Assembly: GCA_049323655.1 (NCBI GenBank)
Contig: JBMONO010000022.1
Span: 14,993 to 78,992, forward strand
Origin: Thermodesulfobacteriota bacterium
Lineage (GTDB): Bacteria > Desulfobacterota > Desulfobulbia > Desulfobulbales > SURF-16
DNA length: 64,000 bases
Direction: 5' to 3'
Shown here: positions 1 to 64,000 of the stretch, one piece after another
How the letters are laid out: each line of letters starts with the position of its first letter
How positions within the stretch are numbered: position 1 is the first letter of the stretch
The notes under the pieces: generated by a model
Told to the model about the DNA's origin: nothing
Databases searched by the model: none
Seen by the model: the letters and a program-made list of their open reading frames with translations, nothing else
Made by a program: the position numbers and the translations under genes

Positions 1-224
1 AATCGGCGCGGCTGGGCCTGCTCAGACAGATCATGCAATCGCCCCACTGGCAGGCCGATATTTACAACCAGAATACCATCATCCTGTCCGTACCGGCCGG
101 CAGTTTCGACCAACTGCGCACCATCTGCTGCCAAAAAACCGCGTCCTTCAATCCCGCCTACGCCAGGGACAGCCGTTACATCTCCCCCAAGCGCTTTCTC
201 ACCGTGGCGGTTACCCTTGAGTAG
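1..224 (+). CDS. C-terminal fragment of an unidentified protein (gene begins upstream of the window)
   Basis: The frame of ORF 33..224 stays open back to the window edge. No family motif recognised. Confidence 0.3.
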   Translation, partial: SARLGLLRQIMQSPHWQADIYNQNTIILSVPAGSFDQLRTICCQKTASFNPAYARDSRYISPKRFLTVAVTLE

Positions 225-296
225 CATGAACTGGCTGCGCCACGCAGCCAGTTCAACACCCACATTTTTTTCTTTCAACACCAAGGAATCACGGCT

Positions 297-1721
297 ATGC
301 ACACAAACAGCACACGATTTTCCCTGACATTTTTTCTCGTCGGCGCGGCGCTTTTTCTGCTGACCCTGCCAGCCCTCGCCTCCCGGCCCGACACCTTTGC
401 CCCGCTCGTAGAACAGTACGGGGACACGGTGGTCAACATCTACACCACCCAGACGGTCAAAACTCCACCCATCCCTTATTTCCCCTTTCCCGACCATCCG
501 GCTGTCCCCGAACTGTTCCGAAAATTTTTCGAACAACCCGGACCAAACGGTTTCCAGGGACAACAGGGGATTCCGCAAAAACGAACCAGCCTCGGCTCAG
601 GGGTGATCATTTCGGAAGACGGCTTTATCGTCACCAACAACCATGTCATTGATGAGGCGGACGAGATCAACGTTCGCTTCGCCAATCACGAGGAATACGA
701 GGCAAAAATCATCGGCCGTGATCCGAAGACCGACGTGGCGCTGATCAAGATTGAACCGAAGAAGTCCCTCCCCTATGTCAATTTCGGGGATTCCGATCAG
801 CTGAAGGTAGGTGACTGGGTACTGGCCATCGGCAACCCCTTCGGTTTCGAACAGACCGTCACCGCCGGCATTGTTTCCGGCAAGGGTCGCAGTCTCGGCA
901 GCGGGGCTTATGAAAATTTCATCCAGACCGATGCCTCCATCAATCCCGGCAACTCCGGCGGCCCTCTCTTCAACATGGACGGCGAGATGATCGGCATCAA
1001 CACGGCGATCTACAGTCGCAGCGGCGGCAACATCGGCATCGGCTTCGCCATTCCCGCCAACATGGCCAAGGACGTGGTCAAACAGTTGAGAGAGACCGGG
1101 AAGGTCACCAGGGGGTGGCTGGGGGTGATGATCCAGAACGTCAACCAGGATCTGGCCCAGAAATTCGGCCTTGACCGGGCAATCGGCGCCCTGGTCGGCG
1201 AAGTCACCCCTGACAGCCCGGCCGAAAAGGCCGGCATCGAGGCGGGGGATATCATCGTCGAGTATAACGGCAAGGAAATCTTACAGATGAACATGCTGCC
1301 GGCCTTGGTCGCTCAGACCCCGGTGGGCAGCAAGGCCAGCCTCGTGCTGTTCCGCGACGGGAAGAAAAAAGAGGTCACCGTTACCATCGCCAAACTAAAC
1401 GAGGACGAGATGGCCATGGCCGGCGAAGAATCCGCCACCATGCTCGGCCTGACCGTCCAGGAGCTGACTCCGGAACTGGCCCGCTCCTTCAACATCACCG
1501 ACAAGGAGGGCGTCGTTATCGCCAATGTCGAGCCCGGCTCAGCTGCGGCTGCGGTCGGACTGCAGCCCGGCGATCTGATCCTCGAGGTGAACCGGCAACG
1601 AATCAGCAGGGTGGAGGACTACAACAAGGCCGTGGGCACCCTCGACAAGAGCGGCAGTATTCTCCTGCGGGTCAAACGCGACCGCCACACCCGTTTTGTC
1701 GTGATCGAATCGCGGCGGTAA
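297..1721 (+). CDS. htrA: periplasmic serine endoprotease, HtrA/DegP/DegQ family (trypsin-like domain plus two PDZ domains)
   Basis: Signal-peptide-like N-terminus (FFLVGAALFLLTLPALA). Catalytic contexts NNHVIDEAD, DVALIKI and GNSGGPLF. Two PDZ-like segments follow (GWLGV..., LGLTVQEL...). Confidence 0.9.
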   Translation: MHTNSTRFSLTFFLVGAALFLLTLPALASRPDTFAPLVEQYGDTVVNIYTTQTVKTPPIPYFPFPDHPAVPELFRKFFEQPGPNGFQGQQGIPQKRTSLGSGVIISEDGFIVTNNHVIDEADEINVRFANHEEYEAKIIGRDPKTDVALIKIEPKKSLPYVNFGDSDQLKVGDWVLAIGNPFGFEQTVTAGIVSGKGRSLGSGAYENFIQTDASINPGNSGGPLFNMDGEMIGINTAIYSRSGGNIGIGFAIPANMAKDVVKQLRETGKVTRGWLGVMIQNVNQDLAQKFGLDRAIGALVGEVTPDSPAEKAGIEAGDIIVEYNGKEILQMNMLPALVAQTPVGSKASLVLFRDGKKKEVTVTIAKLNEDEMAMAGEESATMLGLTVQELTPELARSFNITDKEGVVIANVEPGSAAAAVGLQPGDLILEVNRQRISRVEDYNKAVGTLDKSGSILLRVKRDRHTRFVVIESRR

Positions 1722-1756
1722 ACCACCGCCCCTCTGTACGGGCCGAAAATGGAAAA

Positions 1757-1793
1757 CCCGTCCGGGACACAATATGTCCTGGACGGGTTTTTT
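1757..1793 (+). terminator. rho-independent terminator downstream of htrA
   Basis: cccgtccgggaca / tgtcctggacggg stem (one G-T position) followed by tttttt. Confidence 0.6.
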
Positions 1794-1858
1794 CTGAAAC
1801 TGATGATGATTTCTGCCGTTTTTTTGAGCGGCTCCGGGTGGTAACCGCCCTGGGAGAT

Positions 1859-2488
1859 TCAGCAACAGGCAGCCACCGCAGCCATCAGGCGGGTAACACG
1901 TTCCGGATCCTTGCGGCCCGGGGCCTGCTCCACCGCGGAATTGACATCAACGGCAAAGGGACAGGCCGCGGCAATGGCCTGCCCAACATTTTCCGGACCG
2001 ATGCCGCCGGCCAGAATCACCGGCCTTTGCGCCTGCAGTGAAGCGACCACCGACCAGTCGAAACTCTCGCCGGTGCCGCCGGCAAGCTCTTTATGATAGG
2101 TATCCAGCAGGAAGCCGGCCGCCACCCGCTCATAGGGTTGTAAATCCTCGCCACTGAACCCGGGCCGGACCTGAAAGGCCTTGATCACCCTCAACGGAAA
2201 CTGCCGGCAGTATTCCGGCGACTCATCGCCATGCAACTGCAGCATGGTCAACCCGCAGTACTGGGCGATCTCCTGAACCCGGGCCGGATCATCGTTTCTG
2301 AAAACCCCTACCGCATCGACAAACGGCGGCAATGAGCTAATGATCGCCCGCGCCTCTTCCGGCCTGATATAGCGCGGACTCTCCTGGACAAAGATGAATC
2401 CCAGGGCGTCGACGCCGGCGGCAACGGCATGCCGCGCCCCCTGCTCCTCGGTCATGCCGCAGATCTTGATCCGTGTTCGGGATCCCAT
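1859..2488 (-). CDS. trpF: phosphoribosylanthranilate isomerase
   Basis: IKICGMT N-terminus, LQLHGDE, LLDT...GGTG, ILAGGI. Last gene of the trp cluster. Confidence 0.85.
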   Translation of the reverse strand: MGSRTRIKICGMTEEQGARHAVAAGVDALGFIFVQESPRYIRPEEARAIISSLPPFVDAVGVFRNDDPARVQEIAQYCGLTMLQLHGDESPEYCRQFPLRVIKAFQVRPGFSGEDLQPYERVAAGFLLDTYHKELAGGTGESFDWSVVASLQAQRPVILAGGIGPENVGQAIAAACPFAVDVNSAVEQAPGRKDPERVTRLMAAVAACC

Positions 2489-2551
2489 TCCTCCTCCTCA
2501 AAAAAAGGTATACCAACGACGGCCGCCTATCCGCAACCGCCCCTGACCGAA

Positions 2552-3316
2552 TCAGCGGCCCATCAGTTCGCGGACAGCCTGTTCCCGACCGCCGGCACGC
2601 ATCAGGGTCTCACCGACCAGCACGGCGGCAATGCCGGCCTCAGTCAGTCGCCGGATATCATCAAGGTCACGGATCCCGGATTCGCTTACCAGCGGAATGG
2701 TGTTCGGGATAAGTTTTTTCAGCCGGAAGGTGGTCGTCAGGTCCATGGAAAAATCCTTCAGATTGCGATTGTTGACACCGATCAGCGTACAACCGGCCGC
2801 CAACGCCTTTTCCAGTTCATGCTCGTCATGCACCTCAACCAGGGCATCCATGCCCAGTTCCCGGCTCAGGGCCAAAAAATCGCTGATCTGATTTGTCTCG
2901 AGAATGGCGGCGATAAGCAAAATGGCGTCGGCGCCAAAGGCCCGCGACTGGCTGATCTGCGCCTCGTGGATGATGAAGTCCTTGCGCAACACCGGCAGCC
3001 CGACCGCCCGGCGCACCAGCGGGATGTAGGCGAGACTGCCCTGGAAAAATTTCTCATCAGTGAGCACCGACACCGCCTGGGCGCCGCCCGCTTCGTACTC
3101 GCGGGCGATACGGACCGGATCGAAATCCGGGCAAATAACCCCCTTCGAGGGCGAGGCCTTCTTGGCCTCGGCAATGAGCGCCACACCGGGGTAGCTTGTC
3201 AGCGCCGCCTGAAAACCGCGGGGCGGGCCCACCTCTCCGTCCGGCGCGAAAAAGCCGGCAGAGAGCAATGTCTGTACCTCTCGCCGCTTTTCTTCAACAA
3301 TGGCATCGAGAATCAC
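2552..3316 (-). CDS. trpC: indole-3-glycerol phosphate synthase
   Basis: ALIAEAKKASPSKG, LRKDFI, IGVNNRNL and VSESGI motifs. Sits between trpD and trpF. Confidence 0.9.
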   Translation of the reverse strand: MILDAIVEEKRREVQTLLSAGFFAPDGEVGPPRGFQAALTSYPGVALIAEAKKASPSKGVICPDFDPVRIAREYEAGGAQAVSVLTDEKFFQGSLAYIPLVRRAVGLPVLRKDFIIHEAQISQSRAFGADAILLIAAILETNQISDFLALSRELGMDALVEVHDEHELEKALAAGCTLIGVNNRNLKDFSMDLTTTFRLKKLIPNTIPLVSESGIRDLDDIRRLTEAGIAAVLVGETLMRAGGREQAVRELMGR

Positions 3317-3320
3317 CAGC

Positions 3321-4346
3321 TCACCCCGCGTCCCGACAGAATTTCACCAAGGCATCGAGCTTGGCCATGGCCGCGCCGGAGTCGATGGTTTTGCCGGCAA
3401 GTTTCACGCCGTCGGCAAGATCGGTGACCCTGTCCGCTGCCATCAGTGCGGCGCCGCTGTTTAACAGCACCATGTCCCGCCGGGGTCCGACCTCGCCCCC
3501 CAGCACGGCGCGCAACTGTTCTGCCGCGGCCTCCGCCGTCCTGCCACCCTGAATGTCCGCCAGGGTGGCTCGCTGCAGACCAACCTCCTCCGGCGTGATG
3601 GTAAAGGTGCGCACCGCACCGTTGTGAACATCCGCCACCAGCGTCTCGCCGGTGACGGTGATCTCGTCGACATTGCCGGCGCCGCACACCACCAGGGCGC
3701 GGAGCACGTCGAAACGGGCCAGCACGTTGGCCAGTTTCTCGACGAGCCCCGGGGCATAGACGCCGAGGACATAGACATTGGCCCCGGCCGGATTGGTTAA
3801 CGGCCCGAGGACATTGAAAATCGTCCGGATGCCGATCTCGCGGCGGGGTCCGATGGCATGCTTCATCGCCCCGTGCAGCATGGGGGCGAACATGAAACCG
3901 ATGCCGACCTGACGGATGCAGGCGCCGATCTGCGGCGCGCTGAGATTGAGGTTGACTCCCAAGGCCTCGAGCACGTCGGCGCTGCCGCAATGACTCGACA
4001 CCGACCGGTTGCCGTGCTTGGCCACCGGCAGCCCGGCGCCGGCCACGACAAAAGACGAAGTCGTCGAGACGTTGAAGGTGCCGGAGGCATCGCCGCCGGT
4101 ACCGACGATATCGACCAGAATATCGCCGCGGTCCGCGGCATCGACCCGAGTCGCCTTCTCCCGCATCACCCGCGCCGCGCCGGTGATCTCATCGACGGTT
4201 TCCCCCTTGATCCTGAGCGCGGTGATAAAGGCGCCGATCTGGGCCGGCGTCGATTCGCCTCCCATGATCTCGTGCATGACGGCAATCATCTCCTCCTCGG
4301 AGAGATTGCCGCCATCCACCACCCTGGCAATTGCTTCCTTGATCAT
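3321..4346 (-). CDS. trpD: anthranilate phosphoribosyltransferase
   Basis: GTGGD and KHGNRSVSS..GSADVLEALG motifs. Start set at MIKEAI (ATG 4346), preceded by AGGAGG. The longer ORF to 4415 overlaps trpG. Confidence 0.9.
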   Translation of the reverse strand: MIKEAIARVVDGGNLSEEEMIAVMHEIMGGESTPAQIGAFITALRIKGETVDEITGAARVMREKATRVDAADRGDILVDIVGTGGDASGTFNVSTTSSFVVAGAGLPVAKHGNRSVSSHCGSADVLEALGVNLNLSAPQIGACIRQVGIGFMFAPMLHGAMKHAIGPRREIGIRTIFNVLGPLTNPAGANVYVLGVYAPGLVEKLANVLARFDVLRALVVCGAGNVDEITVTGETLVADVHNGAVRTFTITPEEVGLQRATLADIQGGRTAEAAAEQLRAVLGGEVGPRRDMVLLNSGAALMAADRVTDLADGVKLAGKTIDSGAAMAKLDALVKFCRDAG

Positions 4347-4377
4347 AGTATCCTCCTGCTGATAACTCGATTCGCGG

Positions 4378-4965
4378 CTAGGCAAAATACATCTTTTCGT
4401 AATCCGGGCTGACAAAATTGCGCAGCAGCTGGACGCCGTGCGGGGTCATGATCGATTCCGGATGAAACTGTACCCCTTCGACCATCAACGTCCTGTGCCG
4501 CACCCCCATCAGCTCTCCCTGATCGGTATGGGCGGTTTTAATCAAACAATCGGGAAACTGCTCGTCCGCCACCACCAGGGAATGATAGCGCATGCCGTCA
4601 AAGGGGTTGGGCAGATTGGTGAACACCCCCTTGCCGTCATGGTGGATGGGGCTGGTCTTGCCGTGCATGACCCGGCCGGCCCGCACCGTCCGGCCGCCGA
4701 AGGCCTCGCCGATGGACTGATGGCCGAGGCAGACGCCGAGCACCGGAATTCTGCCGGCAAAATGGCGGATAGCGGCAATGGAGATACCGGCCTGAGCCGG
4801 ATCGCAGGGCCCGGGCGAGATGAGCAGCCGGTCCGGCCCTATGCCGTCAATGAAGGAGATATCCACCTCATCATTGCGGAAGACGCGCAGCTGTTCGCCG
4901 AAGCCGCCGATGGTCTGGACGATATTGTAGGTGAAGGAATCGTAATTATCGATGATGACGATCAT
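4378..4965 (-). CDS. trpG: anthranilate synthase component II (glutamine amidotransferase)
   Basis: IIDNYDSFTYN, GVCLGHQ (catalytic Cys) and QFHPES motifs. Confidence 0.9.
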   Translation of the reverse strand: MIVIIDNYDSFTYNIVQTIGGFGEQLRVFRNDEVDISFIDGIGPDRLLISPGPCDPAQAGISIAAIRHFAGRIPVLGVCLGHQSIGEAFGGRTVRAGRVMHGKTSPIHHDGKGVFTNLPNPFDGMRYHSLVVADEQFPDCLIKTAHTDQGELMGVRHRTLMVEGVQFHPESIMTPHGVQLLRNFVSPDYEKMYFA

Positions 4966-4970
4966 GGCCG

Positions 4971-6455
4971 TTAAAATCCTTTTTCCGCCAGTTCCACCGC
5001 CCGCATCAGGCCGCGGGACTTGTTCAGCGTCTCTTGGTACTCCATTTCCGGATCGGAATCGGCGACGATGCCGGCGCCGGCCTGCACCCAGAGATTATCG
5101 TCCTGGAGAATGAAGGTGCGGATGGTGATGCAGAAATCCATGTTGCCGGAAAAACCGAAATACCCCACCGCGCCGGCATAGGGGCCACGGCGCTCCGGTT
5201 CCAGCTCCTCGATGATCTCCATGGCACGGATCTTGGGAGCCCCGCTCACCGTACCGGCTGGGAAACAGGCGCGTACTACGTCGAACTGGTCGCGGCCCTC
5301 GGCGAGCTGACCGCGCACCCCGGAGACGATGTGCATGACATGGCTGTAGCGCTCGATGACGAGCAGATCATGGGTTTCCACTGTGCCGTATTGGGCCACC
5401 CGGCCGACATCATTGCGGCCCAGATCAACCAGCATCAGGTGCTCGGCCCGTTCCTTGGGGTCGGCAAGCAGCTCGCGCTCCAGGGCAAGATCCTCCTCCC
5501 TGGTTTTACCCCGCGGCCTGGTCCCGGCAATGGGCCGCACCTCGATCTTCCCCTCCTCAAGGCGCACCAGAATCTCCGGCGACGAGCCGATCTGGATATT
5601 GCGCCCCAACTTGAGATAAAACAGATAGGGACTCGGGTTGATATGGCGGAGGGCGCGGTAGAGCATGAACGGCGGCAAGAAGGTCCTGCTGTGAAAACGC
5701 TGGGAGAGCACGACCTGGATGATGTCGCCGGCCATGATGTATTCCTTGGCGCGGTTCACCATAACCCGGAAGGCATCCTCGCTCATATTCGACTGAAACT
5801 GGTGCTGGTGTCCGCTCCGGTCGCCATCCACCACGTCATAGGGCAACGGGCGGCGGCGCAGCCGGATGATCAGTGCGTCGATCTGCCGACAGGCCCTGGC
5901 ATACTGCTCCTCCAGCCCCTGCCCCTCTTCCAGGGCAACGCAGTTGACCACGGTCAGGGTCTGTTTCAGGTTGTCATAGATGAGCACCATGCGGGGCACC
6001 ATGAACGAGCTGTCCGGGAAGCGCTCCAGGGGCGGATTGATCTCCGGCAACTTTTCCATGAAACGCACCATGTCGTAGCCGAGATAGCCCACTGCGCCCC
6101 CGAAGAACCGGGGCAGAAAATCGCTTTCCCGGCAGGCCTGGAAGGCCGACAGAGTCTCCTTGAGGATGGCCAGGGGGTCGCCGGTCCGCTCTTCCACCCG
6201 GCCGTCGCGACGGATGACAACATTCTCTCCCCGGCTCTCAAAGGTAAGCAGCGGATCAAGGCCGATGAAGGAATAGCGTCCCCACTTTTCGCCGCCTTCC
6301 AGACTTTCCAGCAGAAAGGCATGGGAATCGTCACCCGCCAGCTTGGCAAAAACCGTCAGCGGCGTATCCAGGTCAGCGACGATCTCCCGGCAGACGGGAA
6401 GGAGCCGGGCCTGGGCCGCCAGTTTCACAAAATCATCCAACGCCGGTTTGTGCAT
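4971..6455 (-). CDS. trpE: anthranilate synthase component I
   Basis: LLESLEGGEKWGRYSF Trp-feedback region, GAVGYFG, and GAGIVADS chorismate-binding C-terminus. Confidence 0.9.
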   Translation of the reverse strand: MHKPALDDFVKLAAQARLLPVCREIVADLDTPLTVFAKLAGDDSHAFLLESLEGGEKWGRYSFIGLDPLLTFESRGENVVIRRDGRVEERTGDPLAILKETLSAFQACRESDFLPRFFGGAVGYLGYDMVRFMEKLPEINPPLERFPDSSFMVPRMVLIYDNLKQTLTVVNCVALEEGQGLEEQYARACRQIDALIIRLRRRPLPYDVVDGDRSGHQHQFQSNMSEDAFRVMVNRAKEYIMAGDIIQVVLSQRFHSRTFLPPFMLYRALRHINPSPYLFYLKLGRNIQIGSSPEILVRLEEGKIEVRPIAGTRPRGKTREEDLALERELLADPKERAEHLMLVDLGRNDVGRVAQYGTVETHDLLVIERYSHVMHIVSGVRGQLAEGRDQFDVVRACFPAGTVSGAPKIRAMEIIEELEPERRGPYAGAVGYFGFSGNMDFCITIRTFILQDDNLWVQAGAGIVADSDPEMEYQETLNKSRGLMRAVELAEKGF

Positions 6456-6502
6456 GATACAATCAAACCTCCCGGGCCAGGGCGGACAACCGCCCTGCGG
6501 TC

Positions 6503-6540
6503 AAAAAAAAAGCCATGGGAACCGCACGGGCGCCCATGGC
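6503..6540 (-). terminator. rho-independent terminator downstream of rpsT
   Basis: On the minus strand: GCCATGGG-cgcccgtgcggtt-CCCATGGC followed by a run of nine T. Confidence 0.7.
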
Positions 6541-6626
6541 ATATTTCTTCACTGCTGAAAAAGTCGATACGAATTCGGCTCGGTCATTGTACACAACTCC
6601 CGCGCGAGCAGGATATCGACAACCCC

Positions 6627-6911
6627 TCAGGCAGCGGAATCGATACCGGCGAGAAAGCTGTTGACCCTTCTGGTCAGACGCGAAACCTTCCGCGATGCGT
6701 TCTGTTTATGGAGTGTTCCCTTTGTCGCGGCCTTCTGGATGACCGGGATGGCAGCCTGCAAGGCAGCCTTTACCTGGTCGGCCGACTGCGCGGCAATGGC
6801 GTCATCCACCGCCCGAATGGCGGTTTTCACCATGCTGCGGTTTGCCCTGTTACGCGCCCGGCGCAGAAGACTCTGCCGGTTTCTTTTGATTGCGGATTTA
6901 TGATTAGCCAA
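6627..6911 (-). CDS. rpsT: 30S ribosomal protein S20
   Basis: ANHKSAIKRNRQS...R.RN N-terminus. Start placed at TTG 6911, preceded by GGAG. The upstream part of ORF 6627..6965 does not look like S20. Confidence 0.85.
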   Translation of the reverse strand: MANHKSAIKRNRQSLLRRARNRANRSMVKTAIRAVDDAIAAQSADQVKAALQAAIPVIQKAATKGTLHKQNASRKVSRLTRRVNSFLAGIDSAA

Positions 6912-7282
6912 AATAGTTCTCCTCTTGTTGCAAAGACCTGAAAAACAAACTGCCTGCTCCCGCACGGAAACAGGACAAAACGTTTATAACGGAAAAAAAT
7001 TTATATAAATGATCTCAACCTGGATGTCAAGCATCAACATCGACTTTCTTTTTTTTCCAAAAAAGACCGGAAACTCCTTTCAGCTCTCGCATAATCCGTT
7101 AATATCATATATGATTTAAAGAGGCGACGGGCTGAGCCGGGCAAGCCGCCCCTGTGGCGACCTGTCATGCAGCCGGGATGCCCCGGTTGCACCAGCGCTC
7201 CTTTACAATTATACCGCACATGCAATCACCCGCAGCGGCACATCAGCCCCGCTGCCAGGCCAGGGAGGAACCCCACCGACAG

Positions 7283-8074
7283 ATGCTTGAAGCACTCGCC
7301 TCACTCCGCTGGCAGGATGTCGTCGATATCCTGCTCGTTTCCTACATTATCTACCGCATCATCCTGATAATCAAGGGAACGCGGGCCGCCCAGATGCTGA
7401 TCGGCATCGGCGTGCTGATCGTCGTCTATTTCGGCGCCCGCGAGCTGGAACTCATGACCCTCTACTGGCTGCTCGGCACCTTCCTCAGCTCCATCTTTCT
7501 CATCATTATCATCGTCTTCCAGCGCGACATCCGCCGCGCCCTGACCCAGGTGGGCCAGACCCCCTTCGGCAAGATGACGGAAGAAACCGTCCAGTCCATC
7601 GATGAAATCGTCCATGCCGCCAAATATCTCTCCGACCGCAAAACCGGCGCGTTGATCGTCATTGAACGGGAGACCGGCCTGAAAGACTACATCGAATCCT
7701 CCCACATCATCGATGCCCGTTTGTCGATGGAACTGCTCGTCAGCCTGTTTCACACCTCCTCCCCCCTGCATGACGGCGCGGTCATTGTCCATAAAAACAG
7801 AATTCTCACCGCCTGTTCGGTGCTGCCCCTGACCAAAAATCCATATATCAGCAAGAAACTGGGCACCCGCCACCGGGCCGCCATCGGCATCTCCGAAGAA
7901 ACCGATGCCGTGGTGGTGGTGGTCTCCGAGGAGACCCGCCAGATCTCTCTTGTCCTGCACGGCGGCATCACCAGCGGACTTGACATTCCATCCCTGCGCA
8001 ACCGACTGGAGGCCATTCTCACCCCGAAGGAATTCGACACGACCAAATGGAAAACCTGGCTACAAAGAAAATAA
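7283..8074 (+). CDS. cdaA: diadenylate cyclase CdaA (membrane-anchored DisA_N/DAC domain)
   Basis: Three N-terminal TM helices. DAC motifs PLHDGAVIV and GTRHRAAIGISEETDAVVVVVSEET. Start set at MLEALASL. Confidence 0.9.
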   Translation: MLEALASLRWQDVVDILLVSYIIYRIILIIKGTRAAQMLIGIGVLIVVYFGARELELMTLYWLLGTFLSSIFLIIIIVFQRDIRRALTQVGQTPFGKMTEETVQSIDEIVHAAKYLSDRKTGALIVIERETGLKDYIESSHIIDARLSMELLVSLFHTSSPLHDGAVIVHKNRILTACSVLPLTKNPYISKKLGTRHRAAIGISEETDAVVVVVSEETRQISLVLHGGITSGLDIPSLRNRLEAILTPKEFDTTKWKTWLQRK

Positions 8075-9018
8075 AAAAATGGTTCGACCGGCCCTGGCCG
8101 AAAAACTGGGTATTGAAACTCATCTCCTTTTTTTTCGCCCTGTTTCTCTGGTATTTTGTCGTGGGTGAAGACAAGGTGGACAAAACCATCAACATTCCGG
8201 TGGAGATTCTTAACATGCCGGCCAATCTAACCATCTCCAACCAGTTCAAAAACGAGTTGGAGATCACCGTCACCGGCCCGCGCGGCCTGATCCGCAATCT
8301 CGACCAACAGCACATCTACCGGCCCATCGATCTCTCTCGGGCCGAGCCCGGCACCCGGGTCTTCCAGAACACCGAAGATTCCATCTCTCTGCCCCGCGGA
8401 GTGCGGCTGCTGCGGGTCAAGCCGACCGACATCATTCTCCAGCTCGACATGCTGGTGAAAAAAAATATCCCAATCCAGGCGGTGAGCAGCGGGGAGCCGC
8501 CCGCCGGCTTCACGCTGGTCTCCATCAGCACCGACCCGCCGACCCTGCCGGTGACCGGACCGCAGATCCTCGTCGAACAGCATGACGCCATCTCCACCGC
8601 CCCCATCGACGTTTCCCGTCTGACCGCATCCACCACCAGACCGGTCGCCCTGGAGCTGCCGCCGGCCATCAGCGATCTGGTTGGCAATCCGGTTGTCAAT
8701 GCAACCATTGTCATCAAAGAAAAAAAAGAGGAAAAAACAATCAAGGGCATCCCGGTGCGCCTGCTGCTCTCCGGCAGGAAAATCTCAACCCTCACTCCGG
8801 AAACGGTCACCGTCACCGCCCGCATCCCCTACACCACGGTCCGGGAAACCAAAGACCTCAAGACCCTGTTCCGCGCCCGCATCATCGGCGTCGATCTCGC
8901 CGTTGGCAAACATACCCTGCCGGTGGAGATCATCCCGGCCGAGGACGTGGAAATCGTCACCGTCTCCCCCGATACCGTGACCGCTGATATCAGGGATGAA
9001 GAAGGCGGCGGAGAATAA
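8047..9018 (+). CDS. cdaR: CdaA regulatory protein CdaR (YbbR-domain protein)
   Basis: N-terminal TM segment then repeated YbbR-like beta modules. Overlaps the cdaA 3' end and precedes glmM, the conserved operon position. Confidence 0.75.
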
Positions 9019-9110
9019 GACCGGCACCTTCTTCAATAAACCAGCAGAATACATGTGGCGCCGAAGCACCTTCCGGCGCCATTCCCTTTTCGCGATTTAA
9101 GGAGAAGACA

Positions 9111-10460
9111 ATGAGAAGACTCTTCGGCACCGACGGGGTGCGCGGGGTGGCCAACACCTATCCGATGACCACCGAGATCGCCATGCAGATCGGCCGCGGC
9201 ATCGCCTTTCAGGTTAAGGATGCCAAACACGGCCACCGCATCGTCATCGGCAAGGACACCCGGCTGTCCTGCTACATGCTGGAAAATGCCCTGGCCGCCG
9301 GCATCTGCTCCATGGGCGTTGATGTCCTGCTCTGCGGGCCCTTGCCCACTCCGGGCATCGCCTTTATCACCACCAGCATGCGGGCCGATGCCGGGGTGGT
9401 CATCTCCGCCTCCCACAACCCCTTTCAGGACAACGGCATCAAAATCTTCTCCGGCGACGGCTTCAAGCTGCCGGACGAGCGGGAGGCGGACATCGAGGAC
9501 CTCATCTTCTCCCAGAAGATGGCGGCCCTGCGGCCGGTGGCGGACGAGGTGGGCAAGGCGGCCCGCATCGAGGACGCCCGGGGCCGCTACATCGTCTTTC
9601 TCAAGAACACCTTTCCCCGTTCCTATACCCTGGACGGCTTCCACATCGTCCTTGACTGCGCCAACGGCGCCACCTACGGGGTCGCGCCTCACGTCTTCGA
9701 GGAACTGGGCGCCAGGGTGACCAAGATCGGGGTGGAACCGGACGGCAAGAATATCAACCACGAGTGCGGCGCCCTCCACCCGCGACTGATGGCCGACCAG
9801 GTAAAAAAGCTCGGCGCCGACATGGGCATCGCCCTGGACGGCGACGGCGACCGGGTCATCGTTGCCGACGAAAAGGGCAAGATCGTTGACGGCGACCATA
9901 TCATGGCCATCTGCGCCGCCGATCTGCTTTCCCGCAAGAAGCTCAAAAAAAAGACCCTGGTAGCCACCGTCATGAGCAACATGGGGCTGGAATTGGCCAT
10001 GGAAAAGATGGGCGGCCGGCTGGTGCGCGCCCAGGTCGGCGACCGCTATGTGGTGGAAATGATGCGCCAGCACAACTACTCCTTCGGCGGCGAGCAGTCC
10101 GGCCATCTGATCTTCCTCGAACACAACACCACCGGCGACGGCATCCTGGCTGCCCTGCAACTGCTGGCCATCATGATCAAACGACGCAGACCCCTTTCCG
10201 AGCTGACCTCGATCATGGAAACCTTTCCCCAGGTGCTGAAGAATGTGCGGACCGCCAAGCGGCTCGACCTCGACCTCGTGCCCGGCTTCAACGAAGCAAA
10301 GGCAGCGATGGAGCGCAAGCTGGGCAACGACGGCCGCATCCTCGTCCGCCTTTCCGGCACCGAGCCGGTGGTCCGGGTCATGCTGGAGGGCAAGGAGATG
10401 GACACTATCGACGCCATGGCAGATGAATTGTGTGCGCTGATCCGCAAGGCGGATGGGTGA
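9111..10460 (+). CDS. glmM: phosphoglucosamine mutase
   Basis: [12 protein letters not shown], phosphoserine loop [13 protein letters not shown], metal loop LDGDGDR, and GEQSGH. Confidence 0.95.
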
Positions 10461-10467
10461 GAAGTTT

Positions 10468-10575
10468 GATTGGCCTGATTGGTCCGATTGGTCCGACTGG
10501 TCTGATTGGTCCGATTGGTCGGGCGATCTTACCAACAAGACCAATAAGACCAGTAAGACCAGTAAGACCAAAAAT
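10468..10575. repeat. inverted arrays of 9-bp tandem repeats filling the glmM-tlyA spacer
   Basis: Six units of GAYTGGYCN (10468-10521), a 9-nt spacer, then five units of ACCARYAAG (10531-10575). The two arms are imperfect reverse complements (ATTGGTC / GACCAAT). Confidence 0.85.
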
Positions 10576-11307
10576 ATGAAACTCCGCCTCGACAAGCTCC
10601 TGCTCATCCGCAATCTCGCCGACAGCCGCCAGAAGGCCCAGGCCCTGATCGGCGCCGGCCAGGTACTGGTCAACGGCCAGGTGGCGGACAAGGCGGGAAC
10701 CATGATCGCGACGGAGGCGGTCATCGAGGTCAGGCAACGCTGCCCCTACGTCAGCCGGGGCGGCCTGAAGCTGGCCAAGGCACTGGAGACCTTCACCATT
10801 GACCCGACCGGGCTGATCTGCGCCGATATCGGCGCCTCCACCGGCGGCTTCACCGACTGCCTGCTCCAGGCCGGCGCGGCCAAGGTCTACGCCGTTGATG
10901 TCGGCTACGGCCAACTTGACTGGAAACTGCGGCAGGACGGTCGGGTGGTGGTGATGGAGCGGACCAACGCCCGTCACCTGCAGGCCGGCGACATCCCCGA
11001 ACCGCTCCACCTGGCCGTCATCGACGCAAGCTTCATCTCGCTGAAACTGCTCGTACCACCGCTCCTGCCGCTGTTTTGTCCCCATCCTGCCGCGATCATC
11101 GCCCTCATCAAACCGCAGTTCGAGGTGGGCCGCGGCCGGCTGGGCAAGGGCGGCATTGTCCGGGACAGCAGTCTGCACGATGAGGTGGTCGCCGAGATCG
11201 GCACCTTTGCCGGCACCCTCGGCCTGGTCTCCTTCGGGGTGATCGAATCGCCGCTGCTCGGGGCCAAGGGCAACCGCGAATTTCTCATACACCTCCGTGG
11301 CGGATAA
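10576..11307 (+). CDS. tlyA: TlyA-family rRNA 2'-O-methyltransferase (S4 domain plus FtsJ-like methyltransferase)
   Basis: KLRLDKLL...S4-like N-terminus and SAM-binding motif DIGASTGGFTD. Start set at ATG 10576. The ORF upstream of it is only translated nonamer repeat. Confidence 0.85.
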   Translation: MKLRLDKLLLIRNLADSRQKAQALIGAGQVLVNGQVADKAGTMIATEAVIEVRQRCPYVSRGGLKLAKALETFTIDPTGLICADIGASTGGFTDCLLQAGAAKVYAVDVGYGQLDWKLRQDGRVVVMERTNARHLQAGDIPEPLHLAVIDASFISLKLLVPPLLPLFCPHPAAIIALIKPQFEVGRGRLGKGGIVRDSSLHDEVVAEIGTFAGTLGLVSFGVIESPLLGAKGNREFLIHLRGG

Positions 11308-11439
11308 AATCGAAGCCTATTCATCGGTTCGATTTGACTTGCCGGCCGGTTAATGCTAATCTATTGCCCATTGCTCTTCCGGTCACGCTTGCCGGAACGG
11401 GAGGTGTGAATCATTTTTTGTTTTGTGGAGATTGACCCG

Positions 11440-11907
11440 ATGAAAAAAACATTATCCGTCCTATCCCGCCGTTTTGCCGCCGGTCTCGGCTTTTCCCTGC
11501 TCTCCCTTTTCTTCACCGTATCGGTATTCGCCGCCGAATATGTCAGTGTCATCAAGGACGGCGTCAATATCCGTTCCGGCCCGGGCACCGATAGCGAGGT
11601 GCACTGGGAGGTTTTTAAGGATTTTCCCCTCAAGGTCGTGCAGCGCAAAGACCAGTGGGCGAAAATCGAGGACTTTGAAGGCGACGGCGGCTGGATCCAT
11701 GCATCGCTGGTCAGCGACAAGAAGACCGTCATCGTCAAGGTGAAAAAGGCCAACATCAGGGTCGGTCCCGGGGAAAATTACGAAATCGTTGCCTCCGCTC
11801 TCTACGGCGTCGTCTTTAATCAGGGGAAAACCCAGGGTGACTGGGTTGAGATCAGCCATGCCGACGGCACCAAGGGCTGGGTTCACAAATCGCTGATCTG
11901 GCCGTAA
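11440..11907 (+). CDS. secreted protein with two bacterial SH3 domains
   Basis: Signal peptide (FSLLSLFFTVSVFA). Two repeats of the pattern VNIRSGPG...W..V...GW.H.SL. Confidence 0.7.
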   Translation: MKKTLSVLSRRFAAGLGFSLLSLFFTVSVFAAEYVSVIKDGVNIRSGPGTDSEVHWEVFKDFPLKVVQRKDQWAKIEDFEGDGGWIHASLVSDKKTVIVKVKKANIRVGPGENYEIVASALYGVVFNQGKTQGDWVEISHADGTKGWVHKSLIWP

Positions 11908-12228
11908 GCGACCTTCTCTTCCCCTTGCCCTCCGCTCCGAGTGCCGCCACCGGGTCGGCACTCGGCCTCCTTCTCTTCCCCATCCGTCCTTTTTGTCAGC
12001 CACCCCTGTACCACAATGTGCACAACAGTCTTGACAGTGTCATTCTTCCTGCGTTATCAGAACAGACATCGCCGTCGGTGCGTTGGCGAAAACGTTTTTC
12101 GGGATGGTGCAGGCGGCCGCCCAGCCCTAATACATAAGCGAAGGGCACCATGACCTCGACGAGCACATCGCCGCTGCCTGGCCGCTGTTCGTCACACAAT
12201 TGTCCGATAAATCAAGGAGGCACTGAGA

Positions 12229-12915
12229 ATGACAGTAACGCCAGATCCGGGCGGCAGAGGATCGCACGAATCGCTTCCGGAAAAATTTGCCATTTCCGAA
12301 GAAGACATCTATGCCGCGATGAAGGAAATTCCCGGCTATCTCGACATCACTCCCGGTGATTTCCGAGAACTCTACGCCCATTCCTATCGCCATGCCCTGG
12401 AGCGACTCACCAATTCGACGCGGACCGCCGACATCATGACACACGAGGTGGTTACCGTCGAGCTGACCACGCCGCTTTACGAGGTGGCCAAACGGATGGC
12501 AACAAAAGGCATTTCCGGGGTGCCGGTGCTGGACCGCAGTCAGCGGCTCGCGGGGATGATCTCGGAACGGGATTTTCTCCGTCACATGGGGGCAGAACAG
12601 GCATCCTTCATGGCCGTCATCGCCGCCTGCCTGGTGGGCAAGGGATGCGCGGCCCTGGGCATTCGCAAGGGAGTGGCGGCTGATATCATGACCAGTCCGG
12701 CTCGCTCCATCGGCCCGACAGCCACCCTGGCCGAGGCAGCGGCCACCCTGACTGACAATAAAATCAACCGCCTGCCGGTCCTCGATGAAGGGGGCAGACT
12801 GCTCGGCATTCTGACCCGGACCGATCTGATGCGGGCCCATGTGCTGGCTCCGGCTCCTGCCGAACAGGAAAAATCAGACAAGAAGGAGGCGTCATGCGCT
12901 ACTTCGACAAGATGA
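12229..12915 (+). CDS. CBS domain pair protein
   Basis: Two CBS-like units (IMTHEVVTV...GVPVLD... and IMTSPARSI...RLPVLDEGGRLLGILTRTDL). Overlaps the following HPP gene. Confidence 0.7.
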   Translation: MTVTPDPGGRGSHESLPEKFAISEEDIYAAMKEIPGYLDITPGDFRELYAHSYRHALERLTNSTRTADIMTHEVVTVELTTPLYEVAKRMATKGISGVPVLDRSQRLAGMISERDFLRHMGAEQASFMAVIAACLVGKGCAALGIRKGVAADIMTSPARSIGPTATLAEAAATLTDNKINRLPVLDEGGRLLGILTRTDLMRAHVLAPAPAEQEKSDKKEASCATSTR

Positions 12916-13430
12916 AGGGCTCCACCACCAGCCCCCCCGGCCCCGGCGCGCGGGAAATCGCCTGGTCGTGGCTCGGCGCCTTCCTCGGTATCGCCGCGGT
13001 GGCGCTTGCTCATTACCAGATCCTGGCCGAACGTGACCTTCTCCTCATCATCGGCAGCTTCGGCGCCTCGGCGGTGCTGATCTACGGAGCGATCAAAAGC
13101 CCGCTGGCCCAGCCCCGCAACCTTATCGGCGGCCATGTCCTCTCCGCCGTTATCGGTGTTTTCTGCTTTCAGACCTTCCAGGGCGAGACCTGGCTCGCCG
13201 CCTCCCTGGCCGTGGCCACCGCCATCGCCGTCATGCATGCCACCCGCACCCTCCATCCACCCGGCGGCGCCACCGCCCTCATCGCCGTCATCGGCGGCGA
13301 CCAGGTGCACAGGCTAGGCTACCTCTATGTCCTCATGCCGGTGGCCCTGGGGGCGTTCATCATGCTCGTTGTCGCCCTGCTGATCAACAACATCCCCAAA
13401 ACGAGAAAATATCCGGAATTCTGGTTGTAA
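12894..13430 (+). CDS. HPP family membrane protein
   Basis: Four to five TM segments and the eponymous HPPGGATALIAV motif. Confidence 0.8.
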   Translation: MRYFDKMKGSTTSPPGPGAREIAWSWLGAFLGIAAVALAHYQILAERDLLLIIGSFGASAVLIYGAIKSPLAQPRNLIGGHVLSAVIGVFCFQTFQGETWLAASLAVATAIAVMHATRTLHPPGGATALIAVIGGDQVHRLGYLYVLMPVALGAFIMLVVALLINNIPKTRKYPEFWL

Positions 13431-13492
13431 AGACGGGCCGCCAGCAGATTGCCAGTGCTGCCGGCCGGGCGGGGCCGCCCTTGTCCCGCATT

Positions 13493-14203
13493 TCAGGCGA
13501 TGACGCGACCCTCGCCGGCCTCCTCGTGGGTGACGCCGTCGCGGATGTGATAAATGCGCCGGAAGGTGGGGATGATCTTTTCATCATGGGTGACGACGAT
13601 AACCGCGGTGGCGAACTGCCGGGCCATCTCATTTAAGATGCTGATCACGGTGAGGGCCCGCACCGAATCGAGCGGCGCGGTGGGCTCGTCGGCCAGGATC
13701 ACCGGCGGCCGGTTGACCAGGCCGCGGGCAATGGCGACCCGTTGCTGCTCGCCGCCGGAAAGCTGGGCGGGCATGGCAGCGGCCCGGTGCTGGACGTCGA
13801 GGGCAACGAGCAGATCAAGCGCCCGCCGCCGCGCCTCGTCATTGGCAACCCCGGCCAGCATCGGCAGCAGGGCGACGTTGTCGGTGACATCGAGAAAGGG
13901 AATGAGATAGGGGGCCTGAAAGACAAAACCGATCTTGTCGCGCCGCAGGGCGCGCAGATCGCGGACCCGCCAGCCGTTGTCAAAGATCACCTCATCACCG
14001 AGGACCATCCGGCCGGCGGTGGGGTCGAGCACCGCGCCGAGACACTTGAGCAGGGTGGATTTTCCCGAACCGGAAGGACCGATCAGCCCCACCACCTCGC
14101 CGGGCGCCACCACCATGTCCACCTGTTTCAGGGCGTCCACCGCGGTATCGCCGACGCCGAAGCGTTTTTTCATCCCCTCGATGCGAATGCCCGCCTTGCT
14201 CAT
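13493..14203 (-). CDS. ABC transporter ATP-binding protein (MacB/LolD/DevA-like)
   Basis: Walker A GPSGSGKST, signature LSGGEQQRVAIAR, Walker B ILADEPT. Confidence 0.9.
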   Translation of the reverse strand: MSKAGIRIEGMKKRFGVGDTAVDALKQVDMVVAPGEVVGLIGPSGSGKSTLLKCLGAVLDPTAGRMVLGDEVIFDNGWRVRDLRALRRDKIGFVFQAPYLIPFLDVTDNVALLPMLAGVANDEARRRALDLLVALDVQHRAAAMPAQLSGGEQQRVAIARGLVNRPPVILADEPTAPLDSVRALTVISILNEMARQFATAVIVVTHDEKIIPTFRRIYHIRDGVTHEEAGEGRVIA

Positions 14204-14204
14204 C

Positions 14205-15407
14205 TCACCCTCCTATGGCCTCGGCCGGATCAACCTTCAGCGCCATGCGAATGGCGACAAGGCTCGCCAGCACGCAGATCACCAGCACGGCAAAAAAACC
14301 GGCCACCGAATCGTGCGGCATCAGCAGCACATATTTGGGGAAATAGGGAGCCGCGAAGGTGGTGCTGATCTTGCCCACGACAAAACCGATCATGCCGAGC
14401 ACCACCGACTGCTGCATGATCATGGCGGCAATGGTGCGGTTGCGGGTGCCGATCAGCTTCAGCACCGCGATTTCCCTGATCTTGTCCATGGTCAGCGTGT
14501 AGATGATGAAGGCGACGATGGCGGCGCTGACCACGGCGAGGATGACCAGAAACATGCCGATCTGCCGGGCCGAGGTGGCGATCAGTTTGCCGACCAGGAT
14601 CTTTTCCATCTGCGGCCGGGTATAGGCGGTCAGCCGCTTCCAGCGACCGATGGCCTTGGCCGCCTCCGCCGCCTCCTGCCCCGGATGCAGCCGCACCAGC
14701 ACGGCGTTGACCGTCTGGCTGGCCTCCTGGGCGGCATTGACGGCATCGGTCAGACCGGGCACACCGGGCCGGTTGAAGGCGGGATTGGCCTCGGTGCGCT
14801 GGCGATTCTGGCGGATGGTGTCGTTATCCTTGAGAAACTGCGCCTCCTGGGCGTCCTTGAGGGGAATGAAGACCATGGGATCACCGCTCGATGAGACCAT
14901 CCGCCGGGTCAACCCGACGACGGTGTAGTGATTACGGCGGATGGTCAGCTGATCGCCGAGGCCAAAACCGGTGGCGATATCGGCGACTGCCTCGTAATGG
15001 CTGCGGGTAATCTGCCGACCGGCCACCAGATAAGGGGGCCAGCCCGGGGTGGCCGGCGCGCCGGGCATGATGCCCACCACCATGGCCCGCACGTCCTGAT
15101 CGCCCCGCCGCACCTGCATGGTGAGATAGGTGACGTTGGCGGCCTCGGCAATGCCCGGCATGGCGCGAATGCCGCGATAAAGATCGGCATGGATGGCCGA
15201 GGGTTCCGCATAGGGGCCCAGGGTGTCCTGCTGCACCACCCAGAGATCGGCGCCGCTGTTGTCGAGCAGCACCCTGGCGTCGTCCACCATGCCCCGGTAC
15301 ACCCCGGCCATGGTCAGGGTGACGCCGATCAACAGCCCCAGCCCGATGCCGGTGAAGACGAACTTGCCCCAGGAATGGAGGATGTCGCGACCGGCCAGGC
15401 TGATCAT
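14205..15407 (-). CDS. ABC transporter permease, FtsX/MacB-type (DevC-like)
   Basis: N-terminal TM, large periplasmic domain, and three C-terminal TM helices typical of the FtsX fold. Adjacent to the ATPase and the HlyD adaptor. Confidence 0.8.
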   Translation of the reverse strand: MISLAGRDILHSWGKFVFTGIGLGLLIGVTLTMAGVYRGMVDDARVLLDNSGADLWVVQQDTLGPYAEPSAIHADLYRGIRAMPGIAEAANVTYLTMQVRRGDQDVRAMVVGIMPGAPATPGWPPYLVAGRQITRSHYEAVADIATGFGLGDQLTIRRNHYTVVGLTRRMVSSSGDPMVFIPLKDAQEAQFLKDNDTIRQNRQRTEANPAFNRPGVPGLTDAVNAAQEASQTVNAVLVRLHPGQEAAEAAKAIGRWKRLTAYTRPQMEKILVGKLIATSARQIGMFLVILAVVSAAIVAFIIYTLTMDKIREIAVLKLIGTRNRTIAAMIMQQSVVLGMIGFVVGKISTTFAAPYFPKYVLLMPHDSVAGFFAVLVICVLASLVAIRMALKVDPAEAIGG

Positions 15408-16555
15408 CGGCTCTCTCCGACGAGGCCCTCGACAACCCGGATGCGACTGCGGGAAGAGAGCGCCCTTTCACTGTAAAGCACCACCTGATCACCGGCGGCA
15501 AGACCAGCGAGGACCTGCACCCGACCGTCGAGATCGGTCATCCCGATGGTGACCGGCGTGAAACGGAGATCATCGCCAACGACCTTCCAGACCCCGCGAC
15601 GGCCGGCCTCGCTCAGCACCGCGGCATTGGGAATGACCGGCGCGGCCGGCAGATCGGGCAGAGATACGGTGACCTCGGCCAGTTCGCCCAGCGGCGGCAA
15701 CGGGTCGGGCAGATCGGCAAAGACGACCTTGGCCAGCATCTCCTCGGTCACCGCGTCGGCCAGGGGCTCCACCCGCAGGAGCCGACCAGCGAGCGCCTCG
15801 TCCGAACGGGAACGCAGGATAATCTCGGCGGCACGGTCAGGGGCCAACCCCCGGGCCTGCATCTGGTCAAAACGGACATTGACCCACAGGCTGGCCGGAT
15901 CGATGCACTGCACCACGGTCTGCCCCGCCACCACCGTGCTGCCCGGCTCGACCTCGCGGGCCGCCACCAGACAGGCAACCGGGGCAAGCAGCCGCAGATC
16001 GCGACGCTGGGCCGCCAGGGCCTGTTGCTCGGCGACAAGGCGGGCCACCTCCTGCCTGGCCGCGGCCCGGCCCGCCTCGGCCAGCCGCAGTTCATGCCGC
16101 CGGGCCGCGGCCAGCTCCTCGCTCACCGATTGTACCTGCAAGAGAAGTTCATAACGGTTTGCCTCCCGCCGGGCATGATTTTCGCGGGCCTCGGCCTCAA
16201 CAAGCTGGGCGCGGGCCCGTTCCAGGGCCGCCTCCTGGGCCCGGATCCGTTCATCGAGATCCACCGGCTCCATCTCGCCAAGCACCTGGCCGGCCGCCGC
16301 CCGGTCGCCCACCTGGACATCAAGGCGCATGAGCCGGCCGGCCATTGTCGGACCGATCCGGTAGGTATAACGGGCCTCAACCGTACCGATGCCGAACAGG
16401 GCGGGCGCGAGGGCCTGCTTTTCCACGGTGGCCAGGGTGACCGCCACCGGCGCGAGCGGACCGGAGCGGATGGCGACAAAGACAAAGAGGATAAGCAGGG
16501 GAATGAGAACAGCGAGCAGGGCCAGGGTGCGTCGTTGGCTGGTCGGGGTTGTCAT
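15404..16555 (-). CDS. efflux periplasmic adaptor subunit (HlyD/membrane fusion protein family)
   Basis: N-terminal TM, biotinyl/lipoyl-like segments flanking a long Ala/Arg/Glu coiled coil, and a beta-barrel C-terminus. Operon context supports the call. Confidence 0.8.
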   Translation of the reverse strand: MTTPTSQRRTLALLAVLIPLLILFVFVAIRSGPLAPVAVTLATVEKQALAPALFGIGTVEARYTYRIGPTMAGRLMRLDVQVGDRAAAGQVLGEMEPVDLDERIRAQEAALERARAQLVEAEARENHARREANRYELLLQVQSVSEELAAARRHELRLAEAGRAAARQEVARLVAEQQALAAQRRDLRLLAPVACLVAAREVEPGSTVVAGQTVVQCIDPASLWVNVRFDQMQARGLAPDRAAEIILRSRSDEALAGRLLRVEPLADAVTEEMLAKVVFADLPDPLPPLGELAEVTVSLPDLPAAPVIPNAAVLSEAGRRGVWKVVGDDLRFTPVTIGMTDLDGRVQVLAGLAAGDQVVLYSERALSSRSRIRVVEGLVGESR

Positions 16556-17160
16556 TGCGCCCTCCGGATGCCGCGGCGATAAATGGCAAAAACGCCTGGG
16601 GCCTCGCGACGGATGCGGCCGACATCGCCGGCCAGCAATGCCTGCATGACCAGCCCCTGAATGGTGCCGATAAACAGGGTGACGGCGGCCTCCGTGTCCA
16701 GTTCGGCATCAAGATCACCGCACTGCTTGCCCCGGTCAACCACCTCTTTGAGACGCTCGCCATAGCAGCGAATGAGCCCTTGCGCCACCCGCCGGGGCGC
16801 CGACTCGCCGGTGCGTTGCAGTTCTCCGAACAGGATGCGGGGAATGCCGGGATACTCCGCGACAAAATCCACATGGGCCATGAACATCCCTTCCAGGGCG
16901 GCAAGCGGCGTTGCCGCTTGCGAAACCGCCCTGTCGACCCGCGCCAGCAGTCGCTGGGCGACCCACTCCATCACCGCCTGCAAAATGGCATCCTTATTGG
17001 CAAAATGGCGGAACAGCGCCCCTTGAGTCAGCCCCATCCGCCCGGCGATCGCCGCGGTGGTGATCTCGCTCGGGTTGCGCTCCCCGGCCAGCTCGATCAC
17101 CGCCGCCACCGTCACCTCCCGCCGCTCCTCCGCCGAAAGATACCTGCCTGTTGCTTCCAT
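16552..17160 (-). CDS. TetR/AcrR family transcriptional regulator
   Basis: N-terminal HTH (TTAAIAGRMGLTQGALFRHFANKDAIL). First gene of the efflux operon, overlapping the adaptor gene start. Confidence 0.85.
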   Translation of the reverse strand: MEATGRYLSAEERREVTVAAVIELAGERNPSEITTAAIAGRMGLTQGALFRHFANKDAILQAVMEWVAQRLLARVDRAVSQAATPLAALEGMFMAHVDFVAEYPGIPRILFGELQRTGESAPRRVAQGLIRCYGERLKEVVDRGKQCGDLDAELDTEAAVTLFIGTIQGLVMQALLAGDVGRIRREAPGVFAIYRRGIRRAQ

Positions 17161-17162
17161 AT

Positions 17163-17216
17163 GCCCCCCTGCGAATAAAGATAGTAATCAATTACTATCT
17201 TTATTCGCAGGGGGGC
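17163..17216. promoter_or_regulatory. perfect 26-bp-arm palindrome (2-nt centre) abutting the tetR start codon; candidate operator or RBS-sequestering hairpin
   Basis: gcccccctgcgaataaagatagtaat-ca-attactatctttattcgcaggggggc. The arms are exact reverse complements. The G-run that serves as the tetR Shine-Dalgarno lies in one arm. Confidence 0.6.
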
Positions 17217-17247
17217 TATTTTGTCAACCACTTTCGACCACCACATA

Positions 17248-20154
17248 TCATGCCGGCGAATCAGTCATTTTCCCGAAGGAAAGCGGGCAGCGCACCGTGT
17301 GGCCGGCCTTGTTGCGGAAGAGAAGATAGCCGTGGCGCAGGGCAAAGTGCAGGAGATCCCGGGTAATCTCGACATCGCGGCGGCAGTATTCAATGATCTT
17401 GGCGAACTCGCCCTCTTTATACCATTGCAGGGCCAGCAGGCCGCTGCCGCCCTTGCGCACCCCGAGGGTCTGTTCCGCCAGGGCCTCCAGGCTGAGCCGG
17501 TAGCCGAGCCGTTTTTTCACCTCCACCAGGAGGTCAAGGGAGGGCAGGCTGCTCAGCGGAAAATCGGTGTAGGCGGATAGCACCTGATAATCAAAACGGG
17601 TCGTGTTGAAGCCGACCACCAGCTCAAGCCGGCGCAGGTGGGCGATCAACCCCTCCACCTCTGCCTCGGCGTAGACGGCATAGTCATCGCTTTCGCCGTC
17701 ATAGACCACCGCAAAACTGATCCCCATCCGCTCGGCCCGGTGCCAGCCGCCCACCTCCGCCGCCGACCGTTTGGTCTCCACGTCAAAGACGCCGTAGCGC
17801 CGGGGCAGGACAAAGGCAGATCTTACAGATCGCCCGGGCTTTTCCGGCGCGACAACGGCGGACCGCTGTCCATCGACCTCCCCCTCCCTGGCCAGCAGGC
17901 CGTCCAGCACCGCCAGGGCCGCCGCCTTGTCGATCGGCCTGTTGCCGGAGCCGCACTTGGGCGAATGGACGCAGCTCGGGCAGCCCGTTTCGCAGCCACA
18001 GTCGCCAATGGTCTTGCGGCTTGCCTCCAGCAGTTCGCGGATCCGGCGAAAAACCTGACGAGCCAGGCCGACGCCGCCGGCATGACCGTCATAGATGAAG
18101 ATGGCCGGCGCGCCCAGCTGCGGATGGAAGGGATAGGAGATACCGCCCACATCATTGCGGTCGCAGAGCACCAGCAGGGGGAAGACGCCGATGGCGGCAT
18201 GCTCCACCGCGTGGATGCCGCCCATGAAGTGCATCTGCCGCCCTTCCAGCTCCCGTTGCAGGGCAAGCGGCACCTCGAACCAGAGTCCTTCGGTTTCAAA
18301 AATCCGGGGCGGCAGATCAAGGACGCCGGTGCCGATGGTCTGCTGGCCGCGGATCCGTTTCCGCACGAAACCGGACACCTGATCGGTGACCCGCAGCCGA
18401 CCGCTGGCAGCCCGGATCGCGCCGATGCGCACCGTCTCCTCCACCGCGAGGATCTCCGTCTCCTTGTTCGCCATGGCGCGGGTGAAATAATTGACCCGGG
18501 CCGGTCGGACCCGCACCAGACGGGCATCGAGGTCGAGCTGTTCGACGATCCAGGTCTCCCCCATGTGTAGATAGACGGCGCCGGGGTGACATTCCCGGAA
18601 ACAGCGGTGTTCGTCGATTTCGCCAAGCAAGCTGTCGTCCTCGCCTTTTCTGATCGCGTACTGGCGACCGCCGCCGCGCAGATCGACCTCCCGCTGGGGA
18701 TAGCGGCGATTGGTGTGCCAGGTAACCCCGCCGGCGTCAAGGAGGAGATCCCCGTCGCCGGCAAGATCCTCCACCCCCTCCCGGCACCAGGACGGGGCAA
18801 GGAGCGGTTCGTCGCGATTCAGGGGAATCTCGGCCGCGGCGCAAATCAGGTGCCGCCGCATGATGACCTGATTGGCGGGGTTCAGCACCGCGTCCTCCAC
18901 CGGCCGCTCGAAAAAATCGCGGGGATGGCGGAGAAAGTACTGATCGAGGGCATCCTCCTGGGCAAGCAGGATGACGAGTGAATCATTCTGGCGCCGCCCT
19001 ACCCGGCCGCCCCGCTGCCGGGTGGACATGATGGAGCCGGGATAGCCGACCAGGATGCAGATGTCGAGATTGCCGATGTCGATGCCGAGTTCAAGGGCGC
19101 TGGTGGAGACGACGCCGAGCAGATCGCCGCTGGCCAGCCCGGCCTCGATCTGGCGCCGGTCCTCCGGCAGGAAGCCGGCCCGATAGGCGGCAAGCTTGCC
19201 CGCGAGCGGCCCGAGACGGGAAGAGGTCCAGCTCGCCACCAGCTCGGTCAGTTTGCGGGACTGGGTATAGACAATGGCCCGCAGGCCCCGTTTCAGGGCC
19301 GCCTCCAGCATCTGGCTGGCGGTGGCGGCCGCCCCTTCCAGGGGGTCAAAGAGAATAAAGTGCTGCTCCCCCCGGGCCGCGCCGCTGCCGACAACAAGGG
19401 TCACCGGCCGGCCGATCAGTTCCCGGCCTAGACTTTCCGGGTTGCCGATGGTGGCGGAAAAGAGGAGAAAGCGTGGGTCGGCGCCATGCAGGCGGCAAAC
19501 CCGCTGCAAACGCCGGATGACCCAGGCGACATGGCTGCCGAACACACCGCGGTAGGTGTGCGCCTCATCGATGACGACATAGCGGAGATTGGCCCAGAAC
19601 GACGACCAGCCGCCGTGATGGGGCAACAGGGAGAGGTGCAGCATGTCCGGGTTGGAGATGAGAATGTCGGGCGGATTGTCCCGCAGCCGGCGGCGCCGGT
19701 GGCTGCTGGTGTCGCCGTCGAGGATGGCGGCGCTCACCGTTTTCCCTTCAAGGGCCATGCCCCGGACCAGCTCGTCGATGCCGCGCAGCTGATCCTGGGC
19801 CAGGGCCTTCAGTGGAAAGAGGTAGAGGGCGGTGCCGGCCGGCCCGGCCAGGAACGTCTCACAGACCGGTAGATTGAAGATCAGGCTCTTGCCGCTCGCC
19901 GTCGGGGTGGCGACGATGATGTCCCGGCCCCGCCGGATCGCCTCAATGGCCTCGGCCTGATGGCAATAAAGCGAAGAGACGCCGAGCTCGGTCAGGGCGC
20001 GCTGGAGCGGGGCCGGCAGCGGCGGCGAGAGCTCGCCGTAACAGGCCGGGGAGCCGGCGATCCGTTCGTGGTGAACCACCTGCGGCCCGAAGCGCGGGGA
20101 TGCGGTAAGCGCGGTAATGTAATCGAGGACCGTGGCTGGTCGGGGCTGTGTCAT
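17248..20154 (-). CDS. MrfA/YprA-like DEAD/DEAH helicase (DUF1998 zinc-finger domain) fused to a C-terminal DEDD-type 3'-5' exonuclease (YprB/MrfB-like)
   Basis: Walker A ATPTASGKSL and DEAH box VIDEAHTYRG. Cys cluster CGCETGCPSCVHSPKCGSGN. C-terminal Exo motifs FDVET, GFNTTRFDYQVL and EYCRRDVEITRDLL. Start set at MTQPRP, because the longer ORF runs into a repeat element. Confidence 0.8.
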   Translation of the reverse strand: MTQPRPATVLDYITALTASPRFGPQVVHHERIAGSPACYGELSPPLPAPLQRALTELGVSSLYCHQAEAIEAIRRGRDIIVATPTASGKSLIFNLPVCETFLAGPAGTALYLFPLKALAQDQLRGIDELVRGMALEGKTVSAAILDGDTSSHRRRRLRDNPPDILISNPDMLHLSLLPHHGGWSSFWANLRYVVIDEAHTYRGVFGSHVAWVIRRLQRVCRLHGADPRFLLFSATIGNPESLGRELIGRPVTLVVGSGAARGEQHFILFDPLEGAAATASQMLEAALKRGLRAIVYTQSRKLTELVASWTSSRLGPLAGKLAAYRAGFLPEDRRQIEAGLASGDLLGVVSTSALELGIDIGNLDICILVGYPGSIMSTRQRGGRVGRRQNDSLVILLAQEDALDQYFLRHPRDFFERPVEDAVLNPANQVIMRRHLICAAAEIPLNRDEPLLAPSWCREGVEDLAGDGDLLLDAGGVTWHTNRRYPQREVDLRGGGRQYAIRKGEDDSLLGEIDEHRCFRECHPGAVYLHMGETWIVEQLDLDARLVRVRPARVNYFTRAMANKETEILAVEETVRIGAIRAASGRLRVTDQVSGFVRKRIRGQQTIGTGVLDLPPRIFETEGLWFEVPLALQRELEGRQMHFMGGIHAVEHAAIGVFPLLVLCDRNDVGGISYPFHPQLGAPAIFIYDGHAGGVGLARQVFRRIRELLEASRKTIGDCGCETGCPSCVHSPKCGSGNRPIDKAAALAVLDGLLAREGEVDGQRSAVVAPEKPGRSVRSAFVLPRRYGVFDVETKRSAAEVGGWHRAERMGISFAVVYDGESDDYAVYAEAEVEGLIAHLRRLELVVGFNTTRFDYQVLSAYTDFPLSSLPSLDLLVEVKKRLGYRLSLEALAEQTLGVRKGGSGLLALQWYKEGEFAKIIEYCRRDVEITRDLLHFALRHGYLLFRNKAGHTVRCPLSFGKMTDSPA

Positions 20155-20171
20155 TTCTTTCGAATCGAATG

Positions 20172-20310
20172 GTGATGAAATCGCAAAAGGTCCTTTTATT
20201 ACCACTGAGAGTACAGAGCGCACAGAGATAACTAATTGTAATTAAAGATGTTTTCTCTGCGTTCTCAGTGCGCTCTGTGGTGAAAAAAGACTTTTTACGG
20301 GTTTGTCAAT
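20172..20310 (-). repeat. MITE/REP-like element, copy A (inverted relative to copy D)
   Basis: The reverse complement is nearly identical to copy D over about 100 nt (...cccgtaaaaagtcttttttcaccacagagcgcac.gagaacgcagagaaaacatctttaattacaattagttatctctgtgcgctctgt...). Confidence 0.85.
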
Positions 20311-20551
20311 CATCAATGATGACGATTTCGGGAAAACAGCAAATCAACCAATGAGAGGGCGGAGCAGACAGAGATAACAGAGGCAGCATACCGACAATTT
20401 GGCCGGCTGTCTTCTCTCTTTTACCGGCAAAGCCATCGCTTGAAAGGCCGTTTCGCGCATTTCCCATTGAAAGGAAACGGGAAAAAGGCTAAATGAAAAA
20501 ATTCACCATCAGCCATCGCACTCCGCTGCCAAGGGAGAGAAGACGACGATC

Positions 20552-22234
20552 ATGACCACACCCACCACCATTGCCATCATCGGCCCCCGCGGCTCCCATG
20601 CCTGGCTGGCGGCCCGCTCCGTTGCCCCGGACGGCAACATCGCCTCCTATCCCCACAGCACCTTCGCAGTGGAGGCCTTCGCCGCCCGCCGGGCCGATTT
20701 TCTGCTCCTGCCGGTCTACAACAGCCGTATCGGCGGCATTGTCCGCTCCTTCCAGATCATGGAAAAGCTGAGCAGCAGCTACTGGATCGACAACATCGTC
20801 CTGCCCATCCACCTTTCGCTTGGCTCCCTGAACCGGGAAGCGGAGCTGAAGATCCTGCTCGGCACCAAGATGGTGCTGCGCCAGTGCGAGGACCATTTCG
20901 CCCGCATCTATCCCGATCTCTCCCTGCTCAGCGTCACCGACCTGGAAGAGGCGATTGCCGACATCAAACATAACAACCGGGTTGACTGGGGCGTCATCGA
21001 GGCGGAGAAACTGCTGCTCGACCAGGGCCTCATCATCCGGGAGCGGGAAATCGTCGCCCACAACAAAACCCGTTTCGCCCTGCTCGGCCATGAACCGGCC
21101 CCCCGCACCGGCTATGACGCCACCTCGCTCATCACCGTGCCCCTGAAAGACCGGGTCGGCATGCTCTACGACACCCTGGGGGAATTCACCCGGCGCGGCA
21201 TCAACATCCTCGACATGCGGGCCGAATCCGACGCCCGCACCCAGAAACTGCAGATCTACATCGAGGCAGAGGGCCACCGGGACGACGCCCCGCTGGCCGC
21301 CGCCCTGGATAGCCTGGAACGGCAGGTCATCGGCGAGGCCGACTCCCTCAAGATCCTCGGCAGCTACCCGAGGGTGGACATGCGGGTCAAGCGGATCAAG
21401 ACCTTCGGCTTCATCGGCACCGGCGACATGAGCAAATGGTTTGCCGACAAACTGGAACACGAGGGTTACAAAACCGTGCTCACCGGTCGCTCCACCCCGG
21501 TGCGGCCGGAGGCGATGATCCCGGAGGTCGATGTGGTGCTGATCTGCGTGCCGATCAGCAATACCCCGGAGACCATCGAACGATACGGCCATCTTCTCCG
21601 CGACGGCCAAGCCCTTATCCTGCTGGCAGGTGAGGCGGAAAAGACGCTCAACACCGCCCTGGCCCATACCAGCGAGGGGGTGGAACTGATGCTGGTCCAC
21701 AACCTTTGGGGACCGGCGGCAGCCACCATGAAGGACAAGAACGCCTCGGTGGTCCGCACCCCGCGCAGCGGTCCGCTGTGCGGCGAATTCGAGGCCTTTC
21801 TTTACAAGCACGGGGCGGGCATCTGCCATGATACCCCGAACAGCCATGATCTGCTGATGGGCGTCGGCCAGAAACTGCCCACCACCATCTCGGTGGCCCT
21901 GGCCCGCGCCCTGGCCGACAACCAGATCAACACCAGCGACATTGCCAGCCACTCCACCCTCACCTCCCTGTACGGCATCCTCGCCATGTCGCGGGTCCAT
22001 AACCAGAATGCCCGCACCTACGCGGAAATCATGGCCACCGGCGGCGACGGCCGGAAAATCGTCAGAAGTTTTGCCGAAAACCTGCTCAAACTCATCGACA
22101 TGTCGGAGCAGGGAAAAATCAACGAGCTCTGCGCCTTTATCGAAAACAACAGAAACTACCTCAGCGACGACTTCCTGCGCGCCTCCATGAAACAGGCCCT
22201 GGCCGTGGACGAGGTGCTGGGGAAATTGGTCTGA
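20552..22234 (+). CDS. fusion protein: prephenate dehydratase plus ACT domain (PheA-like) joined to a prephenate/arogenate dehydrogenase (TyrA-like)
   Basis: N-terminal half: IAIIGPRGSH, NKTRFALLG, and an ACT-like segment (LITVPLKDRVGMLYDTLGEF). C-terminal half: Rossmann FGFIGTGDMS, HNLWGP and SHDLLMGVGQKLP. Confidence 0.7.
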   Translation: MTTPTTIAIIGPRGSHAWLAARSVAPDGNIASYPHSTFAVEAFAARRADFLLLPVYNSRIGGIVRSFQIMEKLSSSYWIDNIVLPIHLSLGSLNREAELKILLGTKMVLRQCEDHFARIYPDLSLLSVTDLEEAIADIKHNNRVDWGVIEAEKLLLDQGLIIREREIVAHNKTRFALLGHEPAPRTGYDATSLITVPLKDRVGMLYDTLGEFTRRGINILDMRAESDARTQKLQIYIEAEGHRDDAPLAAALDSLERQVIGEADSLKILGSYPRVDMRVKRIKTFGFIGTGDMSKWFADKLEHEGYKTVLTGRSTPVRPEAMIPEVDVVLICVPISNTPETIERYGHLLRDGQALILLAGEAEKTLNTALAHTSEGVELMLVHNLWGPAAATMKDKNASVVRTPRSGPLCGEFEAFLYKHGAGICHDTPNSHDLLMGVGQKLPTTISVALARALADNQINTSDIASHSTLTSLYGILAMSRVHNQNARTYAEIMATGGDGRKIVRSFAENLLKLIDMSEQGKINELCAFIENNRNYLSDDFLRASMKQALAVDEVLGKLV

Positions 22235-22455
22235 TTAGTCTCATTAGTCTCATTTAGTCCTGTTGGTCTGATTGGTCTAATCAGCCAGACCAACCAGACC
22301 AATCAGACCAATCAGACCAACCAGACCAATCAGACCAACCAGACCAATCAGACCAATCAGACCAACCAGACCAATCAGACCAATCAGACCAACCAGACCA
22401 ACCAGACCAACCAGACCAACCAGACCAACCAGACCAACCAGACCAACCAGACCAA
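22226..22455. repeat. inverted arrays of 9-bp tandem repeats filling the spacer up to 10 nt before the next start codon
   Basis: About 6 degenerate TTGGTCTGA-like units (22226-22284), then 19 head-to-tail copies of YCAGACCAA (22285-22455, counted by hand). Confidence 0.9.
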
Positions 22456-22465
22456 CCGAACCGCC

Positions 22466-24049
22466 ATGCCAAGCCTGCTGCACCTTGCCGCCCCTCCTCT
22501 GCTCGGAGCCATCATCGGCTACACCACCAACTATGTTGCCATCAAAATGCTTTTCCGGCCCCTGCGGGCCTGGAAAATCGCCGGCATCCGCCTGCCGATG
22601 ACGCCGGGCGTCATCCCGGCAAAACGACACGAGCTGGCCCGCAACATCGGCGAGATGGTGGGTGATCATCTCCTTACCGGCCAGGACGTGAGCAGGGCCA
22701 TTGCCGGTGCGCAATTCCGGCAGAAACTGCACGAGCTCATCGCCGAACGGATCGCCTCCCTGCTGCGCAAAGATCTCGGGCCAATCGCCACTATCATCCC
22801 GGCGCGGTTTCACTCCTACTTCAAGGCCGGGGTGAAGATCATCCGGCTGCGCTTTATCACCTCCATGCACAGCTATCTGGACAGCCCGGATTTTGCCCGC
22901 ATCATCGACCGGGCCGCCACCACCCAACTCGACGCCATCATCAACAAGACCTTCAGCGCCCTCTTCCCCCGCGACAACCAGGACCATTTTTACCGGTTCC
23001 TCGAACAGACGGTGCATGAACTGCTGGCCAGCCCTGACACCAGAGAATGGATAGCCGCCGCCATCCGGGACAAAATCCATCTCACCCTGCGCGAGGGCCG
23101 CTCTCTGCATGATATCATCCCGCCCGAGATCAGCTGCCTGCTGCTCGACCGGCTGGAAGAGGAAACCCCAGCCCTGCTCGCCAGGGTCGCCGCCATGCTG
23201 GGCGAACCGGTCATGCGGGAAAAAATCGGCGACACCATTTGCCGCGCCGTGTCCGGACTCACCGCTTCCCTCGGCCCGCTTGCCGCCATGATGGCAAGCT
23301 TTGTCAGCGCGGAGACCATCCGCAGAAAGGTTGAGCAGTATCTGGCGGACAAGGGCGACGAGATCGGCGGCTGGCTGACGGACGAGGCCATTCGCCGGGA
23401 AACGGCGCGGATTCTCCGGCAGCGGGCGGAAAATTTTCTGCACCGCCCCCTTGCCGACCAGCTTGCCGGCATTGACCCGAAAAAAATCGACACCATCTCC
23501 CGCCAGTTCGGCGAACAGATCAGTCTGCTCCTGGCCCGGCCGTCCACCGCCGCGTCCGTTGCCGATCTCCTGCGCAGTGTGCTGGATTCCCAGGCGCAAC
23601 GACCGCTGGCGGCAATCATCGGCGACCTCTTCGGCCCCACTGCACTGGACCGCGGCCGACGCTGGACCGCGGCGGAGATCACCGCCCTCTTCCGTTCCAG
23701 CAAAATCAAGCAGATTCTCAACGATCTGGTGGTCGAGCTGCTGGAAAAAAAACTACTGGCCAAACCCATCGGCCGGCCGGCCGACCTCCTGCCCCGGAAG
23801 GTACAACTCTCCTTTGCCGACTATATCGAGCAACAGGTGGCCGATATCCTCGTCCGGGAGGTTCCACTGCTGGTCGATTCCCTTGACATCAAAAAGATCG
23901 TCACCCGCAAGGTCGATTCCCTCGACCTGTTGCGGCTCGAAGGACTGCTGATGAGCATCATGCAGGAACAGTTCAAGTACATCAATCTCTTCGGCGCTCT
24001 CCTCGGTTTTCTGATCGGACTCGCCAATCTCCTGTTGCTGGTCCGATAG
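22466..24049 (+). CDS. DUF445-family membrane-associated protein
   Basis: N-terminal [19 protein letters not shown] motif and C-terminal TM ([20 protein letters not shown]), as in DUF445/YheB-like proteins. Confidence 0.6.
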
Positions 24050-24194
24050 CGCAAACCGGGAACGAATCTTTTTCTTTTTTTCGGAACCTTTTTCCGCCGG
24101 GGTTATCTAATCTGTTAAGCAACAGCAAAAAAACGCTGTTACCTCATTTTTCTCTCCTTTCTTCTTTTCTGTACCCCTTCCGGCAACGGAAGGA

Positions 24195-24234
24195 GCAAAG
24201 CCGGCGCCCCTCCCAGCGCCGGCTTTGCTTTTTT
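24195..24234 (+). terminator. rho-independent terminator-like hairpin
   Basis: gcaaagccggcgc-ccctccca-gcgccggctttgc followed by tttttt. Confidence 0.6.
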
Positions 24235-24354
24235 CCCCGGCCCGACAAATGATGCCCCCCGCAAGCCATGGCGAACGGGAATGCCAGAACAATGAGTTGC
24301 CAGACGCGGTCCCACGGAATCACAACTTTTTAGATTTCGGCAAAAATCAAATCA

Positions 24355-24481
24355 GACAAACCCGTAAAAAATCTTTTTCACCACAGAGTGCGCTGAGAGC
24401 GCAGAGAAAAATCTTTAATTACAACAATTTATTTCTTGGATCTCTGCGGGATCCATGGTTAATTTTCAGTTTTACGAGACC
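24355..24481 (+). repeat. MITE/REP-like element, copy B, flanked by a 9-bp direct repeat
   Basis: Same termini and core as copy D. ATCAAATCA occurs immediately before (24346-24354) and after (24482-24490) the element. Confidence 0.8.
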
Positions 24482-24651
24482 ATCAAATCAATACCGCCCC
24501 CCCCCCCGCAATCGCCGATAAACAAAGAGAAAAACTCCACATCATTTTTTTTGGAACTTTCCTCCCCCTCCCGCGTCTTATCTTTTAAAAGGCACTGAAA
24601 AATCCAGACACCTTTTTCACTCTTCTTCTTTTTCTCTCCTTCGTTGCAAAA

Positions 24652-24688
24652 ACACAAAAACCGGCGCCCCCAACGCCGGTTTTTGTGT
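24652..24688. terminator. symmetric A-tract / GC stem / T-tract hairpin (possible bidirectional terminator)
   Basis: acacaaaaaccggcg-cccccaa-cgccggtttttgtgt. Confidence 0.45.
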
Positions 24689-24765
24689 TGGTGCTTCCTG
24701 CACCGCGCTTTTCCTCTGCCGACCGCCCATTTTCTTTTTTCCCTGTCTTCCCGATAAAAAATGTG

Positions 24766-24771
24766 TATAAT
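24766..24771 (+). promoter_or_regulatory. candidate -10 box for adk
   Basis: Exact TATAAT preceded by tgtg, about 70 nt upstream of the adk ATG. No convincing -35 box. Confidence 0.35.
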
Positions 24772-24839
24772 GGGAAATTTTCCACCAAAAAGACAACCCA
24801 TTGAAACCATTCTCACCCATCAAATAGGAGAAAACAGAC

Positions 24840-25487
24840 ATGAAACTCATTCTTCTCGGCGCCCCCGGCGCCGGCAAAGGCACTGTGGCTAAAATGCTGA
24901 CCAAAATCGACGGCTCCGTCCAGATCTCCACCGGTGACATCCTGCGCGGCGCCGTCCAGGCCGGCACCGAACTCGGCAAGGAGGCGGAAGGCTACATGAA
25001 GCGCGGCGACCTCGTCCCCGACGCCCTGATCATGGGCATCATGGAAAAACGGCTGCAGGAACCGGACTGTCAGAAGGGCTTTCTGCTCGACGGTTTCCCC
25101 CGCACCATTCCTCAGGCCGAGGCATTGAAGGAGCTGCTGGCCAAACTGGGCATCAAGCTGGACATGGTGGTTGCCATCGACGTGCCCCGCGACGTCATCT
25201 TCGACCGACTCTGCACCCGCCGCACCTGCGAAAACGCCAAGTGCCAGGCGATCTACAACGTTAAGAGCAATCCCCCAAAAAAGGAAGGGATCTGCGACAA
25301 ATGCGGCGCCGCCGTCATCCAGCGGGCGGATGAGACCCAGGAGGCCATCGCCCACCGGCTCGACACCTACAACGAGAAAACCGCTCCGCTGGCCGGCTTT
25401 TACGAAAAGGAAGGGATGCTGAAAACCATCACCGGCACCTCCAGCGACGTGGTGGTGGACGGCATCAAAAAAGCGCTGGGTATCTGA
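24840..25487 (+). CDS. adk: adenylate kinase (Cys4 zinc-lid type)
   Basis: P-loop GAPGAGKGT. Lid with C..C...C..C (CTRRTC...CDKC). ADK C-terminus. Confidence 0.95.
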
Positions 25488-26821
25488 TGGCGGAGAGGTC
25501 GCTGACCATTATCGGCGGTGGGCTGGCCGGTTGCGAGGCAGCCTGGCAGGCGGCCAGCCGCGGCTGCCGGGTAACGCTCTGGGACATGAAACCGCAGCGA
25601 TTCAGCCCGGCCCACTCTTCCCCCGACCTGGCGGAACTGGTCTGCAGCAACTCCTTCCGCTCCGACGATCCCTTTTCCGCCGTCGGCCTGCTGAAGGAGG
25701 AGATGCGGCGGCTCGACTCGCTGATCATGGCGGCCGCCGCTGCGACCCAGGTACCGGCCGGCAAGGCCCTGGCCGTTGACCGGAGCCGTTTTGCCGCCTT
25801 GATCACCGAACGACTCGCCGCCCATCCGGCCATCGACATTCGCCGGGAGGAAATCACCCTGCTGCCCGCTCCGACCGGGGACAGACTGACCATCCTCGCC
25901 ACCGGACCGCTGACCTCGGACCCCCTGGCCGCCTCTCTGCAAGAGATTACCGGCGACCACCTGGCCTTTTACGACGCCATTGCCCCCATCGTTGTCGCCG
26001 ACTCCCTCGACCGCAGAGTCATCTACCAGGCATCCCGCTACGATGACGGCCCGGGCGACTATCTCAACTGCCCCTTTGACCGACAACAGTACCTGACCTT
26101 CACCGCCGCCTTGGCCGCGGCGGACAAGGTTGGCCTCAAACCCTTCGAAGAACCGCGATACTTCGAGGGCTGCCTGCCGATCGAGGTAATGCTGGAACGA
26201 GGTGAGGATACCCTGCGCTTCGGCCCGATGAAACCGGTGGGCCTGCCAGACCCGCGCAGCGGACGCGATCCCTATGCCGTGGTCCAGCTCCGCAAGGAAA
26301 ATACAGCGGGCACCCATTACAACATGGTCGGCTTCCAGACCAAACTCACCTATGCCGAGCAGAGACGGGTCTTCCGCCTCATTCCCGGCATGGAACAGGC
26401 GGAATTTGAGCGGCTGGGCAGCATCCACCGCAACACCTTTGTCTGCGGACCGGCGGTGCTCTCCCCCACCCTGCAACTGCAAAAGCGGCCGGACATCCTC
26501 CTCGCCGGCCAGATCACCGGGGTCGAGGGCTATGTGGAGTCAACCGCCATGGGCCTGCTGGCCGGCATCAACGCCGCCCTGCTGCTCGCCGGCAAAACAC
26601 CGCCGCCGCCGCCGGCCGGCACCGCCCTCGGCGCGCTGATCCATCACCTCATTGCCAGCGATCCCCGCCATTTTCAACCCTCCAACGTCAACTTCGGCCT
26701 CTTCCCGGAACTGTCGCAACAGGGCAAACGCAAGGTGCCGAAAAAGATGCGCGGCCAGCTGCGCGCCGAACAGGCCCTTCACCTTCTCCGCGACTGGCAG
26801 GAAATGCTCTATGCCGGATGA
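25487..26821 (+). CDS. trmFO: methylenetetrahydrofolate--tRNA-(uracil-5-)-methyltransferase TrmFO
   Basis: FAD-binding [14 protein letters not shown] and CSNSFRS. Start shares 1 nt with the adk stop. Confidence 0.85.
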
Positions 26822-27578
26822 CTCGCTTCTCCACCTGCTGCGCGACACCCGGCGGCTCCTCAACTTTCACCGCCATTGCGGTCTTCACTATCCCCTGACC
26901 AAAGCGCTGGACAATGCCCTCACGGAGCGCCATCCACCCGCCGCTCTCCCGGCAACACCGACCGCACCGGCGGAAATGAGCTCGGCCCGACCGGCGGAAT
27001 CACAGCCGCCATCCGCCACCCTGGAAGATCTGAAAGGAGAAATTGTCGGCTGTCGGCGCTGTCCGCTGGCTGGTGATGGTGGCGTTATGCTGTTCGGTGA
27101 AGGCAGGGAAAACGAACCCGCCCTCTGCATCATCAGTGCCCCGCGCGGGATGACAGAGAGCGAAAAACACCAGACAATCAGCGGTGAGGCGAGGGAGCTG
27201 CTGGTCCGGATGCTGGCCGCCATCAACCTGACCATGGCGGATGTCTTCCTGACCAACATCGTCAAATGCCCGGCCACCAACGGGCCGGTCACGGCGGAAC
27301 AGGCTGCCGCCTGTCTGCCCCTGCTGCTGCGTCAGCTCGACCTCCTCCGTCCCCGGGTCATCTGCACCATGGGGCAGCTGGCCAGTCAGGTCATGCTGAA
27401 GTCATCGGCTCCGCTGCTTGCCCTGCGCGGCCGCTTTCACACCATCCGTGGTCTGCCCCTGCTGGCGACCTTTCATCCTTCCCTGCTCCTGAAAAGCCCG
27501 GAAATGAAAAAAGCGGCCTGGCAGGACCTGCAGCTCATCCAGAAGAAACTTGCTCTGCCCGTGCCGGGCAAATTATGA
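26811..27578 (+). CDS. udg: uracil-DNA glycosylase, family 4
   Basis: [28 protein letters not shown] and HPSLLL motifs. Start set at MPDDSLL, overlapping the trmFO stop by 11 nt. Confidence 0.8.
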
Positions 27579-27591
27579 GGCAAGACAGCGG

Positions 27592-28224
27592 TTATCCGGT
27601 CAGCAGACCGCTCTGGCGGATACCGTCAAAGATAAATTGCACGGCCAGACCGCAGAGCAGCACGCCGAAGACGCGGCTGATCACCCGCATGCCGGTGACG
27701 CCGAGCAGCCGCATCAACCGGGTTGCGCCAAGGAGCGCGAGATAGGTGAAAAAGAGAATCACGGTCAGGGAGGAGAGAACGACAAGCTGACCGACGACAT
27801 CGCCCTGGACATCGGCCATCAGGAGAATCGAAGCGCCGATCGCCCCCGGACCGGCGATGAGCGGGGTGGCGAGGGGGAAAACGGAGATATCGTTTTTTGC
27901 CTCCGCCTCATGGGTCTCCTCGCTGGTGGCGCTGGTGGCGCCCGAGGGACGGGCAAACACCATTTCAATGCCGATCAGCAAAAGGAGGATGCCACCGGCG
28001 GTCCGTAAAGCAGCGAGGGAAATGCCGAAGGCGGCAAGCAGCGTCTCCCCCAGCAGGGCAAAGGCAAAAAGAATGACAGCGGCAATCAGGGTGCCCCGGC
28101 GCGCCATAGCCTGTCTGGCATGGGCTGATGCCGTGCCGGTCAGGGCGGCGAACATGGCGGCGACATCGATGGGGCCGATGGTGGCAAAAAAAGTCGCCAG
28201 ACTGACCACCGCGATTTCAATCAT
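27592..28224 (-). CDS. MarC family (UPF0056) integral membrane protein
   Basis: Six TM segments, with N-terminal FFATIGPIDVAAMF typical of MarC/YhgN. Confidence 0.75.
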   Translation of the reverse strand: MIEIAVVSLATFFATIGPIDVAAMFAALTGTASAHARQAMARRGTLIAAVILFAFALLGETLLAAFGISLAALRTAGGILLLLIGIEMVFARPSGATSATSEETHEAEAKNDISVFPLATPLIAGPGAIGASILLMADVQGDVVGQLVVLSSLTVILFFTYLALLGATRLMRLLGVTGMRVISRVFGVLLCGLAVQFIFDGIRQSGLLTG

Positions 28225-28269
28225 ACAGGGTGAATCCCGTCAGCATACCTCGGTCGCGCCCGACAGCCA

Positions 28270-29442
28270 TTACGTTTCCCCGCCAAAGACCAGGGCGAAC
28301 AATCTCTTTGCCGCCTCTTCCTCCGGCTGCCTCTTCAGCCAGTCGAGGCACAGGGTCCGCGCCCTTTCCACCTCGCCCTGCCTGAGCAGGAGTTCTCCGA
28401 GCCGAAACAGATAGCCGGAATGATCCGGCGCAAGCTTCAGGCACTTCTCATACTGAGCTGCCGCCTCGGCCAGTTTACCGCTTTTTTCCAGGGCCTCGGC
28501 AAACTGGGCAAAGACATAGACCGTTTCCGGCAATGGATCGACCGTCCGGTCAAGATAGGGGGCGGCATCAGCCAACCGGCCCCTTTTCAGAAAGGCCTTG
28601 CCGATCTTGATAAGGTTGAGGTCAGTGGGGTTCGAGGAAAAAATCCGGTCAAAAATCTGCCGGGCATTATCCTCCATCTCCATATCCAGATAAAGTTTGC
28701 CGAGATCAATGGCCAGATCGGTGTTGAGCGGATTTTCCTTGTGGGCCTTGACCAAGAGCGAAAAGGCGTCCCCCTGGCAGCCGTCGAGCCGGCAGACCTT
28801 GGCAAGGAGATGGGCGCCCTTGCCGCTCCCGGCATTCCTGGCCAGATACTGGCGCAGAAACTGGCGGGCACGGTCGTTTTGACGGAGATGAAAATAGGCC
28901 TCGCTCAGGACAAAGAGGGCGTCGCCGTTGGTCTGCTCCTGGGCCAGCACCTCCCTGCCCAGTTGGACAGCCTGATCATATTTTTTCGCCAACAGCAGAT
29001 TACGGGCCCTGCGCACCATCTGCTGAAATGGCGTAGCGTTCTTCCGTCGTTGCAGGATGGCATTGACCGATTTCAGCAGATCCTCGCCACTATAGGGCAC
29101 CGCCAGGTAGCCATCCGCCAGCTCGTCCACCGCATAAAGCACCATGTCCTTGTTGCGGTTGTCCGAGGTCAGCAGCACCGGCAGGTCGGAGAGACCGACG
29201 GTTCGACGGATGAGGCGCAGTAATTCGAGGCCGCTCATGGCCGGCATGTTCATTTCGGTGATGACGAAATGGACCGATGCGCTCTTCATCACGCTGCGCG
29301 CTTCCACCCCGGAGTGGGCCAGACGCACCGCAACATGGCCCGCCTGGCGCAAAATTTCCGCATCGCGATCGAGTGTTTCCCGATTGACGCCAACCAGAAG
29401 AAAATCCATCTCCTGCATCGGGGCTGCCTGACTGTCACTCAT
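28270..29442 (-). CDS. degenerate receiver domain fused to TPR repeats
   Basis: CheY-like fold, but the acidic pocket reads LLVGVN, the phospho-acceptor position reads ITEMNMP, and the conserved Lys position reads LAVPYS. TPR-like repeats fill the C-terminal 250 aa. Confidence 0.7.
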   Translation of the reverse strand: MSDSQAAPMQEMDFLLVGVNRETLDRDAEILRQAGHVAVRLAHSGVEARSVMKSASVHFVITEMNMPAMSGLELLRLIRRTVGLSDLPVLLTSDNRNKDMVLYAVDELADGYLAVPYSGEDLLKSVNAILQRRKNATPFQQMVRRARNLLLAKKYDQAVQLGREVLAQEQTNGDALFVLSEAYFHLRQNDRARQFLRQYLARNAGSGKGAHLLAKVCRLDGCQGDAFSLLVKAHKENPLNTDLAIDLGKLYLDMEMEDNARQIFDRIFSSNPTDLNLIKIGKAFLKRGRLADAAPYLDRTVDPLPETVYVFAQFAEALEKSGKLAEAAAQYEKCLKLAPDHSGYLFRLGELLLRQGEVERARTLCLDWLKRQPEEEAAKRLFALVFGGET

Positions 29443-29648
29443 AAAGCTCTCTCTCTGTTTTCTGACTCGTGTTGTCGCTGTCCGGCCTCACCTGGATAAT
29501 TCTTTCAATTGTTGTACCACAGCAAACAACGAGAGAACATATTTTTTTCTCCACCGCTCCGCTCTGCCGGCAAACACCGCCATCCCGGGCCAAGCCGCGA
29601 CTGGAAGACAAACTGATGGGTAACGACGGCTACCAGCATGAACAAACC

Positions 29649-32168
29649 CTAGCCGAGAATCTCCCGTAGTTTCCGCATCAGATTGGAGGGCATGACCGGC
29701 TTGGAGAGAAAATTGCGCTCGCTGTCGATAATAGTGTTGCGGTCGGCCTTGACGTCAAGATAACCGGACATGAAGAGGAGCTTGATGTCGGGTCGGATTT
29801 CCCGCAGTTTTTCGGCAAGGGCGGCACCGTCCATGCCCGGCATGATGAGATCGGTAAAGAGCAGGTCAATGGGGCCGGGATAGCTGGCCGCCACCTGCAG
29901 GGCCTCTTCCCCGCTGGCCGCTCCGAGCAGGGTGTAGCCCAGCGGCGCCAAGCTGTCGACAACAATCTGGCGGATGATCGCCTCGTCATCAACCACCAGT
30001 ATGGTCTCATTGCCGTAGCGCAGGCTCTTCTCCTCCCTTTGCTCCTCCACCTGCGCCATCGCTTCTCCGGTGGCCGGAAAATAGAGCTTGAAACTTGTCC
30101 CCGTTTCCGGCTCGCTGACGAGATCAATAAACCCCTTGTGCTGTTTGACGATATTATAGACCGTGGCCAGACCGAGCCCGGTCCCCTTGCCCGCCTGCTT
30201 GGTGGTGAAAAAGGGTTCAAAAACGTGCTCCTGCACCTCCGGTGCCATGCCGTGGCCGTTATCGGTGACCGTCAGCATGACATACGGTCCGGCTTCCACG
30301 TCCAGATGGCTCCGAGCATAATGGCCGTCCACCTGGACATTGGCGGTGCTGATCGTCAACCTGCCGCCTGAAGGCATGGCGTCCCGGGCATTAACGGCGA
30401 GATTCATGACGGTCTGCTCGATCTGACCGGGATCAGCCTTGATGGCGCTGACCTCGGCGGCAAGCCGCAGGTCGAGGGCGACATCCTCGCCGATCATCCG
30501 CAGCAGCATCTTGGCAAGGGATCGCACCGTGTCGTTGATATTGATGCTGCGCATCTCGAGCTGCCGTCTACGGGAAAAGGAGAGAAGCTGACGAACAAGG
30601 GCCGCTGCCTTTTCCCCGGCCTGCCGGATCACCGCCACATCCTCCCGCCAGCCCGGGTCATCATCCTTGCGCAGCAGGGCGAGTTCACTGTACCCCAGGA
30701 TACTGCTCAGAATATTGTTGAAGTCATGGGCAACGCCGCCGGAGAGCCGACCGATTGCCTCCATCTTCTGGGCCTGGAGAAACTGCATCTCCAGTTTCTT
30801 GAATTCGGTCATGTCCTTGGCAAAGTGGATCACGCTCTTAAGCTCGCCGCCGGGCCCGACCACCGGCGAGGCGGAGACGAGAAAGGTTTTGCCTAATGAT
30901 GCATGGACGATCTCGGCCGTGTAGGGGGCGAATTTCTCCACTGCCTCGGGAGCCGGACAACCGACGCAGGGATCGGCGGCGCCGCTGAACAACGCGTAAC
31001 ATTTGCGGCCGATCACCTCCGCCGGCGGGCAGTTGAACATGGCGAAGGTGGCCCGGTTCGCCCGGGTAATGGTCAGATCGACATCCTGGAGGGTGACGAC
31101 ATCGCCGATGGCGTCAAAGGTGCGCTCCCATTCCTCCTTGGCCTGGCGCAACTCCCTTTCAGAATCCTGCAACTGCTCGACGTGCCGCTGGAGACTTGCG
31201 GCAAGCTCTTTCATGAAACGGGCCAGGTCGCCCATCTCATCATCCGGCACCTCGGAGCCGACCTCATAGTCATACTGCTGCCGCTCGATGGCGGTGATGG
31301 CGGCCCGCTGGCGTTCGAGAAAGGCGCGAAAATAGCGGCTGACCCGCCACCAGAGGGCAATGGTCAGCAGAACGGCGGCAAGGCTGACAAAGACGATGAT
31401 CAGAGTCAGGCGCTGCTGACGCACCCGGCTCTCCGTCGCGATCCCGGTCATACTCTCCTCGGCGAAGGTGAAAAAGTGCAGCGCCGTATCGGTGAGAAAA
31501 TCCTCCCGGTCCCGAATGCCGAGCAGATTGAGATAGAGGGCCTCGGTGTTGCCGATCAGGGTATCAAAGAGAGTAATGAGGGCCGGATCAGCGGCAGCGG
31601 CAAGGACGCTTTGGCGAAGATCCTTCATGGCGGCGACGTTGCCGAGCTCCTGATGATGATAGACCTCGTCAAAACGAAACGGCAGGGCGTGAATTCCCCG
31701 GTAGAGGACGAGGGCCTGCTCGGCCGGCAGCTCGGCCAGCATGCGGTCAAACTGGCGGGAAAGATCATTTTGCCTGTCATGAAGGAGAACATCCTCTTCG
31801 TAACGAGCAAACAGCTCATCAAAGGCGATCCGGTAATAGCCGAGATAACGGCGCACCGAGTCGATCCGGCTGCGGATGGCCGGGCTGAGCTCCTGTTGAG
31901 CGTCGGCCATCATTTCCAGCAGCTCATCGGCCCGGGAGAACTCCTGCTCGAAGCGCGCCCGGTCAGGGGAACGGATCTGTCGCTTGTCCCCGATCTGGAA
32001 GGTGGAGAGCTCCCTGATCTGCAAATGAAAATCCTGAACCAGCCGCGTTTCGACGCCGGCCCGGTAAAGATCGCGGAGCCCCAGCGCCACCGTGCCGGCC
32101 AGAATGACGGTGAGCGAGGTGAGGGAGACAAAGAGCAGAAAAACCTTTTTCGAGAGGCTGACGCGCAC
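29649..32168 (-). CDS. hybrid sensor histidine kinase/response regulator (extracytoplasmic sensor, PAS, HisKA, HATPase_c, REC)
   Basis: Two TM segments. H-box [12 protein letters not shown] box [10 protein letters not shown], and G boxes DNGHGM / [10 protein letters not shown]-terminal receiver ILVVDDE...[11 protein letters not shown]...SKP. Confidence 0.9.
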
Positions 32169-32170
32169 AG

Positions 32171-33301
32171 CTATCGTCCCTGCGGGCCACGGTCACCAGG
32201 TGACCGGTCATAGATCAGCTCCGGCACCCGCCCACCGATGGCCGCCTCCTTCACCCTGCCGTGCAGCATGCCGCCGGCAATCATCGCCTCCACCCAGAAG
32301 GCGACCCCGCGTTGCCAGTCCGCATCAAATTCCTCCACCCAGGTGATGGTGGGCAGGGAACGCCGCTCCATCGCCGGATCGATCTCCAGCCAGCGGGCGA
32401 TCTGATCCGCGCTGCTGTCCGGATTCCTGGTGATGAACCGGTTCGCCTCCCGCAGAAGAGAGATCATCGCCTCAGCCACCTCTGGTTGCTCGGCAATATA
32501 TCGCTCCGAGGCGGCCAGGGCGCAACAGGGGGTGGCGCGCCACTTGCCCGCCGGCGGCAGCTCATGGAGCAGGGCGACGATTTTCCCCACCCCCCGCACC
32601 TCGGCCATGGCCGGAAAGGGTTGGTTGGTGACCACGCCGTCCACCAGGGCGTTTTCAAGGGCAGGCAGCAGATTCTTCTCGCCAAAGAGATTGACGAGGA
32701 TCACATCCACCGAACTATCGGCAATATCATGGGAAAAGGAAAGGCCGGCAGCCTGCAGGGCCTGTTCGAGGATGAGATGCTGGACCGACAGGCCGATCTT
32801 GTAGCCGATCCGCAGCGGTGGATCGGCGGTCCGGGCAAGGGCGACAAAGCCCAGCCAGTCGTCAGCCGGCAGAGCGGGCCGCCCAACCAGGGCGGCGCCG
32901 TCAGCCATCAGCGGGGCAACGATGCGGATGGCGCTGCCCTGATCGATGAACTTCAACATGGCCGGCACCCCGCCGGTGACCATGTCCTGCTGCTCCTCGG
33001 CCAGCCGGCGCACAAGCTCCTGGCCGCCGGTGTCCGCATCAATCACCACCCGGGCCAGCACCCTGTCCTGATCCAGCAGCTCATACTCGCTCCGCCAGAT
33101 TTTTTCCTTGAGCCAGATGCCGCCATGCTTTCGGAAATACGCAGGATTCATCGCCGCAATAAAGAGCGAGGCATGATGATCGGTCGGGGCATGGCCGATC
33201 CGCAGCAGCGGCGGCTCCTTGGCCTCCCGGCCGCAGCCGACGAGGCTGCCCAGGGCGAAGAGAGTGAGAAGAAGGATGAAGGATAAGCCGGTTCTGGGCA
33301 T
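32171..33301 (-). CDS. periplasmic substrate-binding protein (NMT1/TauA-like), co-operonic with the kinase
   Basis: Lipoprotein-like signal (LGSLVGC) and a two-lobe SBP-like sequence. Its start is 3 nt downstream of the kinase gene end. Confidence 0.5.
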   Translation of the reverse strand: MPRTGLSFILLLTLFALGSLVGCGREAKEPPLLRIGHAPTDHHASLFIAAMNPAYFRKHGGIWLKEKIWRSEYELLDQDRVLARVVIDADTGGQELVRRLAEEQQDMVTGGVPAMLKFIDQGSAIRIVAPLMADGAALVGRPALPADDWLGFVALARTADPPLRIGYKIGLSVQHLILEQALQAAGLSFSHDIADSSVDVILVNLFGEKNLLPALENALVDGVVTNQPFPAMAEVRGVGKIVALLHELPPAGKWRATPCCALAASERYIAEQPEVAEAMISLLREANRFITRNPDSSADQIARWLEIDPAMERRSLPTITWVEEFDADWQRGVAFWVEAMIAGGMLHGRVKEAAIGGRVPELIYDRSPGDRGPQGR

Positions 33302-33528
33302 GGGAAATTTCCTGCCGAAAAAAAAAGAGTCTGCCGGGCAATGATCGACCCGGCACAGGGCATCACCTTTTGAGTGTACCGATCGCTTCCGCTTCTGTCA
33401 AAAAGTAAATAATCGGACAGATCCCGATCCCGTCGGATGCCACCCGCTTTTCGCCTTGTTGCCGCTTTGCCAATCCGGTATGATCAAAAAAATGGCTTTC
33501 TCGCCCACCCCAACAGAGGCGGACCCTC

Positions 33529-35310
33529 ATGCACATACTTCTTCTCGAAGACGCGCCGGTGATCAGTGCCATGCTGACCGCTCAGCTCATCAGGATGGGA
33601 CACACGGTGGACACGGTGGACAACGGCCAGCAGGGCTTCTACCGAGCCACCTCGCGCCATTACGACCTGGTCATCTCCGACATTGTCATGCCCAAATGGG
33701 ACGGCTACAAGTTCCTGGAGGCAATGCTGGTGGTGGAGCCACACTGCCCGGTCATCGCCATCTCCTCCAGCGTCGAGGAACAAACAGTGCGCCGCCAGCT
33801 GGCCGCCTTCGCCAATGTCATCGGCTTTCTGCCCAAGCCGGTCAAGATGGCCAGGCTCGCGGAACTGCTGGAACGGGTAACAATTCACCACCGGGAAAAG
33901 GTGCGCAAGCTGACCCGCATCGTCTGCACCGTCGGCCCGGCCTCCGCCTCCTCGGATACCTTAGGGCGGATGGTGCTGGCCGGCATGGATATCGCCCGCC
34001 TCAACTTTTCACACGGCAGCCATGATGAACACGGCAGCGTCCTGCGGGCGGTGCGGGCCGCGGAAGAAGAATGGGGCCGGCCGGTGGCGGTGCTCATGGA
34101 CCTCTGCGGTCCGAAGATCCGCACCGGCCCGATGGAAAACGGCGCCATCACCCTGACCGCCGGCGCCCGGATCGTCATCCAGGCCGAGCCGGTGGAAGGC
34201 ACCGCGGAACGCTTCTCCACCATCGCCCCGGAGATCATCGACGACCTGCGGCCCGGCGATCCACTCCTGCTCGATGACGGGGCCATCGAACTGACGGTGG
34301 AGGAACAGCGCGGCAGCGAGGCGGTCTGCCGGGTGATGGTCGGCGGCCGACTTAAATCGGGCAAGGGCATCAACCTGCCCGCCACCCCTCTCTCCCTGCC
34401 CAGTGTCACCGAAAAGGACAAACGGGATCTGGCCTGGGCCATGGAACATTCCATCGATTTCGTCGCCCTCTCTTTTGTCCGCTCCGCCGCCGACATCATC
34501 GAGGTCAAGGAGATGATCAGCCGCGGCCCGCGCCGAATCCGGGTGGTGGCCAAGATCGAAAAACCAGAAGCAGTGGAGAACATCGGCGACATCATTGCCG
34601 TGAGTGACGCCATCATGATCGCCCGCGGCGATCTCGGCGTCGAACTGCCGGCCTCCCGGGTGCCCCGCATCCAGCGCGAGATCATCAAACGCTGCTGGCA
34701 GGCCAACGTCCCGGTCATCACCGCCACCCAGATGCTGGAGAGCATGACCGTCAACCACCGCCCCACCCGGGCCGAGGTCACCGATGTCAGCGTCGCGGTG
34801 CGGGAGGGAACCGACGCGGTGATGCTCTCCGGCGAAACCGCCATCGGCATCGATCCGGTCAACGTGGTGCGGACCATGGCCATGATCATCAGCGAGGAGG
34901 AACGCCACACCGAACCGGTGGACGACCATTGCGAACTGCTGCGCAGCTACAAAGGCTTCAATCCGGCCCTGGTGGCGGCGGCCAGCCTGGGCGACGCCGC
35001 CGCCATCATGGTCCTTGACCTCAGGGGCGACATCTACCGGCATCTCTCCAAGTGGAACCGCTCCAAACCGACCCTGCTCGTCACCAACTCGGTCCATGTG
35101 GCGCGCCACTCCTGCATTTACAAGAACATAGCGCCGATCATCATCAAGGAAAATCTGACCCGCGACCAGATGGTGCTGCGGGCAAAAGAGGAGGCTCTGC
35201 AAAAGGGCATGCTGCTCAAAGGCGACGTGCTGGCGGTGGTGGAGGGCGAGCGGTTGACCCAGGGCGGTATTCCTCAGACCGGCGCCTTTCAGCTCATGAC
35301 GGTGGAGTGA
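33529..35310 (+). CDS. pyk: response-regulator receiver domain fused to pyruvate kinase
   Basis: Canonical REC (ILLLED, VISDIVMPKWDG, IAISS, LPKP), followed by a full pyruvate kinase (IVCTVGPAS, MDIARLNFSHG, IAKIEKPEAV, MIARGDLGVE, ATQMLESM, MLSGETA). Confidence 0.85.
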   Translation: MHILLLEDAPVISAMLTAQLIRMGHTVDTVDNGQQGFYRATSRHYDLVISDIVMPKWDGYKFLEAMLVVEPHCPVIAISSSVEEQTVRRQLAAFANVIGFLPKPVKMARLAELLERVTIHHREKVRKLTRIVCTVGPASASSDTLGRMVLAGMDIARLNFSHGSHDEHGSVLRAVRAAEEEWGRPVAVLMDLCGPKIRTGPMENGAITLTAGARIVIQAEPVEGTAERFSTIAPEIIDDLRPGDPLLLDDGAIELTVEEQRGSEAVCRVMVGGRLKSGKGINLPATPLSLPSVTEKDKRDLAWAMEHSIDFVALSFVRSAADIIEVKEMISRGPRRIRVVAKIEKPEAVENIGDIIAVSDAIMIARGDLGVELPASRVPRIQREIIKRCWQANVPVITATQMLESMTVNHRPTRAEVTDVSVAVREGTDAVMLSGETAIGIDPVNVVRTMAMIISEEERHTEPVDDHCELLRSYKGFNPALVAAASLGDAAAIMVLDLRGDIYRHLSKWNRSKPTLLVTNSVHVARHSCIYKNIAPIIIKENLTRDQMVLRAKEEALQKGMLLKGDVLAVVEGERLTQGGIPQTGAFQLMTVE

Positions 35311-35323
35311 CAGGTGGGAGATT

Positions 35324-36139
35324 TCAGCCGAGCGCCACGTCGAGGATCATCATAACGGTGAAGCCGGCCATGGTCGCCATGGTGACCATGTCGATGTGGT
35401 GGTGGTTGCTCTGCGATTCGGGGATGAGCTCCTCCACCACGACAAAGATCATGGCGCCGGCGGCAAAACAGAGGGCATAGGGCAGGATGGACTGCATCTG
35501 CAGGACGAAATAGGCGCCGATCAGGCCGGCCAGCGGTTCCACCATGCCGGAATACTGACCGATGAGAAAACTCTTGCCCGGTCGCATGCCGTCGCGCCTG
35601 AGCGGTAAGGACACCGCAGCCCCTTCGGGAAAGTTCTGCAGGCCGATCCCGATGGCCAGGGCCACGGCACCGCCGATGGTGGCGGACGGCAACCCGGCGG
35701 CGGCAGCGCCGAAGGCGACTCCCACCGCCATGCCCTCGGGGATGTTGTGCAGGGTAATGGCCAGCACCAGCAGGGTGCTGCGTTGCCAGGAGGTGTTGAT
35801 GCCCTCCCGTTCCGACATGGCCAGACCGGGATGGAGATGAGGCAGGAAGTAATCGATGAGCCGCATAAAGAGGCCGCCGCCGACAAAACCGATCGCGGCG
35901 GTGAGCCAGGCGATGTTCCCCATGCTCTCCGCCATCTCGATGCCTGGGGCGAGCAGGGACCAGAAACTGGCGGCGATCATCACACCGGCGGCAAAACCGA
36001 GCATGCAGTCCAGCACCTTGGCATTGACCCCGCGGGCGGCAAAGACCAAGGCGGCACCGGCCGCGGTCATCAGCCAGGTGAAGAGGGTGGCCAGCAGGGC
36101 CTGCACGACGGGATGGAAGTGCAGCAACCAGTCGATCAT
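35324..36139 (-). CDS. zupT: ZIP family metal transporter (ZupT-like)
   Basis: Eight TM-like segments, HNIPEGMAVG and NFPEGAAV motifs. Confidence 0.8.
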   Translation of the reverse strand: MIDWLLHFHPVVQALLATLFTWLMTAAGAALVFAARGVNAKVLDCMLGFAAGVMIAASFWSLLAPGIEMAESMGNIAWLTAAIGFVGGGLFMRLIDYFLPHLHPGLAMSEREGINTSWQRSTLLVLAITLHNIPEGMAVGVAFGAAAAGLPSATIGGAVALAIGIGLQNFPEGAAVSLPLRRDGMRPGKSFLIGQYSGMVEPLAGLIGAYFVLQMQSILPYALCFAAGAMIFVVVEELIPESQSNHHHIDMVTMATMAGFTVMMILDVALG

Positions 36140-36239
36140 GGCGCAGTGGGATAAAGTGAGGGAAGTCGCCTACGTATCATAACGACCACTAAAACAAATT
36201 CCGGTTCATCGCGCCAATTTTTTTTGATCGCCGGCAGAG

Positions 36240-36261
36240 AAAAAAAACTGCGCCGCCGCAG
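36240..36261 (-). terminator. short GC hairpin plus T8 downstream of the small ORF
   Basis: Minus strand: CTGCG-gcgg-CGCAG followed by tttttttt. The stem is only 5 bp. Confidence 0.35.
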
Positions 36262-36308
36262 GTTGTGCGACGACGCAGCTGAAAATCGCGCAGCAGCCTT
36301 TGCAATGA

Positions 36309-36560
36309 TCAATGGAGAAGGCCGAGATTGGTCCGCAGCTGGGCAATCTGCAGGCCCAGCGAGACGCACTGCCTGCCCTCCATGCAGGTCTCGGCCTCAG
36401 GAATCTCCAGAAAGGTCTGGAGATGATGATCGTCCTTGTGCAGATCAACAACCCAGGCCTGATTGGTCGGATCGAATCTGACGTCCAGATCGATGCCGCA
36501 TACCCCTATTTCCGGGAAAACCTCCCGGATCTTTTCGCACAGCTCCTGTTTGTCGTACAT
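36309..36560 (-). CDS. small hypothetical protein (83 aa)
   Basis: ATG start and non-repetitive, acidic composition unlike the GC-shadow ORFs. A terminator-like hairpin lies downstream. No family recognised. Confidence 0.4.
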   Translation of the reverse strand: MYDKQELCEKIREVFPEIGVCGIDLDVRFDPTNQAWVVDLHKDDHHLQTFLEIPEAETCMEGRQCVSLGLQIAQLRTNLGLLH

Positions 36561-36621
36561 AATGCACCTCCGTTTATTTCTGAAAGGTTGGGGGAAATTT
36601 TTCCCCCAACACTCTACTCAC

Positions 36622-36750
36622 CCCGTAAAAATTCATTTTTTCACCACAGAGCACACAGAGATCACGGAGATAACTCATTGTCATTCAATATATTTTCTCT
36701 GCGCTCGCTGTGCTCTCAGTGGTAAAAAAAACCTTTTTCGATTTCATCAG
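36622..36750 (+). repeat. MITE/REP-like element, copy C (core inverted relative to termini, compared with copies A/B/D)
   Basis: The termini match copy D left and copy A right ends. The core cacggagataactcattgtcattcaatatattttctctgcg aligns to the reverse complement of the copy D core. Confidence 0.8.
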
Positions 36751-36814
36751 CCTTTGCAGAAAAAATAAGTCTCATTCTCACAAAAACAACCACTCACCAC
36801 CACAAAATAGCACA

Positions 36815-37702
36815 TCAGAGCATTTCCGGGGGGAAGGCAACGACCTGGTCGATGCATTCGGCGCCGCAGAGCAGCATGACCAACCGGTCGAGGCCGAGGG
36901 CGACCCCGCCGGCGGAAGGCAGTCTGGCGAGATCGGCAAGAAAACTTTCCGGCATCGGTCCGGGATCGCGGTCCCGGTCGACAATGAGCTGTCGCTCCCG
37001 AACAAAACGGTGCCGCTGGTCGGCGACATCGGTCAGCTCGGAAAAACCGTTGGCCAGCTCCACCCCATTGACATAGAGCTCAAAACGTTCGGCCAGGGAG
37101 GGGTCATCATCTTTCAGACGGGCGAGGGCACCCATTTCGGCGGGGTAGTCACAGAGAAAGGCGGGACGATCGAGGCCGAGATGGGGCTCGATGTCACGGA
37201 CCAGAATCTCGTCGAACAGATCCTGGCGCAATGCCTCCTCCACTGTCAGGGCGGCATATCGAGAAAAAGCCTGACGAACGGTAAGAGAGCACCACTCTCC
37301 CTTTGCCAGCAGCGGTCCGGCCGAGTCGGGCAGGGGAAGGGGCAGGCGGGCCGCGACAAAGGCGAGCAGCGCGGCACAGTCAGCCATCATTTGCCGGTAA
37401 TCAGCGCCGGAGCGATACCATTCAAGCATGGTGAATTCCGGCAGATGACGACTGCCGCGCTCCTGACGACGGAAGCAGCGGCAGATCTGGAAAATTTTTT
37501 CATGCCCGGCGGCGAGCAGCCGCTTCATGCAGAGCTCCGGCGAGGTCTGGAGAAACCAGCCCGCCGATTCCTCCGCAACAATATGCAGCTCCGGAATAAT
37601 GGCCGGCAGGCGGATCGGGGTTTCGACTTCGAGAAAACCCTTTTCGGCGAAAAAGGAACGGACAGCGGCAAGGATCCGTGCCCGGGCAGGGAGAAAGCTC
37701 AC
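36815..37702 (-). CDS. epmA: EF-P lysine aminoacylase (EpmA/PoxA/GenX), LysRS catalytic-core paralog
   Basis: Class II aaRS motifs (FLEVETP, ...RCFRRQERGSRHLPEFTMLEWY, ...GGVALGLDRL) without an anticodon-binding domain. Directly downstream of efp. Confidence 0.85.
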   Translation of the reverse strand: MSFLPARARILAAVRSFFAEKGFLEVETPIRLPAIIPELHIVAEESAGWFLQTSPELCMKRLLAAGHEKIFQICRCFRRQERGSRHLPEFTMLEWYRSGADYRQMMADCAALLAFVAARLPLPLPDSAGPLLAKGEWCSLTVRQAFSRYAALTVEEALRQDLFDEILVRDIEPHLGLDRPAFLCDYPAEMGALARLKDDDPSLAERFELYVNGVELANGFSELTDVADQRHRFVRERQLIVDRDRDPGPMPESFLADLARLPSAGGVALGLDRLVMLLCGAECIDQVVAFPPEML

Positions 37703-37714
37703 CTGAGCACCATC

Positions 37715-38278
37715 TTACTCCTTGACCCGGGTGATGTACTGGCCGGTGCGGGTATCGATCTGCAGCACATCGCCTTCCTCGACAAAGGGGGGAACCTGCA
37801 GGGTAAAACCGGTCTGCACCGTCACCGGTTTGGTATCGGTGCCGCTGGTGTCGCCCTTTGCCCAGGGATCGGCCCGCACCACCTTGAGGTTGACGAAGTT
37901 GGGCAGGGTAATGCCGATGGGCCGCTCCTTGAAAAGGAGGACATCGACCTCCATGTTGTCGATGAGAAAGTTGATGTTGTCGCCCATCTGCTCCCGGCTG
38001 ATGGCGAGCTGCTCGAAACTTTTGTTGTCCATGAAGTGAAACTCATCCCCCTGGGAGTAGAGAAACTGCATGGTGCGCTCCTCCAGCGGGGCCTTCTGGA
38101 ACTTGTCATTCGAGCGGAAGGTCTTTTCAAAGGCATTGCCGGTGACCATGTTTTTGAGCCGGGTGCGATAGAGGGCCTGGCCCTTGCCGGGTTTGGAAAA
38201 CTCGAAATCGGTGACGATATAGGGCTCGCCGTCGATCTCCACCTTCAGGCCCTTGCGTAAATCGGATGCGGTATACAT
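37715..38278 (-). CDS. efp: elongation factor P
   Basis: MYTASDLRKG...FSKPGKGQA (modified-Lys loop). Three OB/KOW-like domains. Confidence 0.95.
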   Translation of the reverse strand: MYTASDLRKGLKVEIDGEPYIVTDFEFSKPGKGQALYRTRLKNMVTGNAFEKTFRSNDKFQKAPLEERTMQFLYSQGDEFHFMDNKSFEQLAISREQMGDNINFLIDNMEVDVLLFKERPIGITLPNFVNLKVVRADPWAKGDTSGTDTKPVTVQTGFTLQVPPFVEEGDVLQIDTRTGQYITRVKE

Positions 38279-38401
38279 AATTCAACTCCAGGTAGACCAA
38301 AAAATTATTGCCACAGACAGTGCTGACCGGCGCGGACCGGTCCCCCGGCAACGCCACGACAACGGCACAGCAGCGCTTTCTACCCTACTTCACGCACTTT
38401 T

Positions 38402-38773
38402 TCAAGAAGAGACGATCTCTTTTTTGGAAATCGCCTCAGCCTTGACCCGATCGAGCAGGTCGGCCAGCACCGGCTTGACGTTTTCCCGCAGATCACCGGC
38501 GACGATGATGAACAGCAGGTCGTCGCCGGGCTGAAAACGGCCGGACCGTGCCTCGATGACAATGTCGAAGATGCCGGGACGTTCCAGCAACTCCTGCCTG
38601 ATCGCCTCGATTTTTGCATGGTCCGGCGTCACCTCCAGGGCGGTGACCGTCTCCCGGCTCTGACGCGACCAGGCCCGCACCACCCCGTTATGCACCAGCA
38701 CCATGCCGACGTTTTCGACAAAGCCGGGCTTTTGCTTCAGCGCCGCGATCGTTCGGGAAATATCCATTGCCAT
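38402..38773 (-). CDS. MoaE-like (molybdopterin synthase large subunit fold) protein
   Basis: Matches the pattern G.VLVHNG.VR ... L.V ... G.F.PGDD...I.VAG..RE.V..V...L.D.VK.E...KKE seen in the MoaE family. Assignment made from memory of that pattern only. Confidence 0.45.
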   Translation of the reverse strand: MAMDISRTIAALKQKPGFVENVGMVLVHNGVVRAWSRQSRETVTALEVTPDHAKIEAIRQELLERPGIFDIVIEARSGRFQPGDDLLFIIVAGDLRENVKPVLADLLDRVKAEAISKKEIVSS

Positions 38774-38779
38774 TCCTCC

Positions 38780-41431
38780 TTATGCGACAACCGCGTTGAG
38801 GCTCTTGCTCGCCACCTCATAGACATCCCGGGAGAGATCGGGGGCCGCGAGAATCCGTTCCAATGCGGCCCGCATCAACCCCTGCCGGGCCGGATCAAAG
38901 CGGCGCCAGCGGGAAAGCGGCGCCAGCAGGCGGGCGGCGATCTGGGGATTGACGGCGTTCAGCTCCAGCACCCGGTCGGCGAGAAAGGTGTAGCCGGTCC
39001 CGCTTTTTTCATGGAAACAGAGCTGATTGCCGGAACAGAAGGCGCCGATCAGAGCCCGCACCTTGTTCGGATTTTTCATGGAAAAGGCAGGATGGCGCAT
39101 GAGCGCCCTGACCTCTGCCAGGGTGCCCGGCAGCGGCGCGGTGGCTTGCAGGGAAAACCACTTGTCGAGCACCAGGGTGTCCTTCTGCCACTGGCCGTAG
39201 AAGGAGACAAGGACACTGCGCCGTTCCGGGCCGTCCGCCTGGTGAACAATGCACTGCAGGGCCGCCAGCACGTCGGTCATGTTGGTGGCCTGCTCGAACT
39301 GGCGCAGGCAGATCTCCATCACGGTTGGATCATCGAGCTGCATGAGAAAGGCGAGAGCGACGTTTTTCAGAGCACGGCGACCGGCGCTTTGCCGATCGTA
39401 GTGATAGGGTCCGCGGTCGGCAAAGGCATGGTAGAGGGCGAGAAAACGGTCCCGCAGCCCCTCAGCCAGGGCGCGACGGGCAAAACGGCGGGCCTGATGA
39501 ACCGCCTCAACATCGATCACCGCCATCTGTTCGCCCAGATACTTTTCCGACGGCAGGGTGAGAAGATGGGCGAGAAAGGCCGGATCATCGCCCTCGGCCC
39601 GCTCCAGTAAAGAGCGGAAGGCAATGAGAAAACTTTCCGGCAGCCGCAGTTCGTTGCCCTGGCCGAGATCATCGATCAGCCGCAGCAGCACCCGGCAGCA
39701 GAGCAATTGTCCCGCCTCCCAGCACGAGAAGGGATCACTGTCATGGGCCAGCAGAAAACCGAGTTCGTCGTCACTGTAGTCATACTGCAGCTTGACCGGA
39801 GCGCTGAAGCCGCGCAGCAGGGAGGGGACCGGTCTTTCCGGCACCTGCTCGAAAACAAAGGCGTGCTCCTGGTCGGTCAGCTCCAGCACCAGGGTGGCGC
39901 CGCGCCTGCCGTCACATGAGAGCGGCAGATCTTTACCGCAGCCATCGAGTAACCCGACCGCCACCGGGATATGAAAGGACGGTTTGTCCGGCTGGCCCGG
40001 AGTGGGCGGGCAACTCTGCCGCATCACCAGGGTATAGCGTTGTCTCACCGCATCGTAGGAGGAGCGCACCGTCACCACCGGGGTGCCGGCCTGGCTGTAC
40101 CAGTTGCGGAAGAGCCCCAGATCAATGCCTGCCGCATCCTCCATGGCGGCGACGAAATCATCGCAGGTCACGGCCTGCCCGTCGTGACGGGCAAAATAGC
40201 AATCCATGCCCTGCCGGAATTTTTCCGGTCCGAGCAGGGTGTGGAGCATGCGGATCACCTCCGCCCCTTTTTCGTAGACCGTCACCGTGTAGAAATTATT
40301 GATCTCGATGTAGGAATCAGGCCGGACCGGGTGGGCCATGGGACCGGAATCCTCGATGAACTGGACGGTGCGCAGCTGGGTGACGTCGTGCAGCCGCTTG
40401 ACCGGTCCGGCGGTCATGGCGGCGGAAAACTGCTGATCGCGGAAAACGGTCAACCCCTCCTTCAGACTAAGCTGAAACCAGTCCCGGCAGGTGATCCGGT
40501 TGCCGGTCCAGTTGTGGAAATATTCGTGGGCGATCACCCCCTCGATGCCGGCATAGTCGTCATCGGTGGCGGTCTCCGGCCGGGCCAGCACATATTTGGA
40601 ATTAAAGACATTGAGTCCCTTATTTTCCATGGCCCCCATGTTGAAATCATCCACCGCGACGATCATGTAGAGATCGAGATCATATTCGCACCCGTAGACC
40701 TCTTCGTCCCAGCGCATCGCCTTTTTCAGCGAGGCCATGGCATGATCGCATTTGTCGCGGTTGTGGCTCTGCACATAGATATGCAGGGCCACCGGCCGGC
40801 CGGAGGCGGTGACAAACTCGTCCTCAATGCAGACCAGGTCGCCGGCCACCAGGGCAAAGAGATAACAGGGTTTGGGAAAGGGATCGCGCCATCTGGCAAA
40901 ATGGCGATCCGGACCGGCTTCGCCGCGCTCCAGCAGATTGCCGTTGGCCAGCAGCACCGGCAGACTGCGGTCCGCCTCGATGGTGGTGGTATAGCGGCTC
41001 ATGACATCAGGCCGGTCGGGAAAATAGGTGATGCGCCGGAAGCCCTGGGCCTCGCACTGGGTGCAGAAGTTGCCGCTGGAGAGATAGAGCCCCTCCAGGG
41101 CGGTATTATCACGGGGATGAATGCGGGTGATGATCTCGAGCTGAAAGGCGGCCGGCGGCGCGCAAATGATGAGCGTTTCCTCGCTTCGCTGGTATTCGTC
41201 CTCGGCGAGCGGCCTCTGGTCGAGCCGCAGGGCGACGAGTTCGAGTTTCTCACCGTTCAGCACCAGAGCCGTCGGCCCGTCGCCATGGGCCGGGTTGCGC
41301 CGGCAGCTTAAGCGGGCGACGACATCGGTCGTTTCCTCTCCCAGCGAGAAGGCCAGCTCGACCTCATCGACAAGATAGGGAGGCGGGGCATAGTCCCGTC
41401 GATAGATAATATCCGGCATATCCGTGCTCAT
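38780..41431 (-). CDS. pepN: aminopeptidase N (M1 family)
   Basis: GAMENKGLN exopeptidase motif and the zinc site HEYFHNWTGN...LKEG. Confidence 0.95.
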   Translation of the reverse strand: MSTDMPDIIYRRDYAPPPYLVDEVELAFSLGEETTDVVARLSCRRNPAHGDGPTALVLNGEKLELVALRLDQRPLAEDEYQRSEETLIICAPPAAFQLEIITRIHPRDNTALEGLYLSSGNFCTQCEAQGFRRITYFPDRPDVMSRYTTTIEADRSLPVLLANGNLLERGEAGPDRHFARWRDPFPKPCYLFALVAGDLVCIEDEFVTASGRPVALHIYVQSHNRDKCDHAMASLKKAMRWDEEVYGCEYDLDLYMIVAVDDFNMGAMENKGLNVFNSKYVLARPETATDDDYAGIEGVIAHEYFHNWTGNRITCRDWFQLSLKEGLTVFRDQQFSAAMTAGPVKRLHDVTQLRTVQFIEDSGPMAHPVRPDSYIEINNFYTVTVYEKGAEVIRMLHTLLGPEKFRQGMDCYFARHDGQAVTCDDFVAAMEDAAGIDLGLFRNWYSQAGTPVVTVRSSYDAVRQRYTLVMRQSCPPTPGQPDKPSFHIPVAVGLLDGCGKDLPLSCDGRRGATLVLELTDQEHAFVFEQVPERPVPSLLRGFSAPVKLQYDYSDDELGFLLAHDSDPFSCWEAGQLLCCRVLLRLIDDLGQGNELRLPESFLIAFRSLLERAEGDDPAFLAHLLTLPSEKYLGEQMAVIDVEAVHQARRFARRALAEGLRDRFLALYHAFADRGPYHYDRQSAGRRALKNVALAFLMQLDDPTVMEICLRQFEQATNMTDVLAALQCIVHQADGPERRSVLVSFYGQWQKDTLVLDKWFSLQATAPLPGTLAEVRALMRHPAFSMKNPNKVRALIGAFCSGNQLCFHEKSGTGYTFLADRVLELNAVNPQIAARLLAPLSRWRRFDPARQGLMRAALERILAAPDLSRDVYEVASKSLNAVVA

Positions 41432-43677
41432 CCCTCTTCGATCCTCGTCACCACCGGAATGATCAACTGATCGTCCTGTTTGAGACTGTTGAAATTATGG
41501 GCGGTATTGTATTTGCGCACCAGCCAGGCCGGCAGGCGGAACTCCTCGACGCAGAGCTTCCAGATATTGTCCCCCTCCTTGACCCGGTAGAGCCTGGCGC
41601 CCTCGATGCGATAGGCGGCAAAAAAATCCTCCTCGATCTCCTTGTGATATTCGTAGCGCCGCTCCTCAAAGGTTTCCGGCCCGACCTTATCAAAGGCGAG
41701 GGTGAGGCGCTGGCCAAAACGGATGGATGCCGCGGAGCGCAGATTGTTCCAGCGCAGCACCGTGCGGGCCGGCACCCCGAGCCAGGTCGCATAATGGCCG
41801 ATGGTCTCGCCGGCCTCGACCCGGATCGTCCCGGATGCGGAACGCCCCTTTCCTCTGCGGACATCTTCCACCTGCAGATCGCCGACCACCACCCGGGGAT
41901 TGACGTCGAGCTGGGCAAGTGCCTCCGACGGCAGCCGGTCAAGCGCAGACTTTGTCTCCAGCCGGCCGGATTCCTCGTCCAGCACCGTTTCCGGGGCAGC
42001 GGCAGCGCCGTTTTCCTCAGCTTCTCCCTGGTCCTTTGTCACGCTCTTCGCGGCCGCAGACACCGCCTTTTTCGTCCCAACGGCGGCCAGCAGCGGAAAC
42101 TCTTCCTCACCGAGCACCGTTGCCGGAATCTCGACCGGCGTCGGCTCCGGCTCACTCGCCCCATCCACAACCGGCACACCCTTGTCGGTCGCCGCTACCT
42201 TGACCGTTTTTGCCGTCAGTTCCGCCGGCCCCCCGGCGACGGGCAGCTTGCCAGCCGGCGCGGTCTCCTTTTTCGCCGCCGCCACCTTGAGGGGTTTGGA
42301 ACTCAGTTCCACAACCGCACCGGAGGCCGCCTTGCCGGGGACCGGGACGATCTTTTCCTCCCGGACCGGAATGCGGAGATTCTGGCCGGCATGAATCGCC
42401 ATCCGACCGTCCAGATCGTTGGCCGCGGCCAGGTCCGCCAGCGAGACCCCATGCCTGCGGGCCACCGTGCTTGCGGTATCACCCTTGCGGACCCGATAAA
42501 AACGGCTCGGCTGCTGCCGGTCGACCAGGATGTCGCTGGGCAGGGTCGAGGCGACCGCCACTCCGCGGCCCTTGGAGGGCAGCCGGAGGGTATAGCCCTT
42601 GGGAACATGCTTGCGCCCCTCGAAGACCGGCGGCCGCAGGGCCGGATTGAGTTCCTGGAGGGTGGCCAGATCCACCTTGAAGTGGCGGGCCAGATCCTTG
42701 ACCGGCGCGTACTTGGTCATCACCACCTCATGATGGGCGACCGGCGGATCGAGCCGGATATTGCCGAAATAGTGCTGGTAGTTCTTCGCCACCTCCACCG
42801 CGGCGATGAATTCCGAATAAAAATTGCGAGAGGCAAAGCCGAAACGGTTGCCCTCATAGTTTTTGAAGATAGCGTCATAGCCGCCCATGGCGTTTTTTGC
42901 ACGCAGCATGCCGGTGGTGCCGTGATTATAGGCGGTCAGCGCCAGGGGCCAGCTGCCGAGCTTGTCGTAATTGTGCTTGAGAAAACGGGCGGCGGCGTGG
43001 GTGGCGCGCAGGGGGTCGCGCCGTTCATCCACCGTATAGTCAATGGTCATATAGCGGCTGCCGGTGTCCCGGGTGAACTGCCAGATCCCGGCGGCCCCGG
43101 CCTTGGAATAGGCCTTGTAGTTGAAGGAGGATTCGACATGGGGCAGGTAGGCCAGTTCCTCAGGCAGCCCGTAACTGCGCATGATCTTCTTGATGTCATT
43201 GAGATAGGCGCCGGAACGGACCACCCCTTCGGCAAAATGGTCTTTCAGGCAGAGCTGAAAACGGACCGATTCCGCTGCCTTGGCCAGCCGGCCGGCGGAA
43301 GGTTTGCCGTGAAAAAGAGCGAGCACCCGTCTTTCCTCCGCCGTATTCGGCCTGTTGCCCCGGGCCAGAGAGCGCAGGATGGTTGCGTATTTTTCCTTGG
43401 CCCGATCGACCCGCGCCGTATTGCGTTTCTCGGCGCCGGCCCGCTCCCGCGGTTCGAGATCGATCACCTCGTAGATAATGGAGAGATCACGGTTGTCATG
43501 GATCAGCCCCTTGCTGGTGGGATACTTGCCATACACCGTTTTCCAGAAAGCGACGTTGGGCCGCATGGCGTCGTAGACCGGAAAGTGATGGCGGTCAGCG
43601 GCGCTCAGCCCCGGCCGGACATCGCAAAGCAGCAGCGCTGCAAGCGCAAGCAGCACCAAAAAAAAGTTTTTTACCAT
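41428..43677 (-). CDS. membrane-bound lytic murein transglycosylase with LysM repeats (MltD-like)
   Basis: SLT catalytic region YLPHVESSFNYKAYSKAGAAGIWQF. At least three LysM-like units (YRVRKGDTASTVARRHGVSLADL, HYATWLGVPARTVLRWNNL, YRVKEGDNIWKL). Start set at MVKNFFLVLL (signal peptide). Confidence 0.85.
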   Translation of the reverse strand: MVKNFFLVLLALAALLLCDVRPGLSAADRHHFPVYDAMRPNVAFWKTVYGKYPTSKGLIHDNRDLSIIYEVIDLEPRERAGAEKRNTARVDRAKEKYATILRSLARGNRPNTAEERRVLALFHGKPSAGRLAKAAESVRFQLCLKDHFAEGVVRSGAYLNDIKKIMRSYGLPEELAYLPHVESSFNYKAYSKAGAAGIWQFTRDTGSRYMTIDYTVDERRDPLRATHAAARFLKHNYDKLGSWPLALTAYNHGTTGMLRAKNAMGGYDAIFKNYEGNRFGFASRNFYSEFIAAVEVAKNYQHYFGNIRLDPPVAHHEVVMTKYAPVKDLARHFKVDLATLQELNPALRPPVFEGRKHVPKGYTLRLPSKGRGVAVASTLPSDILVDRQQPSRFYRVRKGDTASTVARRHGVSLADLAAANDLDGRMAIHAGQNLRIPVREEKIVPVPGKAASGAVVELSSKPLKVAAAKKETAPAGKLPVAGGPAELTAKTVKVAATDKGVPVVDGASEPEPTPVEIPATVLGEEEFPLLAAVGTKKAVSAAAKSVTKDQGEAEENGAAAAPETVLDEESGRLETKSALDRLPSEALAQLDVNPRVVVGDLQVEDVRRGKGRSASGTIRVEAGETIGHYATWLGVPARTVLRWNNLRSAASIRFGQRLTLAFDKVGPETFEERRYEYHKEIEEDFFAAYRIEGARLYRVKEGDNIWKLCVEEFRLPAWLVRKYNTAHNFNSLKQDDQLIIPVVTRIEEG

Positions 43678-43775
43678 ACAGACTTTCTTCCTCAGTAACC
43701 CGGCGCGACGCCCCTGGCAACAACGAAGCGGATACCGGGAGGGACAGGCAACGGACAACAACAGCGGGATCGACA

Positions 43776-44270
43776 TCAGGGCATCAGATAAAAACCGAGG
43801 GCCTTCTCATAGAGGGCCTGATCACTGTCGGAAAATTCCGCACCGATATAGCCGTTTTCCCCGACATGACGGACAATGACCCGGCGCTGCAGGCGAGACT
43901 GCTTCTTGTCATCCAGGGTAAAATCAACCAGCAGCAGATCACCGGCAGCATAAGTGTGGGCATAGTGAAGACGCAGGCCGATGCCGCCCATGGAGACATT
44001 GACGACGGTGCAGTTCGGTTTGCGGGCGCCATCAGGCCAGCCGCCATCAGCACCGACCTTGCAGCAGTAGCCCGGCAGACTGGTCTCCTTGCGGTACCGT
44101 TTGCGGAAATTGAGATCCACCTGAAAGGTCTGCTGGCAGGCGCATTTGACCTGGAGGGAATGCTTCTTGTTTTTGAACTGGAGAACGGACACATGCTTCA
44201 TCTTGCCGCAATGCGGACAATGAAACAGCGCCATGTTTTCCTGATTGACAAAAACCTCGGCCTTCCCCAT
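43776..44270 (-). CDS. PilZ domain protein with N-terminal zinc-ribbon
   Basis: CPHCG...C.C pair at the N-terminus. RKRYRKE...NVSMGGIGL resembles the PilZ RxxxR / D.S.GG motifs. An alternative start at 44234 is also preceded by an RBS. Confidence 0.6.
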   Translation of the reverse strand: MGKAEVFVNQENMALFHCPHCGKMKHVSVLQFKNKKHSLQVKCACQQTFQVDLNFRKRYRKETSLPGYCCKVGADGGWPDGARKPNCTVVNVSMGGIGLRLHYAHTYAAGDLLLVDFTLDDKKQSRLQRRVIVRHVGENGYIGAEFSDSDQALYEKALGFYLMP

Positions 44271-44436
44271 CGGGTCATTCTCTCCTTCACCGTGACGATT
44301 TTTCCCACAGAATATTGTGATCCCGGTCGCTTGTAAACTTTTTTTGTCTTTTTCCCGGTCATTCTTGCATTTGTATCAGACAAATGCTACACACAAAGTA
44401 AACTGGCTCCCTCTCTCCCCTTGATCGACATCAATA

Positions 44437-44931
44437 ATGCATTGCCCCTACACCCCCATTATCGCCACCCTCGGCTTTGTCCTGTCGCCGGACCGGCGGC
44501 AGACCCTGCTCGTGCACCGCACCGCCCGGGCGGATGACCAGCATCTCGGCAAGTTCAACGGCCTGGGCGGCAAGATGCGGCCCGACGAGGATGTGGCGGG
44601 CTGCATGCGCCGCGAGATCCGGGAGGAGGCAGGCATCGAATGCCTCGCCATGGTGCTGCGCGGCACCATCAACTGGCCCAACTTCGGCAAAAACGGCGAA
44701 GACTGGCTGGGATTCATCTTCCGCATCGACCGCTTCAGCGGTCAGCCCTTCCGGGAAAACAGGGAGGGGATGCTGAGCTGGCAGCCGGTGGCCCTGCTGC
44801 ACACCCTGCCCATGTGGCCGGGTGACCGCCACTTTCTCCCCCTGGTCTTTGACGACAACCCGGCCATCTTCCACGGCGCGATGCCCTATCAGAACGGCCA
44901 ACCGGTCTCCTGGCACTTTGAACGCCTCTGA
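44437..44931 (+). CDS. NUDIX hydrolase (MutT-like)
   Basis: Nudix box GGKMRPDEDVAGCMRREIREEAGI. Confidence 0.85.
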   Translation: MHCPYTPIIATLGFVLSPDRRQTLLVHRTARADDQHLGKFNGLGGKMRPDEDVAGCMRREIREEAGIECLAMVLRGTINWPNFGKNGEDWLGFIFRIDRFSGQPFRENREGMLSWQPVALLHTLPMWPGDRHFLPLVFDDNPAIFHGAMPYQNGQPVSWHFERL

Positions 44932-44964
44932 ACACTTTCCCCGAACCGGGGAAAAATGCCCTTA

Positions 44965-45363
44965 TCAGCCGCAGTCGGCGGCGCTGTTCGGATCATAGGT
45001 GTTGGCGCCGTTGCGATAGAGATAGTCATTGACCAGCAGCAGATCGTCCGGACTCAGGCCGGCCCAGGAACCGTCCTGGGCGCAGGCCGGATATTTTTTG
45101 AAAAAAACCCGGTTCCAGCCCTTCGGACTCTTCGATTCTGCGTAGAGAAAAGGGGCGCCCTTGTCGTTGCCCCTGACATGGCAACTCTTGCAGCTCTGCT
45201 GGAAGAGTTTCGCCCCCTTTCCCCACCAGAGGCTGTTCGTGTCGAAAATGCGGCAGGTCTGCGTCCCTTCGTCAAACCGCTTGGCCGGCTTGGCGAGACC
45301 GTTTTCCGTCCACGTCAGCATCATCACCGCCGCCAGCACCACCACCAGCACACGTCCGTTCAT
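44965..45363 (-). CDS. small secreted mono-haem c-type cytochrome (putative)
   Basis: Signal peptide (VLVVVLAAVMMLTW) and a single CKSCH haem-binding motif. Start set at MNGRVL, preceded by AGGAGG. Confidence 0.5.
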   Translation of the reverse strand: MNGRVLVVVLAAVMMLTWTENGLAKPAKRFDEGTQTCRIFDTNSLWWGKGAKLFQQSCKSCHVRGNDKGAPFLYAESKSPKGWNRVFFKKYPACAQDGSWAGLSPDDLLLVNDYLYRNGANTYDPNSAADCG

Positions 45364-45474
45364 ACGTCCCTCCTGTTTTTTTGCCTTGCCGAGCCCCGGA
45401 CCATTCACGAGGCGCACGCCACCACCAAACCACATTGTAGCAGACACCAACTCCTTTCGTTTTGTTCTTTTATT

Positions 45475-45608
45475 GACAAACCCGTAAAAAGTCTTTTTTC
45501 ACCACAGAGCGCACAGAGAACGCAGAGAAAACATCTTTAATTACAATTAGTTATCTCTGTGCGCTCTGTGGTCTCTGTGGTTAATTTTCACTTTTTACGA
45601 GACCATCA
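45475..45608 (+). repeat. MITE/REP-like element, copy D (reference copy)
   Basis: Terminal inverted repeats cgtaaaaag..ttttcaccacagag / ctctgtggtt..ttcactttttacg around the asymmetric core cgcagagaaaacatctttaattacaattagttatctctgtgcg. Confidence 0.85.
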
Positions 45609-45780
45609 TCTTTATTATCGATACAAAATAATCACGGCAGATCCGACAAACTGCTTGTTTCTTTTCGCCGTTTTCAGTTAAAAGTACCCGCATTCAGACT
45701 GTAGGGAAAACCGTGCGACCGCCGTTGCCCTGACAATGCCCCAACCGATCCCTCGTTCTCCGGCAGGGAGGTGAAACGAC

Positions 45781-47478
45781 ATGGCCAACTTCGCAACAGA
45801 AAAGACCGGCGGCACAGTAAACGATATCATCGCCGACAGCTGTGCCCGTTTTGCCGACCGACCTGCCTTAAGTCTCGCCCTGCACGAACCGATCACCTAC
45901 GGCGAGCTGTTGACAAGAGTCATCCGGGTTTCCGCCCTGCTCCAGGATGCCGGCATCCGCAAAAAAGACCGGGTGGCCATCCTCGGCGAAAACTCGCCGG
46001 CCTGGGCCATCGCCTATCTGGCGACGGTCCGCCTCGGCGCGGTGGCGGTGCCGATCCTCCCGGACTTTCCGGAGGCGGACGTCCGCCACATCCTCACCGA
46101 CGCCAAGGCGAAAATGCTCTTTACCACCCAGCGCCAGATTGAAAAGATCTACGAACTGGGCAGCAACAAAATCGGCGCCATCATCATGCTCGACGACAGC
46201 CCGCCGGAAAAGCACCTGGGCCAGATCGAGACCTTTTCCGTTTTTCTCGCCCGGGCCGGCCAGCTGCCGGCGAAAAAACTCGAAGCAGCGGCCGATCCGC
46301 CCGCCGTCGCCGCCGGCGACCTCTGCGCCATCATCTACACCTCCGGCACCTCCGGCCACTCCAAGGCGGTGATGCTGAGCCACGGCAACCTCTTTGCCAA
46401 TGTTCACGCCGCCAACCAGCTCCTGAGGATCATGCCGGACTGGACCTTTCTCTCCATCCTGCCGATGTCGCACACCTATGAGTTCACCATCGGCTTTCTC
46501 CTGCCGCTCTTAAACGGCTGCCGCATCGTTTACGCCGGCAAGGCGCCGACCCCGACCACCCTGCAGCGCATCTGCACCCGGGAAAAACCGTCCGCCATCT
46601 GTATGGTGCCGATGGTCATGGAAAAAATTTACAAGAAGCGGGTGATGACCGCCATTGACGCCAATCCCCTCCTCAAGCTGGCCTGCAGAGTCCCCGCCGC
46701 CCGCCGCGGCATCTACCGGAAAATCGGCAAAAAACTACTCGATTTCTTCGGCGGCAATCTCCAGCTCGTCGCCATCGGCGGGGCTGCCATCAACAGCGAA
46801 ACGGAAAGCTTTCTGGTGGAGGCCCGTTTTCCCTATCTGGTCGGTTACGGGCTCACCGAGGCATCCCCCCTGCTTGCCGCCGGACCGTTCCGCGACCCTA
46901 CCCTGACGGTCGGCTGCACCGGCAAACCGGTGCCTGGGGTGGAGATTCGCATTTCCCGTCCCGATCCGGCGAGCGGCATCGGCGAGATCATGGCCCGCGG
47001 CCCCAACATCATGCAAGGCTACGCCAACCACCCGGAACTGACCGCCGAGACCATCGACCCGGCCGGCTGGCTCGCCACCGGCGATCTCGGCCGCTTCGAC
47101 AGCTCCGGCAACCTGCACATTATGGGCCGCTCCAAAAGCGTCATCGTCCTCAGCAACGGAGAAAACGTCTACCCTGAGGCGATCGAGGAGAAGATCAACG
47201 CCTGCATGTTCGTCATCGAATCGCTGGTGGTGGAAAATCACGATCAACTGGAGGCGCGGGTCTATCTCGATTACGACCTCATCGACCAGAAGACGAAAAA
47301 CAAGACCCAGAGCCAGAAAAGGGAATATATCGATCAGCTTTTGCAGGAGATCCGCTCCGGGGTCAACAGCCAGCTGGCCTCCTATTCAAAGATCAGCAGG
47401 ATCATCGAACGGCAGGAGCCGTTCATCAAAACCGCCACCCACAAGATCAAACGCTACCTCTACAGCGAGGGCCGCTGA
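45781..47478 (+). CDS. fadD: long-chain fatty acid--CoA ligase (AMP-forming)
   Basis: AMP-binding motif IIYTSGTSGHSKAV, YGLTE, and GDLGRFDSSGNLHIMGRSK. Followed by a fadL-like porin. Confidence 0.85.
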   Translation: MANFATEKTGGTVNDIIADSCARFADRPALSLALHEPITYGELLTRVIRVSALLQDAGIRKKDRVAILGENSPAWAIAYLATVRLGAVAVPILPDFPEADVRHILTDAKAKMLFTTQRQIEKIYELGSNKIGAIIMLDDSPPEKHLGQIETFSVFLARAGQLPAKKLEAAADPPAVAAGDLCAIIYTSGTSGHSKAVMLSHGNLFANVHAANQLLRIMPDWTFLSILPMSHTYEFTIGFLLPLLNGCRIVYAGKAPTPTTLQRICTREKPSAICMVPMVMEKIYKKRVMTAIDANPLLKLACRVPAARRGIYRKIGKKLLDFFGGNLQLVAIGGAAINSETESFLVEARFPYLVGYGLTEASPLLAAGPFRDPTLTVGCTGKPVPGVEIRISRPDPASGIGEIMARGPNIMQGYANHPELTAETIDPAGWLATGDLGRFDSSGNLHIMGRSKSVIVLSNGENVYPEAIEEKINACMFVIESLVVENHDQLEARVYLDYDLIDQKTKNKTQSQKREYIDQLLQEIRSGVNSQLASYSKISRIIERQEPFIKTATHKIKRYLYSEGR

Positions 47479-47539
47479 GTGATCCGCAACACTGACGGAG
47501 AAACCGCCGTGGCCGCTGCGCCGGCGGCGCCAAAAAAGG

Positions 47540-47665
47540 ATGGTTTCAGAAAAAAAACAACAATCAACCACGGAGACCACAGAGGTAACAGATTGTCATG
47601 AAAAATATTTTCTCTGTGCCCTCTGGGTGCTCTGTGGTTACATTTTCGTTTTCACGAAGCCATCA
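47540..47665 (+). repeat. MITE/REP-like element, copy E (degenerate left end; core oriented as in copy C)
   Basis: ...ggagaccacagaggtaacagattgtcatgaaaaatattttctctgtgccctctgggtgctctgtggttacattttcgttttcacgaagccatc. Confidence 0.7.
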
Positions 47666-47686
47666 AAACGAGAAAAGGGAGAGAAA

Positions 47687-48970
47687 ATGAAAAAGAAAAT
47701 CGCACTGCTGACCGCCCTGCTCGGCCTGGTCGGCGCAGGAAACGTCGGCGCCTCCGGCTACCGGGTGCCGGAGCAGTCCGTCAATGCCGTTGCCTTGAGC
47801 AACGCCTACATCGCCCACACCTCTGGCCCGGACACCGCCTACTACAACCCGGCCAACATGGGCTGGCAGGAGGACCGCTGGCAGGTGGAGGCAAACCTCA
47901 CCTACATCAACCTGCCCCACATCAACTACAGCGACGCCGTAGACGCCGGCCGGGACGGTTCCTCGAAAACGGAAAATCTTTTTGTCCCATCGCTCCATCT
48001 CGTCTCCCCGGATCAGAACAATTTCCGTTTCGGTTTCTCCCTGGTCGTGCCCTACGGGCTCTCCAAGCGCTGGACCGCCCCCTTCCCTGCCAATGCGGCC
48101 AAGGAATTCACCCTGAACGTCTTCGAGGGCAACCCGTCGATCTCCTATACCTTCTGCGACCGCTTCGCCGTCGCCGCCGGGGCCCGCATCCTCCACACCA
48201 CCAACAACACGGTGGAGAACGGTGGGACGCGCCTGACCGCCCTCGGCCCCACCACCCTGACCAGCAAAATGGACGGAGACTCCACCGATCTTGGTTACAA
48301 CCTGGCAATGACGGTCAAACCGCTCTCCAACTGGTCCCTGGCCGCCACCTACCGCTCCCGGGTGGTGCAGAACCTCAGCGGCGATGCGAAGCTCTCCGCC
48401 ACCATGCCGGCGGTCGGCGCGGCCGATACCTACCGGGGCGACGTTGCCCTCGATGTCGTCACCCCGGCGGTGCTGACACTCAGCACCGCTTATACCGTCG
48501 GGCCGACCACGGTGGAGCTGACCTGGGACAGAACCTACTGGTCAAAGTATGACCATCTGGACTTCGACTTCGACGCCCCCTTGAGCAGCAACTTCTTTGC
48601 CAATCTCGTCCTCACCGCCGCTTACGAGGCGCCCAAGGACAAGGACTGGGACAACGCCGACGCCTACCGTATCGGCATCACCCACCAGTGCAGCGAACGG
48701 CTGATCGCCATGGTCGGCTTTGCCTATGACGAAACCCCTGTGCCGGATGCGACCCTCGGCTTCGAGCTGCCCGATGCCGACGCCCTCCTCTATTCCCTGG
48801 GGGTGCGCTACCAGCTCAGCGAGGTGATGGAGATCGGCGGCGCCTACCTCTATGACTACAAGAAGACCAGGAAAATTACGGCCGACGACGCCAATGTCAA
48901 CGCCATTGCCGGCACCTTCGAGGACGGCGGCGCCCATCTGCTGACCATGGGACTTGCCTACAAGTTCTGA
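47687..48970 (+). CDS. fadL: outer-membrane hydrophobic-compound transporter (FadL/OMPP1/TodX family)
   Basis: Signal peptide, alternating beta-strand pattern, and terminal ...GLAYKF. Start set at MKKKIALL, with an RBS upstream. Confidence 0.8.
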   Translation: MKKKIALLTALLGLVGAGNVGASGYRVPEQSVNAVALSNAYIAHTSGPDTAYYNPANMGWQEDRWQVEANLTYINLPHINYSDAVDAGRDGSSKTENLFVPSLHLVSPDQNNFRFGFSLVVPYGLSKRWTAPFPANAAKEFTLNVFEGNPSISYTFCDRFAVAAGARILHTTNNTVENGGTRLTALGPTTLTSKMDGDSTDLGYNLAMTVKPLSNWSLAATYRSRVVQNLSGDAKLSATMPAVGAADTYRGDVALDVVTPAVLTLSTAYTVGPTTVELTWDRTYWSKYDHLDFDFDAPLSSNFFANLVLTAAYEAPKDKDWDNADAYRIGITHQCSERLIAMVGFAYDETPVPDATLGFELPDADALLYSLGVRYQLSEVMEIGGAYLYDYKKTRKITADDANVNAIAGTFEDGGAHLLTMGLAYKF

Positions 48971-49203
48971 TAATGTTGCAAAAAGTCCGATCTCCCGGTT
49001 TGCGGCGGGATCGCGAAATGCTCGACGTACCACCTGCACGCCTCCGCTTTCGCAACACCACCGTGCCTTGTATAGCGAACTTTTGCAGTGAGCCGTCCGG
49101 ATACTTTTGCGAGTGCATCAGTTCTGCTATACCGGCAGATTGCGGTTGACTATTTGTTGAAATTGTTTTTTAAGTAGTTCGTCATCTGCTTCCGGTTCCT
49201 CTA

Positions 49204-49237
49204 AGCAGGAGCGGCCCCGCCGTTCCTGCTTTTTTTA
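49204..49237 (+). terminator. rho-independent terminator in the fadL-traB spacer
   Basis: agcaggagcggc-ccc-gccgttcctgct (one mismatch) followed by ttttttt. Confidence 0.6.
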
Positions 49238-49281
49238 CTCCCGCAACCCACGCGCCGCTGTTAACCGCTCTCATCAGGATC

Positions 49282-50472
49282 ATGCAGGCAACAGACCATC
49301 TCGACTCCCCGGACGTCCATGTCGTCGATCATGACGGCCGCCGTTTCATCCTCGTCGGCACCGCCCATGTCTCACGCCGTTCGGTGGAGCTGGTCCACCA
49401 GGTCATCGAGGCGGAACGGCCGGCTTGTGTCTGCGTCGAGCTGGACGCTAAACGCTACGAGGCCCTGTCCGAGAAAAAACGGTGGCGTTCCCTTGACCTC
49501 AAGCAGATCATCCGCACCAAGCAGCTCAGCACCCTCTTGATCAACCTGGTCCTTGCCGCTTACCAGAAGAAGCTGGGGGACCGGCTCGGGGTCATGCCCG
49601 GTTCGGAGCTGCTGGAGGCGGCCACCACCGCCCAGGCCCACAACATCCCGCTTTCCCTCTGCGATCGGGACGTGCGGATCACCATGCGGCGGGCCTGGAA
49701 ACGCACCTCCTTTTTCCGCAAGAATTACCTGATCGCTAGCCTGATCACCTCCCTGCTCGAAGAAACAGAGATCACCGAGGAAAAATTAAACGAACTCAAG
49801 GAAACCGACGTCCTCTCCGAGCTGCTGGCCGAACTGGGCCAGGCCCTGCCGGAACTGAAAACCGTGCTCATCGACGAGCGCGACACCTATCTCGCTGAAA
49901 AGATCAAGCGCGCCAAAGGTGACAAGATCGTCGCCGTGGTCGGCGCCGGTCATATCCGGGGGGTAAAGGAGGCGCTCATTGAGGATCGCAGCCACCTGAT
50001 GGCGGAGATCACCACCATCCCGCCGGTTTCTCCCCTCTGGAAGGTGGCGGGCTGGCTCCTTCCGGCCACCATTATCGGCTCGCTGCTCGTCATCGGCCTG
50101 ACCAAGGGGGCGGCGGTGGCCGGGGCCAATCTTCTCTACTGGATTCTCGCCACCGGCATTCCCGCGGCCGTGGGTGCGCTCCTCGCCCTGGCCCATCCGG
50201 TCACCATCCTCGCCGCCTTTGCCGCGGCGCCGCTCACCACCCTGTCGCCGGTGATCGGCGTCGGCCATGTCACCGCTCTGGTCCAGGTCATGATGCAGCC
50301 GCCCCGGGTCCACGAGTTTGAGACCGTGCTCGCCGACATGCCGCGCATCCGCAAATGGTGGGGCAACAAGCTGCTCCGCGTCTTCCTCGCCTTCATGCTG
50401 CCGAGCCTGGGCGGCGCCATCGGCCTGTGGATCGGCGGCATTGAAATCATCTCCAACCTGACAACACCATGA
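49282..50472 (+). CDS. TraB/GumN family protein
   Basis: ILVGTAHVSRRSVELV N-terminal motif, VVGAGHIRG, and C-terminal TM segments. Confidence 0.8.
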   Translation: MQATDHLDSPDVHVVDHDGRRFILVGTAHVSRRSVELVHQVIEAERPACVCVELDAKRYEALSEKKRWRSLDLKQIIRTKQLSTLLINLVLAAYQKKLGDRLGVMPGSELLEAATTAQAHNIPLSLCDRDVRITMRRAWKRTSFFRKNYLIASLITSLLEETEITEEKLNELKETDVLSELLAELGQALPELKTVLIDERDTYLAEKIKRAKGDKIVAVVGAGHIRGVKEALIEDRSHLMAEITTIPPVSPLWKVAGWLLPATIIGSLLVIGLTKGAAVAGANLLYWILATGIPAAVGALLALAHPVTILAAFAAAPLTTLSPVIGVGHVTALVQVMMQPPRVHEFETVLADMPRIRKWWGNKLLRVFLAFMLPSLGGAIGLWIGGIEIISNLTTP

Positions 50473-50786
50473 CCATGAAGAAAAAATCCCTTTCCAGTAA
50501 ACAGATCCGCTACCTGCGCGGCCTCGGCCATCACCTGGAGCCGCTGGCCATGATCGGTCAGCACGGCCTGACCGCCGAGGCGGTGGAGGCGGTCCAGGCG
50601 GTGCTGACCGCCCATGAGCTGGTCAAGGTCAAGATCCAGAACACCGCCACCCTGGAGCGCCACGAGGCGGCCACCGCCCTGGCAACCAAAACCGGCGCCG
50701 CCCTCGTCCAGGTCATCGGCCGCTGCGTCCTGCTCTACAAGGCCAACAAGGACATCCGCCAAGACAAACGCATCGTCCTGCCGTAA
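50469..50786 (+). CDS. yhbY: ribosome assembly RNA-binding protein YhbY (CRM domain)
   Basis: LSSKQIRYLRGLGHHL.P...IG..GLT..V...V...L..HELVKVK pattern. Confidence 0.85.
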   Translation: MTMKKKSLSSKQIRYLRGLGHHLEPLAMIGQHGLTAEAVEAVQAVLTAHELVKVKIQNTATLERHEAATALATKTGAALVQVIGRCVLLYKANKDIRQDKRIVLP

Positions 50787-50800
50787 GGAAGGCGCCCGCC

Positions 50801-51655
50801 ATGACCTCGCCCCGCAGAAAACTGGAAACCCTGCTGACGGGCGGTGAGCTGCTCCTCATGCCCTGCTGCTATGACGCCCTCTCCGGCCTGCTCGTCGAAC
50901 AGGCCGGCTTTCCCCTCACCTTCATGAGCGGCTTTGCCGTCAGCGCCGCCCGCCTCGGCCTGCCGGACACCGGCCTCATCTCCTACGGCGAGATGGTCGA
51001 GCAGGGCCGCGCCATCTGCGAACGGGTCAAGATTCCGGTCATCGGCGACGCCGACACCGGCTACGGCAACGCGGTCAACGTCAAGCGGACCATCCGCGGA
51101 TACGCGGCCGCCGGTTTTGCCTGCGCCATGATCGAGGATCAGCTCATGCCGAAACGGTGCGGCCACACCAGCGGCAAGATGGTGGTGGAGCGCGGCGAGG
51201 CCCTGGCCCGCATCCGGGCCGCGGTGGATGCCCGGGAAGAAGGGGCGGACATCCTCGTCATGGCCCGCACCGACGCCCGCGCCACCCACGGCATGGAAGA
51301 GGCCCTTGCGCGCTGCCGCGCCTTTGTCGATCTCGGCGCGGACATCGTCTTTCTCGAAGCCCCCGAATCGGAGCCGGAGATGGAACGCTTCTGCCGGGAG
51401 ATTGCCGGCCCGAAGATGGCCAACATGCTCCAGCACGGCAAAACGCCGCTGCTGACGCCCGACCGGCTTGCGGCCATGGGCTACACCATCGCCGCCTACC
51501 CGCTCACCCTGCTCAGTTCGGCGGTTTCCGCCATGCAGGAGGCTCTTGCCGCCCTGGGCCGGGGCAGTTATCCGGAACATATCGACTTTGCCGGCCTGCG
51601 GCAGATTGTTGGTTTTTCCGACTACGATGAGGAGGCGCACCGTTATGCCGACTGA
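50801..51655 (+). CDS. isocitrate lyase/PEP mutase superfamily protein (methylisocitrate lyase / carboxy-PEP mutase-like)
   Basis: GDADTGYGNAVNV, IEDQ..PKRCGH and VMARTDA motifs. Confidence 0.8.
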   Translation: MTSPRRKLETLLTGGELLLMPCCYDALSGLLVEQAGFPLTFMSGFAVSAARLGLPDTGLISYGEMVEQGRAICERVKIPVIGDADTGYGNAVNVKRTIRGYAAAGFACAMIEDQLMPKRCGHTSGKMVVERGEALARIRAAVDAREEGADILVMARTDARATHGMEEALARCRAFVDLGADIVFLEAPESEPEMERFCREIAGPKMANMLQHGKTPLLTPDRLAAMGYTIAAYPLTLLSSAVSAMQEALAALGRGSYPEHIDFAGLRQIVGFSDYDEEAHRYAD

Positions 51656-52421
51656 TCCCCTGCCTTTGCTGCTGCTCACCAATGACGACGGCGTCCATGC
51701 CCCGGGTCTGCGCCTGTTGCGCGACGGCATGCGGGATCGCTTCCGGCCGGTCATCGTTGCCCCGGACCGCGACAACAGCGCGGTCAGCCACTCCCTTTCC
51801 CTGCAGCGGCCGCTGATGGTCAAGGAGGTGGCGGAGGACATCTTTGCGGTGAACGGCACCCCGGCCGACTGCATCACCCTGGCCCTGGAAAAGATTCTGC
51901 CGCTGCGGCCACGCCTCATCATCTCCGGCATCAACGAGGGGGCGAACCTCGGCCACGACATCAGCTACTCCGGCACCGTGTCGGCGGCCAAGGAGGGGAC
52001 GATCCGCGGGGTGCCCTCCTTGGCCCTCTCCCTCTGCGGCGACCCTCCCTATCACTTTCCAACCGCACTTATCTGCGCCCGGCGGCTGGCCAAACTGATC
52101 CTTGCCCACGGCCTGCCGGACGACTGCTATCTCAACATCAATGTTCCCAATCTGGCCATGGAAGAGATCAGCGGCGTCACCATCACCCGCCAGGGACGAC
52201 GGATGTACGAAAACGCGGTTCAGGAGCTGACCGACCCGTGGGGCCGCCCCTGCTTCTGGATCGGCGGCGGCAGCCCCTCCCGGGAACGGGGACCGGGCAC
52301 CGACTCCTACGAGACCGAACGCCGCGCCGTCTCCGTCACCCCCATCCACCTCGATCTCACCAACTACGACGCCCTGGCCGCCCTGCAGGAATCGTGGACG
52401 GACAGGCTGACCAACGACTGA
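51645..52421 (+). CDS. surE: 5'/3'-nucleotidase SurE
   Basis: LLLTNDDGVHAPG N-terminus, SGINEGANLG and YSGTVSAA. Start set at MPTDPL, with GAGGAGG upstream. Confidence 0.9.
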   Translation: MPTDPLPLLLLTNDDGVHAPGLRLLRDGMRDRFRPVIVAPDRDNSAVSHSLSLQRPLMVKEVAEDIFAVNGTPADCITLALEKILPLRPRLIISGINEGANLGHDISYSGTVSAAKEGTIRGVPSLALSLCGDPPYHFPTALICARRLAKLILAHGLPDDCYLNINVPNLAMEEISGVTITRQGRRMYENAVQELTDPWGRPCFWIGGGSPSRERGPGTDSYETERRAVSVTPIHLDLTNYDALAALQESWTDRLTND

Positions 52422-52449
52422 AAAAACAGGATCAGGGCGGTTCCGCGCC

Positions 52450-53766
52450 TCAGGGAATGGTGGCGGCCGACGGCCGCCGCACTTGCAGGATGACGGTCGC
52501 AGCGCCGACAAAAAGCACGGCACCGATCAGACAGGCAGCCGTATAGAGGGAGGGGTTGATGGTCGGCAGCCCTGCCGGCCCGGCCTCGCCCATCGCCGGC
52601 AGATTACCGGTGATCAGCCAGGCGGCGCGCAGGAAGACGAGAAACAGGACAAACAGCCAGAGCGTAAGGGCCATTACGGTTGCCAGCGGCCGCGACGGCG
52701 CCAGAACAAAGGAACGGAGCTGATAGCGGATCAGCGCCGGGGGCGGCCGCTCCCCTTCCTGGTCAAACAACTGCCGGAGCAGGGCCTGCTGGCTTACCGC
52801 CTGCTGGATGACCACAGCGCATTTGCCGACCAGGGCGACGAGCAGAAAGGGAAAGAGGGTGATGAGATCGGTCATCCTGAGCGGCAGCGGCCCGAAGGGG
52901 GACTCGATGGCCTTGAGCCGCTCGCCCAGCAGGGCGATCTGGGCCCGGGCAGCAGCGATCGCCTCCTTCAGGGCAACGAGCTTTTCTTCCTGGCTGTGCC
53001 GCTCGCGGCTGGTCGCGGCCAGCAGTTCACCGACCTTGTCGGCCAGCGGGGCAAAGGCCGCCTCCAGGGCGCCGCGCAGTTCGGCGGCCACGTCCACCTT
53101 GCCGCCGCTGCCGCCATAGGAGCGCCAGAAGTGCGGATCAATGGCGTCGATGGTTGCCTTGACCGTGTCGGTCGCCGTCCGGGAGATCTCTTGCAGCGCA
53201 CGGGCGTTGCCCTTCTCCCCCTGGTCGAGCAGCGCCACCGGCTTGACCACCCTCTCCTCCAGCTCCGCCAGCAAGCCGGCAAACCATCTATTGATATACC
53301 AGCCGACCCCTGCCTCGAAGTCGGTGATCTCGGCAGGCACGGCGATCATGTCCGGCGGGGCTTCCTGCTGCATATACTGATTAAACTGATAGACGGGCGG
53401 CATGCCGTCGGCAGGCTGACCGGCGCGGCCCGACCGGCGCCGGTCGAGGCTGGCGGCGATTTCCGGCAGGGCGCTGCGGAGCTGGTCCGGGAACCGCTGC
53501 AGGGCATCGCGTATTTGCTGGAGGGCGTCGGCAACGGACTGGTGCGCGACCCGGATTCTTTCCTCTTCCGCCAGCAGCGTTGTGATTGACTGCTCCATGG
53601 CCGGCAGGGCATCCTGCAATGCCTGCTCCTGCTTTTTATAGAGGAAATAGGGCTCGATGACGTAACAGTGGACGGCCAGGGCAAACAGGAGACCGATCAG
53701 AACAAGGCGGTTGATCTCCCGCACGCCGGCTCGATACTCATTGAGAACAGGATCAGCTGCCGCCAT
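52450..53766 (-). CDS. hypothetical membrane protein with central coiled-coil region
   Basis: One TM after MAAADP..., a long helical region, and three C-terminal TM segments. Start set at ATG 53766, preceded by GAGGAGGGAAG. No family recognised. Confidence 0.5.
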   Translation of the reverse strand: MAAADPVLNEYRAGVREINRLVLIGLLFALAVHCYVIEPYFLYKKQEQALQDALPAMEQSITTLLAEEERIRVAHQSVADALQQIRDALQRFPDQLRSALPEIAASLDRRRSGRAGQPADGMPPVYQFNQYMQQEAPPDMIAVPAEITDFEAGVGWYINRWFAGLLAELEERVVKPVALLDQGEKGNARALQEISRTATDTVKATIDAIDPHFWRSYGGSGGKVDVAAELRGALEAAFAPLADKVGELLAATSRERHSQEEKLVALKEAIAAARAQIALLGERLKAIESPFGPLPLRMTDLITLFPFLLVALVGKCAVVIQQAVSQQALLRQLFDQEGERPPPALIRYQLRSFVLAPSRPLATVMALTLWLFVLFLVFLRAAWLITGNLPAMGEAGPAGLPTINPSLYTAACLIGAVLFVGAATVILQVRRPSAATIP

Positions 53767-54096
53767 CTTCCCTCCTCGGCTTGCTCTTCCAGTTGTCCAG
53801 CGCAAAAGGGCGCACCGTCCCGATCTGGTGCACTTTTCTTCCGTTTTCGCGCGATGATTTTCCTCATCTCCTTCAAGGGTCACCCATTCATTCGTCATCG
53901 TCAAGCGAAAACTCCTGCCGACAGGGAAAACGGCGCTCCCGACGCCAAGGGGCAATCGGCTCACGCCGACGCCGGTAATGCCACCCTGGCCCACACGCAC
54001 TATTATTTTCTTTTTTTGAAAATTGATGGTCTCGCAAACCCGCAAACCATGGCAGGCGTGAAAGTGAAAACAACGAGTTACAAAACACGGACAGGC

Positions 54097-54120
54097 GGAA
54101 TCGTGGTTTTTTACGATTCC
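54097..54120. promoter_or_regulatory. 8-bp perfect inverted repeat in the divergent cas6 upstream region (possible operator or hairpin)
   Basis: ggaatcgt-ggtttttt-acgattcc. Single copy. Confidence 0.25.
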
Positions 54121-54268
54121 GACAAAATTTTGCTTTGCTTTTAGCGAATCCATTTGTTAATGATACTTTGCTAGTTAGGACAACACATTTTTCACGGAAG
54201 AGGTGACGACCTTCTCAACCCTCTTCTCCCCCGCCACTGAAAAACCCGGACCGGGCAAGGGGGTGTTC

Positions 54269-55216
54269 ATGCTGGTTGGCAGGTATCTTTTTCATTGCCG
54301 GTTCACCACAGAGGCGCGCTTGCCGGCCTTCAAGGGTTCCACCCTGCGCGGCGCCTTCGGCCACGCCCTGAAAAGGGTGGTCTGCGCCCTGCGCCGCAAA
54401 ACCTGCGCCGATTGCCTGCTCTCCACCTCCTGTGTTTATTCCCTGGTTTTTGAAAACCCGGCCGGTCCGCCGGACAAATCAGCAAACGACCTCCCGGCCA
54501 AAACCCTCGGTCGCCCTCATCCGTATGTGCTGCAGCCGCCCCTTGACCACCGCCGCGCCTACGAAACCGGCGAGGCCTTCTCCTTCGGCCTCGCCCTGTT
54601 CGGCCCGGCCAACGACTTCCTGCCCCATCTGGTCTACGCAGTGGAACGGATGGGTGAAACCGGCCTGGGCCGGGGCGGGAAAAACGGCCGGAGCCGCTTC
54701 ATGCTTGAGGCCGTGGAGAGCCGGGGCGTCCTGCTCTACGACGGCGCCGCCAAAACCCTGCGCCAGGGCCATGAATTGACCAGCCACGACCTGCAGCCGC
54801 CGGCCGCCGGACCGCTCGATTCCCTGACCGTTCGGCTCCTCACCCCGCTGCGGCTCAAACACCACAACCGGTTCCAGCAGACCCTGCCCTTCCACCTGCT
54901 GATCCGCGCCGCCCTGCGCCGCATCGCCGGCCTGGAAGAGGCTTACGGCCAAGGGGAGCCGCCCCTCGATTACCGGGGGTTGGTGAAACGAGCCGAACAG
55001 GTGGTCATTAGGCAGAGCGATTGCCGCTGGGTGGAGATCGAGCGCTACAGCAACCGCCAGCAGACCGGCATGCTGATCGGCGGCCTGCTGGGGGAGCTGG
55101 TCTATGAAGGAGAGATGGCCGAGTTCCTGCCGCTGCTGAAATACTGCGAGGTAACCCATCTGGGCAAGCAGACGGCGTTCGGGTTGGGGTGGGTGGAGGT
55201 GGGCCATGGGCTATGA
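54269..55216 (+). CDS. cas6: CRISPR-associated endoribonuclease Cas6 (Cys-cluster type commonly linked to type III loci)
   Basis: LPAFKGSTLRGAFGHALK, Cys cluster C-x6-C-x2-C-x5-C, HPYVLQPP, and the C-terminal glycine-rich loop HLGKQTAFGLG. Start set at MLVGRY, with GGGGG upstream. Confidence 0.8.
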   Translation: MLVGRYLFHCRFTTEARLPAFKGSTLRGAFGHALKRVVCALRRKTCADCLLSTSCVYSLVFENPAGPPDKSANDLPAKTLGRPHPYVLQPPLDHRRAYETGEAFSFGLALFGPANDFLPHLVYAVERMGETGLGRGGKNGRSRFMLEAVESRGVLLYDGAAKTLRQGHELTSHDLQPPAAGPLDSLTVRLLTPLRLKHHNRFQQTLPFHLLIRAALRRIAGLEEAYGQGEPPLDYRGLVKRAEQVVIRQSDCRWVEIERYSNRQQTGMLIGGLLGELVYEGEMAEFLPLLKYCEVTHLGKQTAFGLGWVEVGHGL

Positions 55217-55334
55217 GTCGTTCAGTAAAAAACGAAACGATCGCCTTTTTCTTGGAATTGATTTGGAAAGATTCCCCTGATTTAAGCTGAAATTTCCAAC
55301 TATGGCTTTGAATTATTAATTTTTTTTGCCAGAT

Positions 55335-57428
55335 ATGCCAAAAGATCTCGTGAACAACCCATTATATCGCTTCATCGAACTGGCCAGAGTGTTTCTTGAA
55401 GGAAGGGGGCTTCCCTTTCTGGGCGCTGGAGTCAGCATGAACGCCAGAGTAGTGGACGATGCGTCGCTCACGCCCACTGTTTCGTCCATGATAGAACTCC
55501 TGGTTGATGCTGTTTTTGATCGGCTCACCACTTGGGATCTTTGCGAAATTTCATACCAGCTAGGATCGTGTCCTTTTTTTTCCTGCACGTGCCCCTCCAG
55601 ACTTTGCAATTCGCCAGAATGCAAAGTGAATCCAGAATGTAAAGTGAATAAGGAAAAAATATCAAAAGAGACCTTTATTAACGGCATCAATGGCCAGCTT
55701 GGCAAACTGTGCGAAATCTTGATTCAGCGAGAATTGCTGAATCAGGCGGAAATTGTCTCAGTGCTTAGAATAAGGGACTATGCCGAACTGGCGCCTTGCC
55801 CGGCTCATTATTATCTTGCCTTCTTGGCTCAGGAAACCCTGGTCAATGAAATCATCACCACCAATTATGACTGCTGCCTGGAAAAAGCGATTTCGGCTGT
55901 GGCGGGCAAAGACTATCCGGCCGACAAACCAGATGAAAAGCAGGCGGTCAGCATCTTTAATCTGGATTCATATCGAGAATATGGAGCGCGCCGTCTCTTC
56001 CCCTATAATATTGCCACGGTACTGCGTATTTACAAAATCAACGGCTGCGCCGGCCAATTAAACAACAACCAAAGGCATGCCGACTCCATTCTTCTCACGG
56101 AACGCCAACTCCAGCACATGGATGACCGATCCTGGGCACGCGATCTGCTTTGCGACAGGGCCAGGTCACGTGCCATAGTTTTTTCCGGCTTCGGCTCGGA
56201 TGAGCCGCAGGTGCGCTTCACCGTTTTGCGCCTATTGGAGGAATTTTCACCGGATTCTCCGGGTAACAATCCGCAAAATGGGATTTGGTTGCATTTATAC
56301 TCTGAACAACGAAGCTTTTCCCAGGACCAAGTCATGCACAGCTTCTGGGGGAAAAGAGAAAGGATAGAGGCACATACTTTTTCCGGTAATGATGCATACA
56401 GAATAGACAAACTATTCAGTGAACAAGCCGGGGTTGGAAAAAATATATTCCCTGCCGATAGTTTCTGGCAGATAATTTATCAACTCGTTTTCCTTGCGTT
56501 GATCGACAGATATACCAGTCCGCCGTATCCTGGTTGGCGCTGGCTGACCGAGCTGGATGAGCAGGCAAGAGGTTTTTCAAGGAGGCACGAACTCTTGCGA
56601 TGGCTTGATCCGGCAGAGATCGGAAAATCCATACAAAGGAACCAAACAGATATTGATCTGAAGACTGATTCCCCTCCACTTCAGGTTGTTGGCTGGTTGA
56701 CCGGATTTACTGAAGTTATTCCGGGCACGCCGCCGGGAACGAAAATATCGGGTATCCCGCTTTCACTCTGGATTCGTTGTATTTTCGGCAAACCGAATCC
56801 GACAGCAGGGGTTGACTGGTACAATCCGCCGGAATGCTTTTATATCCCATTACTGCAACAAACCAATCTGGTCATCTCCCTCTTAATGTTGATTTGCTGC
56901 TTTAAGTACACGAAAAGAGAGCAGCCTCCCTTGCAAGTCAAATTTTATCCGACTGGAATGGCGGGGAAAAAACAGCCTCAATCGCCCCTTCTCTTTTTGG
57001 TCTTCCGTGGTCTTGAAATTCTATTGTGTTCTCAATTCACGCATACCTTCGCCGAACGAGGGGCACACTTTATAGCAAGTCGAACAATTCTTGCAGGTTG
57101 TTTCAATCACACTTCCTTTTTTGGTCCGGGTTTGCCAAGACAAAAATTACTGAGCCGCAATACCCTCCCCACTATCCCTAATGGGGTTGGGGAAATAAAG
57201 GTTCTCCGTTTCCTGCCCGCCCCGGTGCAGACGCTTATCCGTCTGGCATCAGCCGATGACTGCTCCGACGAAGAGCAGGATACGACCTGCCTCCAATCTT
57301 CTCAAACAATATCAGGGATGTCTTTTTTCGCCCGGGTCGTTGTTGACTTGGCAAACCGACCAACCAGGCCCCAAAGGCAGGCGAGGATAACGCGAATAGA
57401 TAATAAACAGGATAGAAATGATGAATGA
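55335..57428 (+). CDS. SIR2-like (SIR2_2 / defence-type) domain protein with a ~300-aa unassigned C-terminal region
   Basis: Rossmann motif PFLGAGVS, IITTNYD, and VFSGFGSDEP in the order typical of defence SIR2 domains. Cys-rich insert CPFFSCTCPSRLCNSPECKVNPEC. An alternative TTG start lies at 55326. Confidence 0.7.
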   Translation: MPKDLVNNPLYRFIELARVFLEGRGLPFLGAGVSMNARVVDDASLTPTVSSMIELLVDAVFDRLTTWDLCEISYQLGSCPFFSCTCPSRLCNSPECKVNPECKVNKEKISKETFINGINGQLGKLCEILIQRELLNQAEIVSVLRIRDYAELAPCPAHYYLAFLAQETLVNEIITTNYDCCLEKAISAVAGKDYPADKPDEKQAVSIFNLDSYREYGARRLFPYNIATVLRIYKINGCAGQLNNNQRHADSILLTERQLQHMDDRSWARDLLCDRARSRAIVFSGFGSDEPQVRFTVLRLLEEFSPDSPGNNPQNGIWLHLYSEQRSFSQDQVMHSFWGKRERIEAHTFSGNDAYRIDKLFSEQAGVGKNIFPADSFWQIIYQLVFLALIDRYTSPPYPGWRWLTELDEQARGFSRRHELLRWLDPAEIGKSIQRNQTDIDLKTDSPPLQVVGWLTGFTEVIPGTPPGTKISGIPLSLWIRCIFGKPNPTAGVDWYNPPECFYIPLLQQTNLVISLLMLICCFKYTKREQPPLQVKFYPTGMAGKKQPQSPLLFLVFRGLEILLCSQFTHTFAERGAHFIASRTILAGCFNHTSFFGPGLPRQKLLSRNTLPTIPNGVGEIKVLRFLPAPVQTLIRLASADDCSDEEQDTTCLQSSQTISGMSFFARVVVDLANRPTRPQRQARITRIDNKQDRNDE

Positions 57429-60135
57429 CGATGACCTCATACACTCTTTCGCCACCAACCTGCAAAAAGACGGCTGGCGTATAACTTGGGCAAAAATAAG
57501 CACGGTCGGAATTGGCCTTGAACTTGAAGCGCCAGGTGCAAGCTGGCCTGATTCTACCCCTGACAGCCTGCAACAGTTTGTCACCATTATCCGTGAAATC
57601 GCCATCCAATCCGACTTCCTGATGCCGATCCTTATCGGGTTTCCGAACATGTCGAAAGAAGCAACAAAAACCATAGCCCGCTGGCAGCGGCTTCAGGATT
57701 GGCATCAGGGAAACTTTTTTCTGGTACCATGCCGCGGTAAAAACGAAAACAAACCGGCCTTCGGACTTAAACCACTCCTGCATCCCCAGAAACCGGATCT
57801 GGCCGGGTATACGCCAAAAGCCTATACCATCGAACGTTTCATTAAGGAGTTGCAAGAGGAGCAAGATATACCGCAACATCTGGTAACGTCATTACTGTCT
57901 CACTTATACCAAGGGTTTAAATCTGCGAAACGTCTCACGGGAAGAAAAGGCTGGATATCATGGTGGGATGATTTTTTTCAGCAAAACCGGTCCGGAACAG
58001 GCCAAAAGAGCGATGAAAAGACAACCACTTCACAGAAAACCGAACTGCCTGAAGAAACCGAAAAGAGCTTCAATGATTTTGGCAGGGCAAAATCCATTTG
58101 TATTAAAAACTTCAAGGGGATAGGCAATTCAGGGCGCCTGGATCTCGATGCGGATATTGTTCTGGTTTCCGGGGCAAACGGCAACGGCAAATCAAGTTTC
58201 GTTGAGGCGCTTACCATTGCCCTCACCGGTTATCATCCCCACTTGGAAAATGATGTCCCTCAACCCCATCTTTTTCATTACAACAGCGACCATTTTTCCA
58301 TAGAACTAAAAGGCGATCAAAAAAATCTCCTTCGAGTCACGGGTCAAAATACCAATACCAACAAAGAGATAAACTTTTCCAACCGGCTGAGGATTAAAAA
58401 AAGGCACATTGAACAGGTTGAGCAATTTGCTGACGAAACCGATCCGTTACTGCTCTACCGGATGACCACATTCCTGCCGGATCACGTGGATATCCTCTTT
58501 GATGAAAAGGTTATCGGCGAGAAACCAAAACCCCACGACGACGATCCGATTTATGAGGACAGTCCGCCAAAGGCCCGTGCACTAACAGAGGTCTTTGTCC
58601 CGCTTCCCCTGCCGATCGATGCCCTGAGAAAGTCCCTTACCAAGGCAATTAAAGATATCGATGAGGAGATCGCGAAGCTCGGAAGGGAGACATCTTCCCT
58701 GCAAGAGCGGGCGACCAACATTGGCTCATTTCTGGGAAGCTTGATAAACGAACTGGAACAACGGGTCAACATGCTGCTTTCCCCCCTGGCAAGATCGCCA
58801 GTCCACTTTGCCCAGCCCCCGCAAGATTCCTCGCCGCAGTATCCTGATATCCTGAATATGTTTCTGGCAGAGCAACAGCAATTCTTGGGAAACTCACTCG
58901 GCCTCGATATTATGACATGGCCTGACACTATCAAGAATCTTCCCCGGCGACTTGAAGATTTGCTCAAAGATAAATTTCAGGACATTGATTACCAGAAACT
59001 TGAGCAGGAAAAAAAGGAGCTATCGAACAAGCTGCAGATCATTCAGGAAAAACTGGCGGAAAAACGCGAGGTAATCGAACCTGAACTCACCAGGCTGTTG
59101 GAAATCCTGCGCAGCCTTGGAAACCCTGAATTTCTTGCCATGTGCGAAAAGACACTTCGCCGGCGGGCCGGTCTCCGGCTCAATGATATCGCCACTGAAG
59201 TGGAGCTGGTAGACTCTGATAAGGCAAAACGATTCTGCCAGGTGCTCGATGAACTGATCGCCGACGAAACGTCCGTGCTTCGGGACAAGGAAAGGGAAGT
59301 CCACGAGAAGCTCAATGAAATTGAAAGCCGACTGGAACATGCGAGGCAACATAGTGAACAGCATGATAATCTCCAGCAACTGAAAAATTTTCTCGAAAAC
59401 GAAAACTCCAAAGACAACCTGGAGCTGACTGATAAATTTGTGAAGGAGTACAAAGAAAAGGCAGAGCGTGAAGAACGGCTTCGCCAGTTGAGAGAAACCC
59501 GGAATGAACGCTATCCGCTTCTTGCATTCTTGGATAAACTGGGAAGTCCTCCTGAAGATTTTCGCAAAATTTTTGAAGAGGTTTTCAACAATGTGCTCAA
59601 TCGATTCGCCCTGGCCGAGGGATTAAACCAGGCATCCATCCAAACCAATGAAAATGGAGGGTTGAAGATCGAGTCTGACGATAAAAGAGACCTGCCCTGC
59701 TTCTCCCTGGGACAGCGCTCCCAGATGGCAACGGCCTGGATGGTGACATCCAGGGAGTTGGCACGCAATTGCGAGGACATCCTGTTTCCGCACAAGATCC
59801 TCATTCTCGATGACTTATCCGCCACCTTTGACATGACCAACCTTCTGAGTCAGGCCATACTCTGGCGGCAACTTGCCTACCATCCTGACCCGCAGGAGCG
59901 ATACCAGGTGTTTATCGTTTCCCATCATGAGGAATTCACCGATCGACTGCTGGATCTGCTTTGCCCACCCGGAGAAGGCTGTTCCATGCGACTGTTGCGC
60001 TTTACCGATTGGGCGCCCAAACCAGGTCAAGGTCCCATAATCGAGTCGTACAAGGTGGAACCGTCGCCCAGCAACATGGAGCAGGCTGTCAAGGCTCTTG
60101 AAAACGGCTTCAACTGTCTGAAGGAGGTCTTATGA
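57418..60135 (+). CDS. SMC/Rad50/RecF-like ABC ATPase with long coiled coil and a ~225-aa N-terminal extension
   Basis: Walker A SGANGNGKSS (58171-58197). About 400 aa of heptad-rich E/K/L/Q sequence. Signature-like FSLGQRSQ, Walker B ILILDDLSATFD, and H-loop FIVSHHEEF. Confidence 0.75.
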   Translation: MMNDDDLIHSFATNLQKDGWRITWAKISTVGIGLELEAPGASWPDSTPDSLQQFVTIIREIAIQSDFLMPILIGFPNMSKEATKTIARWQRLQDWHQGNFFLVPCRGKNENKPAFGLKPLLHPQKPDLAGYTPKAYTIERFIKELQEEQDIPQHLVTSLLSHLYQGFKSAKRLTGRKGWISWWDDFFQQNRSGTGQKSDEKTTTSQKTELPEETEKSFNDFGRAKSICIKNFKGIGNSGRLDLDADIVLVSGANGNGKSSFVEALTIALTGYHPHLENDVPQPHLFHYNSDHFSIELKGDQKNLLRVTGQNTNTNKEINFSNRLRIKKRHIEQVEQFADETDPLLLYRMTTFLPDHVDILFDEKVIGEKPKPHDDDPIYEDSPPKARALTEVFVPLPLPIDALRKSLTKAIKDIDEEIAKLGRETSSLQERATNIGSFLGSLINELEQRVNMLLSPLARSPVHFAQPPQDSSPQYPDILNMFLAEQQQFLGNSLGLDIMTWPDTIKNLPRRLEDLLKDKFQDIDYQKLEQEKKELSNKLQIIQEKLAEKREVIEPELTRLLEILRSLGNPEFLAMCEKTLRRRAGLRLNDIATEVELVDSDKAKRFCQVLDELIADETSVLRDKEREVHEKLNEIESRLEHARQHSEQHDNLQQLKNFLENENSKDNLELTDKFVKEYKEKAEREERLRQLRETRNERYPLLAFLDKLGSPPEDFRKIFEEVFNNVLNRFALAEGLNQASIQTNENGGLKIESDDKRDLPCFSLGQRSQMATAWMVTSRELARNCEDILFPHKILILDDLSATFDMTNLLSQAILWRQLAYHPDPQERYQVFIVSHHEEFTDRLLDLLCPPGEGCSMRLLRFTDWAPKPGQGPIIESYKVEPSPSNMEQAVKALENGFNCLKEVL

Positions 60136-61325
60136 GTACACCACTGACCATTGAAATCGATCTTGCATTCACCACACCGGCCTTCCTGGGAGACGCCGAT
60201 CAGAAGGCCGCGCTGCGACCGCAATCATTCAAAGGGCTGCTTCGTTTCTGGTATAGGGCCTTGGACGGTTCTTTGGCTGAAAAAAAACAAAGGCGGGAGG
60301 ATGAGTTGTGGGGCGGAGCTGGTGATGATTTTGGTCAGTCCCCGATTCTTTTGCGACTGATTACCAGAAAACCGCCTCAAATCTACCAATGGCGCAGAGA
60401 ATCATTCACTCGCTTCACCGAGCGGGCCGGGAAGTATGATCGAAACGGCCTTCTCTATCTCGGCTTTCCTTTCACTCTGCGCGGAAATGAGCAAAGAAAC
60501 GGGCTGAGCCCCGGAACCTCTTGCACTTTTCGGGTCGTGATCCCCCGGCATAACCTCTTGGGGGAATGGCAACGAAAGGCGGTTGTTGCTACGCTATGGC
60601 TCTTCGCGGTACTGGGCTCATGCGGAAGCAGGAGTCGTCGAGGGTTCGGGAGCATGCAGGCCATGAACTGGCGCATACGCCATGGCAGCGAATCATGGCA
60701 AGATGTCTTCAACGCCTTGCCGAATCCGGGCACAATGAGCACTCCTTCAGCCTGGGATAACGGGATCAACACCGCGTTTGCGCTCTTTTATGGTGAGGGT
60801 GCGGAAGCTTGGTTTCCACGCTTTGACAATGCCGCCCATCCGCACCTCACCCATGATTTTTCGCCGATTATACTTAAGGGATTTCCGACCTGGGAGGAGG
60901 CCATGAACCATGGAGGCAGGAAGCTCCAGAATTTCCGGCAATGCCTGGAACCGGACAAATCCGCGGTGATCAAGCTGCTCGAAAATCCGCACCATGGCAC
61001 CTTCGCTCCGGGCAGGACCACCTTCGGGCTGCCGCTTAAATTTCAGTTCAGATCAAGAAAGGAACTGGGAAGCGTCACCTTTTATCCCCAGCGGCTCCAC
61101 CCCCTGGCTAAATCATCCGATCGCTTCGCCAGCCTGCTCTTTCTGAAGATCATACGGCTGGGAATGTCTTATCATCCGGTTTTTTTCCGTCTCCAGGGGG
61201 CACTCCCCGGGTTCAGGGCACCGCTGGGATGTGTGCTCACAAACAAAAAAATGGCTCTGAATCTGGACGACCCGCAAGAGAATATTCTTGACCATTTTCT
61301 TCAATCATTGGGAGGCGCGAAGTGA
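60132..61325 (+). CDS. cmr1: type III-B RAMP protein Cmr1
   Basis: N-terminal TPAFLGDAD...LRPQSFKGLLRFWYRAL, DELWGGAG and TTFGLPLKF (G-rich loop). Immediately precedes cas10/cmr2. ATGA overlap with the upstream ATPase gene, and AAGGAGG 5 nt upstream. Confidence 0.75.
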   Translation: MSTPLTIEIDLAFTTPAFLGDADQKAALRPQSFKGLLRFWYRALDGSLAEKKQRREDELWGGAGDDFGQSPILLRLITRKPPQIYQWRRESFTRFTERAGKYDRNGLLYLGFPFTLRGNEQRNGLSPGTSCTFRVVIPRHNLLGEWQRKAVVATLWLFAVLGSCGSRSRRGFGSMQAMNWRIRHGSESWQDVFNALPNPGTMSTPSAWDNGINTAFALFYGEGAEAWFPRFDNAAHPHLTHDFSPIILKGFPTWEEAMNHGGRKLQNFRQCLEPDKSAVIKLLENPHHGTFAPGRTTFGLPLKFQFRSRKELGSVTFYPQRLHPLAKSSDRFASLLFLKIIRLGMSYHPVFFRLQGALPGFRAPLGCVLTNKKMALNLDDPQENILDHFLQSLGGAK

Positions 61326-64000
61326 ACGAACAACAATTCTGGCTGCGGAAAATTCTTCAATTCCTTCATGATCCCCCAGGCAAACCTTTTGCTTTCTGGC
61401 CGAAAAGCGGCGGACATACGAACTTAGCAAAAAAAATATATACCGAGCTCTTGGGTAAACGGTATTCGTTCAGCAAGATACCAGACTTGATCGCCACCGG
61501 CGCGGATCGCCCCCTTCTCACCCTGCCGTGGGGACAAGAAGGGGGGCTGGGAACGCAATATTTCCACATTGACCCGACCGTCACCCATCCGCTCGCGAGA
61601 ACCCATCTGAAGCTTCCTTTGCCGGACAATGTAGAGGAGGTCAACAAAGATTTCATCAATGAGCTTGCCAAGTCTCAAGTAGATGCCGCTGCTGAAATGA
61701 AGTTGGCGAATATAGCGGATGCCGAAGAATTGCAAAGAGGTTTTCTTGCTCTGTGGCGGAGATTTCGCGAGGAAATTATCAATGCAAATAGCAAAAAACA
61801 ATCGTCCAGCCTGTGGGAATTCATGCCTGCCGACAGCCGCTGCCCGGATCATTCCATCTGGGAACACAACAGACTGGCAAGCGCGCTGTCTTTTGTTCCG
61901 CAAAAATTGTCGGACATGGACAAGAAGGCCCCGGATTACCCCTGGCTGTTCAGTTTCGCCCTCCAACCGGTACAGGAATTCCTCAGACAGGCACGCAAGA
62001 GCCAGGACCTCTGGGTAGGCTCCATGATCATCGCCGAACTTTCCTGGGCCGCCATGGAGCCGATCATTAAACGTTACGGGCCGGATGTCTTTGTTTATCC
62101 AGACCTCCGCGCTAATCCCAGGGCAGATATCTGGCTGTACGAAAATTACAAGGACGCTCTGCCCGACAAATACAAGAAAGCCCCGCCCGGTGACGACGCA
62201 CATCATCCAGCGACCAGGGCAGGCGTTATCCCCCATACCTTCATTGCCTTGCTTCCCTATGGATCCAAAGTTACAAGCAGCCATCTCCAGCCACTTGAAG
62301 AGTTGGCACAACTTGCAATTGACGGTGTCAGCAAGGCGTGGGAGACAATGAGCCAATACGTACAGAAATGGATGGAAAAGTCGGGCATTGTGCAGTCGAA
62401 GAGCAACCATTCCGCGTGGAACCAACTTTGGGACCATGGACACAAACACTGCCCCCTCACCCCGACCTGGGTGGCATCGCCTTGGCCGGTTGTTGAAAAA
62501 CAAGAACAATACTATTTCCCCGGCGGGGCGCTGCTGGCCCAGGACAGGGAAAAATTTTCTACACCTTCCCCAAGCGACGCCGAGGTCATCGGACGACGCA
62601 AGCAATTTCTGGGCACCTGGCTCCCGGAAAGCGTATGGACGCACTATGAGTATGTCCTGTCCGTTTTCGGCAGGACCAACAACAATCTCTTGGTGCACTC
62701 CGGTTTCGCTTACGGACCCGCGCATCACCGGGTTAAGGCGCGACACAGCCTGCGGCGGCGCTATCAAAGATTGTCTGAGTCTTCACCTGCCTCGTATGAA
62801 AAGTGCACGCTCTGTCATACCCGGCCCGCTTTACACGACGCTGTTGGTCATGAAGGAGGTAATTGCGAGAGCATCCGTGAAACCGTCCGGAAGCTGTGGA
62901 GAAACCGGGAACTCGATCCGGAGGAGCAAGGGAATGAACGGCTCTGCTCCGTCTGCAGCGTGGTCCGGTTTCTTGTCCGTTCCGAGTCGGTTCCATTTAA
63001 TACAACTTGGGTCGGTGCGGGACGTTCGCTTGACCAGGAAAAAGACAGGGATAACCGTCTGCGACCGAAGTTTCCTTCCACGGTAGCCATTGCCGCGCAG
63101 AACTATCTTGAAAAACTGGCAAGAGGATATGACGAATTCAGTGATCTGCTGGAGCGGATCGTCAACCTCCACGGAAGGTTGAATATCGACAAGTCGTCAT
63201 TTCCTAGCTCACTGCCGCGACTGGCCCGCGCACTCAAGACCCAGCCCATCGCTGAAGATTTTTTGAAGCTCGATCCGCAACTCGCCTTGTTTCCGGAAAT
63301 GGTGGAGAGCAAACGCGCCTCCGCCAAGGACAAGAACGACCCCAAGGTGCCTCTCTGGAATGAGCTGAAAAACACAGTCAAGCAATTGCGCGAACGTGCT
63401 GCTGAAAAAAAAATCGGCGCTATCCAGACTCAAATCGCGGTACTGGTCATGGACGGCGACGAGATGAGCAAGGTTCTTCTTGGTGATCCGGCCAGGATCA
63501 AATCCAAATGGAAGGATGTCATCCACCCTAGAATCGCGGATAAAATTCTGGAAAGCGACGTTTTCCGGGGCAGCGGCTGGCCGGAACTGCTCAACCTCTC
63601 CAGAACCTCCGGCCCGGCCTTGCAGGCCTTTATCAGCCGGGCACTGGCTGATTTCAGTCACCATATTGCTCCGTGGGTTGTCGAGCAGGAGTTTTCCGGC
63701 CGTTTGATTTATTGTGGCGGCGACGACCTGCTGGCCTTGCTGCCGGCCCGCGAAGCACTGGCGGCAGCCACCCGGCTCCAGGAACTGTTTTCCGCCGCCT
63801 GGGTCATCGATACCGAACCGGAGATGGAGCCTTGGTCCTGGTTACTCCAGAAAGGACATGGCGGACGCAATCCGGAAGATGCAGAAAATCGTTTTCATAT
63901 TCTCAAACCCACCGATGACCTCAAACAGCATTCAGGCCGCCTGTTGCCCATGCTCGGCAAGCATTGCAGCCTTTCCGCCGGGATCATGTACGGCCATTTC
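61322..64000 (+). CDS. cas10: Cas10/Cmr2, type III-B large subunit (3'-truncated by the window end)
   Basis: Translated by hand from GTG 61322; the frame is open for 893 codons to position 64000. FLHDPPGKP (HD motif, 61367-61372), PADSRCPDHSIWEHNRLASAL, zinc finger CTLC...CSVC, VLVMDGDEMS, and the cyclase motif YCGGDDLLAL (GGDD at 63716-63727). Confidence 0.9.
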   Translation, partial: MNEQQFWLRKILQFLHDPPGKPFAFWPKSGGHTNLAKKIYTELLGKRYSFSKIPDLIATGADRPLLTLPWGQEGGLGTQYFHIDPTVTHPLARTHLKLPLPDNVEEVNKDFINELAKSQVDAAAEMKLANIADAEELQRGFLALWRRFREEIINANSKKQSSSLWEFMPADSRCPDHSIWEHNRLASALSFVPQKLSDMDKKAPDYPWLFSFALQPVQEFLRQARKSQDLWVGSMIIAELSWAAMEPIIKRYGPDVFVYPDLRANPRADIWLYENYKDALPDKYKKAPPGDDAHHPATRAGVIPHTFIALLPYGSKVTSSHLQPLEELAQLAIDGVSKAWETMSQYVQKWMEKSGIVQSKSNHSAWNQLWDHGHKHCPLTPTWVASPWPVVEKQEQYYFPGGALLAQDREKFSTPSPSDAEVIGRRKQFLGTWLPESVWTHYEYVLSVFGRTNNNLLVHSGFAYGPAHHRVKARHSLRRRYQRLSESSPASYEKCTLCHTRPALHDAVGHEGGNCESIRETVRKLWRNRELDPEEQGNERLCSVCSVVRFLVRSESVPFNTTWVGAGRSLDQEKDRDNRLRPKFPSTVAIAAQNYLEKLARGYDEFSDLLERIVNLHGRLNIDKSSFPSSLPRLARALKTQPIAEDFLKLDPQLALFPEMVESKRASAKDKNDPKVPLWNELKNTVKQLRERAAEKKIGAIQTQIAVLVMDGDEMSKVLLGDPARIKSKWKDVIHPRIADKILESDVFRGSGWPELLNLSRTSGPALQAFISRALADFSHHIAPWVVEQEFSGRLIYCGGDDLLALLPAREALAAATRLQELFSAAWVIDTEPEMEPWSWLLQKGHGGRNPEDAENRFHILKPTDDLKQHSGRLLPMLGKHCSLSAGIMYGHF

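Follow-up and report, generated by a model that had tools for sequence, protein, structure and literature searches.

Comparison with Known Systems

The Sir2-effector variants of Type II Lamassu (ABC-3C) combine a SIR2-headed effector carrying a C-terminal docking domain with a small middle component and a coiled-coil SMC/Rad50-like ABC ATPase. The locus studied here is similar in all these parts. It lies in a window of 64,000 nt, the whole stretch of DNA that was analyzed, whose coordinates are used throughout and whose last base falls inside cas10. However, Lamassu stands alone and its LmuC is a separate protein, whereas the module in the window lies within a cmr operon, with its apparent LmuC fused to LmuB. 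Moreover, the trigger of Lamassu is purely innate, whereas that of the window module is presumably tied to RNA-guided targeting.

Type III-B systems with TIR-SAVED, Cat1 (CARF-TIR), or TSR1 share with this locus an intact Cas10 cyclase and the logic of an NAD+-consuming effector. These effectors are free-standing and activated by diffusible cyclic oligoadenylate, whereas in relatives of the locus the TIR and a SAVED-like domain are fused to Cmr6, and the SIR2/ATPase pair of the window has no CARF or SAVED sensor. In addition, Craspase (type III-E Cas7-11 with the Csx29 protease) and SPARSA, whose effector is a SIR2 NADase, couple a guide-RNA sensor to an attached abortive-infection effector, and they serve as conceptual precedents for a sensor and an effector coupled directly, with no diffusible messenger between them. 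However, neither has a sequence relationship to the window locus or an SMC-like ATPase, and both are coupled via demonstrated protein complexes, whereas in the window it is the operon structure that suggests coupling. Cas_RecF, an SMC/RecF-like ABC ATPase, recurs beside crenarchaeal type III cassettes (Shah et al. 2018, PMC6546367). Unlike the window ATPase, it has about 330 aa, no long coiled coil, and no SIR2 partner, its partners being unrelated small proteins and CARF genes (PMC6546367). Thoeris (ThsB TIR and ThsA SIR2-SLOG) resembles the relatives of the locus in having TIR and SIR2 in one operon, and among solved structures ThsA comes closest to the window SIR2 domain. It differs in that the window SIR2 has no SLOG, the TIR of the relatives sits on a CRISPR subunit, and an SMC-like ATPase is added.

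Gene Organization

ORF calling gave the order cas6, a 118-nt gap, a SIR2-like gene, an SMC/Rad50-like ABC ATPase gene, cmr1, and cas10, all on the forward strand. The cas6 gene (54269..55216, +) encodes the crRNA-processing endoribonuclease (PADLOC Cas6, 1.6e-99; Pfam CRISPR_Cas6, 5.9e-18) and opens the CRISPR island; the genes 5' of it, including TraB/GumN, YhbY, PEP_mutase, and SurE, are housekeeping genes. An alternative GTG start exists at 54203, and the ATG start was favored because the PADLOC Cas6 alignment starts at residue 25 of the GTG-started form. The gap (55217..55334, +) is AT-rich and contained no RNA family in Rfam and no terminator-like site in the promoter/terminator scan.

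The SIR2-like gene (55335–57428, 697 aa) and the ATPase gene (57418–60135, 905 aa) overlap by 11 nt, the SIR2 stop TGA (57426–57428) falling within the ATPase start ATGATGAATGA. The ATPase–cmr1 junction, ctgAAGGAGGtcttATGAgt, presents the cmr1 Shine–Dalgarno sequence (AAGGAGG), located within the ATPase gene, followed by an ATGA stop/start overlap. The cmr1–cas10 junction, GGGAGGcgcgaaGTGAac, is a GTGA overlap. The cmr1 product (60132..61325, +; 397 aa) is a RAMP protein (PADLOC Cmr1, 1e-13; Pfam RAMPs, 3.5e-12) and scored 27.8 bits against TIGR01894, slightly below the cut-off of 28.65. The first-pass annotation had described this gene order with its coordinates, the gap, the three overlaps, and the position of the Shine–Dalgarno sequence, and re-reading of the ORFs and junctions base by base was in agreement at every position. 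No terminator-like site was found by the sequence scan of the window at any junction of the operon, including that between the overlapping ATPase and cmr1 genes, where the first-pass annotation would have counted a terminator against its reading.

The SIR2 Protein

The SIR2 domain (aa 1–345; 55335..56369, +; Pfam SIR2_2, 3.8e-13) carries the motifs GAGVS (aa 30–34), TTNYD (aa 175–179), and GFGSDEPQ (aa 285–292), and its NAD-pocket motifs were invariant in the family alignments. The AlphaFold model of the protein reached a pLDDT of 86.9 and a pTM of 0.90. The best Foldseek matches of the domain were ThsA, KomC, SPARSA, DSR2, and Avs5, and the domain is predicted to have the fold of defense SIR2 proteins. 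In the motif K-I-N-G-C (aa 234–238), Asn occupies the position of the canonical sirtuin catalytic His, and this Asn (K-I/V-N-G-C) was invariant throughout the SIR2 family alignment. Because the canonical His is replaced, the protein is a putative "NADase", and NAD+ hydrolysis by the usual SIR2 mechanism is not assured. The earlier SIR2 assignment is supported by the SIR2_2 and Foldseek matches.

The C-terminal domain (aa ~346–697; 56370..57428, +) consists of helices and then a beta-sheet in the predicted structure, as has been described for the C-terminal domains of long Lamassu LmuA. It is homologous to that of the SIR2 proteins of stand-alone cassettes, and the columns L372, A374, D375, W378, and Y503 are common to the Cmr-linked and stand-alone proteins. 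The SIR2 protein gave no CARF, SAVED, or SLOG signal and no PADLOC match, and SIR2_2 was its only Pfam domain. The first protein is LmuA-like, with an N-terminal SIR2 effector and a putative C-terminal docking domain.

The ATPase

The N-terminal domain of the ATPase (aa 1–191; 57418..57990, +) is homologous to the ~210-aa middle protein of stand-alone cassettes, with which it aligns full-length (BLASTP: Neomoorella, E 2e-8; Vibrio, 2e-3). It is a folded alpha/beta domain in the predicted structure and was kept in all fused ATPases of the alignment. The solved LmuC was not recovered by sequence profiles. Judging from homology, the N-terminal ~190 residues appear to be the third Lamassu component, LmuC. 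A flexible linker (aa ~192–221; 57991..58080, +), with a pLDDT <50 at residues 195–211 and no secondary structure, joins this domain to an LmuB-like SMC/Rad50-type ABC ATPase (aa 222–905; 58081..60135, +). The alignment of the window ATPase with the Neomoorella ATPase starts at residue 18 of the latter.

The ATPase matched Pfam AAA_23 (4.2e-15) and SMC_N (1.3e-07), and its best defense model was PADLOC LmuB (8.4e-19). Walker A is GANGNGKSS (aa 252–260), the signature motif S763-G765-Q766, Walker B LILDD (D798, D799), and the H-loop H836; all four were invariant in the fused-ATPase alignment. The Walker B agrees with the hhhhDD form of "long" Lamassu (PMC12663957). The coiled coil spans ~330 aa (aa 398–727), and the motif check found no CxxC zinc hook in it, unlike long Lamassu, which has been described with one. 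In the Foldseek search, Rad50 was matched at 1e-12 and the solved Lamassu LmuB chains ranked 3, 4, 6, 7, and 9; no LmuB chain was among the 60 PDB matches listed in the sequence profile search. The SIR2 protein and the ATPase both look functional. The likeness to Lamassu proposed earlier was supported by the LmuB model and the solved LmuB chains, but not by the PADLOC LmuA and LmuC models, which matched neither the SIR2 protein nor the ATPase. "Lamassu-like" is therefore a safer name than "Lamassu".

Cas10 and the Cmr6 Fusion

The cas10/cmr2 gene (61322..64000, +), of which 892 of ~1050–1090 aa lie in the window, showed TIGR02577 (147.9 bits; cut-off 79.4), Cmr2_N, and palm2 domains. Its product contains an N-terminal HD motif (LHDPP), zinc-finger cysteines, the palm-1 MDGD, and the GGDD cyclase motif, and the HD and GGDD motifs were kept across at least 10 loci in the motif comparison. 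The window stops within cas10, so cmr3–6 and the array of this genome lie out of view, and no CRISPR array was found within the 64,000 nt. In relatives, cmr1–6 are complete and arrays have 7–16 repeats, so the downstream cmr genes, whose loss or pseudogenization the first-pass annotation would have held against its reading, are intact there.

Cmr6 is fused to a TIR and a SAVED-like domain in 9 related loci. This Cmr6-TIR fusion forms only 14 protein clusters database-wide, on contigs that also carry SIR2 matches. The TIR matched ThsB_TIR with up to 39 bits, and its invariant Glu falls in the same column as the "W..YE"/"W.DE" motif Glu in AbTIR and Cat1, which we take to be catalytic. The SAVED matches were below the Pfam cut-off (best 19.9 vs 26.2 bits), and the PDB profile search gave nothing for this domain. 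One locus (L031) has a Cmr6 variant without TIR. The genome of the window presumably carries cmr3–6 and the Cmr6 fusion as well.

Linkage and Origin

In 18 of 18 independent related loci, namely the fused-ATPase loci whose sequence extends past the ATPase stop, cmr1 lies directly downstream of the ATPase, and those extending further all continue with cas10 and cmr3–5. The pairwise identities of the ATPase and Cas10 were correlated (r = 0.80, Mantel p = 2e-4, n = 9), and the same locus (L002) was the nearest relative of the window for both gene sets. The suspicion that such a pair might never be linked to type III genes elsewhere is thus answered by its close homologues, and the view that these genes are not chance neighbors in a defense island agrees with the same order in independent loci and with the co-diversification. 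In the tree, the Cmr-linked ATPases formed one clade with a long stem among unfused relatives. Low GC of these genes recurs in nearly all loci; it is intrinsic to the captured genes, and the capture is old and co-diversified with the Cmr genes, not a recent insertion. The Cmr-linked clade has few members and a narrow taxonomic spread.

The distant SIR2 homologues (V. cholerae, Neomoorella, Koleobacter) occur in cassettes of a SIR2 protein, a ~210-aa protein, and a 720–780-aa ATPase, with no cas genes near them. These cassettes follow the Lamassu LmuA-LmuC-LmuB layout, and PADLOC LmuB was also the best defense model for their ATPases.

Proposed Function and Alternative Explanations

With a probability of about 0.7, a type III-B lineage acquired the SIR2/ATPase genes in a single capture, as a three-component defense module of Lamassu-like (ABC-3C) type, and has passed them on within the cmr operon ever since. 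The first-pass annotation had offered a captured Lamassu-like cassette and a new type III accessory module as separate readings; both hold and are the same thing. Its remark that no type III system of this architecture had been described was in line with our search, in which no published description was found. The locus most likely functions as a type III-B system whose SIR2 effector arm derives from Lamassu and, as far as the sequence indicates, probably acts on NAD+.

If the module works like the Lamassu complexes that have been solved (PMC12663957), the SIR2 protein would be kept inactive as a monomer, bound at its C-terminal domain by a dimer of the ATPase with its LmuC-like domains. It would be set free by ATP together with a nucleic-acid cue and would then oligomerize, act on NAD+, and arrest the infected cell. 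The Cmr complex may supply or gate this cue in the present lineage; the likeliest cue would be DNA ends or lesions that the Cas10 HD nuclease makes at the transcribed target, and docking directly onto the Cmr1/Cmr6 end of Cmr would be the alternative. In relatives with a readable cmr6, a second NAD+-consuming arm may exist, in which the SAVED-like domain would sense cyclic oligoadenylate made by the intact Cas10 cyclase, sensor and TIR both being fused to Cmr6.

It is possible, though unlikely, that the pair is a self-sufficient Lamassu-like innate system sharing the promoter and mobility of the cmr genes without biochemical coupling to Cmr. Its relatives are built as stand-alone cassettes, all Lamassu-type parts are kept, including the SIR2 C-terminal domain common to stand-alone members, clustering of defense genes is known, and the conserved synteny could reflect co-regulation alone. 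However, mere co-location in an island normally shuffles across such divergence, whereas the position between cas6 and cmr1 and the stop/start overlap onto cmr1 are fixed in all 18 loci, which span Cas10 identities down to about 43–50%. The co-diversification with Cas10, the junctions without terminator-like sites, the monophyly of the Cmr-linked clade, the conserved fusion, and the co-occurring Cmr6 remodeling also argue against it.

A Thoeris-type cascade, in which cyclic oligoadenylate would switch the Cmr6 TIR on through the SAVED-like domain and the TIR would make an NAD-derived messenger activating the SIR2, with the ATPase as scaffold or regulator, is improbable. The ThsB_TIR match with the conserved Glu, the ThsA match of the SIR2 domain, and the presence of TIR and SIR2 in the same operons are consistent with it, and the Asn in place of the catalytic His is compatible with an unusual role. 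However, no recognized ligand-sensor domain, SLOG included, is present in the SIR2 protein, the same SIR2 family with its C-terminal domain occurs in stand-alone cassettes lacking TIR, and the variant in L031 has none either. A decayed or mosaic remnant, in which the pair would have inserted into a cmr operon already degenerating and no part would function, is very improbable. The window has no array and ends before cmr3–6, and genes are split in some relatives (cmr1 in L002, cas10 in L003, and SIR2 in L009 and L012), but all five window ORFs are intact with conserved catalytic motifs, and relatives have complete cmr1–6 and arrays. Conservation across deep divergence indicates purifying selection. 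The captured, Lamassu-like module suggests that adaptive and innate immune machines have been joined into one unit in a rare type III-B lineage.

Organization of the Operon in the Window

The operon was read from an ORF map and at the base level, and its genes were identified by profile searches. It opened with cas6 (54269-55216; PADLOC Cas6, 1.6e-99), which was separated by an AT-rich gap of 118 nt from the SIR2-like gene (55335-57428), encoding 697 aa with a Pfam SIR2_2 match (3.8e-13) at residues 175-325 only. The ATPase gene (57418-60135) encoded 905 aa matching AAA_23 and SMC_N, and its best defence model was PADLOC LmuB (PDLC03859, 8.4e-19). It was followed by cmr1 (60132-61325; PADLOC Cmr1, 1e-13; Pfam RAMPs, 3.5e-12) and by cas10/cmr2, which started at 61322 and ran past the window end (TIGR02577, 147.9 bits, cut-off 79.4; Pfam Cmr2_N, 1.8e-26; palm2, 1.5e-14). 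Against TIGR01894, Cmr1 scored 27.8 bits, slightly under the cut-off of 28.65; its gene lay immediately 5' of cas10. The base-level read placed the ATPase ATG 11 nt ahead of the SIR2 stop. The cmr1 start shared ATGA with the ATPase stop and had AAGGAGG eight bases ahead of it, and cas10 started in a GTGA overlap with cmr1. The coordinates proposed by the first-pass annotation were all reproduced, and the identities it had given to cas6, SIR2, the ATPase, cmr1 and cas10 were confirmed in five of five cases.

The genes 5' of cas6 were of the housekeeping type (TraB/GumN, YhbY, PEP-mutase family and SurE), and the island therefore begins at about 54.2 kb. A 567-aa ORF with host-like GC, on the minus strand at 52450-54153, lay between these genes and cas6 and had no Pfam match. 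Neither a CRISPR array nor an Rfam match was found within the 64-kb window. An internal terminator or promoter dividing the operon was rejected, because terminator-like sites in the window were not enriched (13 against 15.1 expected) and none was at an operon junction.

The GC content of the pair was 0.49, compared with 0.60 for the window. Recent horizontal insertion was rejected as the explanation, since the GC of the SIR2 and ATPase genes was below that of the cmr genes in nearly all related loci, over a host GC of 0.29-0.65. Accordingly, the dip is a property of the genes. Elsewhere in the window, two tandem arrays of one 9-nt unit were seen about 12 kb apart and in opposite orientation, both at or close to gene boundaries. 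The array at 10459-10571 contained about 6 copies of GATTGGTCC and then about 5 copies of ACCAATAAG; it overlapped the 5' end of ORF 10453-11307, just past ORF 9111-10460. The array at 22241-22498 contained about 19-20 copies of CCAGACCAA and lay between ORFs 20552-22234 and 22466-24049.

Linkage to Type III-B Genes in Related Loci

Among 5.8 billion clustered proteins, the SIR2 protein had about 19 full-length relatives with 34-47% identity, and the ATPase had seven in addition to its own entry (P0121), the source of which was a Thermodesulfobacteriota MAG. In total, 33 related loci (L001-L033) were assembled from context look-ups and two collection scans, and their gene content was taken from a tblastn map with reference proteins, plus L033. 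The first-pass annotation had treated the pair as a part of the cmr operon, to be judged by counting its neighbours in homologues. The count bore this out: cmr1 was directly 3' of this type of ATPase in all 18 independent loci reaching past the ATPase stop (L001/L010, L002, L003, L008, L009, L011, L012, L017-L020, L022-L026, L028 and L033), and none of the 18 was without it. After cmr1 came cas10, cmr3, cmr4 and cmr5 wherever the contigs of the relatives allowed, and cmr6 was also present in the relatives extending far enough; the window itself stops inside cas10. The SIR2 gene was present in nearly every locus reaching far enough upstream. No SIR2 match was obtained in L020, which extends only about 640 nt upstream. 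Furthermore, relatives had CRISPR arrays: L001 had 16 repeats, L003 had 7, and the end of L031 had at least 3. Both L001 and L003 also had cas2 and cas1 genes or fragments.

Several local features were confined to single loci or subclades. In L002, cmr1 was in two pieces (4685-5674); in L003, the N-terminal (HD) part of Cas10 was a separate ORF of 148 aa (16264-16710); and in the near-identical L009 (1-2048) and L012 (7933-9983) the SIR2 gene was in two parts, of 429 and 254 aa. Such breaks may be genuine, or they may stem from frameshifts or assembly errors. At 7558-9263 of L003, beside the array, cas2 and a fragment of cas1 were neighboured by a reverse-transcriptase gene (RVT_1, 277 aa), a hint that some of the lineage acquires spacers with the help of an RT. 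In addition, a divergent gene pair was located directly 5' of the SIR2 gene, on the minus strand, in L001 (6168-9733) and L012 (4021-7628). It encoded a CHAT protease (about 672 aa, weakly matching TPR-S) and a calcineurin-like phosphoesterase (about 516-529 aa), and it was found in the subclade of Thermodesulfobacteriota bacterium B35 and Desulfobulbaceae and not in the window.

Origin of the Pair and Relation to Lamassu

Past the top 19, the SIR2 matches spanned the N-terminal half of the query only, and the contexts checked for these distant matches showed one cassette type throughout, without cas genes. Its three genes, seen in V. cholerae, Neomoorella glycerini and Koleobacter, encoded a SIR2 protein (about 610-650 aa), a small middle protein (about 207-217 aa) and an SMC-like ATPase (about 720-780 aa). 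The V. cholerae SIR2 cluster was on at least 1,000 contigs, and the cassette, extremely common in this species, had index entries in 5,471 collection blocks. The V. cholerae copy (L004/L005, 8001-12620), in which the middle protein has 207 aa and the ATPase 723 aa, was flanked by a LuxQ-type sensor kinase region and by cobyrinate/molybdate-transport genes. It was distinct from DdmABC and was not mentioned in one review of V. cholerae defence islands. The stand-alone cassettes share the gene order LmuA-LmuC-LmuB with type II Lamassu, described as ABC-3C (PMC12663957; bioRxiv 2025.06.23.660979).

Alignment of the window ATPase with the components of these cassettes revealed a fusion. Residues 19-105 of the ATPase aligned with the middle protein of Neomoorella (E 2e-8), and residues 72-102 with that of Vibrio (E 2e-3), with the motif QDWH.G.F.L common to the ATPase N-terminus and the middle proteins, and residues 212-905 aligned to the Neomoorella ATPase, starting at its residue 18. 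In a joint alignment, the whole length of the middle proteins matched the fused ATPases in their N-terminal domain, and this domain was conserved in all of the fused forms. In the AlphaFold model (pLDDT 86.0, pTM 0.76), residues 1-191 were predicted to fold as an alpha/beta domain and 195-211 to form a disordered linker; past the linker came an ABC head lobe, a coiled coil of about 330 residues and a second head lobe. The window ATPase is thus a fusion of an LmuC-like domain to an LmuB-like ATPase, and the pair is homologous to a Lamassu-like three-gene cassette.

An exhaustive search of 1.84 billion representatives returned 383 relatives of the ATPase. About a dozen matched from the N-terminus of the query, as the fused form would, and most of the others were 650-780 aa long and matched only from about residue 222. 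In a crude neighbour-joining tree on the ATPase core, the Cmr-linked forms grouped as one long-stemmed clade set among unfused relatives; P0155, P0160 and P0266, three further long ATPases, fell outside it. Across the loci, identity to the window was 49-59% for Cas10 and 31-39% for the ATPase. The pairwise identities of the two proteins were correlated (r = 0.80, Mantel p = 2e-4, n = 9) in a crude test whose statistic is somewhat inflated by the near-duplicate pair L009/L012. L002 was the closest relative of the window for both proteins. The results demonstrated a single origin of the pair and its co-diversification with Cas10. The fused form is rare. Of about 185,000 species representatives, a set that does not include the window genome, only three carry it, namely B35 and two Desulfobulbaceae MAGs. 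The B35 locus sits on a contig of 2.95 Mb, which should make cloning easier.

The likeness to Lamassu was uneven. The PADLOC LmuB model matched the stand-alone ATPases as well as that of the window, and nearly over the full length for Neomoorella. Foldseek of the ATPase returned Rad50 first and LmuB chains (9hqx, 9uxh and 9hqu) at ranks 3, 4, 6, 7 and 9; no LmuB chain was among the 60 matches listed for the ATPase profile against the PDB. Walker A (GANGNGKSS), the signature S-G-Q, the Walker B DD and the H-loop were invariant in the fused and unfused ATPases. Walker B was LILDD in the window, and DD was found in 62 of 62 family members, like the hhhhDD consensus of long Lamassu (PMC12663957). 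In contrast, the coiled coil of long LmuB is reported to carry one CxxC zinc hook (PMC12663957), and this family was without it (0/62). Short-class LmuB may have no zinc hook, so that the missing CxxC bars the long class and not Lamassu overall. The PADLOC LmuC model did not match the window or Vibrio proteins, no PADLOC model of any kind matched the LmuC-like N-terminal 190 aa, and a profile of the LmuC-like sequences found nothing among the solved Lamassu chains; LmuC is described as too diverse for sequence methods (PMC12663957). The LmuA model did not match the window or Vibrio proteins, and the Neomoorella SIR2 protein was marginal (1.8e-4). The earlier 'Lamassu-like' reading stood. A Lamassu-like three-component family was upheld by the LmuB model, Foldseek, cassette order and the fusion, whereas canonical Lamassu was not, in view of the LmuA and LmuC models and the zinc hook. 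The pair was filed as derived from the former, with no subclass given. Equivalence with the crenarchaeal accessory ATPase Cas_RecF was rejected, because size, partners and taxa differ.

Features of the SIR2 Protein

The AlphaFold model of the SIR2 protein had a pLDDT of 86.9 and a pTM of 0.90. With the N-terminal half, Foldseek found ThsA (8btp, 2.2e-9, probability 1.00), followed by KomC, SPARSA, DSR2 and Avs5; a PDB search with the profile of the SIR2 family gave Sir2Af2 and KomC fragments and nothing else. The motifs GAGxS, PAHYY, TTNYD and GFGSxEPQ were invariant or nearly so across the family, as were G30, A31, G32, S34, N177 and D179, and the match to Sir2Af2 ties the family motifs to the NAD pocket. 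The protein therefore resembles defence SIR2 NADases in its SIR2 Rossmann fold and NAD-pocket motifs. In canonical sirtuins and ThsA, a strand is followed by HG, with the catalytic His. This family differs from the defence NADases in being without that His: the invariant motif K-I/V-N-G-C (residues 234-238; window 56034-56048) puts Asn236 at its position, an equivalence drawn from the motif order and a predicted strand at 230-234, not from superposition. The Asn-for-His change was seen in the whole family, including the stand-alone members. NAD+ consumption would thus be a family-based assignment, and the reaction may be an unusual one, differing from that of known defence SIR2 NADases. The invariant change is a separate enzymological question.

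The C-terminal domain of about 350 aa was predicted as helices followed by a beta-sheet, and long LmuA C-terminal domains are described likewise (PMC12663957). It had conserved columns common to the Cmr-linked and stand-alone members, and Foldseek of the protein gave no match covering it. In its layout the protein fits LmuA, whose N-terminal effector domain is followed by a C-terminal domain docking on LmuB/LmuC. No CARF or SAVED match was obtained for the SIR2 protein or the ATPase with Pfam, NCBIfam or PADLOC. A hidden CARF, SAVED or SLOG sensor in the C-terminal half of SIR2 or the N-terminus of the ATPase was rejected on the missing profile matches and the unlike folds. In this respect, the pair is different from the cyclic-oligoadenylate ancillary effectors, which have CARF or SAVED. 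In addition, an 18-nt tandem duplication was observed inside the SIR2 gene (window 55614-55649). It encodes PECKVN-PECKVN, in a Cys-rich low-confidence loop (residues about 80-100, pLDDT 57-59) whose length varies among homologues.

Cas10 and the Cmr6 Fusion

In the window, Cas10 kept the N-terminal HD motif LHDPP, the zinc-finger cysteines, the palm-1 MDGD and GGDD. The HD, MDGD, GGDD and zinc-finger motifs were kept in every complete relative (at least 10 loci), and on this basis Cas10 plausibly has both nuclease and cyclase activity.

In the relatives, Cmr6 was about 680-720 aa long. A RAMP domain, complete up to its G-rich loop, was followed by a TIR domain and then, at the C-terminus, by a conserved domain of about 260 aa. 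The fusion was located in L012 (20238-22292), L009 (12396-14450), L010 (19966-22017), L026 (7940-10000) and L033 (10001-12169), and occurred in nine loci with L002, L003 (via the collection protein P0141), L020 and L028; Cmr6 of L031 was a version without TIR. Only 14 clusters of it were found among 5.8 billion proteins, as rare as the SIR2 clade, and the family occurred on the same contigs as SIR2 matches (56,942-bp and 408,592-bp contigs). The TIR profile aligned to the NAD+ hydrolase AbTIR and the CRISPR-associated TIR NADase Cat1. The invariant TIR Glu aligned with the Glu of their 'W..YE'/'W.DE' motif, which we take to be the catalytic residue. For the C-terminal domain, sub-threshold Pfam SAVED matches were obtained in 5 of 10 members (best E-value 8.4e-5), and the best full-length protein scored 19.9 bits against a cut-off of 26.2, over profile positions 18-190 of 190. 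A PDB sequence search with this domain found nothing. The domain is probably SAVED-like.

Furthermore, a second SIR2-type gene and a metallo-beta-lactamase-fold protein were observed 3' of cmr6 in L031 (7965-10139) and L033 (12147-14445), as one protein of 724 aa in the former and two of 276 and 454 aa in the latter. The metallo-beta-lactamase-fold protein, a feature of one subclade, had faint Apyc1-like matches. This unit may be a cyclic-nucleotide-degrading or a further NAD-linked accessory.

Proposed Mechanism and Alternatives

A model of the mechanism was drawn from solved Lamassu complexes (PMC12663957). By analogy, an ATPase dimer with its LmuC-like domains would hold one SIR2 monomer through the SIR2 C-terminal domain, and a nucleic-acid cue together with ATP would release it. 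The freed effector would then oligomerise and become active, presumably on NAD+. The favoured cue would be DNA ends or lesions made by the Cas10 HD nuclease at the transcribed target, because such a cue uses a known Lamassu input and a known type III output. In a more novel route, the module would dock directly onto the complex at its Cmr1/Cmr6 end; the translational coupling onto cmr1 and the remodelling of Cmr6 hint at this. In a parallel arm, cyclic oligoadenylate from Cas10 would reach the SAVED-like sensor and switch on the TIR NADase on Cmr6. On the boldest reading, the Cmr complex would be a single supramolecular effector: the ATPase dimer with sequestered SIR2 docks at the Cmr1/Cmr6 end, a matching viral transcript and not free DNA ends licenses ATP-dependent SIR2 release and oligomerisation, and the TIR/SAVED-like unit of Cmr6 answers cyclic oligoadenylate in parallel. 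We give this reading a chance of about one in four.

Other explanations were considered. The pair might be an independent tenant merely sharing the operon, as its relatives do occur in cassettes of their own; against this, its placement between cas6 and cmr1 was invariant and came with overlapping codons. A Thoeris-like cascade from TIR to SIR2 would draw on two domains that the relatives do encode. However, the SIR2 effector of Thoeris has SLOG/STALD and the SIR2 protein here was without SLOG (Pfam, PADLOC), and the TIR of Thoeris is a separate sensor protein, whereas that of the relatives is part of Cmr6. The locus might also be a decayed mosaic; as judged from the sequences, the ATPase, SIR2-pocket, HD and GGDD motifs and, in the relatives, the TIR motif were all intact.

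Comparison with Known Systems and Significance

Type III CRISPR systems are known to work by the nuclease of Cas10 and by cyclic nucleotides, which diffuse and activate CARF/SAVED effectors. Known Lamassu-type SMC systems belong to innate immunity and sense DNA ends or structures without a guide. The present locus is a hybrid of a type III-B and a Lamassu-like system, each of a kind known already. The first-pass annotation knew of no described type III system with this architecture, and a full-text literature search, with most subscription-journal papers outside its coverage, likewise gave none: no paper linked Lamassu, LmuB, SMC or SIR2 to cmr/Cas10 operons, and no Cmr6-TIR fusion was described. 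The main census of type III effectors did not mention SIR2, SMC, Lamassu or Cmr6 (PMC11229360), and a survey of type III accessory genes contained only the unrelated crenarchaeal Cas_RecF of 330 aa (PMC6546367). In the phylogenomic paper on Lamassu, 'CRISPR' occurred four times, with no CRISPR linkage in the passages covered (PMC12663957).

If the single-effector reading were true, the locus would hold the first SMC-family machine under the control of an RNA guide, and a type III effector switched by protein coupling instead of a diffusible messenger. The Cmr6-TIR-SAVED-like fusion would be, as far as found, the first ancillary effector within a Cmr backbone subunit. A lineage with both systems welded into one translationally coupled, co-evolved operon would be a natural experiment, in which adaptive, sequence-specific sensing is wired to an innate SMC-based suicide module. 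With the upstream event programmable by crRNA, it could be used to search for the trigger of Lamassu-type complexes in cells, and to ask whether type III complexes control effectors by direct coupling.

Follow-up and report, generated by a model that had tools for sequence, protein, structure and literature searches.

Within the window, i.e. the whole 64,000-nt stretch of DNA analysed, the gene of a SIR2 effector lies on the plus strand in a cluster that is headed by cas6 and continues into the cmr genes of a type III-B CRISPR system (Table 1). The open reading frame is genuine and conserved among its homologs. The operon has the order cas6 - SIR2 - MC::ATPase - cmr1 - cas10 - cmr3 - cmr4, where MC::ATPase denotes a middle component fused to an ABC ATPase, and its stop and start codons overlap, in the case of the ATPase and cmr1 by 4 nt. 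The genes cmr3 and cmr4 follow downstream of cas10, and the contig stops 160 bp past cmr4. The order cas6-SIR2 is also found in the loci L015 and L025. For cas10, the full-length protein was taken from locus L002; its GGDD cyclase motif is intact, as the initial annotation of this DNA had read it.

Table 1. Position of the genes, domains and motifs of the SIR2 operon in the window.
Feature	Position	Strand	Remarks
cas6	54203..55216	+	337 aa; heads the plus-strand cluster; Pfam CRISPR_Cas6 E=5.9e-18; PADLOC Cas6 E=1.6e-99
SIR2 effector ORF	55335-57428	+	697 aa
SIR2_2 domain of the effector	55335..56441	+	residues 1-369; Pfam SIR2_2 (PF13289) E=3.8e-13
GAGVS	55422-55436	+	residues 30-34; SIR2_2 NAD-binding loop
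Variable Cys-rich insert	55569..55649	+	7 Cys; residues 79-102 = 55569-55640; between GAGVS and TTNYD
In-frame 18-bp tandem duplication	55614-55649	+	PECKVN x2, within the Cys-rich insert; TRF
TTNYD	55857-55871	+	residues 175-179 (Asn177/Asp179); SIR2_2 motif
YKINGC	56031-56048	+	Asn236 (codon 56040-56042) at the catalytic-His position
SGFGSDEPQ	56184-56210	+	residues 284-292; SIR2_2 motif (GFGSDEPQ 56187-56210)
Family-specific C-terminal domain	56442..57428	+	residues 370-697; helical half and beta-rich half
Middle-component-like region	57418..58089	+	N-terminal residues 1-224 of the 905-aa ATPase; start overlaps SIR2 stop
QDWHQGNF	57694-57717	+	signature of the middle-component region
SMC/Rad50-like ABC ATPase (LmuB-like)	58090..60135	+	PADLOC LmuB best, E=8.4e-19; Pfam AAA_23, AAA_15, SMC_N; long helical middle
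ATPase Walker A	58171-58197	+
ATPase signature-like FSLGQRSQ	59701-59724	+
ATPase Walker B ILILDD	59797-59814	+
ATPase H-loop	59917-59934	+
cmr1	60132..61325	+	Pfam RAMPs E=3.5e-12; PADLOC Cmr1 E=1e-13
cas10/cmr2	61322..64000	+	1073 aa, extends past the window end; Pfam Cmr2_N, Cas10 palm2; TIGR02577
Cas10 LHDPPGKP	61364-61387	+
Cas10 GGDD	63716-63727	+

A SIR2 domain with asparagine at the catalytic-histidine position

The motifs GAGVS, TTNYD and SGFGSDEP had been noted to occur in SIR2_2 order, which their positions and the Pfam match confirm. The AlphaFold2 model of the effector (pLDDT 86, pTM 0.90) retrieved ThsA in a Foldseek search (E=2.3e-9) together with KomC, DSR2, SPARSA and Avs5, all of which are defence SIR2 proteins, and residues 1-370 are accordingly modelled as a SIR2_2 fold, nearest to ThsA, KomC and DSR2. 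A search of PDB sequences with the family profile returned nothing beyond weak sirtuin and ThsA matches. The SIR2_2 Rossmann fold, the GAGxS loop and the Asn/Asp of TTNYD are shared with ThsA of Thoeris, DSR2, SIR2-HerA/Nezha, SPARSA, Avs5 and KomC, and as in these NADases a further domain is attached to the SIR2 domain. However, this partner domain is not one of their SLOG, HerA-binding, APAZ or STAND domains, and their K-h-H-G motif with its essential His reads K-I-N-G in the family described here.

The latter difference was assessed by aligning the family core with 17 canonical SIR2_2 domains using hhalign (probability 98%, E=1.3e-13), which places YKINGC onto i-K-l-H-G-s. The catalytic His at the end of beta-3 is absent and N236 occupies its position in all 102 homologs, so that the Asn suspected from a by-eye reading of IYKINGCAGQ is borne out by the profile alignment. 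A nearby QRHAD had been suggested to supply the missing His; it was rejected, as H248 is kept in just 17 of the 102 homologs, and there is no conserved His near residue 236 in this set. Equally invariant are N177, D179, G285-G287, E290, P291 and Q292, of which N177 and D179 align with ITQNID of Sir2Af2 and TTNYD of SeThsA. Because Asn236 is invariant, it is regarded as a family trait and not as decay; judged from the alignment, the His-to-Asn exchange is a conserved feature of the family and no quirk of one gene.

To our knowledge, every characterised defence SIR2 uses the Asn/His pair, and wherever the output of such an effector has been characterised, it is NAD+ depletion. ThsA and DSR2 with a mutated His serve as inactive forms, H171A being the dead mutant according to the titles of the matched PDB entries. 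Since the NADase activity of both proteins needs the His, a site without it may be slow, dead or engaged in other chemistry. If the site were dead, the protein would be a pseudo-enzyme that acts as a scaffold or as a sensor of NAD+ or a derivative, with toxicity arising elsewhere, e.g. from the HD nuclease of Cas10 or from the ATPase complex. The exchange in every member and the inactive His mutants are what such a reading would predict, but the whole pocket is very strongly conserved (GAGxS, TTNYD, YKINGC, GFGSDEPQ), invariant N177 and D179 would be unexpected, and the operons of this kind that lie outside CRISPR loci contain no other candidate effector domain, so that we consider a pseudo-enzyme quite improbable.

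A different chemistry would mean that the SIR2 domain transfers ADP-ribosyl groups to a protein or a nucleic acid, or makes a signalling nucleotide, instead of hydrolysing NAD+ in bulk. Asn is invariant where a general-base His is expected, and a parallel is offered by the class M sirtuins (SirTM), which lack the catalytic His and are protein ADP-ribosyltransferases. In sister loci, moreover, the module is paired with a Cmr6-TIR fusion and in some with a SLOG-domain protein, and TIR and SLOG domains are familiar from NAD-derived signalling in Thoeris. We nevertheless hold this reading to be unlikely, given the uniform NAD+ depletion by the known defence SIR2 effectors and the finding that neither a TIR nor a Cmr6-TIR protein was found in the genome of the window. 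What we expect instead is that NAD+ is bound and turned over by a His-independent variant chemistry, because Asn177, Asp179, the GAGVS loop and the strictly conserved K-I-N-G are retained. A family that has Asn fixed in place of the His, in an otherwise preserved pocket, may reveal a different way of hydrolysing NAD+ or another use of it.

A Cys-rich insert had been assigned to the place of the sirtuin zinc module. The insert itself exists and has seven Cys, but at residues 79-102 it precedes TTNYD. In sirtuins the zinc ribbon comes after the catalytic His, and the interval between GAGVS and TTNYD corresponds to the helical-module insertion. Cys pairs are absent beyond residue 236, where the zinc ribbon of sirtuin deacylases would place four Cys directly after the catalytic His. 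The insert is modelled poorly (pLDDT ~55), the nearest relatives have 0-1 Cys in this region, and family-wide at least four Cys are present in 51 of 102 sequences. A sirtuin zinc module was therefore ruled out by topology, low model confidence and non-conservation in near relatives.

The C-terminal domain and its ATPase partners

The C-terminal domain (CTD) is modelled with good confidence (pLDDT 85.5, pTM 0.85). Residues ~400-700 had been described as matching nothing recognisable, and for residues ~370-697 this holds in Pfam, NCBIfam, PADLOC, BFVD and the PDB, where the best fold match has E=0.79. Two roles had been put forward for this region, a sensor of cyclic oligoadenylate (cOA) and an LmuA-like domain docking onto the ATPase. 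Regarding the former, structure prediction and fold search recovered neither CARF or SAVED nor another known nucleotide-binding fold in residues 370-697, and the sequence databases were likewise negative. The latter is favoured by gene context, as the CTD was found with no other effector than this SIR2 and belongs to a nearly constant triad, but not by fold: Foldseek matched the CTD model to none of the solved LmuA CTDs in a PDB copy that may not contain the Lamassu entries. LmuA CTDs are themselves described in the literature as resembling no known domain.

A CTD profile search retrieved 222 cluster representatives among 1.84e9 proteins. In the 117 of these that were new to the homolog set, inspection by regular expression found TTNYD in 92 and K-x-N-G in 90, and eight outliers scanned against Pfam all contained SIR2_2. 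In these searches the CTD was found with this SIR2 only, and its reuse with other effector domains, a modular trait of LmuA, was not seen in the 222 representatives. In the loci L004 and L005 it is encoded as a separate ORF.

The N-termini of the fused ATPases are homologous to separate middle proteins of ~200-280 aa (hhalign probability 99%, E=2.7e-18), and jackhmmer with the fused MC::ATPase retrieves both separate genes. This homology identifies the N-terminal region as the middle component, which in this genome and its clade is fused to the ATPase. Where it is encoded as a separate gene, the middle protein has the size of LmuC and its position between effector and ATPase, as in the homologous operon of V. 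cholerae with SIR2, a 207-aa protein and a 723-aa ATPase. The order SIR2-middle-ATPase is present in nearly all loci with unfragmented downstream sequence; exceptions without an adjoining ATPase are L041, L046 and the second copy in L026. The middle component matched neither PADLOC LmuC nor the Pfam ABC-3C MC families nor DUF6521, and among PDB sequences its sole match was a designed repeat protein, i.e. no genuine one. The ATPase gave weak Rad50 matches only among PDB sequences.

The closest known arrangement is the three-gene (type II) Sir2 form of Lamassu (LmuA-Sir2/LmuC/LmuB, with DdmABC-like order), whose mechanism and Sir2 subtype have been published (Haudiquet 2025, PMC12663957; Millman 2022, bioRxiv 10.1101/2022.05.11.491447). 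Effector with CTD, small protein and SMC-like ATPase follow each other in the same order, both effectors combine SIR2 with a CTD of no recognised fold, and the ATPase is best matched by PADLOC LmuB and has the split head and long helical insert of SMC/Rad50-like proteins with Walker A, signature-like, Walker B and H-loop motifs. However, no LmuA or LmuC model, Pfam MC or CTD family or DUF6521 matched, the CTD is confined to one SIR2 while the typical LmuA CTD is shared among effector types, an invariant Asn is found where the catalytic His would be, and the clade of the window has the middle component fused to the ATPase. Furthermore, half of the family is located inside type III-B cmr operons, which is mentioned in neither of the two Lamassu sources (PMC12663957; 10.1101/2022.05.11.491447).

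With a probability of roughly 60%, we interpret the gene as the effector of a three-part Lamassu-like module of the ABC-3C type, set in a type III-B operon, whose CTD docks on the ATPase. Since the LmuA and LmuC models and the fold of LmuA CTDs gave no match, the assignment to Lamassu is based on the ATPase match and the architecture. The module would comprise the NAD+-processing SIR2 domain with its CTD, the middle component of ~200 aa, and the Rad50/SMC-like ABC ATPase. By analogy with the solved Lamassu complexes, the CTD is probably the docking domain for the middle-component/ATPase partner, and would tether the SIR2 subunit to this assembly and thereby keep it inactive. The cue for the ATPase would most likely be ends of foreign DNA or replication structures; once it is detected, the SIR2 subunit would be freed and oligomerise, and the freed SIR2 would use up NAD+ and abort the infection. 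The same logic of sequestration, release and abortive infection as in Lamassu would thus be expected.

Association with type III-B CRISPR operons

In 24 loci, which span at least three named phyla, cmr1-cas10 is located directly 3' of the ATPase gene, with a spacing between a 19-nt overlap and a 17-nt gap, and Cas10 keeps GGDD or GGDE in all linked loci. About 15 further loci contain stand-alone triads without type III genes, among them that of V. cholerae, which is listed in 5471 blocks of the sequence collection. The CTDs of linked and stand-alone triads (e.g. V. cholerae, Paraburkholderia) are homologous (hhalign 98.7%, E=1.9e-16). On a quick tree of the SIR2 proteins, the CRISPR-linkage label is clustered (0 of 500 shuffles as low), and the clade containing the SIR2 of the window is linked in 7 of 7 members with a support of 100.

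The cyclase motifs in all linked loci speak for the proposal that the CTD is a new sensor of cOA made by Cas10, or of another nucleotide signal, and the SIR2 a classical type III ancillary effector. In addition, the regions upstream of 14 linked loci share no recurrent CARF/SAVED family, and a CTD of unmatched fold could accommodate a ligand pocket. That no CARF/SAVED gene is visible, as had been stated, is correct for the window but not for the genome, where contig C6 encodes, next to a second Cas10, Card1 (CARF plus nuclease) and a HEPN protein of the Csm6 type. Contig C6 starts with a CRISPR array and the contig of the window, C22, ends past cmr4; a junction of the two was ruled out because C6 has its own Cas10, which makes it a second type III locus. 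With these receivers at the second locus, no similarity of the CTD to CARF or SAVED in sequence or fold, and the same CTD in the roughly 15 stand-alone triads, a cOA sensor appears very unlikely.

The established cOA-activated ancillary effectors (Csm6, Card1, TIR-SAVED, Cat1) likewise reside in type III loci with a Cas10 that, judged by its GGDD motif, should be cyclase-competent. Of these, Cat1 and TIR-SAVED act on NAD+. They differ in having a CARF or SAVED domain, whereas the family described here lacks it, also occurs in CRISPR-free operons, and its SIR2 would depend on both the middle component and the ABC ATPase as further partners.

The location inside the cmr operon would provide for co-expression of the Lamassu-like module with the RNA-guided complex. 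The triad may be an autonomous system that nests in cas operons for co-regulation or back-up without mechanistic hand-over from Cmr, a reading that overlaps with our main interpretation, under which Cmr activity may or may not trigger the module. Its existence in stand-alone form, V. cholerae included, and the GC content of the SIR2 and ATPase genes (45-50%), which is unlike that of cas6 (~66%) and the cmr genes (52-57%), fit autonomy. A precedent is given by CRISIS, in which whole innate systems such as Nezha (Sir2-HerA), also with a Sir2, are nested in type I-C operons (bioRxiv 10.1101/2024.12.27.630466). CRISIS differs from the III-B loci described here in CRISPR type and partner proteins, and in its control by a solitary repeat unit and crRNA-like RNA (10.1101/2024.12.27.630466); a search of the window for a solitary CRISPR-repeat-like unit found none within 12 mismatches of the C6 repeat. 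The absence of such a unit, the fixed site in 24 loci of at least three named phyla, where the triad directly precedes cmr1 and codons overlap, and the complete linkage of the window's clade argue against mere nesting, which we consider possible but rather unlikely.

At the other extreme, the triad could be a dedicated output arm of a type III-B lineage, in which target-RNA recognition by Cmr licenses the release of a His-less SIR2 with non-canonical NAD+ chemistry. The licence might consist of physical contact, of cOA, of damage that the HD domain of Cas10 inflicts on DNA or, where Cmr6 is fused to TIR as in sister loci, of a product of this TIR domain. We regard this as a speculative proposal of low probability; if true, the triad would be an RNA-guided Lamassu.

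The triad inside type III-B operons is present in about two dozen bacteria, and no description of it was found in the literature. The surveys of type III accessory genes and the CRISPR classification that were consulted do not list the module, and a type III-B operon with a SIR2/SMC triad is mentioned in none of Shah 2018, Hoikkala 2024, Makarova 2025, Altae-Tran 2023, Millman 2022 and Haudiquet 2025. As 24 loci of several phyla have it at a constant site before cmr1, SMC-based DNA sensing and RNA-guided type III immunity may have been combined repeatedly or anciently. The triad is a system in which the cooperation of CRISPR with innate modules of abortive infection can be studied. The TIR-fused Cmr6 of the sister loci also points to NAD+-centred wiring in this lineage. 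Another SMC/RecF-like ABC ATPase that recurs with small partner genes at type III loci is the crenarchaeal Cas_RecF (Shah 2018, PMC6546367), which, compared by description, differs in being archaeal, ~330 aa long and without a SIR2 partner (PMC6546367).

SIR2 domain, the histidine position and the Cys-rich insert

Residues 172-322 of the 697-aa product match the Pfam family SIR2_2 (E=3.8e-13), and the AlphaFold model built from a 102-sequence alignment (pLDDT 86, pTM 0.90) has the SIR2 domains of ThsA (E=2.3e-9), KomC, DSR2, SPARSA and Avs5 as its closest folds in the PDB. The motifs GAGVS (30-34), TTNYD (175-179) and GFGSDEPQ (285-292) follow each other in the expected order, as the initial annotation had stated. 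The Asn which it had placed by eye at the catalytic His position was borne out. The reference set consisted of 17 canonical SIR2_2 domains encoded by genomes of this phylum, all of which carry h-[KH]-h-H-G ~35-70 residues past TTNYD; when the family core was compared with them by hhalign, YKINGC aligned on i-K-l-H-G-s (probability 98%, E=1.3e-13), and the same segment is bracketed by a partial HMMER alignment to SeThsA. Asn236 is therefore regarded as the His equivalent. All 102 homologs have Asn here, and N177 and D179 are equally invariant; the change from His to Asn is a trait of the whole family, fixed by selection, and not decay. QRHAD, proposed as a substitute for the catalytic His, is ruled out, H248 occurring in just 17 of the 102 homologs.

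The Cys-rich insert (residues 79-102; 7 Cys over residues 64-121) is present, but not at the position of the sirtuin zinc module to which it had been likened, as it is flanked by GAGVS and TTNYD. The corresponding insertion of sirtuins houses their helical module, and their zinc ribbon follows the catalytic His. The insert is modelled with a pLDDT of ~55 and contains an 18-bp in-frame duplication (PECKVN twice); in the nearest relatives, this stretch includes 0-1 Cys. Since 51 of 102 family members carry at least four Cys in this insertion, it may be a small metal knuckle, recurrent and dispensable.

C-terminal domain and the ATPase triad

The SIR2 gene is the second of a tightly packed cluster, separated by 118 bp from cas6, and all later junctions overlap, as seen in the junction sequences. 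The top PADLOC match of the following ATPase is LmuB (E=8.4e-19); the ATPase head, which does not begin before about residue 225, has kept Walker A, the H-loop, a signature-like motif and a Walker B of the RecF-like kind (ILILDD) intact. Most of 60 genome loci used for comparison have the order SIR2, a 195-285 aa protein and an ATPase of ~660-790 aa, with 609, 207 and 723 aa, respectively, in V. cholerae. Residues 1-224 of the window ATPase are homologous to the separate middle protein (hhalign 99%, E=2.7e-18; DQDWHRGxF common to both), and jackhmmer recovered both genes of unfused loci from the fused protein. Gene order, homology and searches thus describe a triad, with middle component and ATPase joined into one protein in the window clade; no relatives of the middle component were found in Pfam, PADLOC or the PDB.

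The C-terminal domain (CTD, residues 370-697), modelled alone with a pLDDT of 85.5 and a pTM of 0.85, consists of two halves, the first helical and the second beta-rich. As initially noted, it resembles nothing recognisable: searches of Pfam, NCBIfam and PADLOC gave no match to it in this protein or in 26 family members, and Foldseek gave no fold match in the PDB (best E=0.79, TM 0.12) or BFVD. It is therefore not a CARF or SAVED domain and is unlike any solved chain, Lamassu complexes being covered as far as they are in the PDB copy used. A profile of 27 CTDs found only 222 relatives among 1.84 billion cluster representatives. By regular expression, 92 of the 117 matching representatives new to the dataset contain TTNYD and 90 K-x-N-G; the remainder are mostly short fragments, and 8 of 8 outliers put through Pfam were SIR2_2. 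The domain boundary is supported by two Desulfobulbaceae loci, in which SIR2 domain (422-429 aa) and CTD (254-275 aa) are adjacent ORFs, either by natural split or by frameshift.

The simplest reading is that the gene encodes the SIR2 effector of a Lamassu-type (ABC-3C) triad, in which the CTD would dock the SIR2 subunit inside the module. In solved Lamassu complexes, LmuA is kept inactive by LmuB/LmuC, released on DNA-end sensing and then active by oligomerising (PMC12663957; PMC12409362 addendum), and a Sir2 subtype of Lamassu is already known bioinformatically (bioRxiv 10.1101/2022.05.11.491447). The triad order and the LmuB match agree with the earlier suggestion of LmuA-like docking on the SMC ATPase. 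However, the ATPase alone matches a Lamassu model, whereas the CTD and the middle protein are unlike solved or modelled Lamassu parts, and this CTD is not common to other effector types; Lamassu membership is not proven.

The alternative that the CTD senses cyclic oligoadenylate had been drawn from the cyclase motif of Cas10 and the lack of CARF/SAVED genes in the window. GGDD is kept in nearly all linked Cas10 proteins (GGDE in one, neither in the fragmented L053 copy), most of which also carry the Cmr2-type LHDPPxKP. The lack of CARF/SAVED holds within the window but not for the genome, where a second type III locus on contig C6 encodes a Card1-type CARF nuclease and a Csm6-type HEPN protein beside a RAMP protein and a second Cas10 (848 aa); its CRISPR array has the 36-nt repeat GTCGTAATCCCTTCGATGATCAGGTCAATTCGGTC in ~30 copies. 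Sensing by the CTD is disfavoured by these existing effectors, by the missing CARF/SAVED match in sequence and fold, and by the homology between CTDs of linked and stand-alone members (hhalign 98.7%, E=1.9e-16), ~15 loci being without linkage. On C6, the Card1 gene is separated from the ORFs that come next by a 106-bp unit repeated 5.7 times (94% identity) and composed of 9- and 18-bp sub-repeats (TAAAGTGCC / ACTTCAAGTACTTTAAGC).

Linkage to type III-B operons

Cmr1 and Cas10 directly follow the ATPase in 24 loci (the window; L003-5, 10, 12, 13, 15, 17, 21, 22, 25, 35, 42, 44, 45, 48-50 and 52; the fragmented L053; metagenomic L093-95), with ATPase and cmr1 overlapping by up to 19 nt or lying up to 17 nt apart, and with hosts including Thermodesulfobacteriota, Myxococcota and alpha- and gamma-Pseudomonadota. 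About 15 loci with sufficient flank stand alone, including V. cholerae, Paraburkholderia, Desulfofundulus and Idiomarinaceae. When mapped on a quick maximum likelihood tree for SIR2, linkage clusters strongly (0 of 500 shuffles as low) but still requires at least 6 changes; it is found in 7 of 7 members of the window clade with fused ATPase (support 100). That the triad is nested in cmr operons is a genuine, conserved and non-random pattern, which may reflect co-regulation, back-up or true coupling. As a precedent, type I-C cas operons harbour nested defence systems, Nezha (Sir2-HerA) among them (bioRxiv 10.1101/2024.12.27.630466). Neither the triad in type III loci nor a defence SIR2 family in which Asn replaces the His is described in Shah 2018, Hoikkala 2024, Makarova 2025, Altae-Tran 2023 or the Lamassu papers; an earlier mention in Krishnan 2020 (ABC-3C) is possible.

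In this genome (3.56 Mb, 54 contigs; window at C22:14993-78992), cas10, cmr3 and cmr4 are followed by the end of contig C22 160 bp beyond cmr4, where no cmr5 or cmr6 starts (L002:5772-5932), and no CRISPR array adjoining the operon was found. The Cmr complex may be incomplete or its remainder unassembled. GC content is ~66% for cas6 and the surrounding genome, 45-50% for SIR2 and ATPase (55200-60200) and 52-57% for the cmr genes, which gives the operon the look of a mosaic acquired by horizontal transfer.

Across 10 kb of upstream flank at each of 14 linked loci, recurring Pfam families are limited to 2 loci each and do not include CARF or SAVED. Two conserved divergent neighbours, a CHAT-protease/phosphoesterase pair in two relatives and a SLOG/LOG-like protein in two others (Table), are possible further signal-responsive effectors of the type III-B lineage. 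The SIR2 remnant of Solimonas aquatica and the Bryobacteraceae copy look like decaying linked modules. In the nearest linked relatives, Cmr6 is fused to TIR and an unassigned ~290-aa tail (681-686 aa), so that such operons encode both TIR and SIR2, two domains related to NAD+; no homolog of this Cmr6-TIR was found across the present assembly, and the literature searched contains no paper combining Cmr6, TIR domain and type III. The V. cholerae triad, found in 5471 blocks of the collection, keeps the motif as K-V-N-G and would be a handy laboratory model for the His-less SIR2 module.

Coordinates of features in the window and in comparison loci (L-numbers)
Feature	Position	Strand	Remark
408-aa ORF	50735-51961	-	upstream of cas6; no Pfam, NCBIfam or PADLOC family
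567-aa ORF	52450-54153	-	upstream of cas6; no Pfam, NCBIfam or PADLOC family
cas6	54203-55216		first of cluster
SIR2 gene	55335-57428	+	
Duplication in insert	55614-55649		
ATPase, 905 aa	57418-60135	+	overlaps neighbours
cmr1	60132-61325	+	overlapping junction
cas10/cmr2, 1073 aa	61322 onward	+	overlapping junction
Type III locus, contig C6	L097:49-2208, 5805-6953 (-), 9570-10910 (-), 11811-13316 (-)		
Cas10, contig C6	C6:~15956-16360	-	
106-bp repeat, contig C6	L097:7228-7841		
Split SIR2/CTD	L004:10001-12051, L005:12-2122		Desulfobulbaceae
CHAT protease (672/673 aa), calcineurin-like phosphoesterase (547/529 aa)	L003:6186-9841, L004:6092-9696	-	divergent, upstream of SIR2
705-aa protein	L093:5316-7430, L094:3991-6105	-	divergent; C-terminal SLOG/LOG-like domain
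Cmr6-TIR	L102:1765-3825 (-), L103:1263-3317 (+), L095:11428-12048 (+)		RAMPs + TIR_2 + ThsB_TIR
SIR2 N-terminal remnant, 199 aa	L057:9983-10582		Solimonas aquatica; immediately before cmr1, without ATPase
SIR2-ATPase-cmr1-cas10 in many frames	L053:9900-17800		Bryobacteraceae MAG
Stand-alone triad	L063:8001-12620		V. cholerae chromosome; adjoins luxQ/luxP-like genes
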